Part shown: positions 1 through 64,000 of the stretch, one piece after another | Numbering within the stretch: position 1 is the stretch's first letter | Layout of the letters: each line of letters begins with the position of its first letter | From: an uncultured Candidatus Micrarchaeota archaeon | GTDB taxonomy: Archaea > Micrarchaeota > Micrarchaeia > Anstonellales > Bilamarchaeaceae | Assembly: GCA_963800555.1 (NCBI GenBank) | Contig: CAWDBH010000008.1 | Location: 113,117 to 177,116, forward strand | Length of the DNA stretch: 64,000 nt | Direction: 5' to 3' | The notes under the pieces: generated by a model | Database searches by the model: none | What the model saw: the letters and a program-made list of their open reading frames with translations, nothing else | Told to the model about the DNA's origin: nothing | Position numbers and translations under genes: made by a program

Positions 1-1698
1 GTGCGGTTGAGGTTTCGTTTCTGGTTGGACTGGAATCACGACTGGCGAAAGTTCTTCGTATGGATCCGGAGCCTTGGAAAGCGAATTCCCAGCCTTCGGC
101 TTATCCACCTTGACTATGGAATAGTGGTCGTGAGGCCCGATGAGGAGCCCCTGGCCGGTCACGAAGGAGTTCATCACGCCTTGGAGGAGCCCCCCGGATA
201 TCCCAGTCATCTTCTCCAATATGCCCATATCTGCTGATGAAGGCATCCTGAACGCGATTATGTTGCCGAAATTGGCCGAGAAACCATCGGGGAAGTCAGC
301 GAGATTCTGGGACGAGATGATAAGCCGCCCGCCGAATTTACCCGCTTCCCTGGCTATCTTGACCGTTGTAGTCGTTATTCCCCGCTCTCTCAGCTTCGGA
401 TTGTTCAGCCTGTGAGCTTCGTCTATGACTATGGTCGTTGGAAGTCTCCTTTCCATCAGAATGGCCAGGTAGCGCCTGAGTATCAGGTCGGCGTAGAAGT
501 CGGCCGCGTTCCGGTCCCTTATATGCGAGAAATCGAAAACGACGTTCCTGCTCTTTCCTGCCAATTCGTGGATGTTCCTTTGCCCTCTGGCATATTCCGC
601 GATTTTGGCGAGCCTGAGGCATAAGCCCGCGTACCGATCCCGCTCATAATAGGATTTAGCCTTCGCCATCGCCTGCTGGATGGTTATGAGGGCATCTTTG
701 ACGCTGGCATCCCTGCTCATTCCCTGCTCCAGCGCCTTCTTCAGTATGGCCAGCTGGAGGTCCCCGCAGTCCGTGAAGGCGGTCAGAAAGCTGTCCACCA
801 CATCGGTCACCCGGTGCTCAAAGGGCTCATTCGGATAGATTGGCGAGAGGGGCGCATAATCGAGCGCATTGACAACGTGATAGCCTTCATTTGCGAGATA
901 GCCGTATTCCCCATGATAATCTATGATGACCATCCCGCGCGTCGTTTCGGCCTTTATCCGGGGTCTTACAAGCCAGGCGATAGCTCCGCAGAACCCAAGA
1001 ACGGATATAGCGAATCCGGCCAGCGCAGCATACACTCCATTCTGGGTGAGATGCCCATTCTGAAGGAGATAGACGACAAGTATGAATGGCAAAACGGGCA
1101 GCGGGATATTGAAAACCATGGTCAGGGTAACGAACAGGATGCCGAGTGCGATGACTATGTGGGGCAGGTACGCCATGAGAGTATTGATATCCGGCTTCTT
1201 CTGAAGCAGTGTCTTGATTGTGGAGCTCTTTCCGGTCTGGCTTCCGCCCACGACTAGGATGTGAGGGCTGGAAGAGCCGATATCCAGGTCTTTCTTCTTA
1301 GGGAGCAGAAAGCGGGAAAACTGCCATTTATTGTCCAAATCGAGCTTGAACTCGCCGATTTCCGAGCCTATCGGAAGGCCAATGTCTGGAAGAGTAAATG
1401 TAATAGACCTAATCATTGTCCAAGCCAACCAGATAAAGGCGGTCTCGATGGTGGCTGCGACAGCCGAGAGAATCAGTGAAATGACAAGGACGAAGATGCA
1501 GAGGTAGGGTGCCAAGAAGCCAAGCAGGATGGTGATTATCGGGATCTGGATGATGTAAAGGAGCAGCCATGGTACGCCCCACAACCCGGCATTTATGGCC
1601 CTGCCAGTGCTCGCGTAAGAGGGGCCTGACCCTCCTCCTGAAAACCATTTCGGGTGCATGTCCAACAAGCTCCCGAAAACAGCCTCTACGCCTGCCAT
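1..1698 (-). CDS. Membrane-embedded FtsK/HerA/VirD4-superfamily P-loop ATPase (C-terminus runs off the window start)
   Basis: Absent from the ORF track because it is open to position 1. My reverse translation from ATG 1698 gives MAGVEAVFGSLLDMHPKW..., followed by N-terminal TM helices. Motifs: Walker A 'ILVVGGSQTGKSST' (1219-1260), 'MVIIDYHGEYGY', Walker B 'TIVIDEAHRL' (406-435), 'REAGKFGGRLIISSQNL'. The ATG lies 2 nt after the stop of the upstream Zn-ribbon ORF. Confidence 0.7.
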   Translation of the reverse strand, partial: MAGVEAVFGSLLDMHPKWFSGGGSGPSYASTGRAINAGLWGVPWLLLYIIQIPIITILLGFLAPYLCIFVLVISLILSAVAATIETAFIWLAWTMIRSITFTLPDIGLPIGSEIGEFKLDLDNKWQFSRFLLPKKKDLDIGSSSPHILVVGGSQTGKSSTIKTLLQKKPDINTLMAYLPHIVIALGILFVTLTMVFNIPLPVLPFILVVYLLQNGHLTQNGVYAALAGFAISVLGFCGAIAWLVRPRIKAETTRGMVIIDYHGEYGYLANEGYHVVNALDYAPLSPIYPNEPFEHRVTDVVDSFLTAFTDCGDLQLAILKKALEQGMSRDASVKDALITIQQAMAKAKSYYERDRYAGLCLRLAKIAEYARGQRNIHELAGKSRNVVFDFSHIRDRNAADFYADLILRRYLAILMERRLPTTIVIDEAHRLNNPKLRERGITTTTVKIAREAGKFGGRLIISSQNLADFPDGFSANFGNIIAFRMPSSADMGILEKMTGISGGLLQGVMNSFVTGQGLLIGPHDHYSIVKVDKPKAGNSLSKAPDPYEELSPVVIPVQPETKPQPH

Positions 1699-1700
1699 CC

Positions 1701-1970
1701 TCACCACTCGTATCCGCAGCTAAGGCATTGCTGCTCCGGCCCACCGGAATGCTCGTGACCATTCTCATCCATCCAGACTATCCTAACGCAGCCTTTGTGG
1801 AACGCTTTGCCATGCATTACCCTTTCCCGTCCTTGGTAGTCCAGCCGCCCATAGATCCTCGGGATGAAATAATCCGAGCCGCATGCCGGGCAAAAACCTG
1901 CCTTGCCAGCCCTTCCTGGCGGTTGCATCGGCACGAAGAACCATTCCCCTAGCTCACGCTGATTTTCCAT
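1701..1970 (-). CDS. Small zinc-ribbon protein (89 aa)
   Basis: Two CxxC pairs ('CPAC', 'CLSC'). Tightly coupled to the downstream ATPase start. Confidence 0.5.
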   Translation of the reverse strand: MENQRELGEWFFVPMQPPGRAGKAGFCPACGSDYFIPRIYGRLDYQGRERVMHGKAFHKGCVRIVWMDENGHEHSGGPEQQCLSCGYEW

Positions 1971-2023
1971 GAATACACCTCGCCATTATTTTTCGAAACT
2001 GAAATGCCGAAGAAGAATCCGGA

Positions 2024-2230
2024 CTATGCGTTCTCTTTCCGGATCACGACCCGGAAGCCGTCGCGGATGATCTGCACCTTTGGAGACCGCTGGAGGTATT
2101 CTATCATCTCCAGGTTCCTCCTGACAGTCCGGTAGTTGAATCCGGTCTGGCGACACAAGTTCATGAAAGACACCGGCTCGCCATTCAATGATTCCAGGAT
2201 TTTCTCCAAAACCTCTTTTTGGGTTCTCAT
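2024..2230 (-). CDS. Small winged-helix DNA-binding protein (68 aa)
   Basis: 'VSFMNLCRQTGFNYRTVRRNLEMIEYL' is HTH-like. It is the first gene of the minus-strand wHTH / Zn-ribbon / ATPase module. Confidence 0.55.
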   Translation of the reverse strand: MRTQKEVLEKILESLNGEPVSFMNLCRQTGFNYRTVRRNLEMIEYLQRSPKVQIIRDGFRVVIRKENA

Positions 2231-2371
2231 TCCATCACCTTCAACCCTACCTCGAGACTGGGAGTATAAATAGTTGGGGCGGGATAAGGATTGTACTCTC
2301 CGCTAGTTGCTAAGCTATAACATAAAATCCTGGCAGAAGCGAACCGCCTGCAGTTAGACTTTAATGTTCTT

Positions 2372-3169
2372 GTGATAACAATACTTGTAATGCTCGAAAA
2401 TAATCTGTTAACGGAATTTATTGACAAGTTTATTGGTTACGGAAAACCAGAAGGAAAAATTTGGATTGTTGGAATGGAAGAAGGCGGCGGTAAAACCGAA
2501 GAGGAAATCCAATCTAGACTCGATACTTGGAAGACCCTAGGAAGGAAGAGCTATGTCGATTTGGTAGAATTTCACGAAGGATTCGGCTATCACGAGAAAT
2601 TCCATTACCCCCAATACTTCTCAGAACGTCCTAAATTACAGCCGACGTGGAGCAAACTAATTCGACTCATTTTAACTGCAAAAACCAATAGATTCCCATC
2701 AACGGAAGAAATAAGGGAGTACCAACGCAACCATCTCGGAAGAAAAAACGGGGATACTTTTCTTGCCGAACTCATGCCATTGCCATCGCCAAGTATTAGC
2801 GATTGGCGTTATCCAAAATGGACTGAACGGACTAATTTGCCAAGCCTCCAAAGCCGGGATGAATACGAAAAAATATATCGTGAGATTCGTGTGGAAAAGC
2901 TACAGAAACTCATTCAAGAATATATGCCTAGTATTGTAATTTTCTACGGTATATCCTACAAAGAAAGTTGGGGGGAGATTTCTAAAACCCAGTTCGAAAA
3001 ACACGTCTTCAGAAAAGAAAACTACTTCACTGCAAAAAGAGAAAACACATTATTCGTAATTACAGAGCAACCAAATGGTGCACGGTCCAACGCCTACTGG
3101 AACAAAGTTGGTCGGTATTGTTGGGGAGCTACTACTCAATACGGCGCTGCTAACGATAGTCTTCCCTGA
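2372..3169 (+). CDS. Hypothetical protein (265 aa; first ATG at 2390), AT-rich orphan
   Basis: Long ORF with protein-like composition. It is visibly more AT-rich than its flanks. I recognise no confident domain. Confidence 0.55.
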   Translation: MITILVMLENNLLTEFIDKFIGYGKPEGKIWIVGMEEGGGKTEEEIQSRLDTWKTLGRKSYVDLVEFHEGFGYHEKFHYPQYFSERPKLQPTWSKLIRLILTAKTNRFPSTEEIREYQRNHLGRKNGDTFLAELMPLPSPSISDWRYPKWTERTNLPSLQSRDEYEKIYREIRVEKLQKLIQEYMPSIVIFYGISYKESWGEISKTQFEKHVFRKENYFTAKRENTLFVITEQPNGARSNAYWNKVGRYCWGATTQYGAANDSLP

Positions 3170-3199
3170 AAAATCCAAAGTTTAAACAAAAGTGTGCCT

Positions 3200-3985
3200 C
3201 TACGCAGGAATCGCCATCTCAACCTTAAATTGCTGATAGCAATTCCTTATGCTGTTCTCGTTGATGCCCGCTGCCTTAGCCAACTGGCTCTGAGTGTACT
3301 GGCCTCCCTTCGCTACCGAAGCAAGGTAAAGGGCAGTTGCCGCTATTGTCGTGGGCTTTCCTCCGTACGACTGATTTTCAAGAAGCTTGACTGCGATATC
3401 TTCGGTTTCATGAGGAATGCCGACGACCAAGGCAATCCGATGGATCTGCTCTACCGGCCTCATCGTTTCGACACCGAACTTCAATGCCCGTTTCATGGCA
3501 AGGTATGTCCGCCCTATATTCTTCGGCTGGAGTTGCGCGGCCTCTGCGAATTCCTCCAGGCTTCTGGAGAATCCCGATACCCTGCAAGCCGCATAAACCG
3601 AAGCCGCCGCGATCCATTGGTATCTGCGGCCATTGGTTACCTTCGCCACCCTAGCCTTGCGGTAAATGCTGATAGCCATCTCCTGCGTGTTTTGAGGCAG
3701 ATGCATAAGGAAGCAGATTCGCTTGATCTCATCCACGATCCTGATATCAAATTTCTTCCTGAAAGCATCAACGGATGCTATCTTGTGCCATTTCTGGATA
3801 TTATCGAAGCTGCCATCAGGTGTATTATCGATCGTAGTCATGCTGCCGAACCGGCTCGATCTCTCAAAGGCCATTCTCGCAAGGACTCTGAGCTGGCGTC
3901 CTTTGGGTGCCGGCTTCTTGAACCAGGACGCGATTTTCTCTCTCAATTTCTCGAAAAAGGACTTCTTATCGAAAGTTTCGCTCAT
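3200..3985 (-). CDS. tfb: TFIIB/TFB-like protein, cyclin-fold core only (261 aa)
   Basis: This is the 3' 261 codons of the 634-aa track ORF, starting at 'MSETFDKK' (ATG 3985). Two cyclin repeats: 'IKRICFLMHLPQNTQEMAISIYRKA...YAACRVSGFSRSLEEFA' and 'IHRIALVVGIPHETEDIAVKLL...TQSQLAKAAGINENSIRNCYQQF'. There is no N-terminal Zn-ribbon. The upstream part of the track ORF is antisense to the integrase. Confidence 0.75.
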   Translation of the reverse strand: MSETFDKKSFFEKLREKIASWFKKPAPKGRQLRVLARMAFERSSRFGSMTTIDNTPDGSFDNIQKWHKIASVDAFRKKFDIRIVDEIKRICFLMHLPQNTQEMAISIYRKARVAKVTNGRRYQWIAAASVYAACRVSGFSRSLEEFAEAAQLQPKNIGRTYLAMKRALKFGVETMRPVEQIHRIALVVGIPHETEDIAVKLLENQSYGGKPTTIAATALYLASVAKGGQYTQSQLAKAAGINENSIRNCYQQFKVEMAIPA

Positions 3986-4047
3986 GCGATCACCCCTATC
4001 TCTATCTCTCCCAAGGTAGTATAAATACTTGGGGTTTTTAGCGAAAT

Positions 4048-5373
4048 TCAATGGTGCGAAGCCCCGGGAGAGCAGTTCTGCCTTTCCGAGAGCTTGCTCA
4101 GTATCATCTCCTGGAAACGCGGATCCTTCATCAGCAGCTCCAGCAGCTCGCTGCTCTCCGTGCTCTTCACCCCGGAATCCCCGGCTCCCTTGAGCGAGAA
4201 TCCGCATTTCGAGCAGAACTTGGCTGACGGAGCGCACGTCTCCCTGCAGCGCGGGCAGATCCCCTCGTGCCCTCCGTCCTCCTCCTTCTGCGTGGCCACG
4301 TCCGCGCTGAAGGCATGGCCGCAGCGGTTGCACATCTTCGAGCCTGGGGAGCCTGTGGTGCTGCACCTCGGGCAGAGCTGGGGCCTGAACCGGTCGGCCT
4401 CCTTCTTCTGGTCCTGGTTGAGGCCGTATACACCGAGGATCGCATTGTCCACGTCCCTGCCGCTCAGGTGGACATAGACGCTTGCCATGTCCGAGCCCTG
4501 GACCCATCCGAAATGCTCTTTCAGCTGGGCCTCCGTGAGCTTGTTGGCCAGCACGGTGGCCCTCGCATGCCTGAAGGCGTGCGGATTGACCTTCTTGCGC
4601 ACTCCGGCAGCATCGGCGAGCTCGGTCAGGAGATTCTTGGCCACCATGTAGCTGAAGGGCAGCATGTCCGGGGCTCCCTTGTGCAGGTTCCTCGCCCAGA
4701 CATACGCCTCGGGTTCGGTCTTGTAGGGGTGGTAGTCGATCCACAGGGCCAGCGCCGGGGCGGAGGCGACGATCCTTATCCGGCGCTCGCCGGTCTTCCC
4801 CGTCACCCGCAGGACGGCGCCGTAATCGTCGAAAGCCACGTTCTTGATCTGGAGGGTCATCACCTCCGCGATGCGGCAGCCGCTCTCGTAGAGGACCTGC
4901 ACGAAGGCCTTGTCGCGGGGCTTGCGGGAGGCGTCGGCCATCTTCCTCACCTCCTCCTCGGTGATGAGGTCCTCCGGCATCTTCACGAGGCGGTTCTTCA
5001 TCCGGCAGCGGATCCACTTGACTTCCGGCGGGAACGATTCGTCGTTGCCCTTGAGCCACTTGTAGAATCGCTTCATCACTATCTTGCGGTCGGCCTTGGT
5101 CCATTCAGCGTATCCAGATGCCTCGACCTCGCCGACTATCCGGGCGATGTCTTCCCTCGTGGCATCCCTGAACGGCCTGCCCAGGCTCCGCGAGAGCCAT
5201 TGCAGGAGCCCCAGGTACTTGCATCTCCGGGATTCCCCGATCCCTATGGAGGCCGCATACGCGTCGAACTCCAGGATGAGGGACCTGTTCGCGGCTATGA
5301 GCTCCGTGTCCTCCCGCAGCCTCTCCAGTTGCCGCTCCAGGCGGGCCACTGTATTGTTTATGTCGATCTTCAC
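4048..5373 (-). CDS. Tyrosine recombinase/integrase with C-terminal double zinc-ribbon
   Basis: 'ESGCRIAEV' (Arg I), 'HAFRHARAT' (H-x-x-R), 'ASVYVHLS' (catalytic Tyr). C-terminal 'CPRCSTTGSPGSKMCNRCG' and 'CPRCRETCAPSAKFCSKCG'. Confidence 0.85.
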   Translation of the reverse strand: MKIDINNTVARLERQLERLREDTELIAANRSLILEFDAYAASIGIGESRRCKYLGLLQWLSRSLGRPFRDATREDIARIVGEVEASGYAEWTKADRKIVMKRFYKWLKGNDESFPPEVKWIRCRMKNRLVKMPEDLITEEEVRKMADASRKPRDKAFVQVLYESGCRIAEVMTLQIKNVAFDDYGAVLRVTGKTGERRIRIVASAPALALWIDYHPYKTEPEAYVWARNLHKGAPDMLPFSYMVAKNLLTELADAAGVRKKVNPHAFRHARATVLANKLTEAQLKEHFGWVQGSDMASVYVHLSGRDVDNAILGVYGLNQDQKKEADRFRPQLCPRCSTTGSPGSKMCNRCGHAFSADVATQKEEDGGHEGICPRCRETCAPSAKFCSKCGFSLKGAGDSGVKSTESSELLELLMKDPRFQEMILSKLSERQNCSPGASHH

Positions 5374-5529
5374 ACCAACACCTCGTTATGTCTTTTTTTA
5401 TACTTCATTGCGTGGTGTCGCATGGTGGTGCGGATTTCCCAGCCCGGAAAAAGGTCCCATGCCCCGGAAAGCGCGTCTTGTTATATAATATGTAAGCGCG
5501 TTTGCCAGGGCTTTATACTATGGGGTGAA

Positions 5530-5602
5530 AGCCCCCGGAGGGATTTGAACCCCCGGCCTCCTCCTTACGAGAGAGGCGCTCTACCAACTGAGCTACGGAG
5601 GC
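5530..5602 (-). tRNA. tRNA-Thr (anticodon CGU)
   Basis: Hand-folded cloverleaf. Acceptor GCCUCCG/CGGGGGC, D arm GCUC-AGUUGGUA-GAGC, anticodon arm CCUCU-CUCGUAA-GGAGG, T arm GGGGG-UUCAAAU-CCCUC. CCA is not encoded. Confidence 0.85.
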
Positions 5603-5677
5603 GATTCAAGCAGAATCGCTCATGCGGTCGCTTGAACGGCGTTCCGTTCAAGTCCCACATTTTTTCTGCGGAAAAAA

Positions 5678-5751
5678 TGCGGTCGCCGGGATTTGAACCC
5701 GGGTTATGGGGTTGGAAACCCCAAGTCCTGACCAGGCTAGACTACAACCGC
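5678..5751 (-). tRNA. tRNA-Gly (anticodon UCC)
   Basis: Acceptor GCGGUUG/CGACCGC, D arm GUCU-AGCCUGGUCA-GGAC, anticodon arm UGGGG-UUUCCAA-CCCCA, T arm CCGGG-UUCAAAU-CCCGG. Confidence 0.85.
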
Positions 5752-5809
5752 TAGGTATCCAATACGGGTTTTATTGTACTAAGGGTTATAAAGCCTTGAA
5801 GTAGCGGGC

Positions 5810-7966
5810 TCATCTCATTCCGAATATGGATTTGATGAAGTCTATTATCCCATCGAAGAATCCTGCGGGTTTGCCGGTTTCACCTGGTGGGGACGTTTGA
5901 TTCTCCTGTGAGCCGCTTTGAGTGCCCGTCGTTTGGCCCGAAGCATTTTGCTGCGCCGCGGCGTTTGAAATATTCTGCTGCACGCTTGGGCTTTGTTGTG
6001 CCCCGGAGTTCGAGGCATTTTGCTGCGCTTCAGGACCTGGATTCTGTTCCGCACCCGAAGCATTCTCGGGATTATTATTCTGCTGCGCTCCTGTGTTCGG
6101 AGCGCCGTTCACGGGCGGGATGTTCGCGTTGCCCGTATCCGTGGTTATGTTCAGGCGGCTCCAATTGAATCTGGCATATTTACTCGAATTGGTCTCATTA
6201 GGGGGTGCGAATCCGATCGCATTCGATGCGATGATGCGCGCAGACGAGATGTTGACCGCCAGCGGGGCCGCAAAGTCCATGTTCTTGGTCGTGAAAACCC
6301 ATTGGAAGTCCGAGTAAAGCGGGGTGCCGTTCACGGATTTGATGCCTTTGGATAGGTATACGTCGTAATCAGTATTGGGCGCGAGCTGCCTGTCCGGGAT
6401 GAATATGGCCATGTTCTGCGCGACCGTGATCTGGCCGGAGACCGGATTCCCGGACGCATCCGTTACGCGGAAAGTCGTCGAGTTCACGGTCGTGTTGTCG
6501 AGAGGTTGCGTGAATATCGGGTAGATGCTGAAGTAGTCTTGGGAATAGTGGCTCGCGAAGGTGCCGTTCTGCGGGAAAACCTTTTTCACGAACATGATGT
6601 CCGTCAAGCCGATCTGCGCATTAGGGGAAAGCCCCTGCACGAGCTGGTTATCGGAGCCGGGCTGGAAAGCTATCTTATCCCCTGCGACCGCGACATCTAT
6701 CCCGGATCTGTTTGTGCCGATGCTCTGAAGCTGCTCCATGCCGTCCAGATCGTAAACCAGGACCGTATCCCCGTAGGTCTGACCGGGGGTGTCGCTCGAA
6801 TCGGTCGTCACGAAAGCGAGCTTGCCATCGCTGGTGGTCGCGATGGTCGATGGATGCTCGTAGTTCGGAACGGTGAGGTATCCGGCCGTGTCGGATGAAT
6901 ACAGTTCATCGTTCGGAACGATATTGAAATCTGTCATGCTGTTGAAGAACGGGCTCGCTAACTTGAGTCCGGAGTACTTGTGCACCACATAAGCCTTGTT
7001 GTAATCGGAATCCATGGTATACCCTATCACATAGAGTGTATTCCCGTCCTCCGAGGTCGAGAGCGCGATCGGGTTGTACGCGGTGATGATGAATTGCATC
7101 CCTCTCGTAAGCGTGTTCATTACCACGATCCCTGTGTCCTGGGCGTTCACCGCATAAAGCATGGTGTCGTCGGCGCCTATGGCGATGTTCCTAGTGTAGA
7201 CATCCGCGCCGCCGGCTCCGAGAAGATCGATTTCGCTCACGGTGTTCGAGGGCCAGTCAAGCTCGTAGACCCTGGGGGACTCGAACCACGGGGCGAAGTA
7301 AACATCCAAGCCATCGGAAGAGAAGGCGATGCTGTTATACATGGTCTGGGTCTTGCCCGGAAGAATCCAGGAGATGCCTTTCGAGAAATCCATTATGAAC
7401 AAGCCACCGTTGGAGGCATTGTCCTGATAAGCAAGGTAAAGCTTGCCATCCGGCGCGACAGCCAAGTGATCCGGATCTATGCCGTCTAACTCATACTGAT
7501 CTATGGGCTGCTGCGTGCTCGCATTGAGGCGGACCACGCGCGTGGTGCTGGTTTTCGGGCATTCGTCGTATGCGGAACAGCCCGGGGTGGAATTCTCCCA
7601 TGTGACCGCTAAGTACACGAACTGGCTGTCAGGAGACACCGCGACGCCGTTGATGAACGCGTTTTGGATATTCGGATCTATCTTTGAAACAATCTTCAGG
7701 GTCGAGGAATCGATCACCAGGGCGGAGCCGCTCGCTACATATGCCATCGGACCGCTTTCGAGCGCGAGTTCGGCAGCTGCGAACAATGCGCTTGTGTTAA
7801 TGCCGCTCATGCGCTGGAACGTGGTGTTGCTCGACGGGAGCGTCGCTATAGTGGTGTTGAGCGCGTTCACGTGAATCATGGACGGGCCTAATCCGAGCGA
7901 GGCAGCATTAACCTGAGATGACGCTAAAAGCAGCAAAAGCAGGATGCCATAGAACAATTTCATCAT
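5810..7966 (-). CDS. Secreted surface protein: YVTN-type beta-propeller repeats, Ig-like (SbsA/Big_5-like) domain and Q/N-rich tail
   Basis: Signal peptide 'MMKLFYGILLLLLLASSQVNA', with SD GGGGTGG just upstream of ATG 7966. Repeats such as 'GVAVSPDSQFVYLAV' and 'MLYAVNAQDTGIVVMNT'. Ig-like segment 'TFRVTDASGNPVSGQITV...PNTDYDVYL'. Low-complexity 'AQQN(A/I)S' tail encoded at ~5840-6130. Confidence 0.7.
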   Translation of the reverse strand: MMKLFYGILLLLLLASSQVNAASLGLGPSMIHVNALNTTIATLPSSNTTFQRMSGINTSALFAAAELALESGPMAYVASGSALVIDSSTLKIVSKIDPNIQNAFINGVAVSPDSQFVYLAVTWENSTPGCSAYDECPKTSTTRVVRLNASTQQPIDQYELDGIDPDHLAVAPDGKLYLAYQDNASNGGLFIMDFSKGISWILPGKTQTMYNSIAFSSDGLDVYFAPWFESPRVYELDWPSNTVSEIDLLGAGGADVYTRNIAIGADDTMLYAVNAQDTGIVVMNTLTRGMQFIITAYNPIALSTSEDGNTLYVIGYTMDSDYNKAYVVHKYSGLKLASPFFNSMTDFNIVPNDELYSSDTAGYLTVPNYEHPSTIATTSDGKLAFVTTDSSDTPGQTYGDTVLVYDLDGMEQLQSIGTNRSGIDVAVAGDKIAFQPGSDNQLVQGLSPNAQIGLTDIMFVKKVFPQNGTFASHYSQDYFSIYPIFTQPLDNTTVNSTTFRVTDASGNPVSGQITVAQNMAIFIPDRQLAPNTDYDVYLSKGIKSVNGTPLYSDFQWVFTTKNMDFAAPLAVNISSARIIASNAIGFAPPNETNSSKYARFNWSRLNITTDTGNANIPPVNGAPNTGAQQNNNPENASGAEQNPGPEAQQNASNSGAQQSPSVQQNISNAAAQQNASGQTTGTQSGSQENQTSPPGETGKPAGFFDGIIDFIKSIFGMR

Positions 7967-8006
7967 AACCACCCCAAACTTCCCAAAGCTACTTATGATA
8001 GGATAC

Positions 8007-8660
8007 TCATTTGAATGCGCTCGCTAGGTCTGAGAGAAACGCCTTAGGGTCCTGCGCGTTCACGAACGCGCTAGCGAGGAGCACGCCTTCGGCTCCGAGA
8101 TCCAGGGCTTTTCTCACATCCTCCTTGTTGCTGACCCCCGCTCCGCAGAGGACTGTGATCCTGTGGTTCACTTCTCTCACGGCTTTCACCGAGTTGGTCA
8201 CGATCTCGGGTTTGGTCTTGGATACGCTCACGCCCTTGCCTATGAGTTCTGGAGGTTCGACCGCTACGAAAGTCGGTGCGAAATGCGCGAGCTCCGACGC
8301 TTCTTTCGCGCTCCCGGCACACACCAGGCTCTCCAACCCGTTCGCATGCAGGCTTTCCACGGTCCTCTTGACAGCATCGTGCGCGATTTTCTTCTCTGAA
8401 TGATTCACGAGCGAGCCCTTCACGCCTATCTCCTTGAGCATCGCGGCCGGTATTGAGCCTGTGAACGCGCCCGGCTGCTCAGGGTCGGCATGCTGCGCGA
8501 AGATACCTGCGAATCTCTCTGCCGCAGGGCGCAGGAACGGAGCAGGAGGGCAGACCACGATCCGCAGGCCGGTCTCCGCCACCACTTCGCTGGCCACGTC
8601 CGTGAAGAAAAGCGATTTCCTTATAGTCGCCTCGTATGTCTTGAGATTCAGGACTATCAT
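8007..8660 (-). CDS. tpiA: Triosephosphate isomerase (archaeal type)
   Basis: 'MIVLNLKTYEATI', 'LVNHSEKK', 'VAVEPPELIGKG', 'VLCGAGVS'. The track ORF extends to 8684, but ATG 8660 fits archaeal TIM N-termini. Confidence 0.85.
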   Translation of the reverse strand: MIVLNLKTYEATIRKSLFFTDVASEVVAETGLRIVVCPPAPFLRPAAERFAGIFAQHADPEQPGAFTGSIPAAMLKEIGVKGSLVNHSEKKIAHDAVKRTVESLHANGLESLVCAGSAKEASELAHFAPTFVAVEPPELIGKGVSVSKTKPEIVTNSVKAVREVNHRITVLCGAGVSNKEDVRKALDLGAEGVLLASAFVNAQDPKAFLSDLASAFK

Positions 8661-8724
8661 AATGTTAATGGCCAGGGATAGCATTTAATTCGTTTCCAGC
8701 ACACAACACTCTACCCAAAAACAT

Positions 8725-8831
8725 GCCGACGTCGCTTAACCCGGTAGAGCGACGGTCTCGAATTGCCTTTAACGGTAAAACGTGTAAACCGTTCCTTCAC
8801 AGGATTGCAGGTTCAAATCCCGCCGTCGGCG
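8725..8831 (+). tRNA. tRNA-Ser (anticodon CGA) with a ~24-nt canonical 37/38 intron (about 8763-8786)
   Basis: Acceptor GCCGACG/CGUCGGC with discriminator G. Anticodon stem ACGGU...ACCGU, split after CUCGAA. Long variable arm UCCU-UCAC-AGGA. T loop UUCAAAU, with one A:C mismatch in the T stem. Followed by a T-rich tract. Confidence 0.65.
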
Positions 8832-8944
8832 TTTTTCTCTCCTGGATATAGCAGACCCAGCTCTATAATCAGGTTTAAAATCCTAACTGGACAGAGTCTA
8901 ACCTGCAATTATCCTAATTTGAGTTATGTGTAAAGGTGATACTA

Positions 8945-9481
8945 ATGGGAATTCGACCAGGAAGGAGCATCAGGGACCCGGACAAGGTCGCCTGGACAAG
9001 GTTTTCAAGGAGCAAGCCGCGCAAGTCGTTCATAAAGTCCATGCCGCACGCCGATCTGCATCAATTCAGGATGGGCGTCGTGAAGCCGGATTACGATTGC
9101 GTGGTCTCTCTGCGCGCGCAGGATGCGGTAATTCTCCGCGACAACGCGATAGAGAGCGCGAGGCAGACATCGAACAAATACCTGGAGAAAAACCTCGCCG
9201 GAGCATACTACTTCATGGTGATGGTCTATCCGCACCACATCGTGCGGGAGAACAAGATGATTGCCGGAGCCGGTGCAGACCGTCTCCAGAAAGGCATGCG
9301 ACAGGCTTTCGGCAGGCCGACTGACCGCGCAGCGAGGCTTGGTGTAGGGACGGACCTATTCACTATCCGCTCGTACAAGGCGAATATCGAGCACATGAAG
9401 AAATCTCTCGACAAGGCCACCAAGAAGATCTCAGGCAGGTACCGCATCATCGTGGAGAACAAAACGATCCCGCCCTCCTGA
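8945..9481 (+). CDS. rpl10e: 50S ribosomal protein L10e (uL16)
   Basis: 'MGIRPGRSIRDPDKVAWTRFSRSKPRKSFIK...MRQAFGRP'. SD 'AGGTGAT' lies 4 nt upstream of ATG 8945. The track ORF starts at GTG 8936. Confidence 0.85.
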   Translation: MGIRPGRSIRDPDKVAWTRFSRSKPRKSFIKSMPHADLHQFRMGVVKPDYDCVVSLRAQDAVILRDNAIESARQTSNKYLEKNLAGAYYFMVMVYPHHIVRENKMIAGAGADRLQKGMRQAFGRPTDRAARLGVGTDLFTIRSYKANIEHMKKSLDKATKKISGRYRIIVENKTIPPS

Positions 9482-9561
9482 TCTTCGACTTATTCTATCG
9501 TTTTTTCTTCTTTGCCTCGCAGTAGCCACGCATCTGACGCTTTATCGCTATTTATGTTAGG

Positions 9562-11406
9562 TTGTGGTCTCCCTTTATAAACGTTTTCTTACATATATAT
9601 GTGGGAGAGGTGAGTGAATTGTCTCACGATAAAGTCACTGTAGATGAACCGCTGATAAGCACAGACGTCGATAACCTGATTCGGACCATAGCCGAGAAGA
9701 AGAGGATTCCTCTCAACGATCTCCGAGCGCTCTGCAGGATCGACAAGAAGACCATGGACAAATGGATCGCCGTCCTAGAGGACGAGGGATACATATCCGT
9801 GGAGTATGGCCTGCGCGGCACTTACGTCAATTGGTGCGAGGAAGTCGCGGCTGCGAAGGCAGCGGAAGCGGCCCAATCTCTACAGGCGCCTCAGGAGCCT
9901 GCCCCGGAGACTAAAGAATCAGAAACGGATGAGATAAAACCGGCAGTTTCAGAAGAGATAAAGCCGGAGCCCACCGGATTCAAGGAAGCCGCCCCGATGG
10001 AGGAATCCAGCGAAGACAAATCCGATGTGAAGGTGACGGAATCCGATTCGGATCCCGAAGAGCTCCTCAGCCAGTACATCGCCAGGAAGATGAAGGGCGA
10101 TGCTCCGGATGACGATAGCATAAAATCCAAGATATTGACGAGTTTCGGCGACAAGGAAGAGCCAGCCAAGGCGGATGTCCAGGGAGATAATGACGCCGAA
10201 GATGAATCCGAAAAAAGCAGCCGGGATGTCATGGCTCCCGCAGCCAAGAAACCGGCCATGAAAGTGCCGGCCGCTGATGTCCGCGAGCTGGTCGGTTCCT
10301 ATGTCCAGGAAATCAGCAAGGAGAAGGCCAAGATAGAGGCACTGAAGAAAGAGAAGGAAGCGCTTTACCGCGACAAATTCTCCCTCATGGAAGGCAAGAT
10401 GCAAGTGGATCTGGTAACACTCACAGAAAAACTCCTCGAGAAGCAGACCAGGATCGCGGAGCTCAAGGAGAGCGTCCTCGAGCTGCCCGACAAGGTAGAC
10501 GAGCTCGAGAGGGTCCAGAAGCAGATGGATGTCCTGCGCCAAGAAGGCCAGGAAGCGCTCGGCCGTGTCAGGTCTAAGGCAGAAGGCTATGTTGCTTCTC
10601 TGGAATCTTCCAAGAGCGGCATCGAATCCAAGATGGACGACGTCCGTTCAGCTCTGGACGGGCAGTCATCCAAGATCAAGGAGCTCGATGCGGTTCGCGC
10701 ATCGCTGGAATCCCGCTCATCCAAGCTCAGGGACGCCCTCGCTTCGGCAAGGGCGCAGGTGGAGGAGCTTTCCGCATCGATGAACGCGTTGTCTGTTGAT
10801 CTCTCCCAGGTGGACCAGACCAAGTCCGAGATCGAGTCCATGACGCAGGACATCAGGGACGAGGTCGCAGGCCACGGGGTCGAGCTCGAATCTTTGGAGC
10901 AGGAGATCGAAGGCATCGCGCAGGTCGAGCGCTGGGCGCAGGAATATGTGCGCGACTATTCCACGAAGATTGAGGATATCGAGCGCTATGTCGCGAAAAG
11001 CGACGATGAACTAGCCCAGATCAGGGAAGCCGCCGAGCAGCAGTACATGAAGAAGTTCCTCGGCGAGCTCGAGAACCTCACAGATTCCTACGAGACCGAG
11101 CTGAGCGATGCCGTATCGCAGGATAAGGACATCGACCAGAAGATATCGGAATCCCGCAATAGGATAAACGACATGGCGCGCGAATCGCAGGATATGATAA
11201 AGAAGTTCCGCGGCGACGTGTCAGATGCCTACGACTACGAGAAGGTGGTCGCGAAGGTCAAGGCGAAGACCGCGAAGGTCGAGCGCATACTCGAGGAGAA
11301 AGCCTCGGAGCGCTCGAAGCTCCTGGACGAGTCGAGGAAGACCCGCAAGACCAAGAGCTCGAAGAAGGTCAAGTCCAAAGCGGTCTCGAAGTCGAAGAAG
11401 AGATAA
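9562..11406 (+). CDS. wHTH plus acidic linker plus long coiled-coil protein with a Lys-rich tail
   Basis: N-terminal 'IRTIAEKKRIPLNDLRALCRIDKKTMDKWIAVLEDEGYISVEY' is wHTH-like. It is followed by ~400 aa of heptad-like E/K/L/S-rich sequence and a 'KTKSSKKVKSKAVSKSKKR' end. The true start is probably GTG/TTG at 9601-9619, behind 'GGAGAGGTGA'. Confidence 0.6.
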   Translation: MWSPFINVFLHIYVGEVSELSHDKVTVDEPLISTDVDNLIRTIAEKKRIPLNDLRALCRIDKKTMDKWIAVLEDEGYISVEYGLRGTYVNWCEEVAAAKAAEAAQSLQAPQEPAPETKESETDEIKPAVSEEIKPEPTGFKEAAPMEESSEDKSDVKVTESDSDPEELLSQYIARKMKGDAPDDDSIKSKILTSFGDKEEPAKADVQGDNDAEDESEKSSRDVMAPAAKKPAMKVPAADVRELVGSYVQEISKEKAKIEALKKEKEALYRDKFSLMEGKMQVDLVTLTEKLLEKQTRIAELKESVLELPDKVDELERVQKQMDVLRQEGQEALGRVRSKAEGYVASLESSKSGIESKMDDVRSALDGQSSKIKELDAVRASLESRSSKLRDALASARAQVEELSASMNALSVDLSQVDQTKSEIESMTQDIRDEVAGHGVELESLEQEIEGIAQVERWAQEYVRDYSTKIEDIERYVAKSDDELAQIREAAEQQYMKKFLGELENLTDSYETELSDAVSQDKDIDQKISESRNRINDMARESQDMIKKFRGDVSDAYDYEKVVAKVKAKTAKVERILEEKASERSKLLDESRKTRKTKSSKKVKSKAVSKSKKR

Positions 11407-11441
11407 TTTTTTTATTTACAAATAATATAGGGAATGGATAT

Positions 11442-11903
11442 ATGAAACATCAGAGAACTGCATTGAATCTGGAAACAAGAGAAACACCGAAATCTTCATT
11501 GAGGGCATATGCCTCCGTAGCAGTTTTCGCAGCCGGCCTTGCGATACTGCCATCTTGCGCCACGGCGAAAATCCAGGAACCCATCGAGCATGTCCAGACG
11601 CAGGAATTCAGGAAAGGCGATCTCCTATTCAAGACCCAGTACGACACCGACCCACCCGCAAGTGTCGAGCTAAACGCCGGGAATATCGATGGACGAGGAG
11701 TTGAAATCGTGATGACCATCTTCATGCTGGGGTCCATGCCGAATAATCCGTGGAGGGTGAATTACGGAGAGATGAAGGACCTTCCCGTATCATCCCCGCT
11801 CTTCAGGATATCCGCTGAAAGAGGGAAAACGCCGGGCACGGCTCGAATCTCAGTAGAACCGATCAAATCCTCTGATAAGCCGGATAATTCGCATATATTC
11901 TAG
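11442..11903 (+). CDS. Hypothetical exported/lipoprotein-like protein
   Basis: Hydrophobic stretch 'VAVFAAGLAILPSCATA' followed by a soluble domain. No recognised family. Confidence 0.45.
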   Translation: MKHQRTALNLETRETPKSSLRAYASVAVFAAGLAILPSCATAKIQEPIEHVQTQEFRKGDLLFKTQYDTDPPASVELNAGNIDGRGVEIVMTIFMLGSMPNNPWRVNYGEMKDLPVSSPLFRISAERGKTPGTARISVEPIKSSDKPDNSHIF

Positions 11904-12430
11904 AGCTTCATCTGCTCTTTCTTCTCCTTCTTGCTCCTCGCATCATCCACTGCCGCGAGCCAGGAATCGCCTATCTTCATGAAGTAGTTCCCGAACGTTT
12001 TTGATAATGAGATCCGCATGGGACGGAATTTCCTCTTGCTCTCGATAGCGACTATAGTGTCCCTTTCAACCTTTATCATCCCGACCCTTTTCAGGCGCGG
12101 GAGCACGCGATTGTAGAATGTCGCCTTGGATATGCCATTATTTTTCACGAAAGCCGCTATCTCCTCTCCGGATAGCTGGGTCTGCTCCCCCAGAAGCTTG
12201 AGGAAACCGAGCGCTATCGAATAATATGTGGGCTGATAACGCTTCGAGAAAATGAAATTCGTGATCTCGTCCAAGCTCCAGAGGTTCCTGGTCATGCCTT
12301 CGTTCTGGTCCTGGAAGGAACGCAGCTCCGTGCTGTCGTATCGTGGCAGGTAGATCGATTCGGAGGACGGGACGCCGCGTGAAGCTATCTGTTTTTTCGC
12401 TGCCTCAGGCGCTTCTTCGGGCTCGTCCAT
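11900..12430 (-). CDS. Winged-helix transcriptional regulator-like protein
   Basis: 'LSGEEIAAFVKNNGISKATFYNRVLPRLKRVGMIKVE' is HTH plus wing. Confidence 0.55.
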   Translation of the reverse strand: MDEPEEAPEAAKKQIASRGVPSSESIYLPRYDSTELRSFQDQNEGMTRNLWSLDEITNFIFSKRYQPTYYSIALGFLKLLGEQTQLSGEEIAAFVKNNGISKATFYNRVLPRLKRVGMIKVERDTIVAIESKRKFRPMRISLSKTFGNYFMKIGDSWLAAVDDARSKKEKKEQMKL

Positions 12431-12459
12431 AAACGAATAACCCGCTAAAAAGATATAAA

Positions 12460-12771
12460 CTATTCCCCGAAGATGTTTCCGAGGCCCGCTTCCGCGCTCT
12501 CCTCTTCGGCCTGTATCTTCTCATGGACGCGCTTCTCGACATCTGGCTTGCAGCGCTCTGCAGCGCCCTTGAACTTCTCGTCCGCTTTCTTCAGGAAATC
12601 ATCGGACGCCTTTATGTAAACGTACATCTTCGTTTTATCTTCGTTGAGGAACTGCCCGTCCTTTACCTTGTACCCCATCCTCGCGAAACTGTCGTCTGCA
12701 TAGGGATCAGCCTCGAGAATCTTCGTGATATCCTTCTTCTTGCCCAGATCGCATTCGTATACGTGGTACAT
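12460..12771 (-). CDS. Small acidic protein (103 aa) with a ribosomal P-stalk-like C-terminal tail
   Basis: The C-terminus 'AEEESAEAGLGNIFGE' resembles the conserved aP1/L12 stalk tail (...EEALAGLGALFG). The N-terminal domain is unrecognised. The start abuts the stop of the upstream membrane-protein gene. Confidence 0.55.
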   Translation of the reverse strand: MYHVYECDLGKKKDITKILEADPYADDSFARMGYKVKDGQFLNEDKTKMYVYIKASDDFLKKADEKFKGAAERCKPDVEKRVHEKIQAEEESAEAGLGNIFGE

Positions 12772-13515
12772 TCAATCCTCCTCTTCTTTCCTGATTGTGC
12801 CTTCCATCATGATGATCATGGCCGTATAAAGGATCGGGAATATGAAGAAGATGGATGCCAGGTCTATGATTGGCACAAAATTGAGCGACCAGGCGGCCGC
12901 GAACAGGATATACAACCCCAAGAACTGGATGTGCTTGCGCTTGAAGAGGTTGAACGCCCTCTTGAACGATCCGAACAGATCCGTGCCGAGAGCGGCATAA
13001 AGCCACGCCGGGGTGAAGAGGAGGCTGATTACGAATGTCACGCCTAGGATATAGATGACAGTCGGTATGTAGAAGAGCAAGGTGTGCGATAGGAAATAGA
13101 TATAGATCACGATGGCCGGAGCGGCGAATATCAGCCAGATGATGCCCTCCATGAGAAGAATCGCGAACGTCACCAGGGATTTGTCAAGGCTGTATGCGAA
13201 GAATCCGGTCAGGCTCATCTTCTCCTTCAGCGCTGCCAATCGGAATGTATTTGCGAGTGCCGCGTTCAGCCCGTTGGTAGCGAAAACGAATATCAGCCCT
13301 ATAATCCCTACCACGACCACGGTAGGTAGCGACTCGATGGTCACCATCTGGTTCAGGACCGACATCGACAGGAAGTAGAACAGACCGAGGCCTATCGCCG
13401 CCAAGAGGAACACCACGAACAGGACCATGTATAGGAACGAACCCCATGCGAACAGGAACGGGTTCTTGGTATATGCGGTAAAAGCTCTCTTGATGCTGTC
13501 GATCAATCTCGTCAC
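12772..13515 (-). CDS. Multi-pass membrane protein, unknown function
   Basis: About 6 hydrophobic helices. Confidence 0.6.
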
Positions 13516-13584
13516 CTTGGATTAGTCTATCAGAGCAAATATTATAAACCACGTCCCCGTCTCTTATATCTCAAGGGTCTTTTC

Positions 13585-15050
13585 ATGAGAGCTATACCGC
13601 GCTGCATGAGTACGCAGCATCCTGACAACGTGGCGACACCGTTCTTCTCGGATTCAGATGTTCTTGCCGGTGAAGCGGAAGTCAAAGAAGCGTATTTCGT
13701 CTTCTCCCAGCTTTCCTGCAGCGAGCAGATGTGGGATTCCGAAGGCAAGGAGGCGGACAACCAGGTCGTCGAGAAGCTCCTCTCGCGCTACACGGATTTC
13801 TTCACCAAGAACCGCTTGGGGAGGGATTTTTCCTCACCTACCGCGTGCCGAATCCCTCCGTAGAGAGAGGTCAGGGCAAGATACTCCTGGAGACGCTGCA
13901 TGGGATACCCCGCGCGTTCGATGCCGCAAGGGCAGCCGGTCTTGACACGGCCCCGATATTCGAGGTCATACTCCCCATGACCACGTCGCACCTGGAGATC
14001 GAGCGCGTTCGGAACTATTACGAGCGCGTGATCATCGGTCAGAAGGAGATCAAGCTCGGCAAGGAGAAGATATCCGTCAAGGACTGGGTCGGGGATTTCG
14101 AGCCCGACACAATAAACGTCATACCGTTATTCGAGAACCAGGAATCCATCCTGAATGCTGACGCCATCGTATCGAAATACATCGCTGGGAAAGACATGGA
14201 GTACCAGCGCGTGTTTTTGGCAAGAAGCGATCCCGCCCTCAACTACGGTGCGGCAAGCGCGGTCCTGCTCTCCAAGATAGCGCTCCAGCGCCTCGCGAAA
14301 TTAGAAGAAAAAACAAGCGTCCAGATAATGCCTATCATCGGCGTCGGTGGCGCTCCGTTCCGGGGCAATTTCACCCCTAACAACGTGAACAACTGCGGCG
14401 ACGAATACCCGAGCGTTCAGACCTACACGGTCCAGTCATCCTTCAAGTACGACCACCCTTTCCGGGACGTCTCGAACGCGGTCGATATCATCAACCATGT
14501 CCACCGGAGGCCGGCCCTCCAAGTGGATGAGGAGCGCGCGATCGCCATGATGAAGAAGCTGGTAAAGGAATACGAGGGCCAGCTCAAGGAGATGGCCGAC
14601 ATAGTGAACGGCATATCCGCGTTCGTCCCAGGAAGGCGGGCAAGGAAACTCCACGTCGGTCTTTTCGGCTACTCCCGCTCGATGAAGGGGATCAAGCTCC
14701 CGCGCGCGATAAAATTCTGCGCCGCTTTCTATTCCGTGGGGATTCCTCCAGAGCTTCTCGGCCTCTCAGCGCTCAACGAGAAAGAATTCGACGAGCTGCA
14801 TGATCATTACACCAAAATAGACGAGGACCTCAAAGACGCGGTGAAGTACCTGAACCCCAATAATCTGGGCAGGATGCCACTCTCGGTCAGGAAAGGCATA
14901 GGCAAGGTCCTTGAATGGATGGATTTCGAGCCCGACGAGGAATATTGCGCGATAACGACACGCATATATTCCGATTACCTCGCGGGCAGGCAGTCCCATC
15001 TGGCTGAGGACATCAAGGCCGCCGCATGGAGCAGGAGATTCCTCGGCTGA
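13585..15050 (+). pseudogene. ppcA: Archaeal-type phosphoenolpyruvate carboxylase, split by a 1-nt frameshift in a T5 run (13827-13831)
   Basis: N-terminal ORF '[15 protein letters not shown]...NRLGRDF' (frame 1) continues as '[12 protein letters not shown]...' in ORF 13731-15050 (frame 3). One extra T would restore '[13 protein letters not shown]' and give a ~489-aa product. Confidence 0.75.
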
Positions 15051-15075
15051 GCCTGCCAGCGTGTATTTTTAACCA

Positions 15076-15561
15076 TTGCGCCACAGTAATAACAACATGA
15101 GACTCAAGAGAGGCGGTGCCAGCAATAGGAACGGCGCCGAGCTGCCATTCCGGAGCTTCGAGGTGGAGATATCCACGCTGGAAAGGGCCGCCAAGTCCGG
15201 GGGGGATTCTGCGGCACGCATAGCGATGGATAGCCTAATCAAGCACACGCGCGCTCTCGAGGCCCGGATCCGGAGCTTGCGCGTCCTTCCTGACACGCAT
15301 AACCGGTACGATATCGCGAGGTTCGCGCTGGAGAATGCCGCATCATCGCAGGACCAGGCCATACGAAAACTGGCATTCGAATCAATGGATTGGAACCCAA
15401 TCACCCTGAAGGCGTTCATGCATTGCCCCCACCCTGATATCCGTCGGATGGCCAGAGAACGGCTGAACGTCGCAACGCGGAGAAGCGATATGCTGAAAGA
15501 ACAAGATGAGTGTAGGCCGACCGAGTTGCAAAATTACAGGCTCGGGACCTGGCGCTTCTGA
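15076..15561 (+). CDS. Hypothetical protein (possibly HEAT-like helical)
   Basis: ORF only. 'PDIRRMARERL' and 'QAIRKLAFES' are helical-repeat-like. Confidence 0.35.
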   Translation: MRHSNNNMRLKRGGASNRNGAELPFRSFEVEISTLERAAKSGGDSAARIAMDSLIKHTRALEARIRSLRVLPDTHNRYDIARFALENAASSQDQAIRKLAFESMDWNPITLKAFMHCPHPDIRRMARERLNVATRRSDMLKEQDECRPTELQNYRLGTWRF

Positions 15562-15599
15562 CCGAATAGATAAATAAACCCGCCCGCCGAATAGTTTTC

Positions 15600-16736
15600 A
15601 TGCCTTCACTCCCAGACCCGCTCATCATCCACAAGAAGCTCCGCGGCAAGATATCAATCGCCCCCAAAGCGAGGATCCGGAATATAGAAGACCTCGCCAC
15701 GCTCTATACGCCCGGGGTGGCGAAGCCGTGCGTCGAGATCGCGAGGGACAAGTCGCTCGTCTACGATTACACCATGAAAGGCAATACGGTCGCTATCGTC
15801 AGCGACGGAAGCCGCGTCCTGGGTTTGGGCAACATCGGGCCTGAAGCCGCCCTCCCAGTGATGGAAGGCAAAGCGCTCATCATGCAGCAGTTCGCTGGCA
15901 TAGACGCGTTCCCGATCTGCCTCGACACGCAGGATGCGGACGAGATAGTAAGGACCGTGAAGGCGATAGCTCCGGGTTTCGGAGCGATAAACCTAGAGGA
16001 CATCGAGACCCCGAAGGTCTTCGACATAGAGAAACGGCTCACGGAGGAGCTCGACATCCCGGTCTTCCACGACGACCAGCACGGCACGGCTATGGTGACG
16101 CTGGCAGGGCTCTACAACGCTCTCAAGGTCATCGGAAAAAAACCTGATGAACTGAAAGTGGGCATAATCGGAGCTGGCAGCGCGGGCAACGCGATAGCGA
16201 AGCTGCTCAACGCGGCGGGGTTCGACAATCTGGTGGTTTTCGACAGCAAAGGCGCATTATCTCTCGCGAGGAATGACCTGGATGAGCACAAGCAGTTGCT
16301 TGCCGGCTTCAATAAGTCAGGTTTCTCTGGCGCGATAGGGGAATTCGAGGGCGCGGACATCATAATCTCGGCTTCCAAACCCGGCGCGCTCCCGTTCAGC
16401 GTCATCAAGGCTATGCGGAAACCGAACATCGTGTTCGCTCTTTCCAATCCCATCCCGGAGATATCACTAGAGCAGGCCAAGGAATACGGCATAGACATTT
16501 TCGGCACAGGCCGCTCGGATTATCCCAACCAGATAAACAATTCCCTATGTTTCCCGGGTTTCCTGCGCGCGCTGCTCGATCTGCGGGTGAAGAAAATCAC
16601 GATGCCCATGAAGATCGCGGCCGCGAAAGGCATCTCAGAAGCCGTGAAGAATCCCACGAAATCCAAAATAGTCCCGGACGCCTTCGACAAGAAAGTCGTC
16701 AGGAATATCCTTTCCGAAGTGAAGGCCAGCATATGA
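15600..16736 (+). CDS. NAD(P)-dependent malic enzyme (short form)
   Basis: 'LYTPGVAKPC', 'VAIVSDGSRVLGLGNIGPEAALPVMEGKA', 'DIETPKVF', 'FHDDQHGTA', 'GAGSAGNAIAKLL'. Confidence 0.85.
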   Translation: MPSLPDPLIIHKKLRGKISIAPKARIRNIEDLATLYTPGVAKPCVEIARDKSLVYDYTMKGNTVAIVSDGSRVLGLGNIGPEAALPVMEGKALIMQQFAGIDAFPICLDTQDADEIVRTVKAIAPGFGAINLEDIETPKVFDIEKRLTEELDIPVFHDDQHGTAMVTLAGLYNALKVIGKKPDELKVGIIGAGSAGNAIAKLLNAAGFDNLVVFDSKGALSLARNDLDEHKQLLAGFNKSGFSGAIGEFEGADIIISASKPGALPFSVIKAMRKPNIVFALSNPIPEISLEQAKEYGIDIFGTGRSDYPNQINNSLCFPGFLRALLDLRVKKITMPMKIAAAKGISEAVKNPTKSKIVPDAFDKKVVRNILSEVKASI

Positions 16737-16767
16737 ATTTTTAACTTTAGCATGGTTACGCTATTGC

Positions 16768-17448
16768 ATGAATATCAATGAATTCATCACCGCTGCGAAG
16801 ACCTTAATCATTCCAGATAAAGTGGAAAGCTACCTCTCTTCCCTGCTGCCTAAAGCGAGCTGGAAGGAAGTCATAGTCAATTATTCCATATTTTTCATCA
16901 TCACGCTGATACTATCCATCATATCGGTTCTGGCCAGGGTATTCCTTTCATCGTTGCTGGGCACGGCTATCGGCGGGCTCGCGACAGGGGCTGCGGTGGG
17001 GGCAGGTTCGCTGGTAGGGGGCTTGATCGTGGTCGTCATATCATTCGTGGTAGTCATAGTAATCACGATGATAGGGATCCTCCTCCTCTACCTGATAGCA
17101 AGGTTCTTCGGGGGGAAGGGCTCGCTCCTCCAGCAGTTCTACCTGCTCAGCGTGATATCCGTAGGGTTGCTCCCGATCAGCATCGTTATCTCGTTATTGA
17201 TGCTGGTCCCATGCATAAGCTGCATAGCCATGATCGGCGCTCTTGTGCTCGCGATATACGCGATCTATCTGAATTACCTGATGCTCAAGGCGGTGCATTC
17301 GTTCAGCAGCTCCGACGCAATCAAGACCATGGCCGTCTACATCTTGTTCGTCATCATCGTGATAGTCATCCTGTTCGCGATCATCTTCCTTCTGGGGCTG
17401 GCTTCGACGCTGGGCATGTCCGCGCTCGCGGCTTCCAAGCCATACTGA
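16768..17448 (+). CDS. Yip1-domain-like multi-pass membrane protein
   Basis: 5-6 TM helices. 'ARFFGGKGSLLQQFYLLSVIS' matches the paralogue downstream. Confidence 0.5.
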   Translation: MNINEFITAAKTLIIPDKVESYLSSLLPKASWKEVIVNYSIFFIITLILSIISVLARVFLSSLLGTAIGGLATGAAVGAGSLVGGLIVVVISFVVVIVITMIGILLLYLIARFFGGKGSLLQQFYLLSVISVGLLPISIVISLLMLVPCISCIAMIGALVLAIYAIYLNYLMLKAVHSFSSSDAIKTMAVYILFVIIVIVILFAIIFLLGLASTLGMSALAASKPY

Positions 17449-17515
17449 GTTATCGGAGATGCACATGAAGAACCCCGAGAGCAAAAGTCGTGAATAACGA
17501 ACAAGGTGAATTTTT

Positions 17516-18223
17516 ATGGCAGACCCAGACAAAACCAAGAAGAAATCCAAGACCGTTCCAGCGAAACCACAAGAGAACGTCGTAGTCCCAAGCAGCCCGG
17601 ATAAAAGCGCTCCAACCGCCACTAACCAGTCAAAAACTACGCTGTTCACATGGCTGAGAAGATACGTGGATTTCAAGAATCTCGACAGCTTCATCGCCGA
17701 AGAGAAAGGAAGCGGGAGCATCAAGGACTCCCTCCTCATAATATTCGTCGCGCAGTTGGTATCGCTGGTGACGCTTTTCATAGCGACCATGCTGTCATCC
17801 TATATTTTCCCGGCATCCGCCATTCCCCCCGACCAGATACTGCTCGGTTTGATAGTCATAATACTGGTCGGAGGCATCGTGATATTCTATCTGACAGCCG
17901 GGCTCATCTTCGGGATATCCAAGCTCCTGGGCGGGAAAGGCGAGCTGGCTGCGCAGGCTCGTTTTATGGCAATAGTCACGCTGTGCTCGAACGTGATAAG
18001 CGCGCCCCTGGCGTTCATCAGCATCTTCTTCACGAGCGGTTCCCTGGCCGCGTTCGTCATCTCGTTCCTGGTCTCGTTGATAGGCCTCTACGAGCTTTAC
18101 GCGTTCTACAAGACCATACGCGCGACGCATTCCATATCGATGTTCAGGGCGCTCGTCGCGCTCGCCGGGACGCTTCTGGTCCTCTATATCGGTGCATACC
18201 TCCTTGTAGGCATGGGGTCATGA
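17516..18223 (+). CDS. Yip1-domain-like multi-pass membrane protein (tandem paralogue)
   Basis: Same TM layout. 'SKLLGGKGELAAQARFMAIVT'. Lys/Pro-rich N-terminal extension. Confidence 0.5.
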   Translation: MADPDKTKKKSKTVPAKPQENVVVPSSPDKSAPTATNQSKTTLFTWLRRYVDFKNLDSFIAEEKGSGSIKDSLLIIFVAQLVSLVTLFIATMLSSYIFPASAIPPDQILLGLIVIILVGGIVIFYLTAGLIFGISKLLGGKGELAAQARFMAIVTLCSNVISAPLAFISIFFTSGSLAAFVISFLVSLIGLYELYAFYKTIRATHSISMFRALVALAGTLLVLYIGAYLLVGMGS

Positions 18224-18263
18224 TCCGCCTTTTCAATATATTTTTTCCAGGATAAGGATGATT

Positions 18264-19670
18264 TCACTTGGTCCTTGCTCTTTTGAGTATCCCGGCGTCC
18301 ACTTCGGTCGGCCCGCTCGCGCTCGAGACGACTTTCTCCAAGTCATCCTTGCCCATGGCGCCTCTCTTCAAGACGAGCTCCTTCAGGCTCATGCCGCTGC
18401 CCAGCGCCTCGCGAACGAGAAGAGAGACCTCCTTGTAGCCTAGGTAAGGTATGAGCGCGGTGGCGTATCCGAACGAGCGGTTCAGGTTGTCCTTGGCTCT
18501 CTTACCGTCCACTTCGATGCCATCGATGCAATGCTTCCGGAACATGGAAGCGGATCCAGTGAGCAGCTCCTCGCTCTGGAGGATGTTGTGGGCTATAAGC
18601 GGCGCGCCGAAATTGAGCTCCAGCTGGCCCGACTGGGCGGCGAGCAGCACCGCCATATCATTCGCCATCACCTGCCAGCATGCCACGTCGACGGCTTCTG
18701 GTATGGACGGGTTTATCTTCCCTGGCATGATGGACGAGCCAGGCTCGACGTCCGGGATGATCAGCTCAGCGATCCCTCCCTTCGGCCCGGAGACCAGCAG
18801 CCTGATGTCGTTTGCTATCCTGGAGAGCGTGGCCGCGTACCTTTTGAGCGCTGCCGAGAAAGTTATGAAGTCGTTCATGTCCTGCGTCATCTGTACCGGG
18901 TCCTTGGCCATCCTGAATCTTCCAGTTTCATTCAGCCGCTCCACTATCCGTTTCCGGAACTCCGGGTGCGCGGTGATGCCGCTCCCAGTGGCCGTGCCGC
19001 CTATCCCGAGCTCGCCGAGCGCTTCGGCTGCCTTCTCTATCTCCTCCGCGTCCCGCTCGATGGCCCTTGCCCATGCAGCGAACGTCTGGCCGTATGTCAT
19101 CGGCACGGCATCCTGGAGATGGGTCCGGCCTATCTTCACCGTATCCTTGCATTCTACCGACTTCTTCACGAGCGCCTTACGGAGTTCCGCGGCTTCACTG
19201 ATAAGATTCGAGCTGAGGCTTATGGCGGCGATCCTCGCAGCCGCAGGCACGACATCATTGGAGCTCTGCGACATGTTCACATGGTTGTTCGGATGGACGA
19301 ACGCGTAGGCGCCCTTCTTCCCTCCGAGCAGCTCTTCTGCCCGGTTGGCTATGACCTCGTTCACATTCATGTGCAAAGGCGTCCCTGCGCCTGCCTGGAA
19401 AGCGTCTAGTACGAATTCCTTGTCTAATCTGCCTTCTATCACCTCGTCAGCTGCCCTGATGATGGCGTCCGCGGTCTTCTTATCGATTTTACCCAGTTCA
19501 AGATTCGTCTCAGCCGCGCATCTCTTGATGAGCGCCACCGCCCGTATGAGCTCAGGGTGGACTTTCATCCCGCCCAGCCTGAAATTTTTATCCGCTCTAG
19601 CGGTGAAAGATCCGTAATACGCCTCGTCAGGCACCTCGACTTTCCCTAAGAAATCCTCCTCAGTCCTCAT
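18264..19670 (-). CDS. Aspartate ammonia-lyase / class II fumarate hydratase family enzyme
   Basis: 'TEEDFLGKVEVPDEAYYG', 'TGTPLHMNVNEV', signature 'GSSIMPGKINPSIPEAV'. I cannot separate AspA from FumC by eye. Confidence 0.85.
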   Translation of the reverse strand: MRTEEDFLGKVEVPDEAYYGSFTARADKNFRLGGMKVHPELIRAVALIKRCAAETNLELGKIDKKTADAIIRAADEVIEGRLDKEFVLDAFQAGAGTPLHMNVNEVIANRAEELLGGKKGAYAFVHPNNHVNMSQSSNDVVPAAARIAAISLSSNLISEAAELRKALVKKSVECKDTVKIGRTHLQDAVPMTYGQTFAAWARAIERDAEEIEKAAEALGELGIGGTATGSGITAHPEFRKRIVERLNETGRFRMAKDPVQMTQDMNDFITFSAALKRYAATLSRIANDIRLLVSGPKGGIAELIIPDVEPGSSIMPGKINPSIPEAVDVACWQVMANDMAVLLAAQSGQLELNFGAPLIAHNILQSEELLTGSASMFRKHCIDGIEVDGKRAKDNLNRSFGYATALIPYLGYKEVSLLVREALGSGMSLKELVLKRGAMGKDDLEKVVSSASGPTEVDAGILKRARTK

Positions 19671-19685
19671 CAGAATCCCGGAGGT

Positions 19686-20345
19686 TTATTTCTTGAATGA
19701 TTTATAACGCCTGCTCCGTCCTCGGGGGGCATTCCTTCTATATAATGAGATCAATCCGCCTCCGAAAGCGAGGGCGGCCACAAGTATGGCGGACGGGCAG
19801 ATGCTGCCCGTTGCGGGCGCATTCCCTGTAATGTTTTGCGATGAATTGGATTTGTTCCCGGCATTTTGGGTGGTGTTGATCTGCGTGGCGTTGCTCCTAG
19901 GGGGGGTCTGATTGGTCAGGTTTTTGGTCGGAGGGGCCGGCTTCGAGTAGTTCGCGGCGGTTCCATTGCAGGGCGAGAGGTCGAAATGTATCTCCTTGTT
20001 CTGATAGCCGTATTTCTCGATCACCATGATGAAGAGCCCCTGCATCAGCTTCACGCTGCCTGGCAGCCTGCTGATAGCAACGCCTTCCGCATCCGTCTTC
20101 GTGCTGGAGATGACCTGCGATGAGAACTGTGTGTACTCCAGGTACACGTCCGCTTCGGAAACGGCAGAGAAATTATCGTCCATGACGGAGATGGTGACCG
20201 TGGAAGCTGTGCAGTCAGCGCTCATGGAATAAAGGAATTCCGGGAGGCTCGGGTCGCCCATGTTCTTCTGCTCGTATATCATCGGGCCGACTGACAATGC
20301 CTGGGTGACCGCGATCAATGCCATGAGCAGCAGCATGGTCCGCAT
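19686..20345 (-). CDS. Secreted protein, C-terminally membrane-anchored, with an N-glycosylation-sequon-rich stalk
   Basis: The real start is 'MRTMLLLMALIAVTQALS' (ATG 20345, 5 nt after the rfcS stop); the track ORF upstream of it overlaps rfcS. CarboxypepD_reg-like beta domain, then an N-x-S/T-rich linker, then the TM 'ILVAALAFGGGLISLY' followed by a basic tail. Confidence 0.55.
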   Translation of the reverse strand: MRTMLLLMALIAVTQALSVGPMIYEQKNMGDPSLPEFLYSMSADCTASTVTISVMDDNFSAVSEADVYLEYTQFSSQVISSTKTDAEGVAISRLPGSVKLMQGLFIMVIEKYGYQNKEIHFDLSPCNGTAANYSKPAPPTKNLTNQTPPRSNATQINTTQNAGNKSNSSQNITGNAPATGSICPSAILVAALAFGGGLISLYRRNAPRGRSRRYKSFKK

Positions 20346-20350
20346 ATGTG

Positions 20351-21313
20351 TCACGTGCACGCTATCCTGGCGAGGAACGCCTCGATCTGGATGCGCTCGT
20401 TCGCGCCCTGGACCAGGCGGAAGTTGGCTTCTCCGAGGGCTTCCACGAGCGCTATCCGCTTCTTCTCCGGGACCTCTAGCTTCGGGATCTCGCGGTAGAC
20501 CTGGAACAGGACGTCCTCTCCGGCCAGGCCGTAGTTTATCATGAGGCGGTCGAGGCTCTCCCTCGCCCTGACGAAATCCCCTTTCAAGGCAAGGTCCAGC
20601 ATCTCCCTGACCTCCTTGGGGGTCGCCTTGCTGCCTGTCTTGTGGACGAGCTCCTCGGTTATATGGTCCGAGTGTATGGCGCATCCCTGCAGGACATTGA
20701 GCGCTTTCCGCATGTCCCCTTCGGAGACGTAGAATATGGCATCAAGGGCCTTCTCATCCGCCTTCAACTTCTCTTCCTTGACCACGTGCTCGAGCGCTTT
20801 GCGCACGTCTTTCGCTCCGAGAGGCATGAACCTGAAGACCGAGCACCTGCTCTGTATCGGCTCGATTATCCTGGATGAATAGTTCGCCGATATTATGAAT
20901 CTGGTCACAGAAGAATTGGATTCCATGGTCCTCCTGAGGGCCTGCTGGGCATCGGCCGTCAGAGCATCTCCTTCGTCCAGGAATATGAGCTTGAACGGGA
21001 CTTCCGTGAGCGCGGACGATCGCGCGAAATCCTTGATCCTTCCCCTCACCACGTCTATGCCCCGTTCGTCGCTCGCGTTCAATTCCAGGAAGTTGCCGGA
21101 GACCGCACCGGAATATATCTCGTGCGCCAGCGCGAGGCAGCAGGTCGTTTTTCCTACGCCTGGCGGCCCGGCGAAGAGCAGGTTCGGCATGTTTTTTGTC
21201 CTGACGAACGCCTTGAGGCTGTCCACTATGTCTTTTTGGCCTACGACGTCATCGAGCTTCTTCGGCCTGTATTTCTCTGTCCATGGGAGTATGTCCGAGT
21301 TCTTGCGTTCCAT
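20351..21313 (-). CDS. rfcS: Replication factor C small subunit
   Basis: 'WTEKYRPKKLDDVVGQ', 'LLFAGPPGVGKTT', 'IFLDEGDALT', 'IQSRCSVFRF'. Confidence 0.9.
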   Translation of the reverse strand: MERKNSDILPWTEKYRPKKLDDVVGQKDIVDSLKAFVRTKNMPNLLFAGPPGVGKTTCCLALAHEIYSGAVSGNFLELNASDERGIDVVRGRIKDFARSSALTEVPFKLIFLDEGDALTADAQQALRRTMESNSSVTRFIISANYSSRIIEPIQSRCSVFRFMPLGAKDVRKALEHVVKEEKLKADEKALDAIFYVSEGDMRKALNVLQGCAIHSDHITEELVHKTGSKATPKEVREMLDLALKGDFVRARESLDRLMINYGLAGEDVLFQVYREIPKLEVPEKKRIALVEALGEANFRLVQGANERIQIEAFLARIACT

Positions 21314-21385
21314 TTTATCAAATCCGTATATGCAGTTCTATATCAACGTATATAAATTTTATCCGATAGACAAGTGGTGATACTT
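21314..21385. promoter_or_regulatory. Divergent promoter region (rfcS <-> kaiC-like)
   Basis: A/T-rich TATA-like boxes 'GTATATAAATTTT' (21348-21360) and 'TCTATATCAA'. SD 'GGTGAT' lies upstream of ATG 21386. Confidence 0.35.
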
Positions 21386-22072
21386 ATGGACCGCATTCAG
21401 ACAGGCATAACCGGATTGGATGAGATGCTCAACGGGGGGATTCCCGCAGGCCGACACGTGGCGCTTTACGGAGGCCCTGGCGCAGGTAAGACGTCCGTCT
21501 GCTTTGAGTTCCTCTATCGCGGTGCCAAGATGGGCGAGAACGGCCTCTACATCACTCTCGAAGAAACCGTAGAGGATATAACAGAGAATATGAAAGGCAC
21601 CTTCCCGCTCCTCTCAGAGGTGCCGCAGCTGGTGGAGAACAAGTCCCTGGAGATAATCAAGCCAGACAAGCTCGAGCTCGAGGAGGTCGCGAACCTGCTC
21701 GAGGAGCGCATCACCTCCAACGGCATAAAGCGCGCGGTCATAGACTCGGCTACAATGATCCGGCTCTCGTTCAAGAACGACATAGAATACAGGCAGACGC
21801 TTTTCGAGTTTTTATCTCTCTTGCGCAACCTGGATGTCACCACGATAACGACTGTGGAAGCGACCACCGCCAGGAGGGAGGAGATGCGGTTCGATATCGA
21901 GCATTTCGTGATGGACGGCATCATCAACCTCTACAACCTCGATAGGGAAGACCGACGTGTTCGGGCATTGGAAGTGTTCAAGATGCGCGGAACGGACCAC
22001 TCGCGGGACCTGGTGCCGTTCAAGGTCACCCCTTCTGGGATAAAGGTATACGTAGGAGAAAAAGTATTCTGA
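21386..22072 (+). CDS. Single-domain KaiC/RadA-like RecA-superfamily ATPase
   Basis: 'IQTGITGLDEMLNGGIPAGRHVALYGGPGAGKTSVCFEFL', 'GLYITLEE', 'VIDSATMI', 'RALEVFKMRGTDH'. Confidence 0.75.
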   Translation: MDRIQTGITGLDEMLNGGIPAGRHVALYGGPGAGKTSVCFEFLYRGAKMGENGLYITLEETVEDITENMKGTFPLLSEVPQLVENKSLEIIKPDKLELEEVANLLEERITSNGIKRAVIDSATMIRLSFKNDIEYRQTLFEFLSLLRNLDVTTITTVEATTARREEMRFDIEHFVMDGIINLYNLDREDRRVRALEVFKMRGTDHSRDLVPFKVTPSGIKVYVGEKVF

Positions 22073-22080
22073 TTTTTTTA

Positions 22081-23076
22081 TTATTTTAATTTCGCATTAT
22101 GATCGCAGGCATCCCTGTTCGATTCGATGGCGCTCCTCTCATCAGGTGCGAGCTTCTCTCCTGAATTGAGAGCGTTCTGGAAATGCCTCGCGCATTCAGC
22201 CCATTTTTTCGTATTGTAAGCTGTTTCCCCAGCCTGCAATTCCTCGTTGTAAGTCCCGCGTTTCTCTTCCTTGGCGTATTTCGGGTCGAGCTCCGCCGCC
22301 TTCTTGAAATGTTTCGAAGATTTTGCCATATCCCCAGCCTTCTCGTAGAGGATGCCCAGGTTTTGGTGGACGTACGCGTCGTCCCCATAGAATCTGAGCG
22401 CCGTCTCATACGCCTTGATGGCCTCTTGGGGTTTCCCATTGTCGCGCAGGTCGTCTCCCCATTCGCGGTGATACATCTCTGCCGCTTGGTCGAAAGTCAG
22501 GTCCATGATGAGCGTAGGTTTACCCTGGGCGGTAGTGCCGAGTTTTCCCGCCTGGAGGTCTATCACGACTTTTCTCTTTCCGTCCATGACATATGGGACC
22601 ATGTGGTCCTCATCCGCAGGCGCGTTCGGGAAATGCACAACCATTGCCCTGCCTTTGGCTCCTGCCTCTTTGAGTATAGAAATGACGACCGTAGCTAGCT
22701 CGGTGCAGTCGCCGCCATCATCCAATGTTTCGGACGCGGTCCTCGGTGCCCTGTGCTCCCCATCCACGACCGTTATCCCCTCGGTGGCTCCTCTATGAAG
22801 CTTGTCGAATAAGGCCCGCGCCTTCTCCAGGTCGCTTCCCTTCAACGAGGCGGCGATCTCATTTATCCTGGCATTAGCCACGAACGGATCGGTTTTGCTG
22901 TTGTATTTGGACTGCTGGGCATACGCTGTCCGCTCCATCGGGCCAGCGACCATAGGAGAGAAAGCTGTCAGGGCGATGCCGAGAGCTATGCTTCTGGAGA
23001 AGTTTCCTGATATTCCCCCTTTTACTTCTGTTCTCTTTGCAATCTGGGGCTTAAGGCTGTCGAATACGAGCTGCAT
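22081..23076 (-). CDS. Exported transglutaminase-like cysteine protease domain plus TPR protein
   Basis: N-terminal hydrophobic segment. 'DDGGDCTELATVVISILK' and 'DEDHMVPYV' resemble a Cys/His core. C-terminal TPRs 'AIKAYETALRFYGDDAYVHQNLGILYEKAGD'. Confidence 0.55.
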   Translation of the reverse strand: MQLVFDSLKPQIAKRTEVKGGISGNFSRSIALGIALTAFSPMVAGPMERTAYAQQSKYNSKTDPFVANARINEIAASLKGSDLEKARALFDKLHRGATEGITVVDGEHRAPRTASETLDDGGDCTELATVVISILKEAGAKGRAMVVHFPNAPADEDHMVPYVMDGKRKVVIDLQAGKLGTTAQGKPTLIMDLTFDQAAEMYHREWGDDLRDNGKPQEAIKAYETALRFYGDDAYVHQNLGILYEKAGDMAKSSKHFKKAAELDPKYAKEEKRGTYNEELQAGETAYNTKKWAECARHFQNALNSGEKLAPDERSAIESNRDACDHNAKLK

Positions 23077-23204
23077 ATGGTATATTATTGATAAAAAGTG
23101 TTTATAAATGTGCAGTTTTCAGATCCAGCCGCACCCGAGACATACCATTTTTAACAGTATGAGGCATCTCATTCTCGATAACCACCACACGGATTAGTGT
23201 TTCT

Positions 23205-26036
23205 ATGTACGATCACCGCAAATCAGAGAAGGAGATCCTCGAGTTCTGGGAGAAGAACTCCATATACAAGAAGGCCAAGGAGAAGAACAAAGGCAAGGAG
23301 ACTTTCTACTTCTGCGACGGGCCGCCCTACGCCACGGGCCAGATACACCCGGGCACAGGATGGAACAAGACGATAAAAGACGCGGTCTGCCGCTACCAGA
23401 GGATGTGCGGGAAAGACGTGCGCGTGCAGGCCGGCTACGACACCCATGGGCTTCCTATAGAGGTGAAAGTAGAGCAGGAGCTGAAATTCAAGAGCAAGAA
23501 CGACATAGAGAAGTATGGCATAGGCAAATTCGTGGATAAATGCAAGGAGTTCGCGACCAAATACGTCGGCATAATGGGGAAGCAGTTCATCTCGCTCGGC
23601 GTGTGGATGGATTTCGATCCCCCGTACATCACCTTTCATGACGATTACATCAACTCCTCATGGAAGACACTGAAGATGGCGCATGAGCGCAGCCTCCTGC
23701 ATGAAGGCATATATGTGCTCCCCTACTGCTACAGGTGCGAGACCACGATAGCGAACTACGAGCTCGAGTATGATGATGAGACGGATCCAAGCGTATACGT
23801 CAAATTCCCGGTCAAAGGCAAGGAGAAAGAGTTCCTCATAGTGTGGACGACCACCCCGTGGACCTTGATAGCCAACATGGGCGTGATGGTTCACCCGACA
23901 TTCGCCTACGTCCGCGCCAAAGTAGACGACGAAATATGGGTAATCGCAAAGGAGCGGCTCGACCATCTCATGCAGATACTGGGGAAAAGCGCAGTGATCG
24001 CGGAGGAGTTGCCTGGCAGGAAGCTGAACGGCATCGAATACATTCATCCGTTCCAGGACAAGATACACAAGCACTATGACCGCAAGGTCGTGCTCAGCGA
24101 AGAATATGTCACTCTGGAAGACGGCACCGGCCTCGTGCACATGGCGCCAGGCCACGGGCCGGCGGATTTCATCATAGGCAAGCGCTGCGGAATCGAGATA
24201 TTCTGTCCCGTGGACGGCAAAGGGAACTACACCGATGATTCCGGTGCCGATTGGGCCGGAAGAAACGTCCGCGAGGCGAACCCGTCGGTCATAGCAGTCA
24301 TGAAAGACAACGGCTCCCTTGTCTACGAGGCGCGCATACGCCACCGCTACCCCCACTGCTGGCGCTGCAAGACGCCCTTGATCTTCATCACCACCAAGCA
24401 ATGGTTCATCACCATCTCCAAGATAAAGAACCTCATGCTCAACGAAATAGACAAGACCGAATGGCACCCTGATTTCGCCAAGGAGCGTTTCAAGGAATTC
24501 GTGAGCAACGCGCCGGACTGGTGCATCTCGCGCCAGAGGTACTGGGGCATCCCGCTGCCTATATGGAAGTGCGAATGCCAGAAAATCAAGGTCATCGGGT
24601 CCAGAGACGAGATACCTAAGGTGAAGGAGCTCCACCGTCCGTATCTGGACGAGATAACCCTGCCATGCGAATGCGGCAAGGAGATGAGACGCATACCGGA
24701 CGTCCTCGACGTATGGTTCGATTCCGGCAATGCGGTCTGGGCGATACTTTCCCCAGAGGATGCCAAACGCTACGGTGAGCGCGCCGATCTCATCATAGAA
24801 GGCCAGGACCAGATAAGGGGCTGGTTCTACTCCCTGCTCGGATCAGGTGTCGTTCGCTATGGCGCCTGCCCGTACAAGCGTGTCCTCATGCACGGATTCT
24901 TCGTGGATGAGAAAGGGGTGAAGATGAGCAAATCCGTAGGCAATTTCATACCGCTAGAGCAGATACTCGACAAGTACGGGGCGGATAGCTTCAGGCTCTG
25001 GGGCATTAGCAACACAATCTGGGACGAGCTGAAATTCAGCTGGGACGAAATGAAGAAAGCGACGTCCGATATCAACATAGTCCTTAACATGGTCTCGTTC
25101 CTGGAAAGGTTCTACCCCGCGAAGAAGATAGAGAATCCTGAACTGACGAAACTCGACGAATGGATGATCAGCCGCCTCAACACAACGCTGAAGGAGTTTA
25201 GGGACGGGTTCGATAAATACGAGGTCAACCGCTCCGCGAAAGCGCTCCGTAATTTCATCGTGGAGGATGTGAGCCGCTTCTACATGAAGGTCGCCAAGGA
25301 GCGCATATCCTCTGGAGACAAGCCCGAAGCCGCGCTCTTCGTGATCTACAACGTCATGCTGCAATCGCTCAAGATGCTCGGCTGCATGAGCCCGATGGTG
25401 AGCGAGCACCTCTACCAGCGCTTCTTCAGGAAATTCGAGAAAGAGGAGTCGCTCTTCCTGCTCCAGCTCGAGCCTTCAGATGACGGCGCCATAAACGCGC
25501 TCCACGAGAAGCACATGGAGACCGTGAAGGAAATAGTGTCCGTGGCGCTTCTAGCCAGGCAGACAGCCAACCTCAAGGTCCGCTGGCCCATCCGCACCCT
25601 CTATGTGGAGACCAAAGCCCATGAAGCCAAAGAGGCCGCTGAAGCGTTCCAGGACATCATCTTATCCATGGTGAAGGCCAAGGAGCTCAAGGTCGTGGAT
25701 GCATTGCCTCTGGGCGAGCTGGCCAGCCAGGTTTTCTCCAAAGGCACGATCCATCTGGATAAAAAGATAGACGAGGAGCTCTACGAAGAGGGCATAATGA
25801 ACGAGGTCAAGCGCCGCATACAGATCATGCGCAAGGAAGCCCAACTAGTGGAGAGCGACAAGATCCTGGTCAGCATCTCATGCGAGAAGGAGATGGAAGC
25901 GATCGTGAAGAAGAACCAGAAGACGCTTTCAGAGGCCGTCAACGCCATCGAGATAAAATTCGCCGTGGAGAAGACTATGACTGAATATGAGATCGACGGT
26001 CGGCTGCTGAAAGTCGCGCTGAAGAAGCACGAGTGA
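23205..26036 (+). CDS. ileS: Isoleucyl-tRNA synthetase
   Basis: 'FYFCDGPPYATGQIHPGTGWNKTIKD', 'GYDTHGLPIEVKVEQ', 'WCISRQRYWGIPLP', 'KMSKSVGN'. The HIGH motif reads HPGT. Confidence 0.85.
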   Translation: MYDHRKSEKEILEFWEKNSIYKKAKEKNKGKETFYFCDGPPYATGQIHPGTGWNKTIKDAVCRYQRMCGKDVRVQAGYDTHGLPIEVKVEQELKFKSKNDIEKYGIGKFVDKCKEFATKYVGIMGKQFISLGVWMDFDPPYITFHDDYINSSWKTLKMAHERSLLHEGIYVLPYCYRCETTIANYELEYDDETDPSVYVKFPVKGKEKEFLIVWTTTPWTLIANMGVMVHPTFAYVRAKVDDEIWVIAKERLDHLMQILGKSAVIAEELPGRKLNGIEYIHPFQDKIHKHYDRKVVLSEEYVTLEDGTGLVHMAPGHGPADFIIGKRCGIEIFCPVDGKGNYTDDSGADWAGRNVREANPSVIAVMKDNGSLVYEARIRHRYPHCWRCKTPLIFITTKQWFITISKIKNLMLNEIDKTEWHPDFAKERFKEFVSNAPDWCISRQRYWGIPLPIWKCECQKIKVIGSRDEIPKVKELHRPYLDEITLPCECGKEMRRIPDVLDVWFDSGNAVWAILSPEDAKRYGERADLIIEGQDQIRGWFYSLLGSGVVRYGACPYKRVLMHGFFVDEKGVKMSKSVGNFIPLEQILDKYGADSFRLWGISNTIWDELKFSWDEMKKATSDINIVLNMVSFLERFYPAKKIENPELTKLDEWMISRLNTTLKEFRDGFDKYEVNRSAKALRNFIVEDVSRFYMKVAKERISSGDKPEAALFVIYNVMLQSLKMLGCMSPMVSEHLYQRFFRKFEKEESLFLLQLEPSDDGAINALHEKHMETVKEIVSVALLARQTANLKVRWPIRTLYVETKAHEAKEAAEAFQDIILSMVKAKELKVVDALPLGELASQVFSKGTIHLDKKIDEELYEEGIMNEVKRRIQIMRKEAQLVESDKILVSISCEKEMEAIVKKNQKTLSEAVNAIEIKFAVEKTMTEYEIDGRLLKVALKKHE

Positions 26037-26040
26037 GAGT

Positions 26041-26499
26041 ATGAAATCTCTGGTCGTGTACTATTCGCGGACAGGTAATACGCGTCTTGTAGCTCAGGAA
26101 ATCGCGCGCTAGCTCGGAAGCGATATCGAAGAAGTGACAGTCAAAGGGAAACGGGACGGCCCGCTCGGCTACATGAAATGCGGGTTCGAATCGAGCCGGC
26201 GCATTCCGGCCACGATAAACGCCCCATCGAAGGATCCTTCCGCATACGACATCCTGATAATCGGCGGCCCGATCTGGTCGTTCACTCTATCATCCCCTAT
26301 CCGGGCTTACCTGTCCAAGTACAAGGCAAAGAAGGCCGCGTTCTTCTGCACGATGGGTGGCGTGGGTTCCGCGAAGGCGTTCTCCGAGATGTCGCTTCTA
26401 TGCGGGAACGCTGCCGCTACCCTTGCGATAAAAGAGAACGAGATACAAGACGGTTCTTATAAGGAAAAGATAAAATGGTTCGTCAAGAGCCTTAGTTAG
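26041..26499 (+). pseudogene. Flavodoxin-like protein interrupted by an in-frame TAG at codon 24 (26110-26112)
   Basis: ATG 26041 gives 'MKSLVVYYSRTGNTRLVAQEIAR*LGSDIEEVTVKG...'. This is in frame with track ORF 26134-26499 ('ILIIGGPIWSFTLSSPIRAYL...FFCTMGG'). Confidence 0.6.
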
Positions 26500-26689
26500 C
26501 GCTCTTGAACAGCCTTCTCTTGTTCATGACGGACCAGCAGCTCTTGCAGATGATCCTGTGGCCGATTTTTTTCCGTTTTTGGCTCTTTATGCATGGATAG
26601 CATATGATCTTGTTGCAGTAATCACATTTCTCGAGCTTGGCAGTCTGGTTGCCGCATCGTGCGCATGTTTCAATAGTCATTGATTTCAC
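26492..26689 (-). CDS. Small Cys-rich zinc-finger protein (65 aa)
   Basis: Four CxxC pairs ('CARC','CDYC','CYPC','CKSC'). Confidence 0.45.
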   Translation of the reverse strand: MKSMTIETCARCGNQTAKLEKCDYCNKIICYPCIKSQKRKKIGHRIICKSCWSVMNKRRLFKSAN

Positions 26690-26768
26690 TCTCTGGAAAT
26701 TTAATCATAGAATTATGACGTATATCAATATGGAAAACTATTTAATTGATACCTTGTGATGCTAAGTC

Positions 26769-27260
26769 ATGAGAAAAGGTCAAGCCGCGATAGAGTACCT
26801 AACAACCTACGGGTGGGCGCTATTGGCTCTCGTCATAGTGTTCGCAGCCCTGTTCGCCAGCGGCGCGCTCACACCCAATTACCTCGTATCCGAGGAATGC
26901 ACTTTCGGCACCTATTTCCAATGCCAGTCCGTCCTGTTCGACCAAGGGTCCTCATCCAACCTGAACATCCAATTCTTCAACGGATTCCCCTACAAGATCA
27001 AGATAGATAACCTCACCATAACCAGCCAGGACGGCACCCGGCAGGTGGCCTGGATAACCTACCTAGCCAATGGCATAGAACTCGAAAGCGGAACAAACAC
27101 GACCCTGACCGGGATCGTATCAGGTTCGAGATTGCCTCCTGGATCGATCGAGCGCTTCTATGGAAACATCACATACGAGTCCTGCGCCCCGGAGCTCGGC
27201 AGTTGCGGATCGAACCATTCGATAACCGGAAGCATAACCGCGAAAGTTATCGGCCAATGA
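26769..27260 (+). CDS. Archaeal type IV pilin-like protein (class III signal peptide, Gln+1 type)
   Basis: 'MRKG|QAAIEYLTTYGWALLALVIVFAALF': KG|Q cleavage motif, Glu at +5, hydrophobic helix. Confidence 0.65.
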   Translation: MRKGQAAIEYLTTYGWALLALVIVFAALFASGALTPNYLVSEECTFGTYFQCQSVLFDQGSSSNLNIQFFNGFPYKIKIDNLTITSQDGTRQVAWITYLANGIELESGTNTTLTGIVSGSRLPPGSIERFYGNITYESCAPELGSCGSNHSITGSITAKVIGQ

Positions 27261-29585
27261 TCACTGGACAGAGACCGAGAACTCCCCCTTGATGCTCTCG
27301 AGGTTCTTCACCTTGCTTATGAGCTTCAGCTCCTCGGCCAGCTCCGGGTCGAGACCATCCTGCAAAGAAAGGCGCACCGTCTCCAGCTCAGCGTTCTGAG
27401 GCAGCTTGTTCCTGGATTTGTGCTGCCTGAGCTGGCTCACTATCTCATTGAGGACCGTCACCTTGGCGACCTCATCCTCGTATTCCTCTCCCGCATCCGG
27501 CCAATCCGAGCGGTGGACGCTTCCTTTCTCGCCAAAAACCTCGTGGTATATCTCCTCGCTTATATGCGGGGTGATAGGCGCGAGCAGCTTGATCGTGTTC
27601 ATGAGCACCGTGTTCAATGTCTGCAATGCCGCATCCTTGCCTTCTTCGCCGTACACCCTATGCTTCACGTACTCTATGTAATTGTCGCAGAAATCGTGCC
27701 AGAAGAAAGCGTGCAGCTTGGTCAGGGCGTAATGGTATTCGAACTTCTCTATATGGGCAGTGCATTCCTTTATCGTGGTGTTCATCCTCCCGAGTATCCA
27801 CTTGTCGGTTATGGTTAGTTTCCCTTCGCTCTTGGGCTTCCCGCAGGTCTCCACGAATCTCGCCGCGTTCCATAATTTGTTCAGGAAGCTCTTCGCGTAC
27901 TTTATGTCCTCGAAGCTGAACGGCCGGTCCTTGGCCATAGCTCCGCTCATGGCAGACCACTGGCGGATGGCATCAGTCGGGTAATCCTTGAGCAGATCGG
28001 ATGGCGAGATGATGTTCCCCAATGATTTGCTCATCTTCTTCCCGTCCGGAGCGAGCACGTTGCCGTTGAGTAGTATCTTCTTGAAAGGGGCCATGCCGGT
28101 CAGCATCCCGCTCCTGAATATCGTGTAGAACGCCCATGTGCGCACTATCTCCACGCCCTGGGGCCTCAGCGAGATCGGATATATCCTCTTCATCTTCTCC
28201 ATATCGTCCGGCCAGCCTGAGATTATGAGCGGGGTTATGCTCGAATCCACCCAGCAATCGCACGTGCTGGTCTCGGGCTTCATCTGGAGATTGCAGCTCT
28301 CGCACATCTTGGGTTTCGCCTTCTCAGGGTAGAATGGCAGCTCGTCCGCAGGCTTCGTCTTGAGGCATCTCTCGCAGTAATAGAACGGAAGCGGGGTCCC
28401 GAAGACCCTCTGCCTGGAGATGACCCAGTCCCATTCGGCTCCTTCCACCCAGTCTATCAGGTAGCTTATGCCGAAATCAGGGATCCACTCTATCTTGTGC
28501 GCCATGGCCTTGATGGTCTTGGCCGTCGTGCGTATGTCAGCGAACCATTGCAGCGATGAGAGGAGCTCTATGGGCGTGCCGCAGCGGTCGTGTATCTTGA
28601 CCACTTGTTTCAGTTGGGCTTTCTTCACTATTTTCCCTTCAGCCTCCAGTTTCTCGACCATGAGCTTCTTCGCTTCGTCTGCCTTTTTCCCGTTCAGCTC
28701 TCCGGCGTTTATCAGCTTGCCGTATTGGTCCATCGCCTCTATCATGGGGAGCTTGTACCTGTGCATCCAGACGACATCCATCTTGTCGCCGAACGTGCAC
28801 AGCATCACCAGCCCGCTCCCGAACTCCTTGTCCACTTCCTTGTCGGGAATCGCCTGCACCGATTTGCCTAGAGGAGTCATGATCCTCTTGCCTTCCAGGT
28901 TCTTGTACCTCTCGTCCTCCGGGTGGTAGAGCACTGCCACGCAGGCATGGAGAAGCTCCGGCCTCGTGGTCGCGATTATCAAGTCGCCGTCAGGCCCCTG
29001 GAATTTTATGTGGAAGATCGTGCCGTCCTTTTCTACGTCATCCAGCTCCGCTTTCGCTATGGCGGAAACGCATTTTGGGCACCAGTACACGGGATACTTG
29101 CCCATGTAGACCAATTTGTCCTCGTACATCGTTATGAGCGATAACTGCACTTTCCTGTGGTATTCCGGTTCCATGGTCCGGTATTCGTATCTCCAGTCGG
29201 GGCTGAATCCCATGGAATTCATCTGGGACTTCATCCTGGCGATCATCTCTTTGGTCCATTCCACGCATTTCTCGCGGAACTGCACCGGAGGGAGCCTGCC
29301 GAATTTTTTCTCCACTTTCACTTCGGTCGGGAAGCCCTGCGTATCCCATCCCTGCGGATAATAGACATTGAACCCCCTCATGCGCCTGAACCTGGCAGCG
29401 AAATCGAAGAAGCTGTAGGAGAGGACGTGGCCCATGTGCAGCTCTCCGCTGGTGAACGGGGGCGGGGTGTCTATGGAATAGACCGGCTTCACGCTGTCCG
29501 AATCGTCGAATCGGTATGTGCCTGCCTCTTCCCAGGACTTCTGCCATCTCTCCTCTATGGTTCGCTCATAACGTTGTGGAAGCAT
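27261..29585 (-). CDS. valS: Valyl-tRNA synthetase
   Basis: 'YSIDTPPPFTSGELHMGHVLSY', 'GWDTQGFPTE', 'KMSKSLGN'. The start is taken at 'MLPQRYERTIEERW' (ATG 29585), with a TATA-like 'AATTATAAATC' ~30 nt upstream on the minus strand. The track ORF extends to 29651. Confidence 0.85.
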   Translation of the reverse strand: MLPQRYERTIEERWQKSWEEAGTYRFDDSDSVKPVYSIDTPPPFTSGELHMGHVLSYSFFDFAARFRRMRGFNVYYPQGWDTQGFPTEVKVEKKFGRLPPVQFREKCVEWTKEMIARMKSQMNSMGFSPDWRYEYRTMEPEYHRKVQLSLITMYEDKLVYMGKYPVYWCPKCVSAIAKAELDDVEKDGTIFHIKFQGPDGDLIIATTRPELLHACVAVLYHPEDERYKNLEGKRIMTPLGKSVQAIPDKEVDKEFGSGLVMLCTFGDKMDVVWMHRYKLPMIEAMDQYGKLINAGELNGKKADEAKKLMVEKLEAEGKIVKKAQLKQVVKIHDRCGTPIELLSSLQWFADIRTTAKTIKAMAHKIEWIPDFGISYLIDWVEGAEWDWVISRQRVFGTPLPFYYCERCLKTKPADELPFYPEKAKPKMCESCNLQMKPETSTCDCWVDSSITPLIISGWPDDMEKMKRIYPISLRPQGVEIVRTWAFYTIFRSGMLTGMAPFKKILLNGNVLAPDGKKMSKSLGNIISPSDLLKDYPTDAIRQWSAMSGAMAKDRPFSFEDIKYAKSFLNKLWNAARFVETCGKPKSEGKLTITDKWILGRMNTTIKECTAHIEKFEYHYALTKLHAFFWHDFCDNYIEYVKHRVYGEEGKDAALQTLNTVLMNTIKLLAPITPHISEEIYHEVFGEKGSVHRSDWPDAGEEYEDEVAKVTVLNEIVSQLRQHKSRNKLPQNAELETVRLSLQDGLDPELAEELKLISKVKNLESIKGEFSVSVQ

Positions 29586-29825
29586 AAGAATCAAGACATA
29601 TCCTCTTCGTAGATTTATAATTCGATAGGCCCGAGAAAACCATATTTTCAAATATGGGACGGAAGGATCGATTGAGTTATTTCCACGGAAATGAACCCTG
29701 TAAGCGCTGGTTGCAGTTAAACAAAATCGAGCTGCCGGTGGAACCGCGCTCCTGGAGACGGAACAACAGTCCCGTCGTTGAAAGAAGAAGTCCGTCGTTT
29801 TAGCGCTGGGGAGTCCACAATCATT

Positions 29826-29842
29826 TAGAAAAAAATAAATGC
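29826..29842 (-). terminator. Oligo-T terminator after pyrF
   Basis: The minus strand reads 'CATTTATTTTTTTTCT' directly after the pyrF stop. Confidence 0.4.
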
Positions 29843-29859
29843 AGCGGGAACTCTTAATA

Positions 29860-30753
29860 TCACTTCAGGTACTTCCTTATCACCGCGTTCAGCTTCTCCG
29901 CTTCCTTCAGCGCGGCGTCCGCGGGATTGCCGCCCGTCTTCTCATAAGCGTATGCTATCGAGGATGAGGCGTTTATCCTGTGGATGAGCGGATTGCCTTT
30001 CACAGCTTTCATGACCATCTCCAGGTCTCCGCCCTGCGCCCCTACCCCCGGGATCAGGAACGGCACCTTGTTATCGGTGGCATCAGCGATCTTCGTTATG
30101 GAACCGCTCGTAGCTCCAACCACGAGGCCGCAGTTCCATTCCGAAGCCTTGGATGCGACGTGCTCGTATAGATATCGCCTGCCGGCCTTGAGGTCCTGGA
30201 AGTCGCTCGCGCCGGGATTGGATGTCTTGCATAGCATATATGCCAGCTTTCCTTCCCTTACGAAAGGTTTCACCGAATCCCTGCCCATGTACGGGCTTAT
30301 CGTTACCGCGTCCGCTTCCAGGAAATCGTACGCTTCTCGGGCATAAGCCTCGCTGCTCTTCCCGATGTCCCCGCGCTTGGCATCCAGGATTATAGGAACT
30401 TTGCCCTTGTAATGCTGGATGATATCCTGCAGGACGTAGAGGCCGTCGAAGCCGTACTGGGCGAAATATGCGTAGTTCGGTTTGATGGCCGAGATCGCGT
30501 TCTCGGCGAGAAGCTTCTCTATGATCGAGTGGAAGAACGGGGCGATCGTCCCCTCCGCGGTTTTCCCCGCCGACACTCCGGGCAGCTTGTCCATCACTGG
30601 GTCGACGCCGAAACAGAGGAGCGTCCTCCTCTCCAGCGCGCTTCTTCCGAGCCATTCAGGGACTATCATGCCTATAACCACCCTTTTTGCCTTTTTATGC
30701 GTTTGCCGCACCTTTACGTAATCCATATAAACCAGTTCGAGCAAAGAAACCAT
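29860..30753 (-). CDS. pyrF: Orotidine 5'-phosphate decarboxylase (type 2)
   Basis: 'LCFGVDP', 'ILDAKRGDIGKSSEAYA', 'ADAVTISPYMG', 'LIPGVGAQGGD'. The likely true start is ATG 30669 ('MIVPEWLG'). Confidence 0.8.
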   Translation of the reverse strand: MVSLLELVYMDYVKVRQTHKKAKRVVIGMIVPEWLGRSALERRTLLCFGVDPVMDKLPGVSAGKTAEGTIAPFFHSIIEKLLAENAISAIKPNYAYFAQYGFDGLYVLQDIIQHYKGKVPIILDAKRGDIGKSSEAYAREAYDFLEADAVTISPYMGRDSVKPFVREGKLAYMLCKTSNPGASDFQDLKAGRRYLYEHVASKASEWNCGLVVGATSGSITKIADATDNKVPFLIPGVGAQGGDLEMVMKAVKGNPLIHRINASSSIAYAYEKTGGNPADAALKEAEKLNAVIRKYLK

Positions 30754-30787
30754 GCCTTTTGGACCAGCAGTGGCCCAAATAATGCTT

Positions 30788-30928
30788 GGGGTTATGGCGT
30801 AAGCCGTCTCTAGAATCAGAGCGGGCGCATCCCGGTAGCGCGGCAGTCTCCAGATCCCTCTTCCGCGAAAGCGGGAGAACTTGTGGCCGCGAAAACTGCA
30901 TGTCGGAGTTCAAATCTCCGTGACCCCA
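30788..30928 (+). tRNA. tRNA-Trp (anticodon CCA) with a 37/38 intron (~40 nt) and an apparent second, non-canonical intron (~27 nt) between acceptor stem and D arm
   Basis: Acceptor GGGGUUA (30788-30794) pairs perfectly with UGACCCC (30921-30927), discriminator A. D arm GCGC-AUCCCGGUA-GCGC. Anticodon stem GCAGU...ACUGC, with loop CUCCAG|intron|A. T arm CGGAG-UUCAAAU-CUCCG. About 27 extra nt lie between position ~8 and the D stem. Confidence 0.65.
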
Positions 30929-30980
30929 ATAATGGCGGTCGAAACCGCCTCCAATAATAGTCAATGGGCCGTTATGCCCA

Positions 30981-31820
30981 TTGGAGATGATGATGATGCG
31001 TTGGTATGTATTTGGTTTGTTATTGGTCGCTGTGATGATCTTCGGCTGCGTCAACCCGTCGCCGCCGGTTTCGAACAGCACGGTGAACAATACTGTAGTG
31101 GCAAGCAACCTGAGCACTCCTTCGGTAGCCCAGTACGGAGACAATGTCTCGGTGGATTACACTCTCACAGTGGACGGCAAGGTTTTCGATACGGATAACG
31201 CGACCTTGGCCAAGGAATCAGGCATCTACGATCCAATGCGTGAGTACGGTCCGCTTACGTTCACCCTGGCGCAGAATAGCGGCATCCTGAACAGTTTCGT
31301 GACGAACATAGTGGGCATGAAAGTGGGCGACACGCGCACCTTCAATATCACCCCAGACCAGGCTTACGGCGTGTACAACATGAGCAAACTGATGGTGATA
31401 CCGCGCTATTACTCCAAGGGCCTCCTGGAAGTCGTCCCTATGTCGTACTTCACCCAGCGCAACATCACCGTGGAGCCGGGCACAAGTTTCAACACGAGCG
31501 TCGGGACCGTCTCTGTGCAGAACATCAGCGGGGACAACGTCACCATCTTCTATTTCGTCCACCCTGGGCAGACCTTCACGTTGAACGGCTTCCCAACCAC
31601 CGTGGAGAGCGTCAACATGACGGATTACACGGCCATGATGGGATTCAACCTGACTGTCAACGAGACATACACCCCGACTGACCCGAATACCGGGCAGGCA
31701 ACGAACTTCAAGGTAATCAACGAGACGGACGACAACATAACCTTAGATTCAAACCCTCCTCTCGCTGGCAAGACCCTGTATTTCGTCGTGAAGCTGGCCC
31801 AGCTCCAAAAGGCGCCTTAA
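30981..31820 (+). CDS. Membrane-anchored/exported FKBP-type peptidyl-prolyl isomerase with a large insert
   Basis: N-terminal TM 'WYVFGLLLVAVMIFGC'. FKBP core 'GDNVSVDYTLTVDGKVFDT...VGMKVGDTRTFNITPDQAYG'. C-terminal strand 'PLAGKTLYFVVKL'. Confidence 0.7.
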   Translation: MEMMMMRWYVFGLLLVAVMIFGCVNPSPPVSNSTVNNTVVASNLSTPSVAQYGDNVSVDYTLTVDGKVFDTDNATLAKESGIYDPMREYGPLTFTLAQNSGILNSFVTNIVGMKVGDTRTFNITPDQAYGVYNMSKLMVIPRYYSKGLLEVVPMSYFTQRNITVEPGTSFNTSVGTVSVQNISGDNVTIFYFVHPGQTFTLNGFPTTVESVNMTDYTAMMGFNLTVNETYTPTDPNTGQATNFKVINETDDNITLDSNPPLAGKTLYFVVKLAQLQKAP

Positions 31821-31923
31821 CTTCTTTATTATTTTTCTTTCTCATCCCGATTGGGAGGATTAAAAAGCATACCTTTACATCCTTTAATTGCAAAGGGAAT
31901 ATTCCTTACTTGGGCGCATATGA

Positions 31924-33663
31924 ATGGTCGATCGCAAACCGAATCCCACTGACGCAAAGACCTACTACCAGATGGGCAATGATTATTACGAGAAAGGCGA
32001 CTATGACAAGGCCATCGAGAACTACAATATGGCCATCCTTCTCAATCCCGTGTTCTCAGAAGCATACTTCAACCGCGCACTATCCTATTACCAGCTAAAG
32101 AATTTCGACAAATCAATCGCCGATTACACGAAATCCATGGAGCTCGACCCCCAGAACCCGATAATATACAATAACCGAGGCGACGCCTTCTACCGGAAGC
32201 AGGATTTCCAGAGCGCGATCAAGGATTACGATAAGGCGATCATGCTCAACCCGAATTATCTCAAGGCGTTCTACAACCGCGGCCTCTCGTACGCTTCGGT
32301 CGAGGAGTACGAGAAGGCGGTGGAGGACTTCTCCAAGGTCATAAAGCTCAAGGCCGATTTCGCGGAGGCATACCACCTGCGCGGCCTGGCTTACGAATAC
32401 GCCGGCAGCATGGCGAACGCGATCGCGGATTACGAGAAGGCCCTCCAGTTGAACCCCGAGCTGACCGAAGCCAAGACCCACCTGGAGAGCGCGAAGGCGA
32501 AGAAAGACCAGGAAGGCAAGGAAGGCGGGAAAGAAGGCGGGACAGCGGACATAAAGATGCTCACGAAACCCACCATGACATTCAATGACGTGGCGGGCAT
32601 GACGAAGATGAAAGAGGAGATCCGCGAGGCGGTCGTCTATCCGATGCGTAATCCGGAGCTCGCCCGCAAGTACGGCAAGCTCGGAGGCGGAGGCATACTC
32701 ATGTATGGCCCCCCAGGATGCGGAAAAACTTTCATTGTGAAGGCAGCCGCGGGCGAATGCAGTTCAGGTTTCATAAACGCCAAGCTCTCTGATTTGCTGG
32801 ATATGTATGTGGGTAATACGGAAAAAAACATCCACAAGGTGTTCGAGCTGGCCAGGAAGAATTCCCCGGTCATACTCTTCTTCGACGAAGTGGAAGCCAT
32901 AGGCGGCCGCCGGGACCAGCAGGAAGGCCAGCAGTACATGAAGATGGCCGTCAACCAGATGCTCTACGAGATGGACGGGGTCGAGGCCAACAACCAGAAC
33001 GTCCTCATCATCGCAGCGACCAACGCCCCGTGGGATGTCGATCCGGCGCTGAGGAGGTCGGGCCGTTTCAGCAAGACCATCTACCTCCCGGCTCCTGATT
33101 ACGCCTCGCGTGTCTCCATGCTCAAGATGTACGCCAAGAAGAGGCCCCTCGCCCCATTCATACCATTCTCTGTCCTCGGGGTAGCCGTCACAGGCTACGC
33201 TTCGGCTGACATGAAAGCGATAGTGGATGACGCGTCCACCATTCCCTGGAGGCAGGCTTTCATGGGCATAGAGAAAAGGGTGACCGAGCTCACGAAGGGC
33301 GGGATGGAGAAAGCGCAGGCGGAAGAGATCGCGAAGAAACAGGTCTCGCAGAGGCCCGTCACTCTCGGCGATTTTGTGACCGCCGTGGGGAAGAAACGCT
33401 CCTCGTTGCCGCCATGGTATGAGCAGGCCAAGAAACAGATAGGCAAGCAGGAGGAGGTAACCATCATCGACGGCAAGGAGCACAAGAAAGTGACCGACAG
33501 CAAGATGGGCCCTGGCGAGAAGGAGGCTTTCAAGGACCTCCTGAGCACGATAACCAACCGCAATCAGTGGTACTACAAATGGTATCTGGTGGTGACTAAG
33601 GAGATTTCGCTCATGGCCCTGCGCATAATCGTGTTCGTAACGGAAGGCGGAAGGGTCGCGTAA
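31924..33663 (+). CDS. TPR-repeat / AAA+ ATPase fusion protein
   Basis: Five or more TPRs ('YYEKGDYDKAIENYNMAILLNP...'). AAA module 'ILMYGPPGCGKTF', 'ILFFDEVEAIGG', 'IIAATNAPWDVDPALRRSGRFS'. Confidence 0.8.
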   Translation: MVDRKPNPTDAKTYYQMGNDYYEKGDYDKAIENYNMAILLNPVFSEAYFNRALSYYQLKNFDKSIADYTKSMELDPQNPIIYNNRGDAFYRKQDFQSAIKDYDKAIMLNPNYLKAFYNRGLSYASVEEYEKAVEDFSKVIKLKADFAEAYHLRGLAYEYAGSMANAIADYEKALQLNPELTEAKTHLESAKAKKDQEGKEGGKEGGTADIKMLTKPTMTFNDVAGMTKMKEEIREAVVYPMRNPELARKYGKLGGGGILMYGPPGCGKTFIVKAAAGECSSGFINAKLSDLLDMYVGNTEKNIHKVFELARKNSPVILFFDEVEAIGGRRDQQEGQQYMKMAVNQMLYEMDGVEANNQNVLIIAATNAPWDVDPALRRSGRFSKTIYLPAPDYASRVSMLKMYAKKRPLAPFIPFSVLGVAVTGYASADMKAIVDDASTIPWRQAFMGIEKRVTELTKGGMEKAQAEEIAKKQVSQRPVTLGDFVTAVGKKRSSLPPWYEQAKKQIGKQEEVTIIDGKEHKKVTDSKMGPGEKEAFKDLLSTITNRNQWYYKWYLVVTKEISLMALRIIVFVTEGGRVA

Positions 33664-33702
33664 AGCTTCTCATTTTAATCTTTCCCCGTGACCATGTGAT
33701 GC

Positions 33703-34896
33703 ATGAGCATCGCTATCAGGAACGGCGCGGCCTTCATCAAAGGAAGATACCAGCACAAGGACATCCTGATAGAAGGCGGGTTGATAGCCAAGATCGGCAT
33801 GAATCTGAAGGGCGATGAGAACATAGACGCCTCAGGCATGGTGGTGCTTCCAGGCCTGATAGACCCGCACGTCCACCTCCGCGAGCCTGGAGACACTTAC
33901 AAGGAGGATTTCAGGACCGGCTCCCGTGCTGCCATCGCAGGTGGTTTCACCACAGTGATTGACATGCCCAACAATGCCATACCCACGATCACGAAAGAGC
34001 GCCTGATAGAGAAGCAGAGACTCGCGAAAGAGAAAGCCGTCTGCGACGTCTTGTTCCATTTCGGGGGCACGGACGACAATTTCGAGGAGGTGCAAAAGGC
34101 GGACCCCGGCTCATTGAAGCTCTATCTAGGCATGACTACGGGCGGGTTGGCCCTCAAGAAACCGGATTCCTTGGTAAAGCATTTCCGTTCGTTCCCGTCC
34201 AGACGCCCAATCGTGCTCCATGCGTGCGATAACTCGGAAGACGAGGAGGAGAATCTCGAGAAGACATATTCCACGGTCAAGAATTCGGTCTCGCTCGCGA
34301 AGGATGTGGGGAGGCGCATACATCTCGCCCATGCTTCCACGAAGAAAGAAGTGACGCTCGCCAAGGCATATAGCGGATGCACCGTGGAGGTCGCGCCACA
34401 CCATCTCTTCCTCTCCAAGGATGAGTACGTCCATCTCCAGGAATTGTATAAGGTATACCCCCCGCTCCGCACCGAGCAGAAACGCATCATGCTATGGAGC
34501 GCTCTCGACCTGGTGGACTGCGTCGCCACAGACCACGCGCCGCATACTATAGAGGACAAGGAGCGCGGGGCCGCGGGATTCCCAGGCCTCGAGACTAGCC
34601 TCGCGCTGATGTTCGATGCGTGCAGCAAAGGCCTCCTCGACAAGATCTGGGTCGCGCAGAGGATGAGCGAGAACGTTGCGAAGATATTCGACATAAAAGG
34701 CAAGGGGAAGCTGGAGGCCGGCTATATCGGCGACGTCACGATCGTGGATCCTAAAAAGACCTGGCTGGTCGAAGCCGTGGAATTCGAGACTAAATGCAAA
34801 TGGAGCCCCTTCGAGGACAAGGAATTGAAGGGCAAGGTGAGGACCGTAGTGAAGGGCGGCAAGATATTGTTCAGGGATTATCGTTTCCTGGATTGA
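33703..34896 (+). CDS. pyrC: Dihydroorotase
   Basis: 'VLPGLIDPHVHLREPG', 'GGFTTVIDMPN', 'ATDHAPH'. Confidence 0.8.
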   Translation: MSIAIRNGAAFIKGRYQHKDILIEGGLIAKIGMNLKGDENIDASGMVVLPGLIDPHVHLREPGDTYKEDFRTGSRAAIAGGFTTVIDMPNNAIPTITKERLIEKQRLAKEKAVCDVLFHFGGTDDNFEEVQKADPGSLKLYLGMTTGGLALKKPDSLVKHFRSFPSRRPIVLHACDNSEDEEENLEKTYSTVKNSVSLAKDVGRRIHLAHASTKKEVTLAKAYSGCTVEVAPHHLFLSKDEYVHLQELYKVYPPLRTEQKRIMLWSALDLVDCVATDHAPHTIEDKERGAAGFPGLETSLALMFDACSKGLLDKIWVAQRMSENVAKIFDIKGKGKLEAGYIGDVTIVDPKKTWLVEAVEFETKCKWSPFEDKELKGKVRTVVKGGKILFRDYRFLD

Positions 34897-34909
34897 AAGA
34901 AAAGAATCA

Positions 34910-35356
34910 TCATCCCCTATCTATCTCGATCTCCGCATTCCCGTTAGAGTCCGGAATGGAGCTTATCTTCACCTTGATATACCCGCCCGGAACGATCTGA
35001 CCTGGTATCTGCCCGTATGATCTCATTGGGTATTGCACGATATCCGTGGTATCTGTGTTCCCCTGGGGCGTGCTGAGTGTCAGCACGATCTCGGAGCCGA
35101 TTCCGGCCTTCTCCGTCATGAAAGATACCGTGTTCGGTGGAATGTAAACGTCTGTCGTGACTGACGTGTTCGTGCCCAGGCTCCCGACAGAATTCGCGAG
35201 CGACGCCAGCCTGGTCACTGTGAGCTCAGCCTGGTACGCCCCTATCTGCTGGTCCGCTTCGTTCGCTTTCACGTAAACCATGACAAGCAGAGGTATGAAT
35301 ATCAGAAGAACCAGCGCTACGACCACAAGAAGTTCCGTGCTTACCTGACCTTTCAT
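34910..35356 (-). CDS. Archaeal type IV pilin-like protein (class III signal peptide, Gln+1 type)
   Basis: 'MKG|QVSTELLVVVALVLLIFIPLLVMV'. It overlaps the stop of the upstream CBS gene by 4 nt. Confidence 0.6.
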   Translation of the reverse strand: MKGQVSTELLVVVALVLLIFIPLLVMVYVKANEADQQIGAYQAELTVTRLASLANSVGSLGTNTSVTTDVYIPPNTVSFMTEKAGIGSEIVLTLSTPQGNTDTTDIVQYPMRSYGQIPGQIVPGGYIKVKISSIPDSNGNAEIEIDRG

Positions 35357-36456
35357 GTCTTTCCCCTCCCTTTAGCGTGAGTGGTTCTCGGCTTCATCTT
35401 CCTTTGATCCTTCCTTTTCCGGAGGACGTTCGCTATCTCTGACGCGATCTCATCGGTGGTCTCGCGCAGCTCCGCCCTCTCTTCCTTGAGGGACACATGG
35501 CCATCGTCGGTGTCGAAATAGACGCTGACCTGGTATGTGGACTTGCCCTCTTTGACATGGACGCTCACGTTGCGGATGTTGAAGCCCTTGAATTTCTCCA
35601 GCACATGCGTCATCTTTTCCTTTATGTGGGAATACTGCTGGACATCGTCCGAGCCTAGGCCGGATATTTGTATCTGCATCCCCTCCTGCGCCATGTCGAG
35701 TATGATCTTGAACACGTCCATGGCGGACAGGACGCCTGCCGGGACCTTGTCCGAAACGACTATCACGGCCGAGACCTCTTTTTCCACCATCTTCTGTACC
35801 GCCTCCTGTAAGGAAGCGTCTTCCGCCACTACGGTGATGTCGGACCGGATGAAACCCGAAATTTTCATATCTGCCATGTTTATGTTATCCGCCATCCGGA
35901 TGTCCTTGCGGCCGCCGACGAGATTCGGTCTCGAGTCCCAAGCGCCCATGTCGAACACCGATACGATGCCGACCGGATGCCCTTTCCTTGTGACCACGAG
36001 GCGCCTCGCCTTGTTGTCCTTGAGGATTCTTCTCGCCGAAGAGACCGTATCGTTCTCATCGATCATGAATACCGGCTTGCTCATGATCTCGGATATCTTC
36101 ATCGGAGGGATGAGCTTCTCCTTTATCATGTCGTTGAGCAGTTCCACCCTGGTAGTGATCCCTAAGGGCGCGAGGTTGTCATCGACCACCGGCAGCGCCT
36201 TGAAATGGCCCACCATGAACGCGTCCACGCGTTGGAGAAGATCCGCAGATGATGTCAGGACCGGCGGTTTGATCGCGACGGTCTCGCAGCTGATATTGGA
36301 CGGGTCCCGTATACCGGAATTCACGCACCTGTGGTCCACCAATCCATAATACTTGCCGTTCTTCGTGATTATCACGGCGGGCGTCATGTCGAGTTGCGCG
36401 AGCGCCTTCGAAAGAGAATCCGAGCTGTCCAATATGGCTGTCCTTTTGATATCCAT
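35353..36456 (-). CDS. Four-CBS-domain protein fused to a C-terminal HPF/RaiA (S30AE)-like domain
   Basis: Two CBS pairs over aa 1-270. The C-terminus 'MQIQISGLGSDDVQQYSHIKEKMTHVLEKFKGFNIRNVSVHVKEGKSTYQVSVYFDTDDGHVSLKEERAELRETTDEIASEIANVLRKRKD' follows the RaiA/HPF pattern. Confidence 0.7.
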   Translation of the reverse strand: MDIKRTAILDSSDSLSKALAQLDMTPAVIITKNGKYYGLVDHRCVNSGIRDPSNISCETVAIKPPVLTSSADLLQRVDAFMVGHFKALPVVDDNLAPLGITTRVELLNDMIKEKLIPPMKISEIMSKPVFMIDENDTVSSARRILKDNKARRLVVTRKGHPVGIVSVFDMGAWDSRPNLVGGRKDIRMADNINMADMKISGFIRSDITVVAEDASLQEAVQKMVEKEVSAVIVVSDKVPAGVLSAMDVFKIILDMAQEGMQIQISGLGSDDVQQYSHIKEKMTHVLEKFKGFNIRNVSVHVKEGKSTYQVSVYFDTDDGHVSLKEERAELRETTDEIASEIANVLRKRKDQRKMKPRTTHAKGRGKT

Positions 36457-36519
36457 AGCCTCACTCCCTCAGATGCTATCTGAATTAAGTATATAAACCA
36501 CTTATGTATATAAACGATT
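36457..36519. promoter_or_regulatory. Divergent promoter region with a duplicated TATA-like box
   Basis: 'GTATATAAACC' (36489-36499) sits ~25 nt upstream of scpA ATG 36520. A second copy 'GTATATAAACG' lies at 36506-36516. Confidence 0.35.
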
Positions 36520-37236
36520 ATGGCGATCCAGTTGCAGCTCCAATCGTTCAGCTACTTGGAGAGCATGGTGTCCAAACCGACGTGGAAGGATATACTGCTG
36601 GATCTCATGTCATCGCACAGCATCGATCCATGGAATATCGATCTCGTGGTGCTCGCCGACGCGTTCATAAAAAAGGTCCGCGAGATGGAGCGCATGGACT
36701 TCCTTGTCCAGGCCAATGTCATACTCGCGGCGTCCATCCTTCTCAAGTACAAGAGCGATTACCTGCGCATGCTCAGCTACCAATCCGACATGACCGAATT
36801 CGCTCCGGAGACGGATCTCCCTGGCATAGAAGAGGTCCCGGACCTCACGTTCTCCTCCCGCATCCCTCCGAAGCGCCAGATAACGTTCGACGAGCTCGTC
36901 TCGGAGATGGAGCGCATAATAAAATACGAGGGCCCGGAGCGGGTCCACATCCCCCGCGGTTCCATCGTGGAGACCTTCGACCTGGAGCTGGTCGAGCGGA
37001 ACATCGAGAAGGACATGGCGGACCTGATCCTGCGCCTGCGTGAAGGGACCGACAGCGAGGGCTGGGCGCTGTTCTCCAGGCTGACGACCGGTTGCGATGC
37101 CCGCGCGACCATCTATACGCTGTTATGCCTGCTCTACCTGGTGCAGGAAGGCAGCGCGGAGCTGAAGCAGGACAAGATGTTCGGGGAGATATTCATACAT
37201 CTCCAGGAGAAGAAAGAGAATCCGGTTACTAATTAA
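36520..37236 (+). CDS. scpA: Segregation and condensation protein A (kleisin)
   Basis: 'IDPWNIDLVVLADAFIKKV...MDFLVQANVILAASILLKYKSDYL'. C-terminal winged helix 'TIYTLLCLLYLVQEG'. Confidence 0.75.
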   Translation: MAIQLQLQSFSYLESMVSKPTWKDILLDLMSSHSIDPWNIDLVVLADAFIKKVREMERMDFLVQANVILAASILLKYKSDYLRMLSYQSDMTEFAPETDLPGIEEVPDLTFSSRIPPKRQITFDELVSEMERIIKYEGPERVHIPRGSIVETFDLELVERNIEKDMADLILRLREGTDSEGWALFSRLTTGCDARATIYTLLCLLYLVQEGSAELKQDKMFGEIFIHLQEKKENPVTN

Positions 37237-37259
37237 AATAAGATATAAAATAAAAAAAA

Positions 37260-37637
37260 TCAGGAAATGACTGTGCCAGCCTTCGGCTTCGGTTTCGATT
37301 TGACTATCTTGACGTTGGCCGGGGTCAGTATTAGCATGTCCTGCGATAAAAGTGCGATGTCGCCGTTGATTTTTCCCGTGTGCACCTTCAGCTTCGAAAG
37401 TATCGTCTTCAGCCTGTTGGGTTGCTTAGCAAGAGGGGTCACGTTCACTATGATGATGTTCTTCGTGCTCAGCTCCTTGACAGCCAAGTCTCCGTCGCCT
37501 TCGTTGCGCAGGTCGATCCTCTTGACATAAAAGTCTGCCGGGGGGCTAACTACGTCTCCTTCTGCCGACATCAGGTCTTCGAGGTCCGGTACATCCACTT
37601 GCTCGTTCTTGCCGAAAATCTTGTCAAAAAATCCCAT
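37260..37637 (-). CDS. sepF: Archaeal SepF-like cell-division protein (DUF552)
   Basis: N-terminal membrane-targeting 'MGFFDKIFGK'. Core 'YVKRIDLRNEGDGDLAVKELSTKNIIIVNVTPL...GDIALLSQDMLILTP'. Confidence 0.75.
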   Translation of the reverse strand: MGFFDKIFGKNEQVDVPDLEDLMSAEGDVVSPPADFYVKRIDLRNEGDGDLAVKELSTKNIIIVNVTPLAKQPNRLKTILSKLKVHTGKINGDIALLSQDMLILTPANVKIVKSKPKPKAGTVIS

Positions 37638-37731
37638 TAAACCACCAAATTGTGCATGGAAAGTATCCTATGCTATTGCTCTGTTGTTATAGCAATTATT
37701 TTATAAATCTGTGCCGATTCCACGCCGATTT

Positions 37732-39042
37732 TCAGACAGGCGTACGTAGGAACTGTTTCGCCTTCTCCATCGCGTTCTCCACGCATCTGTCCGAGTTATG
37801 GTACCTGAACTCGCCCCACCGTCCGAGCAGGGTGATCCCTTCTCCCGCCGCGAAGTCCTCTATGGTCTTGATGTTCTTCTGGTAATCCAGGTCATAGACG
37901 ACATAGGCATGCCTGCATGTGACAAGCTTCGTGAAAACGATATCCTTGCTCTCCAGGATCCCGATGCGTTGCAGAGCCTCGATAGTCCGCTCCGTGATAT
38001 CGGTCAGCTTCGCCTTGTCCCCATCCGGGCTGAAAGTCGTCTCAGCGAGAACAGAAGTGCATCCTTTGGGCGTCGTATGCGGACTCATGTTCGAAGGGAA
38101 GCTTATCCTGTTCGGCAACACGTCCTCGTCGGGGATGTACGCCCAGTGCAGGTCGTTGAGCTTCGCTTTCCCGAGGCCGATCATCACAAGATGGACCGAG
38201 TTCCATTTCAGGTTCTTGGCGGCTTCCCGCACCTCTTTCGGGGCATCTTCATAGGAGTCTATGAAATCCCGGATGTGCAGCGTGTTCACGAGATGGTCGT
38301 ATATGCGCTCCCCTTTATTCCCCCCGACGACCCATTTGCCGTCCTCTTTCCTTACCTTCGTGACCTCGAAGCCGGTGAGGAGCCGCCTTCTGTCTATGGT
38401 CGAGGCTATGCCGTCGGTCACGGCTTGTATGCCGCCATGGGCAGGGTAATGGAAATGCAGCTGATGCGTGTACCCTTCGCTCTCCAGGCCCATCGCCGCC
38501 TTTATCACGTCCTTGAGCGGAGGCTGCGGTATCCTGCCCTCCACCCAGAAGAGGTCCATCTTCTCAGGAGGGTAATCCCATATCTTCCTGTTGTAAGGGT
38601 AGAGATATTTCTCCGTGATCGACTTTCCGAAGCGATAGTGCATCCAAGCATGGAAATTTTTTGGCATTTCAAGTTCGCCGCTTTCCCTCTTCGCGTACGT
38701 CTCGGAATAATCGCTCAGGCATTCGAACGCCTCTTGCTTCGGGAGGTCGCCGAGCCCGTTCTCGAAAGGGTATTTCACCTTGATGCCCTTGTAGAAGATC
38801 GCGGTATTCCTGCGGTTCATTATCTGGTTCTCACCGAGAGCCCGGAGCATGAAAGCGACCGCGTCCTTGTTCTTAGAGAATATTATGTGCGAGCCCAGGT
38901 CGAACGTGTAGCCGTCCTGCTTGATGGAGCGCATGAGGCCGCCGGGAATGGCTTCTTTCTCCAAGACGTCGGCGTCCTTGATCAAGCTGGCGAATGTGAG
39001 CCCTGAGATGCCTCCTCCGAGTACGCCTATGTTCTTTTCCAT
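37732..39042 (-). CDS. FAD-dependent oxidoreductase (amine-oxidase / UDP-galactopyranose-mutase-like)
   Basis: Rossmann motif 'IGVLGGGISGLTFA'. 'YRFGKSITEKYLYPYNRKIW'. Confidence 0.65.
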   Translation of the reverse strand: MEKNIGVLGGGISGLTFASLIKDADVLEKEAIPGGLMRSIKQDGYTFDLGSHIIFSKNKDAVAFMLRALGENQIMNRRNTAIFYKGIKVKYPFENGLGDLPKQEAFECLSDYSETYAKRESGELEMPKNFHAWMHYRFGKSITEKYLYPYNRKIWDYPPEKMDLFWVEGRIPQPPLKDVIKAAMGLESEGYTHQLHFHYPAHGGIQAVTDGIASTIDRRRLLTGFEVTKVRKEDGKWVVGGNKGERIYDHLVNTLHIRDFIDSYEDAPKEVREAAKNLKWNSVHLVMIGLGKAKLNDLHWAYIPDEDVLPNRISFPSNMSPHTTPKGCTSVLAETTFSPDGDKAKLTDITERTIEALQRIGILESKDIVFTKLVTCRHAYVVYDLDYQKNIKTIEDFAAGEGITLLGRWGEFRYHNSDRCVENAMEKAKQFLRTPV

Positions 39043-39199
39043 GATAGCACTCTTGTAGCTTTCCTGCTTTTCATTATATTAGTGAACGTTTCGTCATATT
39101 CAGCATCTACTCCCTTTTTTAAAGTTTCAGGTAATTTATTTCCTGGCTTTACAATCAAAACCAGTATTCCAAAACAGAAAAAACAAAGGTGAAAAACAA

Positions 39200-41203
39200 A
39201 TGATTGACGCAGTGATATTGGCGCTTGGCGCCGGCATCTTCGCCCTGCTCTACGCAGCGTACCTCGCATATCGCGTGGTGAGCGCTCCGGCAGGCAGCGA
39301 GAAGATGCGCGAGATCGCCAAAGCTATACAGGAGGGCGCGAACGCCTTCCTTCTCAGGCAGTACAAGACGCTCGCACCCATCGTAGTGGTGCTGGCGATC
39401 CTCATAGCATTAGGGCTCCAAGGGCAGCTCGGGATACAGACATCCCTCGCATTCCTCGCAGGGGTCATATCATCGGCCCTCGCAGGCTACATCGGCATGC
39501 AGGTCTCGATCCGCGCCAATGTGCGCGTGGCCGAAGCAGCCAAATCCGGCATGAGGAAGGCGCTCGGGATGGCGTTCAACGGTGGAGCCGTCACTGGCAT
39601 GGCTCTGGCCGGCCTCGGTCTGATAGGCCTCTCATGCTTATACATGTATTTCGGCAGCCTAGCCCCCATAATCGGTTTCGGCTTCGGCGCATCGCTGATA
39701 TCGCTTTTCGCACGTGTCGGAGGCGGAATCTACACCAAGGCTGCTGATGTTGGCGCTGATCTGGTCGGGAAAGTCGAGAAAGGCATCCCAGAGGACGACC
39801 CGAGGAACCCCGCCGTCATAGCAGATAACGTCGGCGACAACGTCGGCGACTGCGCAGGCATGGCCGCGGACGTCTTCGAATCCCTCGTAGTGACGGTTAT
39901 CGCGGCGATGCTCATCGGATTCACGTTCGCAGGGAATACCATGCTCCAGATACCGCTCGGCATAGCGGCTCTCGGTGTGGTGGCCAGCGTGCTCGGCTCG
40001 CTCTTCGTGAACCTGGGCAGCGGAGACAAGATAATGCCCCGCTTCTACCAGGGGCTTCTCGCAGGAGCGCTGCTCATGCTCGTGTTCTCGTATTTCTATC
40101 TGACCAATCTCGGAACGCTTACGATAGCCCCGATGGCGCTGTTCGGCGCGATCATGATGGGCATAGTCGTTACGATGGCAATGTTCATGATAACCGAATA
40201 CTACACGTCGACAGAATACAAGCCCGTGCAGAACACGGCCAAAGCCGCATCCACCGGAGCCGGCACGAACATAATAACCGGCCTCGCTATAGGTATGGAA
40301 TCCACGGCGCTCCCTGTCGTAGTGATATTGGCCGCGATAATAATATCGTTCAAGCTGGCCGGGCTCTACGGGGTCGGCCTCTCTGCGGCCGCGATGCTCT
40401 CGCTCAGCGCGATAGTGATCGCGATCGACGCCTACGGCCCGATAACGGATAATGCGGGCGGCATAGCCGAGATGGCCGGGCTCCCGGACAAGGTCAGGAA
40501 AGTAACGGACGCTCTCGACGCTGTCGGCAATACGACCAAGGCGACCACGAAGGGGTTCGCTGTGAGCGGAGCCGCGCTCGGCGCGCTCGCGCTTTTCGTG
40601 GCGTACGCGGAGGCAGCCCATTTGACGGACATAAACCTGCTCAACACCCCGGTGGTCATCGGCCTCTTCATAGGCGCGCTACTGCCATTCGTCTTCTCCA
40701 GCCTCTTGATGACGGCTGTGGGGAGAGCGGCATTCCAGATCGTGGAAGAGGTCCGCAGGCAATTCCGCGAGATCAAAGGCCTCATGGAAGGCACAGGCCG
40801 CGCTGACTACGCCAAATGCGTGGACATCGCAGCCGCGACCGCGCTCAAGGAGCTCGCGCTGCCCGGAGTTATCGCCGTGGCCACGCCGCTCCTGGTGGGA
40901 TATCTCTTCGGCGCAGCCGCTCTAGGAGGGCTTCTCGCGGGAGTGATCGCCAGCGGGCTGATGCTCGCGCTGACCATGTGCACCGCTGGCGCAGCCTGGG
41001 ACAATGCCAAGAAATACATAGAGCAGGGCAACCTGGGCGGCAAGGGCAGCGAGACCCACAAGGCGGCCGTGGTGGGAGATACCGTCGGCGATCCGCTCAA
41101 AGATACCGCGGGTCCGGCTCTCAACGCGCTGATAAAGGTCGTGAACACAGTATCGCTCGTGTTCGCGGGCTTCATCATCGCGAAAAGCCTGAACCTGATC
41201 TGA
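39200..41203 (+). CDS. hppA: Membrane-bound ion-translocating pyrophosphatase
   Basis: 'GGIYTKAADVGADLVGKVEKGIPEDDPRNPAVIADNVGDNVGDCAGMAADVFES', 'GDTVGDPLKDTAGPALN'. SD 'AGGTGA' upstream. Confidence 0.9.
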   Translation: MIDAVILALGAGIFALLYAAYLAYRVVSAPAGSEKMREIAKAIQEGANAFLLRQYKTLAPIVVVLAILIALGLQGQLGIQTSLAFLAGVISSALAGYIGMQVSIRANVRVAEAAKSGMRKALGMAFNGGAVTGMALAGLGLIGLSCLYMYFGSLAPIIGFGFGASLISLFARVGGGIYTKAADVGADLVGKVEKGIPEDDPRNPAVIADNVGDNVGDCAGMAADVFESLVVTVIAAMLIGFTFAGNTMLQIPLGIAALGVVASVLGSLFVNLGSGDKIMPRFYQGLLAGALLMLVFSYFYLTNLGTLTIAPMALFGAIMMGIVVTMAMFMITEYYTSTEYKPVQNTAKAASTGAGTNIITGLAIGMESTALPVVVILAAIIISFKLAGLYGVGLSAAAMLSLSAIVIAIDAYGPITDNAGGIAEMAGLPDKVRKVTDALDAVGNTTKATTKGFAVSGAALGALALFVAYAEAAHLTDINLLNTPVVIGLFIGALLPFVFSSLLMTAVGRAAFQIVEEVRRQFREIKGLMEGTGRADYAKCVDIAAATALKELALPGVIAVATPLLVGYLFGAAALGGLLAGVIASGLMLALTMCTAGAAWDNAKKYIEQGNLGGKGSETHKAAVVGDTVGDPLKDTAGPALNALIKVVNTVSLVFAGFIIAKSLNLI

Positions 41204-41230
41204 TTTTTTCTTTTTTATTTTCTATTTTTC
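41204..41230 (+). terminator. T-rich terminator tract after hppA
   Basis: 'TTTTTTCTTTTTTATTTTCTATTTTTC' immediately after the TGA stop. Confidence 0.4.
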
Positions 41231-41240
41231 TGGTGAAAAA

Positions 41241-41765
41241 ATGACAGAATCTCCGGATGTGATCTGGGCTAAACCTGATGATGACGAAGGGAAGCCTGGG
41301 GAGTTCAAGCACAGACCTTCCCCCGCCGCGATATTCTTCTTCGAGTTCCTCAAGTCCAAAGGCATAAAGTCGGGGTCGCTGCTCGATATCGGATGCGGCA
41401 ATGGCCGCGACTCGGTCTTCTTCTCCAAAAACGGCTTCGAAGTGCACGCGCTCGATATCCACTCGGTGGAAGGGCTGGAGCGTTACGGGGTGAAGGCGCA
41501 TTGCGCGAGCGCGATGGAGTTCTGGCTTTTCGAGAATCATTCCTTCAAATTAATAATGGACGTCCTTTGCTATTGCGAAGAGCCTGACCCGGACAAGCGG
41601 GCGTTCTATCGGAGCGAGCTCTCAAGGGTGCTCAACACGGGCGGATTTTTCCTGATCTCGGTCCCTGCGTCATACAGGAAGGTCGCAGAGGAGTTCGTCG
41701 GGTTCGAGATCGTCGCATCATCCGAAGACGCGGACACCCTGGCGTTCATACTATCCAAGAGATAA
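41241..41765 (+). CDS. Class I SAM-dependent methyltransferase
   Basis: Motif I 'LLDIGCGNGRDSVFF', then 'FEVHALDI' and 'FKLIMDV'. Confidence 0.7.
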   Translation: MTESPDVIWAKPDDDEGKPGEFKHRPSPAAIFFFEFLKSKGIKSGSLLDIGCGNGRDSVFFSKNGFEVHALDIHSVEGLERYGVKAHCASAMEFWLFENHSFKLIMDVLCYCEEPDPDKRAFYRSELSRVLNTGGFFLISVPASYRKVAEEFVGFEIVASSEDADTLAFILSKR

Positions 41766-41766
41766 A

Positions 41767-44496
41767 CTACTTCCTCTCCCCGTAAGCCTCCACGAACTTG
41801 CGGTATTCATCGAGCAGGTCCGGGGTTATCGAGGGCCTCCTGGTCTTTATTACGTCCAGCAGGCTCTGGGTCGTTATGGTCGTCGCATTCCCGGCAAGCT
41901 TCGAGCGCAGGGCGTCCATCTTGGCCGACTGGCAGACCGATGCTATGTCCGCACCGCTGAATCCCGCAGTGGCGCTCGCGAGCATGTCCGTGTTCACCCC
42001 CTGCGCGAAATTGCCCAGATAGAGCGTGAACATGTCGCTCCTGCCTTTGGTGTCCGGCGGAGGGACGTAGAATATCTTGTCGAAACGGCCAGGCCTCATT
42101 ATCGCAGGGTCCATGAGGAACGGCTTGTTCGTGGCTCCGATGACGACCACCCCGCCCTGGCCCTTGATGCCGTCCATCTCTGTCAGGAACTGGCCGAGCA
42201 CCTCGGAGGATCCGCCCATGCCGCGGGCCGGCGCGAAAGTCTCTATCTCATCCACGAATATTATGCCGGGTGGGTTCTCCCTCGCCCTGTTGAACGTCTC
42301 CTTTATGACTCCGGTGGCCTGCACGTATCCTTTCTTCATGAGCTCCGCGCCGCTTATCGTCTGGAACGATGCGTGCAGCTCGTTGGCCGCAGCCTTGACG
42401 ATGAGCGTCTTTCCAGTTCCCGGAGGCCCGAAAAGCAGGAGCCCCTTGCTCGGCTTCACCTTGAACTCCTTCATCTCGGCCTCATGCAGAAGAGGGAGTT
42501 CTATGGCCTCGAGGAGGGATCGCTTGACCAGGTCCATCCCCACGACGTCGGACCATCTCGTCAACGCTTCCCTGGTTTTATCCTCTTCGGGTTTCTTGCC
42601 CCCGGTTCTGCGCTCGAAATCCATCCTGAACTGCTCGTACATGTCCATCTGGGCGAGGCCCGTGCTGGGCTTCACGCCCGCGATGACGTTCATGAAATGC
42701 GACATGTTTGTAGGAATGATCTTGTTTTGCGCTAAGGCTTCCCTCGCCGTCATGTTCTTCGCTTCCTCGACGATGTTCTTTATGTCCGCGCCCGAGAAGC
42801 GGTCCGTCTTGCGGACGAGCTCGTCCACGTTCACATCTGGCGCGATCTGCATCTTCCTCATCGCGACCTTGAATATCCCTCTCCTCGCCTCCGGGTCCGG
42901 AAGGTGCATGTAGATTATCTTATCCAGCCTGCCCGGCCTCAGGATCGCTGGATCCAGCTCGTTCGGGAGGTTCGTCGCTCCGATGACGATTACAGGCTTA
43001 TCCGATTTGGCTCCGCCATCCATCTCCTGGAGCATCGTGGTCAATACCCTAGGTCCCACCGAGTCCAATCCTTCGCCCATGGTCGTCCTCTTCTTGGCGA
43101 CGGAATCTATCTCATCGAAGAACAGCACGGTCGGGGCGTTCTTGCGCGCGTTGTCGAACACCTCTTTCACATTCTTTTCTGATTCGCCATACCATTGAGA
43201 GAGTATCTGCGAGCATCTCACTTCCACGAAGTTGTAGCCGAGTTCTTTTGCGAGCGCCCTCATCAGCATGGTCTTTCCCGTACCTGGCGGGCCGAAGAGC
43301 AGTATTCCTTTCGGAGCCGTGAGACCGTACGCGAAGGCGATGTCCTTCTTCTGCAATGGCATCATTATCGCATCGCGCAGCTCCTGCTTGACGTCGTCAT
43401 AGCCGCCGACGTCGTCCATGCCTTTCTCCGAGCCGCCTGCGGACATGTCGGTCATGCCGAACTTGCCGTACGATTTCATCTTCTCCTTGCGGTTTATCTC
43501 GGATTCACGGCTTATGCTGATGCCGAAATTTTCGAGCCCCCCGAGCACCGCTATCGTGAGCACGACGCCTCCTATGAATTCTATCTTGAAGCCGGTCCCG
43601 TATATCGCTCCGATAAGGACATAAGCCGGTATCAGCAGGAGCATGGCCAACGACGATGTGAGCTGCGGCCTTTTCTTGAAGACAGTTGGGAGGAAACCGA
43701 TGAGGAAGAGCACGATGCCCCACGAAGCCATCTGCAGTATCAGGGAGTCTCCGGTGGCCATGTACATCGCATTGCCAGCTATCCACGCGATTGAATCCCA
43801 CATCCTGGACATATTGCTTAAATCGAAGAAGTTCCCGATGGCGGTGCCGAGCTGCGAGCCGATGTCGCCGATGTCCACGGAGCCTTTCGTGAACTGGAGC
43901 TCGGCTTTCCCGGGTTGATAGAGCGTCATCTTCAGGGGCATGTACGCCGTGTTATCCACAAGCCAGATGGAAGACAGCAGCAGGATCATGAACACGGAGA
44001 CCAATGAGATTGTGATGCTCTTTTTCGAGCCGAAATGCAGCGCTCCAATCCCCATCCCGACCATGCTCAGCCATCCTGCGAACGGGAGCCTACCGAAAGC
44101 GAACGGGGCGAGTATGAATACCTCTAGGGCTGCGATGAGCAGCCAGTCATCGAATACCGTCATCTGGATTATGACAAGCAGGATGAGATAGAACCAGCCG
44201 AAGACAGCGGACTGATACATGACAGCCGGTATTCCGAACACCGCTCCGATGATGATTCCCACGGAAGGATTTTTGTACGCGATCGCGCCTGCGACCAACG
44301 CCAGGGCGAACACTATGTAGATTGGATAAAATGGAATAGCCGAGAGCAGGAGCAGGGTGGATATGAATACGATGACCGCGCTCCAGAGGCCCTCGTTCTT
44401 CTGGGCCATCGCCACATACGCGCCGACCTTCTGCGCGGCCATGGATTTCTGCATGTCCTTCAAGCCCTGCATCTCCGCCATGGGATGCTCTATCAT
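41767..44496 (-). CDS. Membrane-anchored Cdc48/VCP-like double-AAA ATPase
   Basis: About 330-aa N-terminal region with 8 or more TM helices. D1: 'ILLFGPPGTGKTM', 'VLFFDEIDSV', 'ATNLPNELDPAILRPGRLD'. D2: 'LLLFGPPGTGKTL', 'IIFVDEIETF', 'RPGRFD'. Confidence 0.8.
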   Translation of the reverse strand: MIEHPMAEMQGLKDMQKSMAAQKVGAYVAMAQKNEGLWSAVIVFISTLLLLSAIPFYPIYIVFALALVAGAIAYKNPSVGIIIGAVFGIPAVMYQSAVFGWFYLILLVIIQMTVFDDWLLIAALEVFILAPFAFGRLPFAGWLSMVGMGIGALHFGSKKSITISLVSVFMILLLSSIWLVDNTAYMPLKMTLYQPGKAELQFTKGSVDIGDIGSQLGTAIGNFFDLSNMSRMWDSIAWIAGNAMYMATGDSLILQMASWGIVLFLIGFLPTVFKKRPQLTSSLAMLLLIPAYVLIGAIYGTGFKIEFIGGVVLTIAVLGGLENFGISISRESEINRKEKMKSYGKFGMTDMSAGGSEKGMDDVGGYDDVKQELRDAIMMPLQKKDIAFAYGLTAPKGILLFGPPGTGKTMLMRALAKELGYNFVEVRCSQILSQWYGESEKNVKEVFDNARKNAPTVLFFDEIDSVAKKRTTMGEGLDSVGPRVLTTMLQEMDGGAKSDKPVIVIGATNLPNELDPAILRPGRLDKIIYMHLPDPEARRGIFKVAMRKMQIAPDVNVDELVRKTDRFSGADIKNIVEEAKNMTAREALAQNKIIPTNMSHFMNVIAGVKPSTGLAQMDMYEQFRMDFERRTGGKKPEEDKTREALTRWSDVVGMDLVKRSLLEAIELPLLHEAEMKEFKVKPSKGLLLFGPPGTGKTLIVKAAANELHASFQTISGAELMKKGYVQATGVIKETFNRARENPPGIIFVDEIETFAPARGMGGSSEVLGQFLTEMDGIKGQGGVVVIGATNKPFLMDPAIMRPGRFDKIFYVPPPDTKGRSDMFTLYLGNFAQGVNTDMLASATAGFSGADIASVCQSAKMDALRSKLAGNATTITTQSLLDVIKTRRPSITPDLLDEYRKFVEAYGERK

Positions 44497-44520
44497 AATA
44501 TGATTATTAACCTGTCGCGG

Positions 44521-44967
44521 CTATTCGACATAGTCGTCTAAGGGGTTTCCGGAATGGGATCTGTACTGCCCGAGTAGTTTCTTCATGTCGGTGGATGCGC
44601 TCGCTACATCATCATGGCCTTTGCTCTTGGCGACTACAGTCACCTCACGCAAGAGGGTTTCCAGCATGCCGACTAGCTTATCTCGATTGAACATCGATTT
44701 CGCCACCATGCTGTCGAGCGATCTTACAGCAGCGATGACATCTGCTTTACCTGCGCGTTCGCTTGGGGCAGCATATGCACGCAAGGCGCTACACGCTGAT
44801 GTCACAATCAGATGCTCTGCTATGATGTCCGCATGGTCCCTATGTCGAAGTGCGGATAATTCATCTACGAGAAGAAGCGGGGATTTGGCTGGTCCTTTCA
44901 AAGGCCCTTTTTCTAAGTTACTGGCTTTGAGCGGTTGCGCCAACTTCCGGTCACCTGAAAATTCCAC
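44521..44967 (-). CDS. Hypothetical protein (148 aa), co-directional and 24 nt upstream of the membrane Cdc48 gene
   Basis: ORF with a GTG start and helical, protein-like composition. No recognised domain. Confidence 0.4.
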   Translation of the reverse strand: MEFSGDRKLAQPLKASNLEKGPLKGPAKSPLLLVDELSALRHRDHADIIAEHLIVTSACSALRAYAAPSERAGKADVIAAVRSLDSMVAKSMFNRDKLVGMLETLLREVTVVAKSKGHDDVASASTDMKKLLGQYRSHSGNPLDDYVE

Positions 44968-45114
44968 GCAGGGAAAATATATAAATGGGAGGCGGGTTTC
45001 GCGTTGCCAGTGGGATTTCGAGATGATTCATAGGCCGATTGCACCCTTTTAATTGGTTTTGGTGCAAATCGGTAGTTGTACATAGAAAACTGTGGTTTAT
45101 AGAGGTGGGATTGA
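44968..45114. promoter_or_regulatory. Divergent intergenic/promoter region between the two AAA loci
   Basis: TATA-like 'AAAATATATAAATG' (44974-44987). SD 'GAGGTGGG' (45102-45109) lies 5 nt before ATG 45115. Confidence 0.3.
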
Positions 45115-46662
45115 ATGATGGGCAAGTCTTTTACCAAAAGCAGCAGTCTAATGATAAGCGGGGAAAAAATCAGGGGCACCAATATATTCGTTCCGCAACG
45201 GCTGGAAAAGACCCGCGAGCTTCTTGTCGAGGGCATAACCGGGTACAAGAACCTCGGGCCGTATGGTTCGTTCGGAGTCCTGTTGAAAGGGATCGCGGGC
45301 ACCGGTAAAAGCATGTTCACAAGGTATATCGCGGATGAAAGCCAGACCGGAGCGCTTCTATTCCGCGCGCCGATGCTGACCGATCCGGAAGAGGTGAGGC
45401 AGCTATACGAATCCGCGAGGGCTGGTGCGAAAGACCATCCGGTGGTCATTCTCCTGGATGATTTCGATTATGTCGGAAAGCGCAGCGAATCCACCAATCC
45501 CGCGTTCAGGCCCATCCTGGCGCAGACCCTCGCCGAGATGGACGCTCCGGGCAAGAACCTCGGCGTCTTCACGTTCATAACCTCGAACCTGCCGGACATG
45601 CTTGATGAGGCTCTGCGCAGGCCGCCGAGGGTAACTTTCGAGATAGAATTCCTCCCCCCGACGCGCAGCGAGAGGGAAAAGATGCTCAAAGCTATACTCT
45701 CAGATCAGAGCATCCGGTCGAAATGGGAAGATGGCACGATTGCGTATGCGGCGAGCATCACGTTCGGTTATACCCCGGGCGACCTTCTCGGCGTGGTGCA
45801 GAACGCGATGATCCAGGCCAGGGTCGTGAAATCCGAGAAAGTCACCAACGTCCATGTCGATGCTGCGAAAAGCATGCAGAAACCTTCGGCGATACGCGAC
45901 ATGCCGTTCATAGAGCCCAAAGACAAGCTCGACAGCCTCGCCGGCGGATATATCTCAGCTCAGAAAGAGATGCTCGCGAAGCTTGGGGTGCGGATGGATA
46001 ACGGCGTCCTCGCGATAATCTACGGACCTTCAGGATGCGGCAAGACCGCTCTCGCGAAAGCGGTGGCCGCCGAGTTCGGTTGCAACTGCCTCTACTTCAA
46101 CCCTTCGCATATAATCGACAAATTCGTCGGGGAATCCGGCAAGGCGCTCGCTCGAGCGTTCAGCAGGGCGAGGGCGCTCAGCCCGTGCATATTGATACTC
46201 GACCAGGCCGAGGGCATACTCAATCCCGATAACCAGTATTCGAAGGACTGGACATCGGTGCTGAAATCCGAGCTCTCGGTTCCCATGCCCGGGGTCTTCG
46301 TCATGATGACCGGGACCGATCCATCGAACTGGGGGGACGAGGTGCTCACGCGTTTCCACAAGATACACGTGCCGAGGCCGGATGCCAAGTCCCAGGTTGA
46401 GATACTAAGGGCTCTCATACCAGCGGACGATCGAAAAAACGTGGATGTCGAAAGCGTCATGCGTTCAAGCCAAGGCAAGCTCACGCCCAGGGAGATAAGC
46501 ACCGCGTTGACCAGCATCCGGGATTTCGGGAGTGCTATCACCACCGATACCCTCCAGAAGGTATTGAGCGTCCAAGGCGGAGAGATCAATGAAGCCAATG
46601 AAAAACAGGTCGCTGAACGCGTCGGAGATGCCACCAAGACGTTCAGGGCCTTGATAGGGTGA
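45115..46662 (+). CDS. Tandem AAA+ protein with non-canonical Walker B motifs in both modules
   Basis: D1: Walker A 'GIAGTGKS' (45289-45312), Walker B 'VVILLDDFD' (45442-45468). D2: Walker A 'GPSGCGKT' (46024-46047), Walker B 'CILILDQAE' (46186-46212). No Cdc48-type N domain. Confidence 0.75.
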   Translation: MMGKSFTKSSSLMISGEKIRGTNIFVPQRLEKTRELLVEGITGYKNLGPYGSFGVLLKGIAGTGKSMFTRYIADESQTGALLFRAPMLTDPEEVRQLYESARAGAKDHPVVILLDDFDYVGKRSESTNPAFRPILAQTLAEMDAPGKNLGVFTFITSNLPDMLDEALRRPPRVTFEIEFLPPTRSEREKMLKAILSDQSIRSKWEDGTIAYAASITFGYTPGDLLGVVQNAMIQARVVKSEKVTNVHVDAAKSMQKPSAIRDMPFIEPKDKLDSLAGGYISAQKEMLAKLGVRMDNGVLAIIYGPSGCGKTALAKAVAAEFGCNCLYFNPSHIIDKFVGESGKALARAFSRARALSPCILILDQAEGILNPDNQYSKDWTSVLKSELSVPMPGVFVMMTGTDPSNWGDEVLTRFHKIHVPRPDAKSQVEILRALIPADDRKNVDVESVMRSSQGKLTPREISTALTSIRDFGSAITTDTLQKVLSVQGGEINEANEKQVAERVGDATKTFRALIG

Positions 46663-46666
46663 TCGC

Positions 46667-47185
46667 ATGACTATGAAACATGGTTCCGGGCCGCGGCAGG
46701 ATGCACGGCAAAAACCGGCATTTGAAGGAAATCTGTTGAAGACGCACGAAGTCCAGGTCAATCTCATATACATGCGGGGAGGCCAACAGGTCACGGAAAC
46801 CGTGGTCGTGCCTAAATCACTCATCACCGCAATGGCAGACCCGGGGGAGAGCAGCATGGGGCCCATGGAAGCCATGGAAAACCTCAGGGAGTTCAACAAC
46901 CTCAGGCTCGGCCCGGAACTCATATCGCTCAGCGAGCGTGGCGGTGTTTCGGTCCCGGCGGCCATCCTCGGATCCCAGGTGCAGCACGCGTATTCTGTGC
47001 ACGCGGTCATCGCAGCGGCGGATAAAAATATATCCGGCAGCCTCATGCTCCAGCACCCGGAAGTCAAGAAAAGGCTGAGGACGATCGCCGCCACCCTGAC
47101 CGGGGTCTCTTTGGATCAGGTGAAGGAACTGGAATCTCAGGGAAACTACCGTGTGGGTGGGCAGGACGGTCATCGTGAGGTCTAA
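46667..47185 (+). CDS. Hypothetical protein (172 aa), operon member
   Basis: The ATG is 4 nt after the AAA stop, with SD 'GGGTGAT' upstream. No recognised domain. Confidence 0.45.
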   Translation: MTMKHGSGPRQDARQKPAFEGNLLKTHEVQVNLIYMRGGQQVTETVVVPKSLITAMADPGESSMGPMEAMENLREFNNLRLGPELISLSERGGVSVPAAILGSQVQHAYSVHAVIAAADKNISGSLMLQHPEVKKRLRTIAATLTGVSLDQVKELESQGNYRVGGQDGHREV

Positions 47186-47186
47186 T

Positions 47187-47477
47187 GTGCCGACCATAAG
47201 TTTCAAGACGCAGAGGATCAAGTGCGATATGGGAAGCCATACCGAAGAGAGGGAAATGACGCTCCCTGCGGAGACCAGCGTCGCCGAGGCGAAGAAAGAG
47301 CAGGAGCAGAGGATAAGGCGGCTTCCGCAAGTGCAAGGCCAGCTCGAAGACGCATTCGGCCAGATAGAATCCTTGCGCGGCAAGCCATTGAATCCCGATG
47401 AGAGGAACGCGGTCGTCGCGCATCTCAACCTCACTTACATAAAAGACCCGAAGCAAAGGCTGATCGTGGCTCCGTAG
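47187..47477 (+). CDS. Hypothetical protein (~96 aa), operon member
   Basis: The GTG at 47187 is 1 nt after the upstream TAA, with 'GAGGT' 5 nt upstream. The product begins (M)PTISFKTQ. The track ORF begins earlier, at 47151, inside the upstream gene. Confidence 0.4.
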   Translation: MPTISFKTQRIKCDMGSHTEEREMTLPAETSVAEAKKEQEQRIRRLPQVQGQLEDAFGQIESLRGKPLNPDERNAVVAHLNLTYIKDPKQRLIVAP

Positions 47478-47485
47478 GTGTCCTT

Positions 47486-48688
47486 TTGCCGACCATAAAA
47501 TTCCAGCCCAGCGAGATGCGCTCCATGCTGGCGAAAAGCATGGGCAAGATGCGCATGCTCAGGAAGAAATCCATCATCGAAGGGAAAATGGGTCCAGAGA
47601 AGGGGGAGTACGCGAAGGAAGTGGTATGCGCGGCATCGTTCATAGACTCGCTCTGGAACGAAGAGCGCATCAAGAGCACGGTGAGCGCGTTGATCGACGC
47701 TTATAACGGGGACCCTGCGCTAGCCAGATACGATAGCACGCAGGAAGCGTGGTGGGCCGAGCAGGAGGAAGGGGCGGCATTCCTCCGGACGCTGCATACC
47801 ATGACCGCGTATTGCCTCCGCGGGGCGGCATGCGGGCCTGAGGACGCGGCACACATCCTCCAGGTGATGAAGCACCTCAATGAAAGCGAGGAAAGCCGCT
47901 CGGATAAGGATTTCATCCTGCCTGCCTATGGCGGTCTGGGTATCGGATCGGAATACCTGGGCCCGGTTCTCGCAAGCATGACGGGAAACAGATTTCTTCT
48001 GCCGAAAGCGGCCGGGCTCGCTCTAGACCTGGACTGGTACCCGGACGATTCGAAGGAGGGGCTGGCCGAGACATCTAAGGCGCTGGAAGCGGCCGCGAAG
48101 CTCGGGTTCTACAGGATCCTGTTCCAGATGCCTGCGGCCTGCTCTTACGATCAGCTCTATAAGAAATTCGAAGTGGAGGCGGCGCAGACCGAAAGCGGGA
48201 TAATCGGCAGCATATCCTGCAGGCCTCAAAAGGAGGAAGGGAAGCCGAAAACGCTATTCCAGCAGCTTGAGAACGGGGATAAGAAACTCAGCGAAGTCAA
48301 GGATTCCGAATTCGTCCGGGCGGATGATCTGGTCTTCCTTAGAACCCGCTCCACGACAGTCGCGGCGTGCATAGACTCGGTCGGATTCGCTGAAAGGGTG
48401 CTGTTCACTGCTGCGGAAGGGGAGCTCTCAGCGAGCGGAGGCGTCTATTTCCACATCGCTGGAGACAGCGGGAATAAATCCGGGTCCGGGGTTCTCGGGA
48501 TAATCACGGAAAGGTTCTGCGCCACCAGGATGTTGGGGGACAACCAGTTTTCCATCGACGGTTTAAGCGGGATGCTGGATGAACTTACCGCAAAATGCGG
48601 GGCCAAGGCGATGACATTCTACGCGACAGTGAAGAACAGCAAGACCGAAGAGGAGTACGATGTCGAGGCGGTGGAAGATGCCGGTTAG
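47486..48688 (+). CDS. Hypothetical protein (400 aa), operon member
   Basis: TTG start with 'AGGTG' 6 nt upstream. The product begins (M)PTIKFQPS. No recognised domain. Confidence 0.5.
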   Translation: MPTIKFQPSEMRSMLAKSMGKMRMLRKKSIIEGKMGPEKGEYAKEVVCAASFIDSLWNEERIKSTVSALIDAYNGDPALARYDSTQEAWWAEQEEGAAFLRTLHTMTAYCLRGAACGPEDAAHILQVMKHLNESEESRSDKDFILPAYGGLGIGSEYLGPVLASMTGNRFLLPKAAGLALDLDWYPDDSKEGLAETSKALEAAAKLGFYRILFQMPAACSYDQLYKKFEVEAAQTESGIIGSISCRPQKEEGKPKTLFQQLENGDKKLSEVKDSEFVRADDLVFLRTRSTTVAACIDSVGFAERVLFTAAEGELSASGGVYFHIAGDSGNKSGSGVLGIITERFCATRMLGDNQFSIDGLSGMLDELTAKCGAKAMTFYATVKNSKTEEEYDVEAVEDAG

Positions 48689-49445
48689 ATCGATGACCAT
48701 AGACGTGACGGGTAAATGCCAGAACCGCTGCAGATTCTGCTACACCCGGGACAAAGAAAGCGTGATGGCATTCGAGCGGTTCAAAGGCCTGGTCGATGGT
48801 TTCCCATCGCTTGAAAGGGTCGAGGTCGGCGGAGGGGAGCCGCTCCTCAACCCAGATCTGTCCCGCATGGCAGCGTATCTCCTCTCGAAAAAACTCCGCA
48901 CTGACATATCCACGAACGGTCTGATATATCCGGAATGCATCGTGCGGCTGGCTGCAGGGGAGCTGCTGAGCCTGCAGGTCAATTTCCCTGCCGGGGAGGA
49001 GAATGCTTATGATCTGGTCACGCGCACGAGTGAAGGTTTCCCAACCCTTCTGGAAAACGTGAAGCGGCTTGCTGCGACCGGGCTTAGGACGAGGCTGAGG
49101 CTCACCATATGCCCCGAAAACGCATCGCAGCTCGTGCCTGTTTTCCACATCGCAAACGGATTGAATCTGCCCCTCATCGTGGCTCCGGCTCTTCCTGTCA
49201 AGGGAAATCCCGCGCAGATGCTTGAAACAGATGAAATAGACGAATTGCACATGAGGGCAATGATGCTGAAAATGCGTCATCGAGCGCGTTTGGATTTTTT
49301 ATGGTCGCATGGCGAGACGCCATGCCCGGCAGTTGCAAAAGCATACCGATTGCCCTTGCGGATAATGCGGTGCAGCGCAGATATCGGGGAGAAGGTCCAT
49401 GTGGACCCTGCAGGCATCATAAGGGGGTGCGAGTTCCTTGGCTGA
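48660..49445 (+). CDS. Small radical-SAM enzyme with a C-terminal Cys-containing (twitch/SPASM-like) extension
   Basis: 'GKCQNRCRFCY' is CX3CX2C (48717-48740). 'VGGGEPLL'. C-terminal Cys residues 'CPAV...RCSA...GCEF'. ATG 48678 (SD 'GGCGGTGG') or 48693 are likelier starts than 48660. Confidence 0.75.
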   Translation: MSRRWKMPVRSMTIDVTGKCQNRCRFCYTRDKESVMAFERFKGLVDGFPSLERVEVGGGEPLLNPDLSRMAAYLLSKKLRTDISTNGLIYPECIVRLAAGELLSLQVNFPAGEENAYDLVTRTSEGFPTLLENVKRLAATGLRTRLRLTICPENASQLVPVFHIANGLNLPLIVAPALPVKGNPAQMLETDEIDELHMRAMMLKMRHRARLDFLWSHGETPCPAVAKAYRLPLRIMRCSADIGEKVHVDPAGIIRGCEFLG

Positions 49446-52400
49446 AACCACTTTCAAAAGTGAAAAGCCCGTAAAGCCCGAAGAAAGGGCTGCCGGCAGA
49501 CCGAAAGGGTATTGGCAGGGGCTGCTCAGCGATGCGAGCCTGGCGCCAGTGAGAAAGCCGGAACCGAAACCAAAACCGGAGCGGCTGCCCGAATCGCAGC
49601 TGCGCGAACTTTTGTCCTCTCTGGGAAACAGAAACTTAAGCGAGGAACGCGGGGAATATATGTCGGAGAGTGACGTAGAACAGAATGTGCATGTGATAAA
49701 CTCTGTGGCCAATTGGCTCGATAGCCTCGGAGACATCCACACCGAAGATGCCAAGAAAATAATCCAAGCGGCATGGAGGTCACAGTCCAGCATGTTGCAG
49801 GGGAAGGCGTGCAAGAGCATCCCTATACTGCCTTCGGAAGAGCAGGTGCCCATGTTTGAATTAGCTTTAGCGGAGATGCCCGGATCGCGTTCATTCCACG
49901 ATATATTCGATTCGATATCCAAAACATGTCCTGAAACGGATAGATCGAGGCTCGCAAGGGCCGCATTGAATTCAGATCACCCTGGGTTGCAAGAAAAGGG
50001 ATTAAGATTAATATTTTCCTTGCCTGAGGCCGAACGTTCGGAGCTGGTTGTAACCGCGTTGGCAAAAAGCGGGGTGGCGATGGGAGCGTTTGATCGCATC
50101 GAAGAATGCCCCGGACAAGATAGGGTCAGGCTGATTAGTGCGGCATGGGGGTCCCCGTTGCTATCTGTCCGGGAAAAAGCAGTCGGAGCCATACCATCGT
50201 TACCTGCAGATGGGCGTGTCATCGCAATCGAAGTCGTTTTAACGGATACCGAGACCTCAAAAGGCGCCAGAGAAGCGTTTGACTTTGTATTCCAGAACTG
50301 CCAGGAAACAGATAAGTCAAGGCTCATCAAGGCGGGGCTGAAATCCAAGGACAACGATATCGCCAAAAGGTCATTGAAACTCGCTGAAGGGCGGGCGGAT
50401 GAAGCCGAGCTGCTGATGGCAGTGCTCGAACCCGCCATAGAAACCGGCTCAGCGTACCGCAGTAACGCATATCATTATCGGCATAATGTCTCCGCACCAG
50501 AATTCGAGGTCGAGGTGCAGGCCGCAGAACGCGCGTGCAGCATTCCGGAGAACCCGAAGCTCCTCGAGACGGCGAGCAAGGTCATGGCGCAGACATTAGC
50601 TAGCAAACCCAATACCCGGCCAGGCATTCTGCTCATGATCCCGAAGTTCCCTGCAGGATACCGCGCTGATATTATCGAAGCCGCCTTGTCATCAGATGAG
50701 TTAATCGACTCGATACCACTCATCTCCGGGGTTCTCCCAGCCGAACGCAGGGACGCGCTTTGGCATAAGGCAGAGGTGTCGGTCACAAATAAACTGGGGT
50801 GGCGGAGTGTTGATGAGAAACTAGCCGCTACTTTTCCGCTTTTTCCATCTCAATACCGGGTGAATATCATCAATTGCGTGCTTGCGCAGGATCTGAGTCA
50901 AGGAGCCAATTCCAGTCAGACCGTTGACTTTCTGATGTGCTTCAAGACTTGGGAACTCATTTCCGGACTTGACCCAGAGCATCAGGAAAAGAGCTGGAAA
51001 CTCGCCCAGACCGCGATCATAAACGCGCTTAGATACCGGTTAAATTCGGAGATCAGATTGGAAGCAGTGAGGCTTGCAGTCAAACTCCCCACAGTGCACT
51101 CGGAGCCTGTTTTCTGGCGCATCGCGAATTCTACTTATCCGAATGTGCATCAGGAAATGGACCGCTTGTTCGATCTCATGCCATCAGAAAATCAGGTCGC
51201 GTATCTCATGCAAGCGTTTGAATCGTATAAATCTGGTACAAGGAGGAAAGCGTTCGAGAAGACCTTCTCTATGACGGAAGAGCAGCAGATCGAACTGCTC
51301 GAATGTGCGCTCGAATCGAGTTATGAGGACATCCGGATGATAGCTGTGAGGAGGAAGCGGGATATCCCGGAGAAAACACAGATGGCGCTCCTGCCAAGCA
51401 TGATTCATGATACGGACGAAAGAATTCGCATCGAGGCGACGTTGTCTTCGCCAGTCGGAAATGAAGAAATGAAAAAAACAGTGCTGTCGGCGTTGAAATC
51501 AGATGACCAGCTAGTGTTTCTCACTGCGCTTGGGCTCTCAAATGGATTGTTTAGTTCGGATGAGCAGAAAAATATCTCGAGTCGGGCGGCTTACAAAAAA
51601 ACCAAGTCAGCGCTTGGCTCGGGCCAGTATGATATCCGCATGAAGGCAGCGGATGCAATCGTGGCTTTCGATGGGCGCAGAAAATACGCGCTGGTGAAAA
51701 ACGCGCTCAATTCAGATCATCTTGGGGTGCGACAAAAAGGGATTGAACACACATTTGATTATAACGATCCGATGGAGCAGAAAAAACTAGCCAAAAAAGC
51801 ATTGCAATCCCGATACGGGGATAACATAGTTAAAATTGCATTCGAGCTTTTGGCCGAGAAGGACGTTACGATATGTGGTTGGCAGACGCCTGAGCTTCTT
51901 AAGCTGGCAGAGGAAAGGCTCGGGCAATCACTGAAATGGGCGAATGTCGAAGCTAATCAGCATAACACGGAAGCGATTAGTTATTGGAATCTAGAACGCC
52001 AGGTGGACCGCGGCGTGATCGCGCATGCGATGCAGTGGCCATTCCCCCAGAGATTTTCAACCTGTATTATCGAGTGCGCAGCCAGGTCAGGACCGAAAGG
52101 CTGCCTTGCAATCGTGAAAAAGAAAGCTTCGTTCGGTTGCATTAGGGCATATGTGCTGACAAACGTGCTTAACCAAGAGAAGTATTGGGCAGACGCGGTC
52201 GAGATGATCCCATCGTTTCCGGTCAGCGCAGAATATCATGAAACTCGGGAATCCCTGTGGGATACTGCAGCGATAAGCGCGGAAAAGGCGCTCTGCAGCG
52301 GGGTAAAGCCGAAAAAGGCAGGGATGCTCCTAAAGACATTCCCGAAAGAGCACTGGCCAGCGCTTGTGGCGCTCAGGGACAAGGCGCTTCCCGAACCAAT

Positions 52401-53973
52401 AAGTTTTTTTATCGCAGCGCTCGCGGTCCAGATGCCGGAGGAGGCTGGGAGGGGCGCCCTGCCATGGGCGGCTCCGCTAATTGCCACCGGGCTGGATTCT
52501 TCAGACCCTGCCGTATGCCACGAAGCGGTTCTGTGTTACCCCGGGATCCCCAAAGCATATTCATCTGATAGCGCACTGGCGGCCGCGATTGGAAAATTTA
52601 GGGTAATGCTCCTTTCAGAAGATAACACCGTTTCCATACGTGCGTCTGAACGCATCGGAGCATTCCCCAAGGAGCACCAGCCCGAGTTGATTGAAGCCGC
52701 CATGGCATCAAACTGGTGGTATACCATCCTGAATAGCATGCCGCTGCTGCAGAAACTGCCACCCGGGCTTCAAAGAGAACCGTCTTGGGGACTTGCGATT
52801 AATCACGCGAGCATCGCGCATTACTGCCCTGTCGAATCTATCCGCGCATGGGCAATAGATATCGCTGCCGCATTTCCCGAGAACAGGTTTGCGGAAGTAT
52901 TGGCGCACACGACCCCATATTCAGATAAATCCCACCTGGAGAATCTCATCAGGAGAAGGATGGAGATCAAGAAATCAACCATTCCACCCAATGCGGTATC
53001 CTGCATAGCAGAGCTGCCAGAAGGGCGGCGAACTGAGATTTACGAGGTCGCGATAAAATCCATAGCATCCAGGCTTAGCTCCGACGATTCCGCCATTTCT
53101 AAGAACGCATCCGAGCTCATGGGAATATTCCCCCAAGAGCACCAACCCGAGTTGATTGAAGCCGCCATGGCGTCCGGTTGGGGATTCGCCGCTCAGGCCG
53201 CAATTAAGCTTCTGATGGAATTGCCTCAAGAGCTCCAGGCAGAGAAGTCCTGGCTGGCGGCCCAGAAGCAAGCGAAAGCCGCGCTTGTCGGAAAACCGAC
53301 TTCGACCGGAATACCTGCTGATACCATGCTCGAGACGGTCCGGAAGTTCCCCAAACAACGTCAGGAAGCGGTGCTCAGGGATGTGTTTGAAGGCAATCCG
53401 GAAAACGTTTCACTCGAGCTGGTAAAATTAGGTATTGAATGCGATGATACGCAGATTGCGCTCGACGCGGTAATCTCCGCATGCAACCTGGCTGATAATT
53501 ACAGGGCGATGCATCCCCTGCCTGAGGGAAGAAGGAAAGTTCTCCTGCAAAATGATGACCCGGTGTTCTTATTGGTTGACGCGCTAATTCCAGTTCTCGA
53601 TGCGCTAGATTCGAAAGACTATCCGATCGTGGCGAAGGCCTCGGGATGCATAAGCAGATTCCCGCTCCAGTTCCGGGCTGGAATGATAAAATCCCTGATG
53701 GATTCGGGATTCTGGGGTCCGACATTGGATGGGATATCAATGCTGCAGAACCTGCCGATACCCATGCAATCTGAGGAATTATGGGCAGAGGCTCAATCAT
53801 GGATGATATCCGCTTTCTCGCTGGATTCGGATCATCTGCGCCAGAGGGCCGTCAAACTCCTTCCCGGTTTCCCGAAGTCTCGTCTGAGATTGCTGATCAT
53901 GGTTGCAGAGCTGTCAGAATTCGATGACGTGAAGAACAATCTCGAAGAAGCCCGCATGATGGAAAATAAATGA
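49438..53973 (+). CDS. Giant HEAT/ARM-like alpha-solenoid repeat protein (1511 aa)
   Basis: TTG start overlapping the rSAM stop, with 'GGGGGTG' upstream. Reiterated ~70-aa units such as 'C.ETD(K/R)SRL(I/A)(K/R)A(G/A)L(K/N)S.D...' and 'FP(K/Q)EHQPELIEAAMAS.W'. No signal peptide or TM. Confidence 0.7.
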   Translation: MAETTFKSEKPVKPEERAAGRPKGYWQGLLSDASLAPVRKPEPKPKPERLPESQLRELLSSLGNRNLSEERGEYMSESDVEQNVHVINSVANWLDSLGDIHTEDAKKIIQAAWRSQSSMLQGKACKSIPILPSEEQVPMFELALAEMPGSRSFHDIFDSISKTCPETDRSRLARAALNSDHPGLQEKGLRLIFSLPEAERSELVVTALAKSGVAMGAFDRIEECPGQDRVRLISAAWGSPLLSVREKAVGAIPSLPADGRVIAIEVVLTDTETSKGAREAFDFVFQNCQETDKSRLIKAGLKSKDNDIAKRSLKLAEGRADEAELLMAVLEPAIETGSAYRSNAYHYRHNVSAPEFEVEVQAAERACSIPENPKLLETASKVMAQTLASKPNTRPGILLMIPKFPAGYRADIIEAALSSDELIDSIPLISGVLPAERRDALWHKAEVSVTNKLGWRSVDEKLAATFPLFPSQYRVNIINCVLAQDLSQGANSSQTVDFLMCFKTWELISGLDPEHQEKSWKLAQTAIINALRYRLNSEIRLEAVRLAVKLPTVHSEPVFWRIANSTYPNVHQEMDRLFDLMPSENQVAYLMQAFESYKSGTRRKAFEKTFSMTEEQQIELLECALESSYEDIRMIAVRRKRDIPEKTQMALLPSMIHDTDERIRIEATLSSPVGNEEMKKTVLSALKSDDQLVFLTALGLSNGLFSSDEQKNISSRAAYKKTKSALGSGQYDIRMKAADAIVAFDGRRKYALVKNALNSDHLGVRQKGIEHTFDYNDPMEQKKLAKKALQSRYGDNIVKIAFELLAEKDVTICGWQTPELLKLAEERLGQSLKWANVEANQHNTEAISYWNLERQVDRGVIAHAMQWPFPQRFSTCIIECAARSGPKGCLAIVKKKASFGCIRAYVLTNVLNQEKYWADAVEMIPSFPVSAEYHETRESLWDTAAISAEKALCSGVKPKKAGMLLKTFPKEHWPALVALRDKALPEPISFFIAALAVQMPEEAGRGALPWAAPLIATGLDSSDPAVCHEAVLCYPGIPKAYSSDSALAAAIGKFRVMLLSEDNTVSIRASERIGAFPKEHQPELIEAAMASNWWYTILNSMPLLQKLPPGLQREPSWGLAINHASIAHYCPVESIRAWAIDIAAAFPENRFAEVLAHTTPYSDKSHLENLIRRRMEIKKSTIPPNAVSCIAELPEGRRTEIYEVAIKSIASRLSSDDSAISKNASELMGIFPQEHQPELIEAAMASGWGFAAQAAIKLLMELPQELQAEKSWLAAQKQAKAALVGKPTSTGIPADTMLETVRKFPKQRQEAVLRDVFEGNPENVSLELVKLGIECDDTQIALDAVISACNLADNYRAMHPLPEGRRKVLLQNDDPVFLLVDALIPVLDALDSKDYPIVAKASGCISRFPLQFRAGMIKSLMDSGFWGPTLDGISMLQNLPIPMQSEELWAEAQSWMISAFSLDSDHLRQRAVKLLPGFPKSRLRLLIMVAELSEFDDVKNNLEEARMMENK

Positions 53974-56900
53974 TCGTGATGTTCATGGCCAAAACCCGAT
54001 TTAAACCTGAAAACGCCGCAAAGCCCGAAAAGACTGCCGGCAAGCCTTTGAGCTACTGGAATGGCTTGTTGAACGACGCGGACCTTAAGCCAATGAAGAA
54101 ACCGGATCCGAAATTAATGGTGGAGCGGCTGCCGGAATCCCAACTGCGAGATATCCTAACGTCCCTGAAGCACAAAAACCTAAGCGAGGCTCGCGGGGCA
54201 TACATGCAGGATAGCGATGTAGAACTGAATCGGGATGTGATAACCTCGGTTGCCAAATGGCTTGATAACCTTGGAGACCTTCATCCAGAAGACGCCATGG
54301 AAATAGTCCTGGCGGCATTGGACTCGTCATCGGATATATTACGCACAACCGCATACCAGAACATCAATATGCTGCCAGTGAGCGAGCAGGTACGCATTAT
54401 CGAGAAATTGGCTGCCAGACCGTCAGAGTGGTCAAAACTCGAAATGGAGATGTTAGATTGCGTATTCGAAGAATGCTCCGAAACGGATAAGGCCAAGCTG
54501 ATTAGGATCGCACTGAAATCATTTTCCTATCGGTTGCAGGCAATGGCATGCGAGAACATATCCCTGCTGCCAGTGAACGAGCAGGTGGACGCAGTTGAAA
54601 AGATTTTGGCACCTGATCGTCGTACGCGTTCCGAGGAATTTTCAAAATCCATCATCAAAGGTTTCATCGAGGTGCTGGCGCTATGCAAAGAGCCGGCGGG
54701 TCAGGTTCGTCTGATCAACGCGGCATTGGAATCATCGTTGGAAGCGGTGAGGATGCAGGCATGCGAATGCATCCCCATGCTTGAAGCTGGTGTGTGCGCG
54801 GGCGCGATCGAAACCGCCTTGACACGCTGCGATCCGGATACCGCGAGGAAAGCGTTCGAGCGGATTGGGGTATGTTCGCAAACAGAGAAATCGAGGCTTA
54901 TCAAGATCGGGCTGAAGTATAGGGACAAAAGAATCTGCGAGCAATCGTTCGGATTGATAAGCGGGCAGCCGGACGAGGTTGATCTGCTGATGGAGGCTCT
55001 TGAATCGAGCCATGAACTCCCGATGCGCGCAGCCGAACGCGCATGCAGCCTTCCGGAAAACGAAACTCTCCTAATCGCAGCAAGCAAGTGCGTCACACAA
55101 GCATTCCACAAGGATCCCGAAACTCGCGGGGATATCCTTCGCTTGATACCTAAGTTTCCTGCAAAATACCGCGCAGACATGGTCGAAGCAGTCCTATCGG
55201 CAGGAGACCTGATCAATTCTATATCTCTGATCCCAGAAGTCTTACCCTTGGAACGCCGAGCTAAGCTTTGGAACGCGGCTGGAGCGGCAATCTCGTGTGC
55301 GATCAAGAGCGGAGAAGGAATGCCCGTGCATGAAGCGATCAAGCTCGCCATCAAACTTCCGAAAGAGCACTCGCCCCGCGTGTTCTGGCATATCGCAAAT
55401 TCGACCAATACGGATGCGCATCGGCAGATGGTCGCGATGTTGGATATCCTTCCTGCGGAAAAACAGGCAGCATACCTAGTGCAGGCTTTTGAATCGTATA
55501 AATCCAGTTCCAGGAAAGAAGCGTTCGAGAGAATATTCGCGTTGCCGGAAGCTCAGCAGATAGAGCTGCTCGAGTGCGCGCTGGAATCTGGTTACGAGGA
55601 TATCAGGGTCATGGCCGCGAGAGGGAAGCGGGATATCCCAAATAATGCGAGGCTAGTGCTCCTCCCTAGTTTGATTCGTGACCTGGACAGCCGGATTTCC
55701 CTGGGAGCTGTGCTAGCCCAGCCAATCAGCAAAGAAGCTAGGAAAAGTGCCGTGCTATCTGCTTTGGAATCAGATGACATCCTGGTCTTCCTTACTGCTC
55801 TTGACCTCTCCATAGGTTTGTTCAGTCCGGAGGAGATGGATACGATCTCGTGGAGATCGGTTTTCAGGAAGGTCAAGTCTGCTATTGGGTCAAGCCAATA
55901 CGAAGTGCGCATGGAGGCGGCAGAGGCGATAGCGGCTTTCGACGGGCGCAAGAAATACAAATTGACAAAAAGAGCCCTTGGTTCAAGATATCTGGGGGTG
56001 CGGCAAAAGGCGATCGAGCACACGCTTGATTATCCAGATATTAAAAGACGGAATAGATTGGCCAAAGCGGCGCTGAAATCAAAATACGGGGACAACGTCC
56101 TTAAAATCGCATTCGAGCTATTGGCCTATAAGGAAGAGACGATAACCAATATGAAAGTCCCCAAGCTTCATAAGTTGGCGGAGAGCCGGTATCTAAACGT
56201 GCTGTTCTATTCAAATCCTGCCGATCACTATGTTCCCCGGAGCTTGAGATCTGAGGTAGATGACAGCTTCATCGCCCATTCCTATGTTCCCCGGAGCTTG
56301 AGATGCGAGATGGATGACGGCTTCATCGCCCATGCGATGGAATGGCCTTACTCCAATCATTTTTCCTGGCTTGTCGACTGCGCAGTCAGGGCAGGGCCGA
56401 AAGGCTCCATCGCAGTCGCAAAAAAGAGCCTTTCCGATACCAAAGCAATAGAAGCTTACAAGTTAGGGGAGGCGCTAAGCACGGCGATTTACCGTGAGAG
56501 GTACTGGGCCGACGCGATCGCATACATACCTTCTTTTCCTAACGGATGCAATTGGGAATCAAGGGAATCCTTATGGCGCAAGGCATCAGAGAACGCTGAA
56601 AAAGCCATCTGCAGCGGGATAAAGCCGAAAAAGGCAGGGATGCTCCTAAAGACGTTCCCGAAAGAGCACTGGCCGGCTCTGATCGCGCTTAATAAGAAGG
56701 TGCAGCACGGTCCCGCTGCTTTCTACATAGCCGAGCTTGCGATGGAATTGCCGGAAAAGTGCGATAAAGACACCCTGTCGTGGGCGGCGTCGCAGATATC
56801 GCTTGGATTGGATTCATCGGATGCGGAAATGCGCAAGCGCGCGATACTGTCTTTCCCAGCGGCAGGGAAAATCCAGCAGTTTGGCGCGATAGCATGGACC

Positions 56901-57497
56901 ACCGCTATGGAGAAAACCAAGGCGATGATATGCTCGGATGAATCTGGTGATGCTATAGAGGCATCCAAACGCATTGGGATGTTCCCGCAAGAGCGGCAAC
57001 CCGAACTGATCGAAGCCGCCCTGCAATCGAAGTGGTGGAACTCGATACTTGACGGGATAGACGCGCTGGCGAAGCATCCGAATCTCCGGGACGAGAGATT
57101 GTGGAGCAAGGCGCTCGATTGGACGATGCGATCCCGTGGCTGCACCACCGAAACGATCCGCATGCACGCAGTGGAAATCGCCTCCTCCTTCCCTGCGGAA
57201 CGCTATCTCGCTTCGTTGGCGATGGCGAGTGCGCTGCCCGACAAAACCCATCTCGGGAATCTCATAAGGAAACGGCTGGAATCAGATAGAACAATTCCCC
57301 CCGCCATGATATCCCGCATCGCTGATTTGCCTGAAGGGCAACGGGCCGGGATGTATGACCTCGCGGTCAAATCCATAACCGCCAGGCTCGGTTCAAATGA
57401 TCATGGTATCGTGTCAAATGCGTCGGATTGCATAGGCAGCTTCCCGCCCTCGCTTCAAGTGGGCCTGATAATATCCACGCGCAGGTTCGCGACCTAG
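53970..57497 (+). CDS. Giant HEAT/ARM-like alpha-solenoid repeat protein (1175 aa), paralogue of the preceding gene
   Basis: Collinear similarity to the upstream protein from the N-terminus ('MAKTRFKPEN...ERLPESQLRDILTSL' vs 'AETTFKSEKP...ERLPESQLRELLSSL'). ATG 53985 aligns best with the paralogue's start. The ATGA at 53970 overlaps the upstream stop. Confidence 0.7.
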   Translation: MIVMFMAKTRFKPENAAKPEKTAGKPLSYWNGLLNDADLKPMKKPDPKLMVERLPESQLRDILTSLKHKNLSEARGAYMQDSDVELNRDVITSVAKWLDNLGDLHPEDAMEIVLAALDSSSDILRTTAYQNINMLPVSEQVRIIEKLAARPSEWSKLEMEMLDCVFEECSETDKAKLIRIALKSFSYRLQAMACENISLLPVNEQVDAVEKILAPDRRTRSEEFSKSIIKGFIEVLALCKEPAGQVRLINAALESSLEAVRMQACECIPMLEAGVCAGAIETALTRCDPDTARKAFERIGVCSQTEKSRLIKIGLKYRDKRICEQSFGLISGQPDEVDLLMEALESSHELPMRAAERACSLPENETLLIAASKCVTQAFHKDPETRGDILRLIPKFPAKYRADMVEAVLSAGDLINSISLIPEVLPLERRAKLWNAAGAAISCAIKSGEGMPVHEAIKLAIKLPKEHSPRVFWHIANSTNTDAHRQMVAMLDILPAEKQAAYLVQAFESYKSSSRKEAFERIFALPEAQQIELLECALESGYEDIRVMAARGKRDIPNNARLVLLPSLIRDLDSRISLGAVLAQPISKEARKSAVLSALESDDILVFLTALDLSIGLFSPEEMDTISWRSVFRKVKSAIGSSQYEVRMEAAEAIAAFDGRKKYKLTKRALGSRYLGVRQKAIEHTLDYPDIKRRNRLAKAALKSKYGDNVLKIAFELLAYKEETITNMKVPKLHKLAESRYLNVLFYSNPADHYVPRSLRSEVDDSFIAHSYVPRSLRCEMDDGFIAHAMEWPYSNHFSWLVDCAVRAGPKGSIAVAKKSLSDTKAIEAYKLGEALSTAIYRERYWADAIAYIPSFPNGCNWESRESLWRKASENAEKAICSGIKPKKAGMLLKTFPKEHWPALIALNKKVQHGPAAFYIAELAMELPEKCDKDTLSWAASQISLGLDSSDAEMRKRAILSFPAAGKIQQFGAIAWTTAMEKTKAMICSDESGDAIEASKRIGMFPQERQPELIEAALQSKWWNSILDGIDALAKHPNLRDERLWSKALDWTMRSRGCTTETIRMHAVEIASSFPAERYLASLAMASALPDKTHLGNLIRKRLESDRTIPPAMISRIADLPEGQRAGMYDLAVKSITARLGSNDHGIVSNASDCIGSFPPSLQVGLIISTRRFAT
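56228..56335 (+). repeat. In-frame 2 x 54-bp tandem duplication inside the second giant gene
   Basis: Copy 1 (56228-56281): 'ctatgttccccggagcttgagatctgaggtagatgacagcttcatcgcccattc'. Copy 2 (56282-56335): 'ctatgttccccggagcttgagatgcgagatggatgacggcttcatcgcccatgc'. They encode 'YVPRSLRSEVDDSFIAHS' and 'YVPRSLRCEMDDGFIAHA'. Confidence 0.85.
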
Positions 57498-57544
57498 ATG
57501 GAACTGTCTTCCAGCGCCCGCATCCTGGTTGGCTGGATCAGGCA

Positions 57545-57973
57545 TCAGCCCGTACCTGCCGTGATGAGCGCGATCTTGGCAGCCACCTCATCCACGAGAG
57601 GCGGGAGCTGGCCCGCGAACCGAGGATCCTTGTCGAAGATATCCTGCATCGGATTACACATGAGCCTAATGCGCAGCTCCGAGAGGAGTTCCGGATCATC
57701 GCTTTCATCTATCACTCTTTTCGCAAGTTTCATTGCTTCCGCATATGCTGTGCTCGCATTTTCTGTCGGGACCGATTTAGTTATCTTGCTTCTTATGCCA
57801 GTCCAACCTTCTGCGGCGCTGCTCTCTTTTATCTCCCGTCCTGCGGCAATCTGGAAAAGCCCACCTATCCTGGTTAAATCTGCTCTAATCGGTTTCAATC
57901 TATCGGTCGCCGGGTCAGGTAATTTCGGCATGACAGTTTCATGCCCGGTTATATTTGATGCAGCCAGTATCAT
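57545..57973 (-). CDS. Hypothetical protein (~142 aa)
   Basis: Minus-strand ORF with balanced composition ('AYAEAMKLAKRVIDESDDPELLSELRIRL'). Start taken at 'MILAASN' (ATG 57973), 10 nt after the upstream stop. Preferred over the Ser-rich antisense + ORF 57498-58277. Confidence 0.35.
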   Translation of the reverse strand: MILAASNITGHETVMPKLPDPATDRLKPIRADLTRIGGLFQIAAGREIKESSAAEGWTGIRSKITKSVPTENASTAYAEAMKLAKRVIDESDDPELLSELRIRLMCNPMQDIFDKDPRFAGQLPPLVDEVAAKIALITAGTG

Positions 57974-57983
57974 GATATCACCT

Positions 57984-58514
57984 TCAAACGCATGCCAACT
58001 CGATCCGCTTCTCCAACTCGCGGGTGACCTGGTCATGGAGCTGAGCCAAACCGTAATTATTGGCAGGGGCGCCGCACATCTGGTAAGTGGGGAGCGCTTC
58101 CTTCAGCTCAGAGAGTATCTCGATGCCCGGAAACTCGAGGCTGTGGGAGTTGTCCCTGGCATGCTTCAGTATGTAGCGTGCGAGCCTCATCGCTATCCGA
58201 TGGCTTTGTCTGGCCTTCTCTGTCGGAACCGATCCCAACGCTTCTCTCTCATCTGCCGCTATCACCAGTTCCGTTAATACTTTCAACCTACTCCGCAGAT
58301 GATACTCAATAACCCTGGGGGAATGCACGGCGTAATCCATCATCGACATCGGGCCGGGCAGAGCCGTGGGCGGCTGGCGCGGCACGATGTCATCCAATGC
58401 CGGATCCTTCGTCATCCTCCTACGGAGTCTTGCTTTTGAGCGGGTTATCATCTGTTGCATTGTCTCACCAGCAATAACCAGCACCAATGATATATTTATA
58501 GCTTTTATGTACAA
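57984..58514 (-). CDS. Hypothetical protein (158-176 aa)
   Basis: Minus-strand ORF. Alternative start 'MQQMITRSK' at 58460. No recognised domain. Confidence 0.4.
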   Translation of the reverse strand: MYIKAINISLVLVIAGETMQQMITRSKARLRRRMTKDPALDDIVPRQPPTALPGPMSMMDYAVHSPRVIEYHLRSRLKVLTELVIAADEREALGSVPTEKARQSHRIAMRLARYILKHARDNSHSLEFPGIEILSELKEALPTYQMCGAPANNYGLAQLHDQVTRELEKRIELACV

Positions 58515-58516
58515 TA

Positions 58517-59026
58517 TTGTGCATCATGTATCCTATCCTGGAAGATGCGTTTTTAAGGTATCCAATGCGCAGAAAGGTGGCCGAGCTCCTCCTCTGCCAG
58601 GGCTTGCACGTCGATAAAGACGAGAGGATATTTTCCGGCGCCATAGAGATAAGCCCGGTCAAGATCTCGCGCGCTATCTGGGTGGACCGTCGCGTGGTCC
58701 TCGAGACAGCGCAGATGATACGCGCTACGCCCGAACTCTTCGGGATATTCAATGGCCTTAAGCCGACATCCTCCATAAGGGGCGTTGCGAAGAGCCTGGG
58801 ATTCGAAGTGATCGAGATAGAAGCAGAGCCCCATGCGAAAGGGATCGTAAGCTCGGTCACTGCCATAGTGGCGGATGCGGGGATCAGCATCAGGCAGCTG
58901 ATTTGCGACGATCCGGACATCTACCCTAATCCGAAGCTCACGATCGTGCTCGAGAAGCGGCTTCCCGCGAACGCTTTCCTCAAGCTCCGGGAGCTGAAAG
59001 ACATCCGCAGGCTCTCCATAGAATGA
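58517..59026 (+). CDS. ACT-domain putative regulator of amino-acid metabolism (COG2150-like)
   Basis: 'YPMRRKVAELLLCQGLHV' is HTH-like at the N-terminus. The C-terminal 'GIVSSVTAIVADAGISIRQLICDDP' is ACT-like. It lies tail-to-tail with trpD. Confidence 0.55.
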   Translation: MCIMYPILEDAFLRYPMRRKVAELLLCQGLHVDKDERIFSGAIEISPVKISRAIWVDRRVVLETAQMIRATPELFGIFNGLKPTSSIRGVAKSLGFEVIEIEAEPHAKGIVSSVTAIVADAGISIRQLICDDPDIYPNPKLTIVLEKRLPANAFLKLRELKDIRRLSIE

Positions 59027-60010
59027 CTATACGAATCTCCGCACTTGCAGCAGCTTATCCCATGCAGCCGTAGAATCTATGGAGAGGCGTGCCATGGCAA
59101 GCCCCTCGCGGATGCTCTCCGCCTTATCTGCAACATAGATCGCAGCGGCCGCGTTCAGGCAAGCTATGTCTCGGGCCGGGCCGAGTTTCGCTCTGAGCAG
59201 TTCGGTGATTATGCTTGCGCTCTCTGCCTTAGACCCTGCTTTGGGCACTTCCCACCTTTCGATTCCGACCGATGAGGCGTCGAAGAGCGTCGTCTCCACG
59301 CGCCCGTACTTGAGTTCGCTCATCTTCGTGATGCCTAGCCCTATCTCGTCCATCCCTTCGGAATGCACCACGAGCGCCCTCTTAGTGCCGAGGTCCGATA
59401 AGACATGCGCCATCGTCTCGGTGAGTTCCGGATCGAACACTCCGAGGACCTGAGCGCTAGCTCCGGCCGGGTTCGCAAGCGGACCGAGGATGTTGAATAC
59501 CGTGCGCATCTCCAACTCCTTCCGCACGGGAGCCACGTTCTTCATGGCCGGGTGGAACAGCGGCGCGAACATGAAGCCGATCCCGGTCATCTCTATGCAG
59601 CGGCATACGTCCTCTGGTTCGAGCATTTTCACTCCCATCTCCTCGAGCACGTCGACCGAGCCGCTAGAGCTCGATACCGAGCGGTTACCGTGCTTGGCGA
59701 TCCTCACACCGGTTCCTGCAGCTATGAACGCCGCGGCGGTCGAGATGTTGAACGTGCCGGAAGAATCCCCTCCTGTGCCGCACGTGTCCACGAGCGGCTC
59801 AGCGGAAGGGCTGATGGTCCTCGCGTGGCCCCTCATGGCTCTGGCGAATGCAGCGATCTCATCTTTCGACTCGCCCTTCATCCTGAGGGCCATAAGATAA
59901 CCTGCGGCCTGGGCAGGAGTGTATCTTCCCTCGATCATCCTGTCCATGAGGCCGGTCGCCTCAGCAGGAGTGAGGTTCTGCCTCAGAACCAGTTTCTTCA
60001 TGCATTGCAT
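59027..60010 (-). CDS. trpD: Anthranilate phosphoribosyltransferase
   Basis: 'LTPAEATGLMDRMIEGRYTPAQAAGYLMALRMKGES', 'DTCGTGGDSSGTFNISTAAAFIAAGTGVRIAKHGNRS'. Start ATG at 60010 or 60001; the track ORF extends to 60043. Confidence 0.85.
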   Translation of the reverse strand: MQCMKKLVLRQNLTPAEATGLMDRMIEGRYTPAQAAGYLMALRMKGESKDEIAAFARAMRGHARTISPSAEPLVDTCGTGGDSSGTFNISTAAAFIAAGTGVRIAKHGNRSVSSSSGSVDVLEEMGVKMLEPEDVCRCIEMTGIGFMFAPLFHPAMKNVAPVRKELEMRTVFNILGPLANPAGASAQVLGVFDPELTETMAHVLSDLGTKRALVVHSEGMDEIGLGITKMSELKYGRVETTLFDASSVGIERWEVPKAGSKAESASIITELLRAKLGPARDIACLNAAAAIYVADKAESIREGLAMARLSIDSTAAWDKLLQVRRFV

Positions 60011-60095
60011 ATCCGCACCACACCCATATCTGTATAGATTCAATAATAATTGTATGCTACCCAGGATTCGCTTGGGGGTAAGGTGCCTTCGATAA

Positions 60096-60356
60096 TCATC
60101 CTATCCTGATATCCGGCTCGATCTTTCTCCAGTCCATGTTCATGAACTGCCAGAGCGTTTTCGTCGTCGAATCATACACCAGGTCGTTCTTGGATGCAAC
60201 CTCCTTCGGCCTGTCTATCTCTATGAGCGGGAATCGCCGCATGAACATTATCTCATCGCGGAAAGGGTTGCGCTCTATGACATAGATGCGCTTGCGCTCG
60301 GCCTTGACCTTCTCGCACCATTCCATGACCTTGTCTATCTCTTCTTTGGTGACCAT
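60096..60356 (-). CDS. Hypothetical small protein (86 aa)
   Basis: ORF with normal composition. No recognised domain. Confidence 0.45.
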   Translation of the reverse strand: MVTKEEIDKVMEWCEKVKAERKRIYVIERNPFRDEIMFMRRFPLIEIDRPKEVASKNDLVYDSTTKTLWQFMNMDWRKIEPDIRIG

Positions 60357-60409
60357 TTTTTCCCCTTCATGCGAACTGTATTATATAGTTTCCCGGTTTA
60401 ATAATAAAT

Positions 60410-60648
60410 ATGCCGAATGCAGATGACAAGATGAAAGCCGCGTTGAGCGCAGCTGCCAAAAGGCAGGCTTTGAAAGCAAAGAAAGCTGCCGCTCCAGAAG
60501 CGAAACCCCCCGAACCGATTGCACCTGAAAAACCCCCAATCCCGAAACCAGAAAGCCAAAGCGCTCCGGCCGCTTCGAAGAAGGAGGATATCTTCGACAT
60601 CATCAAATCCGTATTCACGGCCTGGTGGGTGTTCATCAAGAAGGATTA
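60410..60648 (+). CDS. Lys/Ala/Pro-rich small protein, 3'-truncated at the compositional junction
   Basis: 'MPNADDKMKAALSAAAKRQALKAKK...EDIFDIIKSVFTAWWVFIKKDY'. Beyond this point the frame reads through unrelated high-GC sequence. Confidence 0.3.
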
Positions 60649-61180
60649 CCGGGCCGCTGCCGTCGGCCGCGGCCGTCGCGGCGAATGCACCGTCCGAGCT
60701 GAAACTGATGCTCGTGACCGCCGCCGATGCGCCGTACAAATTGGCGATCGGAGCACCTGTCGCAGTGTCGATGAGACTCGCGGAGCCGTCTCCGTAACCG
60801 TAAGCGATGTCAGAGCCGTCGGGGCTGAAGGCGGCTGCTGAGACCTCGTCGCCCGGGAAGCTCGTAAAGCGACGCACCGCACGCAACGTGTCCGAATCGA
60901 GGAGCTGGAGGCTGCCGACCGCGACGGTCGGTCCAGCATACGTGGCTACCGCGAGGTACCTCCCGTTCGGGGAATAGGCGACGAGGTCGGAATTCGTTGA
61001 CGGCGTATGGCCGAGGAGCCGGCCGGTCGATGTGCTGTACACGGCAACCCCGGCACCGCTGGCCGATTGATACTGCACGCGCGCGACAGCGAGTCTCCCG
61101 CCGTCCGGGCTGACGCTCAGCGCTTGGATCTGCCCATATCCGTCTCGCTCAGCGGCGGCAGAACCGATGAATGTCCCCAC
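60646..61180 (-). CDS. WD40-repeat segment (continuation of the TIR gene in another frame; 3' end cut at the junction)
   Basis: Repeats 'LSVSPDGGRLAVA', 'VAYSPNGRYLAVA', 'AAFSPDGSDIAYG', 'ISFSSDGAFAATA'. The same frame stays open and WD40-like upstream to ~61297 ('IRTFAVDPHGPLVYISAG'). Confidence 0.6.
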
Positions 61181-62450
61181 ATCGTCTGAATAGCCAGTCC
61201 AAGTCTCGACGCCGTATCCAGTGCCGGCGCTGATGTATACGAGGGGGCCGTGCGGGTCGACCGCAAAAGTCCTGATCGCTCCCAGTCGGGGAGCTCTCGC
61301 GCACGATCGTGCCGGTCGTCGGGTTGCGGATCTCGACTCGGTCGGTCGTCGCGCTCAGCAGTTCTTTGCCACCGGTCGTGTACGTGATGAAGATCGCCCC
61401 GTCGCGTCCGGTGGATACCGTGCGTTCGACCGCGCCGGTGGTGGCGTTGGCGAGCAGGATCTGGCCGTCGCACAGCCCGACGGCGAGCAGGTTGCTGTTC
61501 GGCGCGGGGTCATACGCGACCCCGGGACCACCACAGCCCTGCACACCCGGGTTGAGCGGGTGGACGCGGTAGCGGATCGCGGAGGCGTCGAGTGCGCCGC
61601 GCAGCGCGAACATCGACCCGAGCGGCCCGTACGTCGGTTTGGTACGCACCGCCTGCATGCCGAGCAGCACCGCGAGCTCCGGGTTCGCGGACTGCTCGAC
61701 CTGACTCTCGGCTGCGAGCGCCTGTGCCTTCGCGCTCGTCTCGGCGGTGACTGCGTGGGAGCGGGAGATGAGCGCAAACACGAGCAGCCCGAGCGCGATC
61801 ACCGCGACCGCGAGGCTTGCGCCCGCGAACGTCCGCTGACGGCGTCCGGCGGCCTGCCGGGCGGCGAGGATGAACTCGCGCTCGAGGTCGGTTGGGCCCG
61901 GATCCTTGCCGGCGCTCTCGTGCAGCCACCGCTCTGCCGCCGCGAGATCCGACCCGCGCAGCAGCGAGCTGCCCTCCCGGCCCGAGCTGTCCCACTCGAG
62001 GGCACGGACGGTCAGCCGGGTGTGCTCGCGCTCCCAGTCCAGATCCGTGTCGATCGCGGCGAGCACCCGCTCGAGCGCCGTGTCGCCGTCGCCCGAACCG
62101 GCGCCGTTGCCGCTCTCGATCGGGATCCAGTTGCGAAACCGGATCTCCGCCGGGATCTGCGCGTCGGGAACCGGACGCAGGTTGACGGGCACGATCCGCT
62201 TGTTGAGCTCCGCCGCATGGGCGACCTCCTGCTCGCAATATGGAGACGCCACCGAATCCGGCGAGATCACGAACACGAACGCGTCCGAGCCCTCGATCGC
62301 ACGCCGCAACGCCAACGGGAACACCTCCGCGTCGCGGATCCCTTCCACATCGACCCACACGTCCTTGCCGCGGGCCTTCAGATCCTCGGCGAGTTGCGAT
62401 ACGAATTCCGAGTCCCGACGCGAATATGACACGAACACATCCGGCACCAC
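61149..62450 (-). CDS. TIR-domain / single TM / WD40 protein (N-terminal ORF; frame lost near 61290)
   Basis: TIR: 'DVFVSYSRRDSEFVSQLAEDLKARGKDVWVD...FVFVISPDSVASPYCEQEVAHA'. TM: 'ASLAVAVIALGLLVFALI'. Then WD40-like 'LLAVGLCDGQILLANATTG'. The last ~45 codons look out of frame. Confidence 0.7.
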   Translation of the reverse strand: MVPDVFVSYSRRDSEFVSQLAEDLKARGKDVWVDVEGIRDAEVFPLALRRAIEGSDAFVFVISPDSVASPYCEQEVAHAAELNKRIVPVNLRPVPDAQIPAEIRFRNWIPIESGNGAGSGDGDTALERVLAAIDTDLDWEREHTRLTVRALEWDSSGREGSSLLRGSDLAAAERWLHESAGKDPGPTDLEREFILAARQAAGRRQRTFAGASLAVAVIALGLLVFALISRSHAVTAETSAKAQALAAESQVEQSANPELAVLLGMQAVRTKPTYGPLGSMFALRGALDASAIRYRVHPLNPGVQGCGGPGVAYDPAPNSNLLAVGLCDGQILLANATTGAVERTVSTGRDGAIFITYTTGGKELLSATTDRVEIRNPTTGTIVRESSPTGSDQDFCGRPARPPRIHQRRHWIRRRDLDWLFRRCGDIHRFCRR

Positions 62451-62491
62451 CCACCTGACGCGCGAACCGCGATCATTCTTCCCGAGGACAG

Positions 62492-63337
62492 ATGACCTCG
62501 CTTGGCTGCATCCGGGCGTTCAGCTACGAACAGACGACGTTCACCTACGCGGATGTCATCGACGCGGCGGTCCGCTGGGGCGAATATGCGCGCCTGGAGC
62601 GATCGCTGTCTGAGCCGCGGACGTCGGCCGAACGACTGCGCGAGGCGGTGATCGCCTTCCGTCGCGATCGCGGTCTGCTCGCGGCCGACGACTACCGTCG
62701 TTGGCTCGAGGCGCGCTCGCTGACGGTCGCGGACGTCGACGCGCATCTGCTCGGCGCCCCCAGGGCGGTCGAGACCGAGGCGATCCTCGGTGGTGCGCTG
62801 CACGCATGGGCGCAGCGGCTCAGTCGCTGCGCCGCCGCGATGCGCGCGCTCGGAGGCGATCTCAGCGCCGCGCCTCTCTCCGAGTTGCTTGCGGCCGAGG
62901 ACAGGTTTCGCACGCGCGTCCTGATCGACGATCGGCTCGAGCGCGCGTTGGCCGGTCACCGGCAGGACTGGCAGCTGCTGCGCTGGCGCGCGCTTGAGCT
63001 GCCGTTCGAGGACGCCGCACGCGAGGCGGCGCTGCTCGTACGCGAGCAGGGAATGCCGATGTCGGAGGTGGCGACGCTCGCCCACATCGATCCGCACGAG
63101 CGCGCCGCGTACTGCGAGGATGTTCCCGAGGTGTCGGCGGCGTTGATGGGAGCAGGTACGGGAGAGATCGTCGGACCGCTGCGTGTCGGGACGACCTGGC
63201 TGGTGGTGGAACTCCTTGAACGAGTCCCGCCCTCGTTGTCCGATCCCTGGATCCGCGAACACGCGGAGCGCGAAGTCCTCGACGACGCGCTCGAGCGTCA
63301 CCTGCCCGGCCGCGTGAGGTGGCATGTCGAGCTCTGA
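62492..63337 (+). CDS. PpiC/SurA-like (parvulin-related) protein, possibly a peptide-maturation accessory protein
   Basis: High-GC ORF. The C-terminal 'GEIVGPLRVGTTWLVVELLERV' resembles the end of a parvulin domain. It overlaps the start of the downstream cNMP-domain gene by 14 nt. Confidence 0.4.
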   Translation: MTSLGCIRAFSYEQTTFTYADVIDAAVRWGEYARLERSLSEPRTSAERLREAVIAFRRDRGLLAADDYRRWLEARSLTVADVDAHLLGAPRAVETEAILGGALHAWAQRLSRCAAAMRALGGDLSAAPLSELLAAEDRFRTRVLIDDRLERALAGHRQDWQLLRWRALELPFEDAAREAALLVREQGMPMSEVATLAHIDPHERAAYCEDVPEVSAALMGAGTGEIVGPLRVGTTWLVVELLERVPPSLSDPWIREHAEREVLDDALERHLPGRVRWHVEL

Positions 63338-64000
63338 GTCGCTCGATGCCCCCACCTCCGAGCCGACCGGCACGGGACCGACCGGCGCGCACAGCGCCGA
63401 GCTGCTCGAGGTCCCCCTGCTCGCCGGCCTTCCAGACGACGTGCGCGAGCTCGTCGAGGCCGCCTTCGTGCCCGTCCATTACACATTCGGGGAGTCGATC
63501 ATCGCCGAGGGTGACGCAGCCGACGGCTTCTACGTGATCGCCTCCGGGGTTGCGCGGGCGATCGGCCACGGTGAGGACGGCAAGGAGGTCGCGCTTGGCG
63601 TGCTGCGCCCCGGCGACTCCTTCGGCGAGGACGGTCTGCTCGAGGGCGCGCCGCGGGGCGAACCGTGCGGGCGTCAAGCGACATGGAGGTGCTGCGCCTC
63701 GACAGCGCGATCTTTGACGCGCTCGTTCGCCTGACACCCGCCGTTCGCGAGGCCTTCGCGCGCGCCCCCGCGGTCCGGCAGCTCGTCGAACTTCCTGCGG
63801 CTTCACTCTGCGTTCTCGAAGCTGCCGAGCACCGCGATCATGCCGATGCTCGACGCGCTGGAGACCGTCAACGTCAAGGCTGGCGAGCGTGTTGTGAGCG
63901 AGGGTGACCCGGGCGGGCCGATGTACATCGTTCGCGACGGAAAGCTCGTTGCCGACCAGGGGGAGGGCGACGCGCGAGAGGACATGGGTTTCCTGCGCAC
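63324..64000 (+). CDS. Tandem cyclic-nucleotide-binding-domain protein (N-terminal part, runs off the window), with two apparent 1-nt frameshifts
   Basis: Domain 1: 'LLEVPLLAGLPDD...GESIIAEGDAADGFYVIASG...PGDSFGEDGLLEGAPRG' (frame 0), then 'TVRASSDMEVLRLDSAIFDALV' (frame 2, from ~63662). Domain 2 returns to frame 0 from ~63792: 'FLRLHSAFSKLP...VKAGERVVSEGDPGGPMYIVRDGKL'. Confidence 0.6.

Follow-up and report, generated by a model that had tools for sequence, protein, structure and literature searches.

The described systems closest to the locus reported here each resemble a part of it. Tandem AAA+ ATPases of the Cdc48, VAT, p97 and Rix7 type carry two AAA modules per chain. Radical-SAM (rSAM) enzymes of the SPASM/twitch group (MftC, SkfB, PapB, ScmE/F and anSME; BtrN, MoaA, BlsE and AhbC/NirJ) share CX3CX2C and GGEP motifs and have an auxiliary-cluster domain. 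RiPP precursors of the NHLP/Nif11 type, in which a conserved N-terminal segment precedes a hypervariable remainder, are encoded by multiple paralogous genes adjoining an rSAM gene, and giant HEAT/ARM alpha-solenoids are known from retron type XIII (HEAT-ARM_XIII) and as DUF5724/MolR-like proteins. We analyzed a locus on the + strand of a 64,000-nt stretch of DNA from an uncultured Micrarchaeota archaeon (contig CAWDBH010000008.1; hereafter the window) that encodes a tandem AAA+ ATPase, an rSAM enzyme, two giant solenoids and two orphan families. The original prediction for this DNA recognized no described system with such a gene content, and none appeared in PADLOC or in the literature searched, where we found no description of an rSAM, AAA and HEAT combination in archaea or DPANN.

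The locus is indeed an archaeal operon and is tightly packed, with six genes rather than the seven first proposed. All seven predicted + strand ORFs were found at their given positions, with spacings along the series of +4, +1, +8, –11, –8 and –4 nt and overlapping start and stop codons at three junctions. GGTG or GAGG boxes were predicted before most starts; GGTG lies at –16 to –4 of the real gene start in five of six genes, versus a frequency of 3.4% over all positions of the region. The operon is preceded by an AT-rich intergenic region of 147 nt (44968–45114), which contains a TATA-like sequence, AAAATATATAAAT (44974–44986), and is presumed from its sequence to be the promoter region, in common with a divergent 148-aa ORF. 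The unit ends with gene 6, since the genes that follow are on the minus strand. The proposed pairing with a divergent AAA locus (41767–44967) was not supported, as no such locus is present upstream of any related cassette; the upstream neighbors are instead a DUF72 gene in L001, an RTC fragment and small ORFs in L008, and unrelated ORFs and PurP in L010.

The count of six reflects our finding that ORF2 (46667–47185) and ORF3 (47187–47477) are halves of one conserved 270–280-aa gene, gene 2, which also reduces the three predicted orphans to two families. Gene 2 is a single ORF in nine of nine database homologues and in L001, L007, L008, L010, L011 and L016. Its N-terminal part in the window (46667–47140, + strand, frame A) bears the motifs DPGES and SYxxHA and aligns to residues 1–170 of intact homologues. 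Comparison with unshifted homologues places a +1 frameshift at CAG GGA AAC (47138–47146, + strand), where the window has one extra G in GGG (47140–47142). In the alignment and the predicted structure, the C-terminal part (47142–47477, + strand, frame B) shows a C-D-x-x-S-H-x-E hairpin that is invariant, together with a long hairpin of helices and the motif ERNAVVAHLNxTYI. Frame B from 47142 reads ETTVWVGRT, the L001 counterpart being ETTVFVGRT, and the closest relative of gene 2, P0010 (74% identity), has no shift and reads through. Because the two ORFs are one gene, GTG 47187, first listed as a start, is an internal codon and not a conserved gene start. The frameshift falls in the linker between two predicted domains (residues 168–195, pLDDT <50 in the P0007 model). 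Programmed frameshifting at CAGGGAAAC was considered, the heptamer G GGA AAC being a well-known slippery site for –1 shifts, and was rejected because a +1 shift would be required and no homologue is shifted. A 1-nt indel or an error of assembly is the simpler reading, and the window copy would be recently inactivated, produced as two separate domains or wrong by one base in the assembly.

The AF2 model of the 280-aa family (pLDDT 70.9, pTM 0.65) has no Foldseek PDB match at E < 1, and the idea that its N-terminal bb-a-bb unit might be a beta-grasp was therefore dropped. The second orphan, gene 3 (47486–48688, + strand), encodes 400 aa from a TTG start that is backed by an N-terminal extension conserved in L008, L007 and L011. 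Its N-terminal helical domain (approximately residues 1–230; motifs YDSTQxxWW, LPAYGG and LDWYPDD) is common to the sister clade described below; the C-terminal half, of alpha/beta type, is confined to the tag-bearing subfamily, and matches to distant relatives cover only residues 1–230. The AF2 model of gene 3 is poor (pLDDT 56) and had no Foldseek match with E < 0.1; some short Foldseek alignments of this poor model that are GNAT-like (probability 0.6–0.75, ~60–88 columns) are a lead only. Neither family matched anything in Pfam, NCBIfam, PADLOC, PHROG, PDB sequences or Foldseek: both profiles gave chance matches only against PDB sequences (E > 0.5), Pfam at E ≤ 10 on all family members found no recurrent family, neither the orphans nor the giants had a PHROG match, and scans of GTDB representative contigs gave no match to either profile. 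The orphan products are thus as unmatched as predicted, after profile and structure searches and exhaustive HMMER, and the families are extremely rare, with 18 close representatives among 1.84 billion.

Gene 1 (45115–46662, + strand, 515 aa) encodes a type II (tandem) classic-clade AAA+ protein, matched by PF00004 in two stretches (133.6 bits), and the experimental structures closest to it are those of Rix7, VAT and p97 (E 1e-46 to 1e-36). Orthologues in L001, L007, L008, L010 and L011 are 40–61% identical. The original prediction described a degenerate tandem AAA; the tandem arrangement stands, and the degeneracy is only partial, since alignment shows Walker A in both D1 (GIAGTGKS) and D2 (GPSGCGKT) and a pore loop in D2 (KFVGE, kept across the family as K[FY]VGE). 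Like the Cdc48/VAT/p97/Rix7 proteins, among which its best PDB matches lie (E 5e-46 to 1e-36), gene 1 has a D2 pore-loop-1, sensor-1 and, in part, the second region of homology. Unlike them, it has only ~50 residues before D1 and no N-terminal double-psi-barrel (no CDC48_N match in Pfam), its D1 has no pore loop and a Walker B of DD (DD/ND in the family), and it has no HbYX tail. HbYX is absent from the C-termini of six AAA+ family members, which end in sequences such as …FRALIG, …IKKISG, …GKGGM and …GSGKK and lack the penultimate Tyr. The score against TIGR01243 (133.4 bits versus a cut-off of 802.65) places gene 1 outside the Cdc48/VAT/p97 family, and it falls under the cut-off of all NCBIfam PAN models. 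The D2 Walker B is a non-canonical DQAE, conserved in the archaeal subfamily, versus a canonical DE in the sister clade; DQ resembles a hydrolysis-dead trap mutant, and the ring may bind rather than translocate.

Gene 4 (48678–49445, + strand, 255 aa) belongs to the radical SAM superfamily, as predicted, with a PF04055 score of 50.9 bits versus a cut-off of 29.5 and the CX3CX2C motif CQNRCRFC. Of the two starts offered, 48678 is the actual one: it is the form in the database record, homologue N-termini agree, and a GGTGG box accompanies it. CX3CX2C and GGEP are invariant in an alignment of seven cassette rSAMs. Three invariant C-terminal cysteines (C216, C232 and C251) lie in a beta-hairpin-like context, C…C-x-A-x…G-x4-C, that is like the SPASM/twitch auxiliary-cluster domain and consistent with a twitch, and gene 4 shares the small size of BtrN. 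It differs from the SPASM/twitch enzymes in having these three cysteines only, with no CX2CX5CX3C, no SPASM Pfam match and no RRE/PqqD domain, and in its partners (an AAA+ protein, two orphans and giant tagged proteins), which are found in none of those systems. The closest PDB sequences are BlsE, MoaA and SkfB. The best family matches include peptide-modifying SPASM/twitch enzymes (MftC, ScmE/F, HxsC, PapB and SkfB) as well as small-molecule enzymes (AhbC/NirJ, MoaA and BlsE), with scores ~ten times below the cut-off for every named family.

Gene 5 (HEAT-1; 49438–53973, + strand, TTG start, 1,511 aa) and gene 6 (HEAT-2; 53970–57497, + strand, 1,175 aa) encode probable HEAT/PBS-like alpha-solenoids that are paralogous, as proposed, at 44–48% identity over ~1,200 aa. 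Gene 6 probably starts at ATG 53985, where MAKTRFKP aligns with (M)AETTFKS of HEAT-1; the database record has 53970. The predicted HEAT-like repeats appear as weak matches of both giants to Pfam HEAT (PF13646/PF02985; 26.4 bits, narrowly missing the cut-off of 27.7), as AlphaRep matches to residues 583–702 of gene 5 in the PDB search, and above the cut-off in orthologous proteins of L001 (51.1 bits) and L008 (69.6 bits). The corresponding proteins of L007, L010 and L011 have no HEAT match. Over ~130 residues, the giants also match HEAT-ARM_XIII locally (E 6.5e-18), which spans only ~130 of 1,972 profile positions, and the cassette lacks a reverse transcriptase, an msr/msd RNA and any SWIM/wHTH partner.

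What sets the giants apart from retron XIII and giant HEAT/ARM proteins is a tag specific to the cassette, found by regular expression and alignment at 49495–49557 of gene 5 (GRPKGYWQGLLSDASLAPVRK) and 54039–54101 of gene 6 (GKPLSYWNGLLNDADLKPMKK), both on the + strand. The tag is 20 residues long, lies ~25–30 residues from the N-terminus and has the consensus G-x5-W-x2-[LIM][LI]-x3-6-P-x2-K, in which W and K are invariant. It recurs at a constant distance from the N-terminus in approximately 20 client proteins, and their remainder diverges to 22–27% identity or less. Tag-bearing loci have from one to eight or more clients, whose bodies are HEAT solenoids in window-type loci. A reading of the W-x-x-L core as an Atg8-type LIR motif was rejected as unsupported. 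The likeness to RiPP maturation that was originally suggested survives in part: a leader-like conserved element exists, but on the N-termini of the giants and not on small ORFs. As with NHLP/Nif11-type precursors, multiple paralogous genes adjoin the rSAM and pair a conserved N-terminal segment with a hypervariable rest; the window has no small precursor ORF, and a 74-aa ORF consisting of hardly more than the tag occurs in L010 alone. In contrast to those precursors, the ‘cores’ of the cassette proteins are folded proteins of 300–1,590 aa rather than peptides, an AAA+ unfoldase belongs to the core, and leader protease and exporter are lacking, with no RRE/PqqD, peptidase or ABC transporter match in cassette proteins.

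Co-occurrence in archaeal data, proposed as a check, was found: the four-gene core and tagged proteins are syntenic in eight further archaeal loci, which come from metagenomes or MAGs of different samples, with core identities to the window of 26–61% and unrelated flanking genes. The proposal that the genes form one unit is borne out by the order they keep in these independent, diverged loci with differing flanks. The window order of AAA+, 270–280-aa, ~400-aa and rSAM genes recurs in L001, L004 (partial), L008/L009 and L016, and in L007, L010 and L011, which have multiple clients, the rSAM and 400-aa genes are swapped. Wherever a locus is long enough to include them, the core families are found together, and they are otherwise almost absent from 1.84–5.8 billion proteins. 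A low-GC sister clade at greater distance (L012 and L013/L014; MAG GCA_016215315.1) has the four-gene core without tagged proteins, keeping the AAA+ protein, a 313–318-aa homologue of the 280-aa family (hhalign probability 98.6%) and distant homologues of the 400-aa family; the rSAM is seen there in L012 only, because the L013/L014 contigs end before the AAA gene. The cassette is shown to be a self-contained, rare accessory module of uncultured archaea, with a four-gene invariant core and variable clients. L008/L009 comes from a Bilamarchaeaceae MAG (Micrarchaeota, DPANN), and the presence of the cassette in at least one DPANN genome is a notable 12-kb investment given the reduced gene content.

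Tentatively, we propose that the core is a protein-maturation or remodeling machine, in which the rSAM would modify a protein substrate and D2 of the AAA+ protein would engage tagged N-termini. The rSAM would install a radical-mediated modification; a protein substrate is proposed on the grounds that its nearest relatives are SPASM/twitch enzymes, peptide-modifying ones included. The most likely substrate in the archaeal subfamily would be the clients’ tagged N-terminus, with its invariant W and K. Because the sister clade has no tagged clients, the tag cannot be the universal substrate, and the alternative, which would be the sole option there, is the invariant Cys-His hairpin of the 270–280-aa protein. 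The AAA+ ring would engage the disordered tagged N-termini via its only pore loop, that of D2, and would then unfold, present or assemble the clients. The two orphan proteins might serve as dedicated recognition or scaffold subunits, roles that are guesses because neither model has a fold match and the gene 3 model is poor. The proposed role is favored by the conserved synteny, the tag shared by otherwise diverging clients, the tag-only ORF of L010, the peptide-modifying enzymes among the best rSAM matches, the conserved D2 pore loop and the restriction of the C-terminal half of the 400-aa family to tag-bearing loci. Counting against it are the frameshift in a core gene of the window copy, the small-molecule enzymes that are also among the top rSAM matches, the DQ Walker B of D2 and the fact that no RRE, protease or exporter was detected.

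A rather doubtful extension of the proposed role would make the cassette an unrecognized maturation system, in which leader-tagged whole folded proteins would be rSAM-modified, for example with a W/K-centered crosslink, and handled by an AAA+ unfoldase and two new-fold proteins. Equally speculative is the suggestion that such a system might span DPANN-type and other uncultured archaea as well as the low-GC sister clade, applying ‘RiPP logic’ to megadalton scaffolds. If the mechanism were true, it would unite rSAM chemistry and an AAA+ unfoldase in one machine for large, tagged, fast-evolving proteins, a combination for which we found no published precedent, and two families without detectable relatives would gain a function. 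Even without the mechanism, the four-gene core, the 20-residue tag and the sister clade offer experimental handles.

Other functions would fit parts of the cassette. A conflict or defense role, in which variable solenoids would sense invaders, the AAA+ protein would act as an NTP-dependent switch and the rSAM would be the effector (e.g. producing a viperin-like modified nucleotide), seems to us rather unlikely. The patchy, very rare distribution, expansion of paralogues from one to eight or more and fast sequence turnover would suit it, as would the differing flanks, which suggest that the cassette behaves as a movable module. PADLOC-DB v2 also returned weak matches to IetA (81.5 bits), pVip (44.6 bits, gene 4 core only) and the retron-XIII HEAT-ARM (61.6 bits). 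These matches, together with one to TRIP13, are isolated and make up no full defense system’s markers, IetS, reverse transcriptase and other defense partners being absent from the PADLOC-DB v2 results. They look superfamily-level: the NCBIfam viperin model NF038283 scores 29.2 bits versus a cut-off of 180 and covers residues 16–125 only, so that gene 4 is not assigned to pVip, and IteA scores 77.5 versus 510. Moreover, the cassette encodes no nuclease, toxin or membrane-disrupting effector, its neighbors are housekeeping genes (H+-PPase, TrpD, PurP, RadA and Dph2) and form no defense island, and two scans of 2.9 million viral contigs found no relatives. It is improbable that the cassette is instead a cofactor or small-molecule pathway with an AhbC/NirJ/MoaA-like rSAM acting on a tetrapyrrole or nucleotide, and no less improbable that PBS-lyase-type HEAT proteins would bind or deliver its product for insertion by the AAA+ protein, in the manner of chelatase-type or maturation ATPases. 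The top NCBIfam matches of the rSAM are AhbC (55.7 bits), NirJ1 and MoaA, BtrN-size twitch rSAMs are often small-molecule enzymes, and HEAT-1 has a weak NblB/PBS-lyase-like NCBIfam match besides its AlphaRep-type repeats. However, the rSAM scores are all far under family cut-offs, the cassette has no other biosynthetic enzymes, the AAA+ protein belongs to the classic unfoldase clade with a substrate-threading pore loop rather than to the chelatase or MoxR type, and the tag and fast-diverging clients would be left unexplained.

The analogy first drawn to proteasome caps and scaffolds (PA200/Blm10, Ecm29) or condensin-like HEAT giants, taken here as partners of a Cdc48/PAN-like unfoldase for the quality control of proteins, now appears very improbable. 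It draws on the HEAT solenoids and on an AAA+ protein nearest to Rix7, VAT and p97, but that protein lacks the Cdc48 N-domain and HbYX and scores far below the TIGR01243 cut-off and below those of the PAN models. The giants match no PA200/Blm10, Ecm29 or condensin HEAT family, Pfam at E ≤ 0.01 giving only generic HEAT_2 and HEAT; none of the cassette loci has a proteasome or SMC gene linked to it, and the rSAM and two orphans would go unexplained. There is next to no likelihood that these are independent neighboring genes whose compact spacing is coincidental. The core co-occurs across 26–61% identity and into the sister clade, three junctions of the operon have overlapping start and stop codons, and the conserved synteny effectively refutes independence.

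The 400-aa product of the candidate operon falls into only three clusters in an index of 5.8 billion proteins. Gathering loci from the contigs of these clusters, from a metagenome scan and from homologues of the 280-aa orphan yielded eight further archaeal loci: L001 and L011 (both ENA), L004 (JGI, partial), L007 (JGI, on a 258-kb contig), L008/L009 (NCBI GCA_038890785.1, Candidatus Bilamarchaeaceae, Micrarchaeia, DPANN), L010 (Logan), L016 (NCBI GCA_976602505.1) and a contig that bears P0012 and is on record without its DNA. L010 was taken to be archaeal because PurP and RadA flank its cassette. The gene order is AAA+/280/400/rSAM/HEAT in the window, L001, L008 and L016, and AAA+/280/(client)/rSAM/400/several clients in L007, L010 and L011, where 280 and 400 denote the two orphan families, rSAM the radical-SAM enzyme and clients the tagged proteins encoded downstream. 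Identity to the window proteins is 40–61% for the AAA+ protein, 40–54% for the 280 family, 26–40% for the 400 family and 34–49% for the rSAM, the window AAA+ being 60% identical to the copy in the Bilamarchaeaceae locus, which hints at a related lineage. The flanking genes are unlike in each locus (DUF72; AsnC, Dph2 and RTC; PurP and RadA).

In the window, ORF reading recovered all seven + strand ORFs that the original prediction had placed at 45115–57497, but these make up six real genes rather than seven separate ones, ORF2 and ORF3 being halves of one. The junctions between the ORFs measure +4, +1, +8, −11, −8 and −4 nt, and a GGTG box, said to precede most starts, stands 4–16 nt ahead of five real starts out of six, compared with 3.4% of positions in the region. 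The unit ends at 57497, since the subsequent genes lie on the minus strand, and its GC content (0.51–0.58) is the same as that of its flanks. Searches of Pfam bore out the tandem AAA (PF00004, 133.6 bits, two stretches) and the small radical-SAM enzyme (PF04055, 50.9 bits, motif CQNRCRFC), and returned no match for the 172-, 96- and 400-aa products. The two giants are paralogous as proposed (44–48% identity across ~1,200 aa); the HEAT repeats ascribed to them came near the Pfam threshold in both proteins without reaching it (26.4 bits vs a cut-off of 27.7). NCBIfam, PADLOC and PHROGs gave no match for the orphans and superfamily-level matches alone for the AAA, rSAM and HEAT proteins.

A single gene of 270–281 aa stands in place of ORF2 and ORF3 in every related locus, and the 280-family homologues found in databases are all single ORFs (9/9). 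Frame A of the window runs as far as ...KELESQ and from there strays to a stop at 47185, and frame B already reads ETTVWVGRTVIV... from 47142, corresponding to ETTVFVGRTITK in L001; dropping one G from the GGG at 47140–47142 fuses the two frames into a 269-aa product with 43–52% identity to the copies in L007 and L001 (alignment A3 of 280-family sequences). The GTG at 47187, put forward as a start, instead encodes an internal Val. No break is seen in the closest relative, P0010 (74% identity), and the window frameshift is most simply read either as a 1-nt insertion that happened recently or as an error in assembly. The break sits in a low-confidence inter-domain linker (pLDDT <50, residues 168–195 in the model of the homologue P0007), and because it falls between predicted domains, a two-piece product might still function. 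The site (47138–47146) is a +1 shift, an extra G of the GGG run, in a core gene of the cassette. We take its heptamer, G GGA AAC, to resemble a −1 slippery site; since a +1 shift is required, programmed frameshifting is not proposed.

An exhaustive HMMER search of 1.84 billion representatives with the 400-family profile returned 18 close members (E < 1e-30) and ~66 distant ones (E 1e-13 to 1e-3). The latter are mostly 380–640 aa long, with some shorter fragments, match only over the N-terminal ~230 residues and belong to no Pfam family. Low-GC loci of these distant members, L012, L013/L014 (NCBI GCA_016215315.1, 32–34% GC) and L015, form a sister clade. L012 is ordered rSAM, tandem AAA+, a 318-aa protein and a distant 400-like protein; L013 and L014 begin within the AAA+ gene, leaving any rSAM outside their visible range, and encode a 313-aa protein together with 400-like paralogues, of which three are full-length and a fourth is a 362-aa N-terminal fragment. 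The 313–318-aa proteins are 280-family homologues (hhalign probability 98.6%) and share with that family the motifs NPGEG/DPGES, C-x-x-G-S-H-x-E and YVNxxYI, and the L012 rSAM keeps the identical three C-terminal Cys. No tagged clients were seen in the sister-clade loci, and their AAA+ proteins have canonical DE Walker B motifs. We therefore read the four-gene core as what is ancient here, and the window's archaeal branch as set apart by its tagged clients, by the C-terminal half of its 400-aa protein and by a DQ Walker B. At L013 2434–9181 the 400-like gene is amplified in tandem, with full-length copies of 614–633 aa beside the fragment. The paralogues of L013 and L012 have in common only a ~150–230-aa N-terminal helical domain, and some 400-like relatives (P0046, P0047, P0050) carry a hydrophobic, possibly membrane-spanning middle segment.

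The nearest PDB sequences to the AAA+ protein are Rix7, VAT, p97 and Afg2. About 50 residues precede D1, which has Walker A GxxGTGK[ST], Walker B [DN]D, a sensor-1 N and RRPPR, together with a deletion at the expected site of pore loop 1; D2 has Walker A, the pore loop DK[FY]VGE, Walker B DQAE and one retained Arg. The family alignment shows no HbYX tail at the C-terminus. The rSAM (255 aa) has CX3CX2C, GGEP and invariant C216, C232 and C251, which lie in a putative twitch-like hairpin, C...C-x-A...G-x4-C. Among named families its best matches are AhbC, NirJ1, MftC, MoaA, ScmE/F, HxsC, PapB and SkfB, each with a score about tenfold under its cut-off, and the viperin model gives 29 bits against a cut-off of 180. 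The 280-family model (pLDDT 70.9, pTM 0.65; no Foldseek match in the PDB at E < 1) consists of an N-terminal bb-a-a-bb unit followed by helices, a flexible hairpin and a long helical hairpin; the flexible hairpin holds C-D-x-x-S-H-x-E, with the sole invariant Cys among the non-rSAM core proteins. The 400 family is predicted to combine a helical N-domain with an alpha/beta C-domain, in a poor model (pLDDT 56) whose Foldseek result carries no meaning.

In tag-bearing loci, the genes downstream of the core all code for proteins carrying the motif [AGV]-G-x-[PKG]-x-x-x-W-x-x-[LIM]-[LI]-x3-6-P-x-x-K, and in many of them (E/D)PK and a RLPxxQL helix come next. We found ~20 such proteins, and two L007 genes upstream of the core likewise encode the tag. 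Its Trp lies 23–54 residues from the called start, mostly ~25–30, in a leader that is apparently unstructured; in one L007 ORF it is residue 129, probably through an over-extended start call. A six-frame scan of the window found the tag at 49495 and 54039 only. Behind the tag, client bodies diverge fast: the 1,590-aa L016 client aligns directly with the window giants in the tag region and is 22–27% identical to them in scattered segments. Loci hold one client (L008, L016), two (window) or at least eight (L007), ranging from 74 to 1,590 aa. The L001 and L008 clients exceed the Pfam HEAT cut-off, and the 1,511-aa window giant matches AlphaRep designs in a PDB sequence search; no repeats were detected in the L007, L010 and L011 clients. 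The smallest, at L010 14161–14385, lies amid tagged client genes and extends scarcely beyond the tag (...IGGKDETFWKKLLSTEMVAKSAPDP...); it may be a substrate of peptide size or else a shortened client.

The cassette is explained by nothing in PADLOC, NCBIfam, Pfam, PHROGs or the PDB, nor by any paper in the library that was searched. The AAA+ and rSAM are divergent members of known superfamilies, and as far as could be determined there is no earlier description of either orphan family, of the tag or of the architecture of the system. The kinship of the rSAM to peptide modifiers, an AAA+ with a single pore loop, orphans never found apart from the rSAM/AAA+ cassette and the tagged clients lead us to propose, tentatively and as a possibility rather than a probability, a protein-directed machine. 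The rSAM, twitch/SPASM-like and with peptide modifiers among its nearest relatives, would modify a protein substrate; the AAA+, of unfoldase type with one threading pore loop, would engage clients via their tagged N-termini; and the two orphans would supply recognition or scaffolding. Two places could carry the modification. One is the W and the K that are invariant in the tag, and the crosslinking of Lys to Trp by SPASM rSAMs is known from the streptide system; the other is the 280-aa protein's invariant Cys-His hairpin, the only one of the two that both clades share.

The rarity of the cassette, its paralogue expansion and its fast divergence would fit a conflict or defence system whose sensors are the variable solenoids, but the housekeeping neighbourhoods, the lack of any effector found in the cassette and PADLOC and NCBIfam scores below threshold make this doubtful. 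We consider a cofactor or small-molecule pathway improbable. The original prediction had likened the giants to proteasome caps or condensin subunits; the AAA+ has neither an N-domain nor a HbYX motif and the giants have no family-specific HEAT domain, so that the analogy is very improbable, and that the genes have no functional link at all is scarcely credible.

The window is chromosomal archaeal DNA, part of a 191,526-bp NCBI/ENA contig, and also encodes IleRS, ValRS, an H+/Na+-PPase, an archaeal PEP carboxylase, malic enzyme, dihydroorotase and TrpD. Three classic-clade AAA+ genes lie inside 15 kb: that of the cassette (45115–46662, +), one for a 579-aa TPR-AAA fusion (31924–33663, +) and one for a 909-aa Cdc48-like protein (41767–44496, −) with an N-terminal region of ~340 aa that is without assignment and includes hydrophobic stretches; the last two are not kept beside the cassette in other loci. 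A divergent AAA locus had been paired with the operon, but the Cdc48-like gene and a 148-aa ORF are absent upstream in the other loci and were therefore left out of the system. A TFB homologue, the 634-aa ORF at 3200–5104 (−), matches TFIIB/TFB over its C-terminal 200 residues (128 bits vs a 384-bit cut-off) behind an N-terminal extension of ~430 aa, unusually long for TFB and without a family match. A 720-aa ORF (5810–7972, −) has no NCBIfam match, and a 614-aa coiled-coil protein (9562–11406, +) has weak SMC/ASRP-like matches. At the 3′ end (60001–64000) GC rises from ~0.53–0.57 to 0.62–0.69, which could reflect foreign DNA or two pieces joined in assembly; the minus-strand ORFs of this segment at 60398–61180, 61149–62450 and 62862–63806 match no NCBIfam family, bar a weak N-terminal match in the second to Thoeris type III ThcB4 (43 bits vs a cut-off of 220). 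Two ordinary tRNAs lie on the minus strand (5530–5602 and 5678–5751), and a 107-nt tRNA match at 8725–8831 (+; Rfam, 42.9 bits) leaves room for an intron, which fits an archaeal host.

Follow-up and report, generated by a model that had tools for sequence, protein, structure and literature searches.

In a soil archaeon, two adjacent giant genes go back to an old tandem duplication of a single HEAT-repeat gene, and they close a five-gene cassette which is conserved, archaeal, very rare and undescribed, with the HEAT gene as its last and most variable member. As a best guess, to which we give somewhat less than even weight, the HEAT giants may serve as interchangeable scaffold or adaptor subunits of a machine that has an ATPase and a radical SAM enzyme at its core. 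All coordinates refer to the window, i.e. the whole stretch of 64,000 nucleotides that was analysed; related loci found elsewhere carry L numbers. The cassette genes are all closely packed:

45115..46662, + strand: first cassette gene, a double AAA+ ATPase of 515 aa that belongs to the classic clade (Cdc48/PAN/FtsH-like; Pfam AAA, 7.4e-39, two stretches)
46667..47477, + strand: second cassette gene, a protein of ~276 aa, split in the window into ORFs of 172 and 108 aa (alignment to the L001 orthologue)
47486..48688, + strand: third cassette gene, a protein of ~400-405 aa with no known domain (orthologues in L001, L002, L003 and L006)
48660..49445, + strand: fourth cassette gene, a small, 261-aa radical SAM enzyme (Pfam Radical_SAM, 2.7e-13)
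49438..53973, + strand: gene 1, a HEAT-repeat alpha-solenoid of 1511 aa with a TTG start (ORF list, BLASTP, repeat HMM, Pfam)
53970..57497, + strand: gene 2, its HEAT-repeat alpha-solenoid paralogue of 1175 aa

An earlier, sequence-only reading of this DNA was partly confirmed in what it observed and partly supported in how it interpreted it. Both large ORFs are present at 49438-57497 with the lengths it gave, and its description of them as reiterated helical units is borne out by Pfam HEAT_2, which matches six of seven family members (best E 2.8e-19). The repeat unit of both genes is a degenerate, HEAT-type helix-turn-helix of ~31 aa, for which the repeat HMM gives the consensus KAVELIPSLPEEEQPELIKAALNSP; iterated searches with such a model count 17-18 units in genes 1 and 2, as compared with 28-34 in two homologues of full length. 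An AlphaFold model of gene 2 (pLDDT 78.5, pTM 0.39) consists of ~67 paired helices, with CAND1, importin-beta/Kap121, Utp10/20 and mTOR as the closest structures. In agreement with that reading, no segment resembles a transmembrane helix, the highest Kyte-Doolittle value of any 19-mer being 1.3-1.4.

The two proteins are indeed collinear paralogues: BLASTP aligns 796 aa with 48% identity (E=0) and 465 aa with 44%, the peptide blocks that had been quoted for both are found in both, and a codon alignment of 1139 codons gives 50% amino acid and 61% nucleotide identity. Judged from homology, the true start of gene 2 is probably the ATG at 53985 (MAKTRF...). Metagenome fragments from elsewhere are 69-73% identical to gene 1 and only 28-59% to gene 2, so that the duplication is older than the splits between those lineages; the existence of gene-1 orthologues at this distance (~70%) in other metagenomes thus speaks for an old duplication of which both copies were maintained. 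Within the pair, the following local features stand out:

52279..52370, + strand: gene-1 copy of a near-identical tract, CSGVKPKKAGMLLKTFPKEHWPAL, a consensus-like HEAT unit (92% nucleotide identity over 25 codons)
56595..56686, + strand: gene-2 copy of this tract
52585..53970, + strand: three tandem supermodules of ~155 aa in gene 1 (aa 1050-1204, 1205-1366 and 1390-1511; fragment-against-rest BLASTP, E 1.8e-17 to 5.9e-10)
56220..56327, + strand: gene-2-specific 54-nt tandem duplication (85% identity, repeat family D9), encoding two 18-aa copies

Gene 1 was later enlarged by tandem duplication of a 155-aa block of about five 31-aa units. The extra C-terminal modules ascribed to it correspond to three such blocks as against one in gene 2; the last two are without counterpart in gene 2, and a search downstream of gene 2 found no remnant of them. 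The recurring module FP(K/Q)E(H/R)QPELIEAA was likewise recovered, at 52615-52709, 53080-53174 and 56934-57028 (repeat family D3), with a spacing of 465 nt between the repeats in gene 1. The two 18-aa copies specific to gene 2 sit in a loop predicted to be disordered (pLDDT <50, residues 745-781).

Could the duplication be an assembly artefact, with strain variants of a single gene expanded into two copies? We consider this extremely improbable. The window does stem from a metagenome assembly that is one indel off the independent contigs, and positions 53951-53958 (8 nt) and ~52007-52450 of gene 1, including its copy of the tract, are covered by no independent contig. The DNA of the two copies, however, is only 61% identical, and their dS of ~1.4 is far beyond strain variation; each is matched at ≥99% identity by contigs from several independent soil-metagenome runs, at a similar depth of ~3-5x that equals the depth of the flanks; none of these contigs links the flanks of gene 1 to those of gene 2; and one contig of run X1 begins 11 nt inside the end of gene 1 and continues into gene 2. 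In addition, an unrelated metagenome contig (L007) carries the same tail-to-head array of family genes, and orthologues specific to gene 1 exist elsewhere. Ongoing gene conversion, which had been proposed to keep the pair partly homogeneous, also comes out weakened and now appears distinctly unlikely. Where near-identical tracts in the plural had been reported, there is a single one of ~90 nt, which reaches 92% identity and contains perfect matches of 34 and 20 nt, against a background of 61% and runner-up windows of 75-79%. Such a tract could be a trace of conversion, as could the lower dS of its block (0.71, compared with 1.0-2.5 in other blocks), and P0003 and P0005, two distant homologues, do not obviously keep its 20-aa motif, as judged by eye. 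Yet dS is ~1.4 for the pair as a whole, the tract is the only one in 3.4 kb of alignment, it represents a consensus-like HEAT unit, it is rich in Lys and Glu, the codons of which are 74-81% identical throughout the pair, and its synonymous identity is not significantly raised once identical residues, residue type and codon bias are taken into account (permutation p = 0.09, 0.18 and 0.23). Independent contigs pass through the gene-2 copy with gene-2 flanks on both sides, whereas for the uncovered gene-1 copy polishing cross-talk is possible, since the window differs from independent contigs by one or more indels. Rapid evolution in the sense of positive selection, finally, does not hold: with dN/dS of 0.15-0.47 in every block, both copies are under purifying selection.

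The cassette has a fixed order, i.e. a type-II AAA+ ATPase, the ~276-aa protein, the ~405-aa protein, a twitch/SPASM-like radical SAM enzyme and at least one HEAT giant. The Micrarchaeia MAG L001 and the loci L002 and L003 keep this order, and L006 and L008 show part of it; the genes on either side are unrelated. Only ~10 distinct instances of the cassette or parts of it were found among billions of proteins searched, one of them from a Micrarchaeia genome. Identity to the window proteins is 60% for the ATPase, 44-54% for the 276-aa, 36-40% for the 405-aa and 41-49% for the radical SAM protein, and only 28-29% for the HEAT protein, the most divergent part, whose length in the family ranges over 426, 1175, 1389, 1511 and 1590 aa. 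Its copy number is one in L001, L002 and L003, two in the window and at least three consecutive family ORFs on L007, a variation drawn from few observations (~10 loci, mostly on short contigs), with L006 and L007 possibly representing different organisms within one sample. The cassette extends from 45115 to 57497, of which the two HEAT genes make up 65%; the 58% previously estimated applies only if the ORFs at 44585-45052 and 57498-58277 are counted. These two flanking ORFs were judged spurious, being Ser/Leu/Arg-rich and antisense to other ORFs, and a Pfam search with one of them was empty.

Among the partner genes, the ATPase is 60% identical to its L001 orthologue and has an N-domain of only ~45 aa ahead of D1; its Walker B motif reads DD in D1 and DQ in D2 in all three sequences aligned (window, L001 and L003), and its NCBIfam scores are all far under cut-off. 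The ~276-aa protein, which has no match in Pfam, PHROG or the PDB, is split by one extra A at 47133/47134: the 172- and 108-aa ORFs correspond, in the L001 orthologue, to residues 19-165 and 171-278, and the extra A is absent from contigs of runs X1 and X2, which restores the frame there. For the ~405-aa protein only four proteins were found among 5.8 billion searched; it is 36-78% identical to its L001, L002, L003 and L006 orthologues, a PDB sequence search with it was empty and its AF2 model (pLDDT 52.7) has no meaningful fold match. Besides its CxxxCxxC motif (residues 20-27), the radical SAM enzyme has three cysteines conserved near the C-terminus, and its nearest solved relatives are BlsE, MoaA, SkfB and CteB. 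Its stop overlaps the start of gene 1 by 8 nt, and the same overlap in L001, L002, L003 and L006, i.e. in five loci altogether, suggests that translation of the two is coupled.

The HEAT proteins share a short, invariant tag near the N-terminus:

49438..49611, + strand: N-terminal tail of gene 1 with the tag AGRPKGYW (49492-49515) and ERLPESQL (alignment of eight N-termini)
53970..54155, + strand: N-terminal tail of gene 2 with the tag AGKPLSYW (54036-54059), predicted to be disordered (alignment of N-termini, model pLDDT)

The tag, AG(R/K)Pxx(Y/F)W, is invariant in all eight family N-termini, including that of a 266-aa short paralogue, with A19, G20, P22, W26 and P51 as invariant positions in the alignment. 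Each family protein contains it once; the only other match, at 63189 of the window, is spurious. In the gene-2 model, pLDDT falls below 50 at residues 1-26 and 35-50 of the tail. Each solenoid might dock via its conserved AG(R/K)PxxYW...ERLP tail onto the core of ATPase and radical SAM enzyme and would display a distinct, large helical surface that chooses a partner or target for this core, in which case duplication would have produced two specificities for one core here, and a bog relative would have three or more. Since the ATPase is nearly without an N-domain of its own, it could plausibly receive an adaptor in trans; plausible, too, is the scaffold or recognition-type role proposed from sequence, in so far as the HEAT gene leads the cassette in divergence, length and copy-number variability.

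A substrate role fits the same facts. The HEAT giants could be clients, with their disordered tail modified by the radical SAM enzyme and/or gripped by the AAA+ ring, such that the cassette matures or remodels the solenoids. A disordered tail is the sort of handle used by AAA+ unfoldases and peptide-modifying radical SAM enzymes, and the invariant A, G, P, W and P lie within just such a predicted segment; the conserved 8-nt overlap and the presence of the peptide-modifying SkfB and CteB among the nearest solved relatives point the same way. We nevertheless find it rather unlikely, as the radical SAM protein has no recognizable peptide-recognition (RRE) domain and, as called, a length of only 227-261 aa, MoaA and BlsE among its close relatives work on small molecules, and there is no obvious cause for a substrate to diverge fastest and to vary most in length. 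Fast divergence would suit an anti-virus or conflict system, in which the solenoids act as diversifying sensors of invader proteins with the ATPase and radical SAM enzyme as effector, and the sporadic distribution with flanking genes that differ from genome to genome, the varying copy number of the sensor-like repeat protein and the top PADLOC matches of three components (IetA, 1.9e-23; pVip, 3e-12; HEAT-ARM_XIII, 6.5e-18) all agree with it. Such a system is similarly improbable, because these three matches are generic to their superfamilies and far under curated cut-offs (IetA 77.5 against 510, viperin 29.2 against 180), the cassette lacks the usual effectors, such as a reverse transcriptase, nuclease or protease, the neighbours are housekeeping genes rather than a defence island, and dN/dS stays <0.5 throughout. 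Against such a system there is also the bog relative, where once more an AAA-like gene is found upstream on the other strand, a sign of conserved synteny and vertical descent.

With the adaptor or scaffold role as the preferred reading, the cassette can be set beside several known systems. With PBS-lyase-type HEAT-like proteins (HEAT_2/PF13646), the natural parents of the artificial alphaRep binders, the family shares the ~31-aa helix-turn-helix repeat, and alphaRep proteins are the best PDB sequence matches (E 8e-5 to 1e-2, residues 583-700). In contrast to typical prokaryotic HEAT_2 proteins, however, it is 5-20 times longer, Pfam misses most units of the window genes because of their degeneracy (26.4 bits, with the cut-off at 27.7), and it has its own N-terminal tag and is associated with a cassette that encodes an ATPase and a radical SAM enzyme. 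At the level of fold, the gene-2 model matches CAND1, importin-beta/Kap121, Utp10/Utp20, the mTOR N-terminus and SF3B1 (Foldseek E 4e-9 to 1e-6, probability 1.0, >1100 columns), i.e. eukaryotic helical scaffolds and adaptors of 1000-2400 residues. Sequence identity to these is only 9-12%, and TM-scores of 0.1-0.25 mean that the superhelix geometry does not match; the model thus places gene 2 in the same fold class, with no sign of common descent or function. The sole PADLOC model matched by both genes (6.5e-18 and 6e-11) is the HEAT/ARM accessory protein of type XIII retrons (PDLC02919; Mestre et al. 2020, PMC7736814), likewise a large helical repeat protein beside an enzymatic core; the match covers ~130 residues of a 1972-position profile and therefore reflects similarity at the level of repeats, and the cassette and flanking ORFs that were scanned yielded neither a reverse transcriptase nor msr/msd RNA nor a SWIM/DEDE protein. 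The radical SAM enzyme shares CxxxCxxC with the Twitch/SPASM enzymes MoaA, BlsE, SkfB and CteB, its best solved-structure matches (E 5e-8 to 4e-5), but is small by comparison and scores far under all NCBIfam cut-offs.

Like Cdc48/p97 and NSF, type-II enzymes of the classic clade, the cassette ATPase has two AAA domains per chain, of which D1 retains Walker A, sensor-1 and arginine fingers in canonical form and D2 is degenerate, as is the D2 of NSF. In contrast to these enzymes, it lacks an N-domain for substrate binding, neither of its AAA domains keeps the Walker B glutamate, and it reaches 133 bits with the Cdc48 model, for which the cut-off is 803. In the proteasome 19S particle, Rpn1 and Rpn2 are two paralogous giant alpha-solenoids docked on an AAA+ ring, where they present binding surfaces; their repeats are of the PC type, unlike HEAT, and the likeness to the window pair is purely one of functional analogy.

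The two giant genes are tandem, collinear paralogues, as the sequence-only reading had proposed and as their ORF coordinates, BLASTP and a codon-level alignment all indicate. BLASTP identity is 44% in the first ~450 residues of the proteins and 48% in the ~800 that follow (E = 0), and across 1139 shared codons they agree at 50% of amino acids, 61% of nucleotides and 47% of third positions. The peptide blocks quoted in that reading were found in both proteins, and its recurrent module FP(K/Q)E(H/R)QPELIEAA was located at 52615, 53080 and 56934 (repeat family D3). No transmembrane-like segment was detected in either protein. Most of what the sequence-only reading observed holds.

Gene 1: 49438-53973, plus strand, 1511 aa, TTG start
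Gene 2: 53970-57497, plus strand, 1175 aa
Three C-terminal supermodules of ~155 aa: aa 1050-1204, 1205-1366 and 1390-1511 of gene 1
Tandem duplication of 54 nt: 56220-56327, specific to gene 2, 85% identity between copies (repeat family D9, not in gene 1)

The giant HEAT solenoid gene was duplicated in tandem long ago. Overall dS between the genes is 1.43 and dN 0.41 (Nei-Gojobori), and dN/dS calculated block by block lies at 0.15-0.47 in all ten blocks, i.e. the pair is diverged and under purifying selection and not, as had been suggested, rapidly evolving. A fragment from another metagenome (P0002) is 69% identical to gene 1 and 59% to gene 2, and a second such fragment (P0011), which spans the extra C-terminal modules, is 73% identical to gene 1 and 28% to gene 2; since both are closer to gene 1, the duplication and the C-terminal expansion are older than those splits. 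Ongoing gene conversion had also been proposed on the basis of near-identical nucleotide tracts. Just one such tract stands out (about 52279-52370 vs 56595-56686; 92% identical nucleotides, including two exact runs, of 34 nt and 20 nt), the runner-up 25-codon windows being 75-79% identical. It encodes a consensus-like, Lys/Glu-rich HEAT unit with 23 of 24 residues identical. In a scan statistic for synonymous identity, conditioned on identical residues and with codon identity permuted within residue type, its local synonymous excess was insignificant (permutation p = 0.09 for windows of 15, 0.18 for 20 and 0.23 for 25). With a single tract, these p-values and the high overall dS (0.71 in the tract's own block), the data do not support ongoing conversion. 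An RNA element embedded in the tract was likewise rejected, fold z-scores lying between -0.5 and +0.1 for either copy and either strand.

That the duplication might be an assembly artefact is contradicted by independent contigs. Parts of the region are carried by eight soil-metagenome runs (no RNA-seq run carrying it was found), and gene-1-specific and gene-2-specific sequences are both covered at identities of at least 99% and ~3-5x, a depth close to that of the flanks. The genes are too dissimilar (61% identity at the DNA level) to be collapsed strain variants. Contigs spanning the gene-2 tract continue into gene-2 sequence at either end, none of the independent-run contigs links the flanks of one copy to those of the other via the shared tract, and one contig from run X1 begins 11 nt ahead of the gene-2 ATG, within the end of gene 1. 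Independent cover is missing at 53951-53958 and at ~52007-52450 of gene 1, which includes the gene-1 tract; as the window also differs from the independent contigs by one indel, a polishing artefact behind the sequence of the gene-1 tract is possible.

Both encoded proteins belong to the HEAT class, as new members, which bears out the earlier view of reiterated helical units in a scaffold-type protein. Pfam HEAT_2 scores both at 26.4 bits (E about 9e-6; gathering score 27.7) and matches six of seven family members at E<=0.001 (best E 2.8e-19), and the top PDB sequence matches are alphaRep proteins, i.e. engineered HEAT-like repeats. A repeat HMM, seeded with the obvious 31-aa units of the homologue P0006 and iterated, converged on the consensus KAVELIPSLPEEEQPELIKAALNSP and counts 18 units for gene 1 and 17 for gene 2; for the homologue P0003, where the spacing has its mode at 31 aa, the count is 34, and for the homologue P0005 it is 28. 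The gene 1/gene 2 family thereby shows tandem helix-turn-helix units as expected of HEAT repeats (~30-47 aa). An AlphaFold (AF2) model of gene 2, built with a 7-sequence alignment (mean pLDDT 78.5), predicts about 67 short, paired helices of 9-19 residues and no strands. Foldseek returned 407 PDB matches to this model at E<=0.001, the top ones all being long HEAT proteins (CAND1, Kap121/importin-beta, RanBP5, Utp10/20, mTOR; E 4e-9 to 1e-6); the likeness to solved HEAT solenoids comes with low TM-scores, because the superhelix geometry is not reproduced.

At a larger scale, ~62-aa and ~124-aa repeats occupy the N-terminal thirds of both proteins. The extra C-terminal modules attributed to gene 1 are real, gene 2 having one ~155-aa supermodule and only the initial unit of another. 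That gene 2 is a truncated copy followed by decayed modules was rejected, as tblastn found no remnant downstream of it. The gene-2-specific duplication yields two 18-aa copies (...YVPRSLR.E.DD.FIAH) in a loop that the model predicts to be disordered.

Both genes belong to a conserved five-gene cassette, which is very rare. An exhaustive HMMER search with gene 2 gave only 10 matches at E<=1e-3 among 1.84 billion representatives, the representative of gene 2's own cluster is a 44-aa fragment, and a word-indexed search with gene 1 returned the self-match alone. Two of the homologues, the full-length P0003 (1389 aa) and P0005 (1590 aa), are each preceded by the same genes:

Cassette order at the P0003 and P0005 loci: 515-aa double AAA+ ATPase, then ~276-aa protein, ~405-aa protein, ~256-aa radical SAM enzyme, HEAT giant

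Exactly this order is found at 45115-57497 of the window, and it recurs at locus L003, where the HEAT protein has just 426 aa and is followed by ribosomal protein S8e. The flanking genes are different at every locus; in the window they are archaeal housekeeping genes (archaeal PEP carboxylase, IleRS, ValS, TrpD, TrpY and a Cdc48-like ATPase), and the related locus L001 comes from a MAG of Candidatus Bilamarchaeaceae (Micrarchaeia). The 405-aa family has four members in 5.8 billion proteins and the 276-aa family six. Scans of GTDB representative genomes with the HEAT and 405-aa alignments found no relatives, nor did a metagenome scan with the 276-aa alignment, and one with the AAA alignment yielded a single true relative, L008. 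No description of this gene combination was found in the literature searched.

Within the cassette, the HEAT gene is the most variable part. At loci L001, L002 and L003, the AAA+ ATPase is 60% identical to its counterpart in the window, the 276-aa protein 44-54%, the 405-aa protein 36-40% and the radical SAM protein 41-49%, against just 28-29% for HEAT; a close bog relative (sample 3300010341) is 91%, 78% and 62-64% identical in its AAA+, 405-aa and radical SAM proteins, while the HEAT gene following the latter matches gene 1 in the N-terminus at just 38%. A 1-kb contig from this sample (L007, 1-1076; JGI 3300010341) carries three consecutive HEAT family ORFs:

L007: end of one family ORF, then a complete 266-aa member, then the start of a gene-1-like one (73% identity over 52 aa)

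Thus, tandem arrays of the family recur and copy number varies between relatives, with the limit on this comparison that L006 and L007, both from one sample, possibly belong to separate genomes. The complete mini-paralogue of L007 retains the N-terminal motif described below. A distant variant of the cassette (L010-L012; JGI 3300045016/45117/45118) runs from a 542-aa AAA+ through a 253-aa gene to a radical SAM gene, called there as two ORFs (73 aa and at least 156 aa), and the 405-aa gene is absent.

Several features lie next to or near the cassette. The ORFs at 44585-45052 and 57498-58277 (both plus strand), apparently counted as operon genes in the sequence-only reading, look spurious by their Ser/Leu/Arg-rich composition and antisense position; the latter has no Pfam, PADLOC or NCBIfam match, and the opposite minus-strand ORFs (44521-44967, 57545-58036, 57984-58514) have no Pfam match either. 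At 41767-44496 (minus strand) lies the gene for a 909-aa Cdc48-like double AAA protein, whose ~350-residue N-terminal region looks multi-pass membrane-spanning; in L008, the bog relative, an AAA-like gene is again found on the opposite strand, upstream of the cassette. A further AAA+ gene near the cassette (31924-33663, plus strand) encodes a 579-aa TPR-AAA fusion. GC content is 0.62-0.69 at 60001-64000 and about 0.54 in the rest of the window. A bacterial promoter/terminator scan gave background-level signals, its models being bacterial and not applicable to an archaeon.

The HEAT family proteins share a conserved N-terminal tag, predicted to be disordered in the gene-2 model, where it falls within a tail of pLDDT <50. 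All eight available N-termini follow one pattern, i.e. the tag AG(R/K)Pxx(Y/F)W, a Pro/Lys-rich spacer, (E/K)(R/K)(L/I)P and L..ED, with A, G, P, W and P invariant. Across the window and the related loci, the tag occurs once per family protein and otherwise in a single spurious match (window position 63189). In five of five loci, the end of the radical SAM gene and the start of the HEAT gene share 8 nt, and the adjacent paralogues of L007 likewise overlap by 8 nt. The radical SAM core is recognized (Pfam Radical_SAM 50.9 bits vs a cut-off of 29.5), with its CxxxCxxC cluster motif (CQNRCRFC, residues 20-27) kept in the full-length L001 and L002 orthologues. As to a C-terminal auxiliary Fe-S cluster domain, three C-terminal cysteines (C222, C238, C257) are invariant in five sequences, SPASM/twitch profile matches were not obtained, and the closest solved relatives are BlsE, MoaA, SkfB and CteB. 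In the ATPase (45115-46662), about 45 residues precede D1, the first of two AAA domains, which has canonical Walker A, sensor-1 and arginine fingers. Walker A is intact in D2 too, and in place of a Walker B hhhhDE the three aligned sequences have DD(F/L)DY in D1 and LILDQAEG in D2, so that the Walker B glutamate is absent from both domains in all three. D2 resembles a natural 'trap' domain or a structural one.

For the 276-aa and 405-aa proteins, PDB profile searches, Pfam (E<=1) and PHROGs detected no relatives of known function, and the structure prediction of the latter (~400 aa in the window) was of low quality (pLDDT 52.7), and a fold search with it gave nothing meaningful. In the window the ~276-aa gene (46667-47477) is split into ORFs of 172 and 108 aa by an extra A at 47133-47134. 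Contigs from two independent runs lack this A and restore ...VKELDLRETTVWVGRT... as in the orthologues; the frameshift probably reflects an error of assembly, or else a minor variant, rather than a pseudogene.

What could such a cassette do? The solenoids may be exchangeable scaffold or adaptor subunits that would attach via their tag to a core made up of the ATPase and the radical SAM enzyme, and duplication would thereby multiply specificities, a reading to which we give a little less than an even chance. The same tail could also mean that the solenoids are substrates, the tail being modified or threaded, which seems improbable. Equally improbable, and overlapping with the adaptor reading, is a defence system with the HEAT proteins as sensors. 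It would draw on PADLOC matches to IetA, pVip and retron-XIII HEAT/ARM models (PMC7736814), but these are generic and miss curated cut-offs, and neither a reverse transcriptase nor a usual effector is present. Membership in retron type XIII, which places a retron RT and an msr/msd ncRNA beside a HEAT/ARM gene, was rejected, as PADLOC matches the HEAT/ARM model only and no RT domain was found in the cassette and the flanking ORFs scanned. Viperin was rejected with 29.2 bits for NCBIfam viperin_w_prok vs a cut-off of 180, the PADLOC pVip match (3e-12) covering the generic radical SAM core alone (residues 14-151), and IetAS (IteAS) with 77.5 bits for IteA_antiphage vs 510 and, where an IetS protease partner would be expected, no protease domain in any cassette gene.

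Taking the adaptor reading further, one may picture, as a rather doubtful proposition, an undescribed archaeal machine, in which exchangeable giant HEAT solenoids, each plugging in via the shared AG(R/K)PxxYW tag, would direct a hexameric AAA+ ATPase together with a radical SAM enzyme, and tandem multiplication of the solenoid gene would widen the range of targets, be it in defence or in the modification of proteins or nucleic acids. If the model fails, what is left is an old duplication of a repeat protein, nothing out of the ordinary. Here such a family stands in a fixed gene order with an ATPase and a radical SAM enzyme, bears a clear docking-type tag and varies in copy number, and if the adaptor reading is true, two domain-less protein families would gain a function. 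Giant HEAT solenoids are, to our knowledge, little studied in archaea. In eukaryotic machines they are the standard large adaptors, e.g. importins, CAND1, TOR or condensin subunits, and an adaptor role here would make the cassette a simple example, in a prokaryote, of a single enzymatic core whose solenoid specificity subunits can be swapped.
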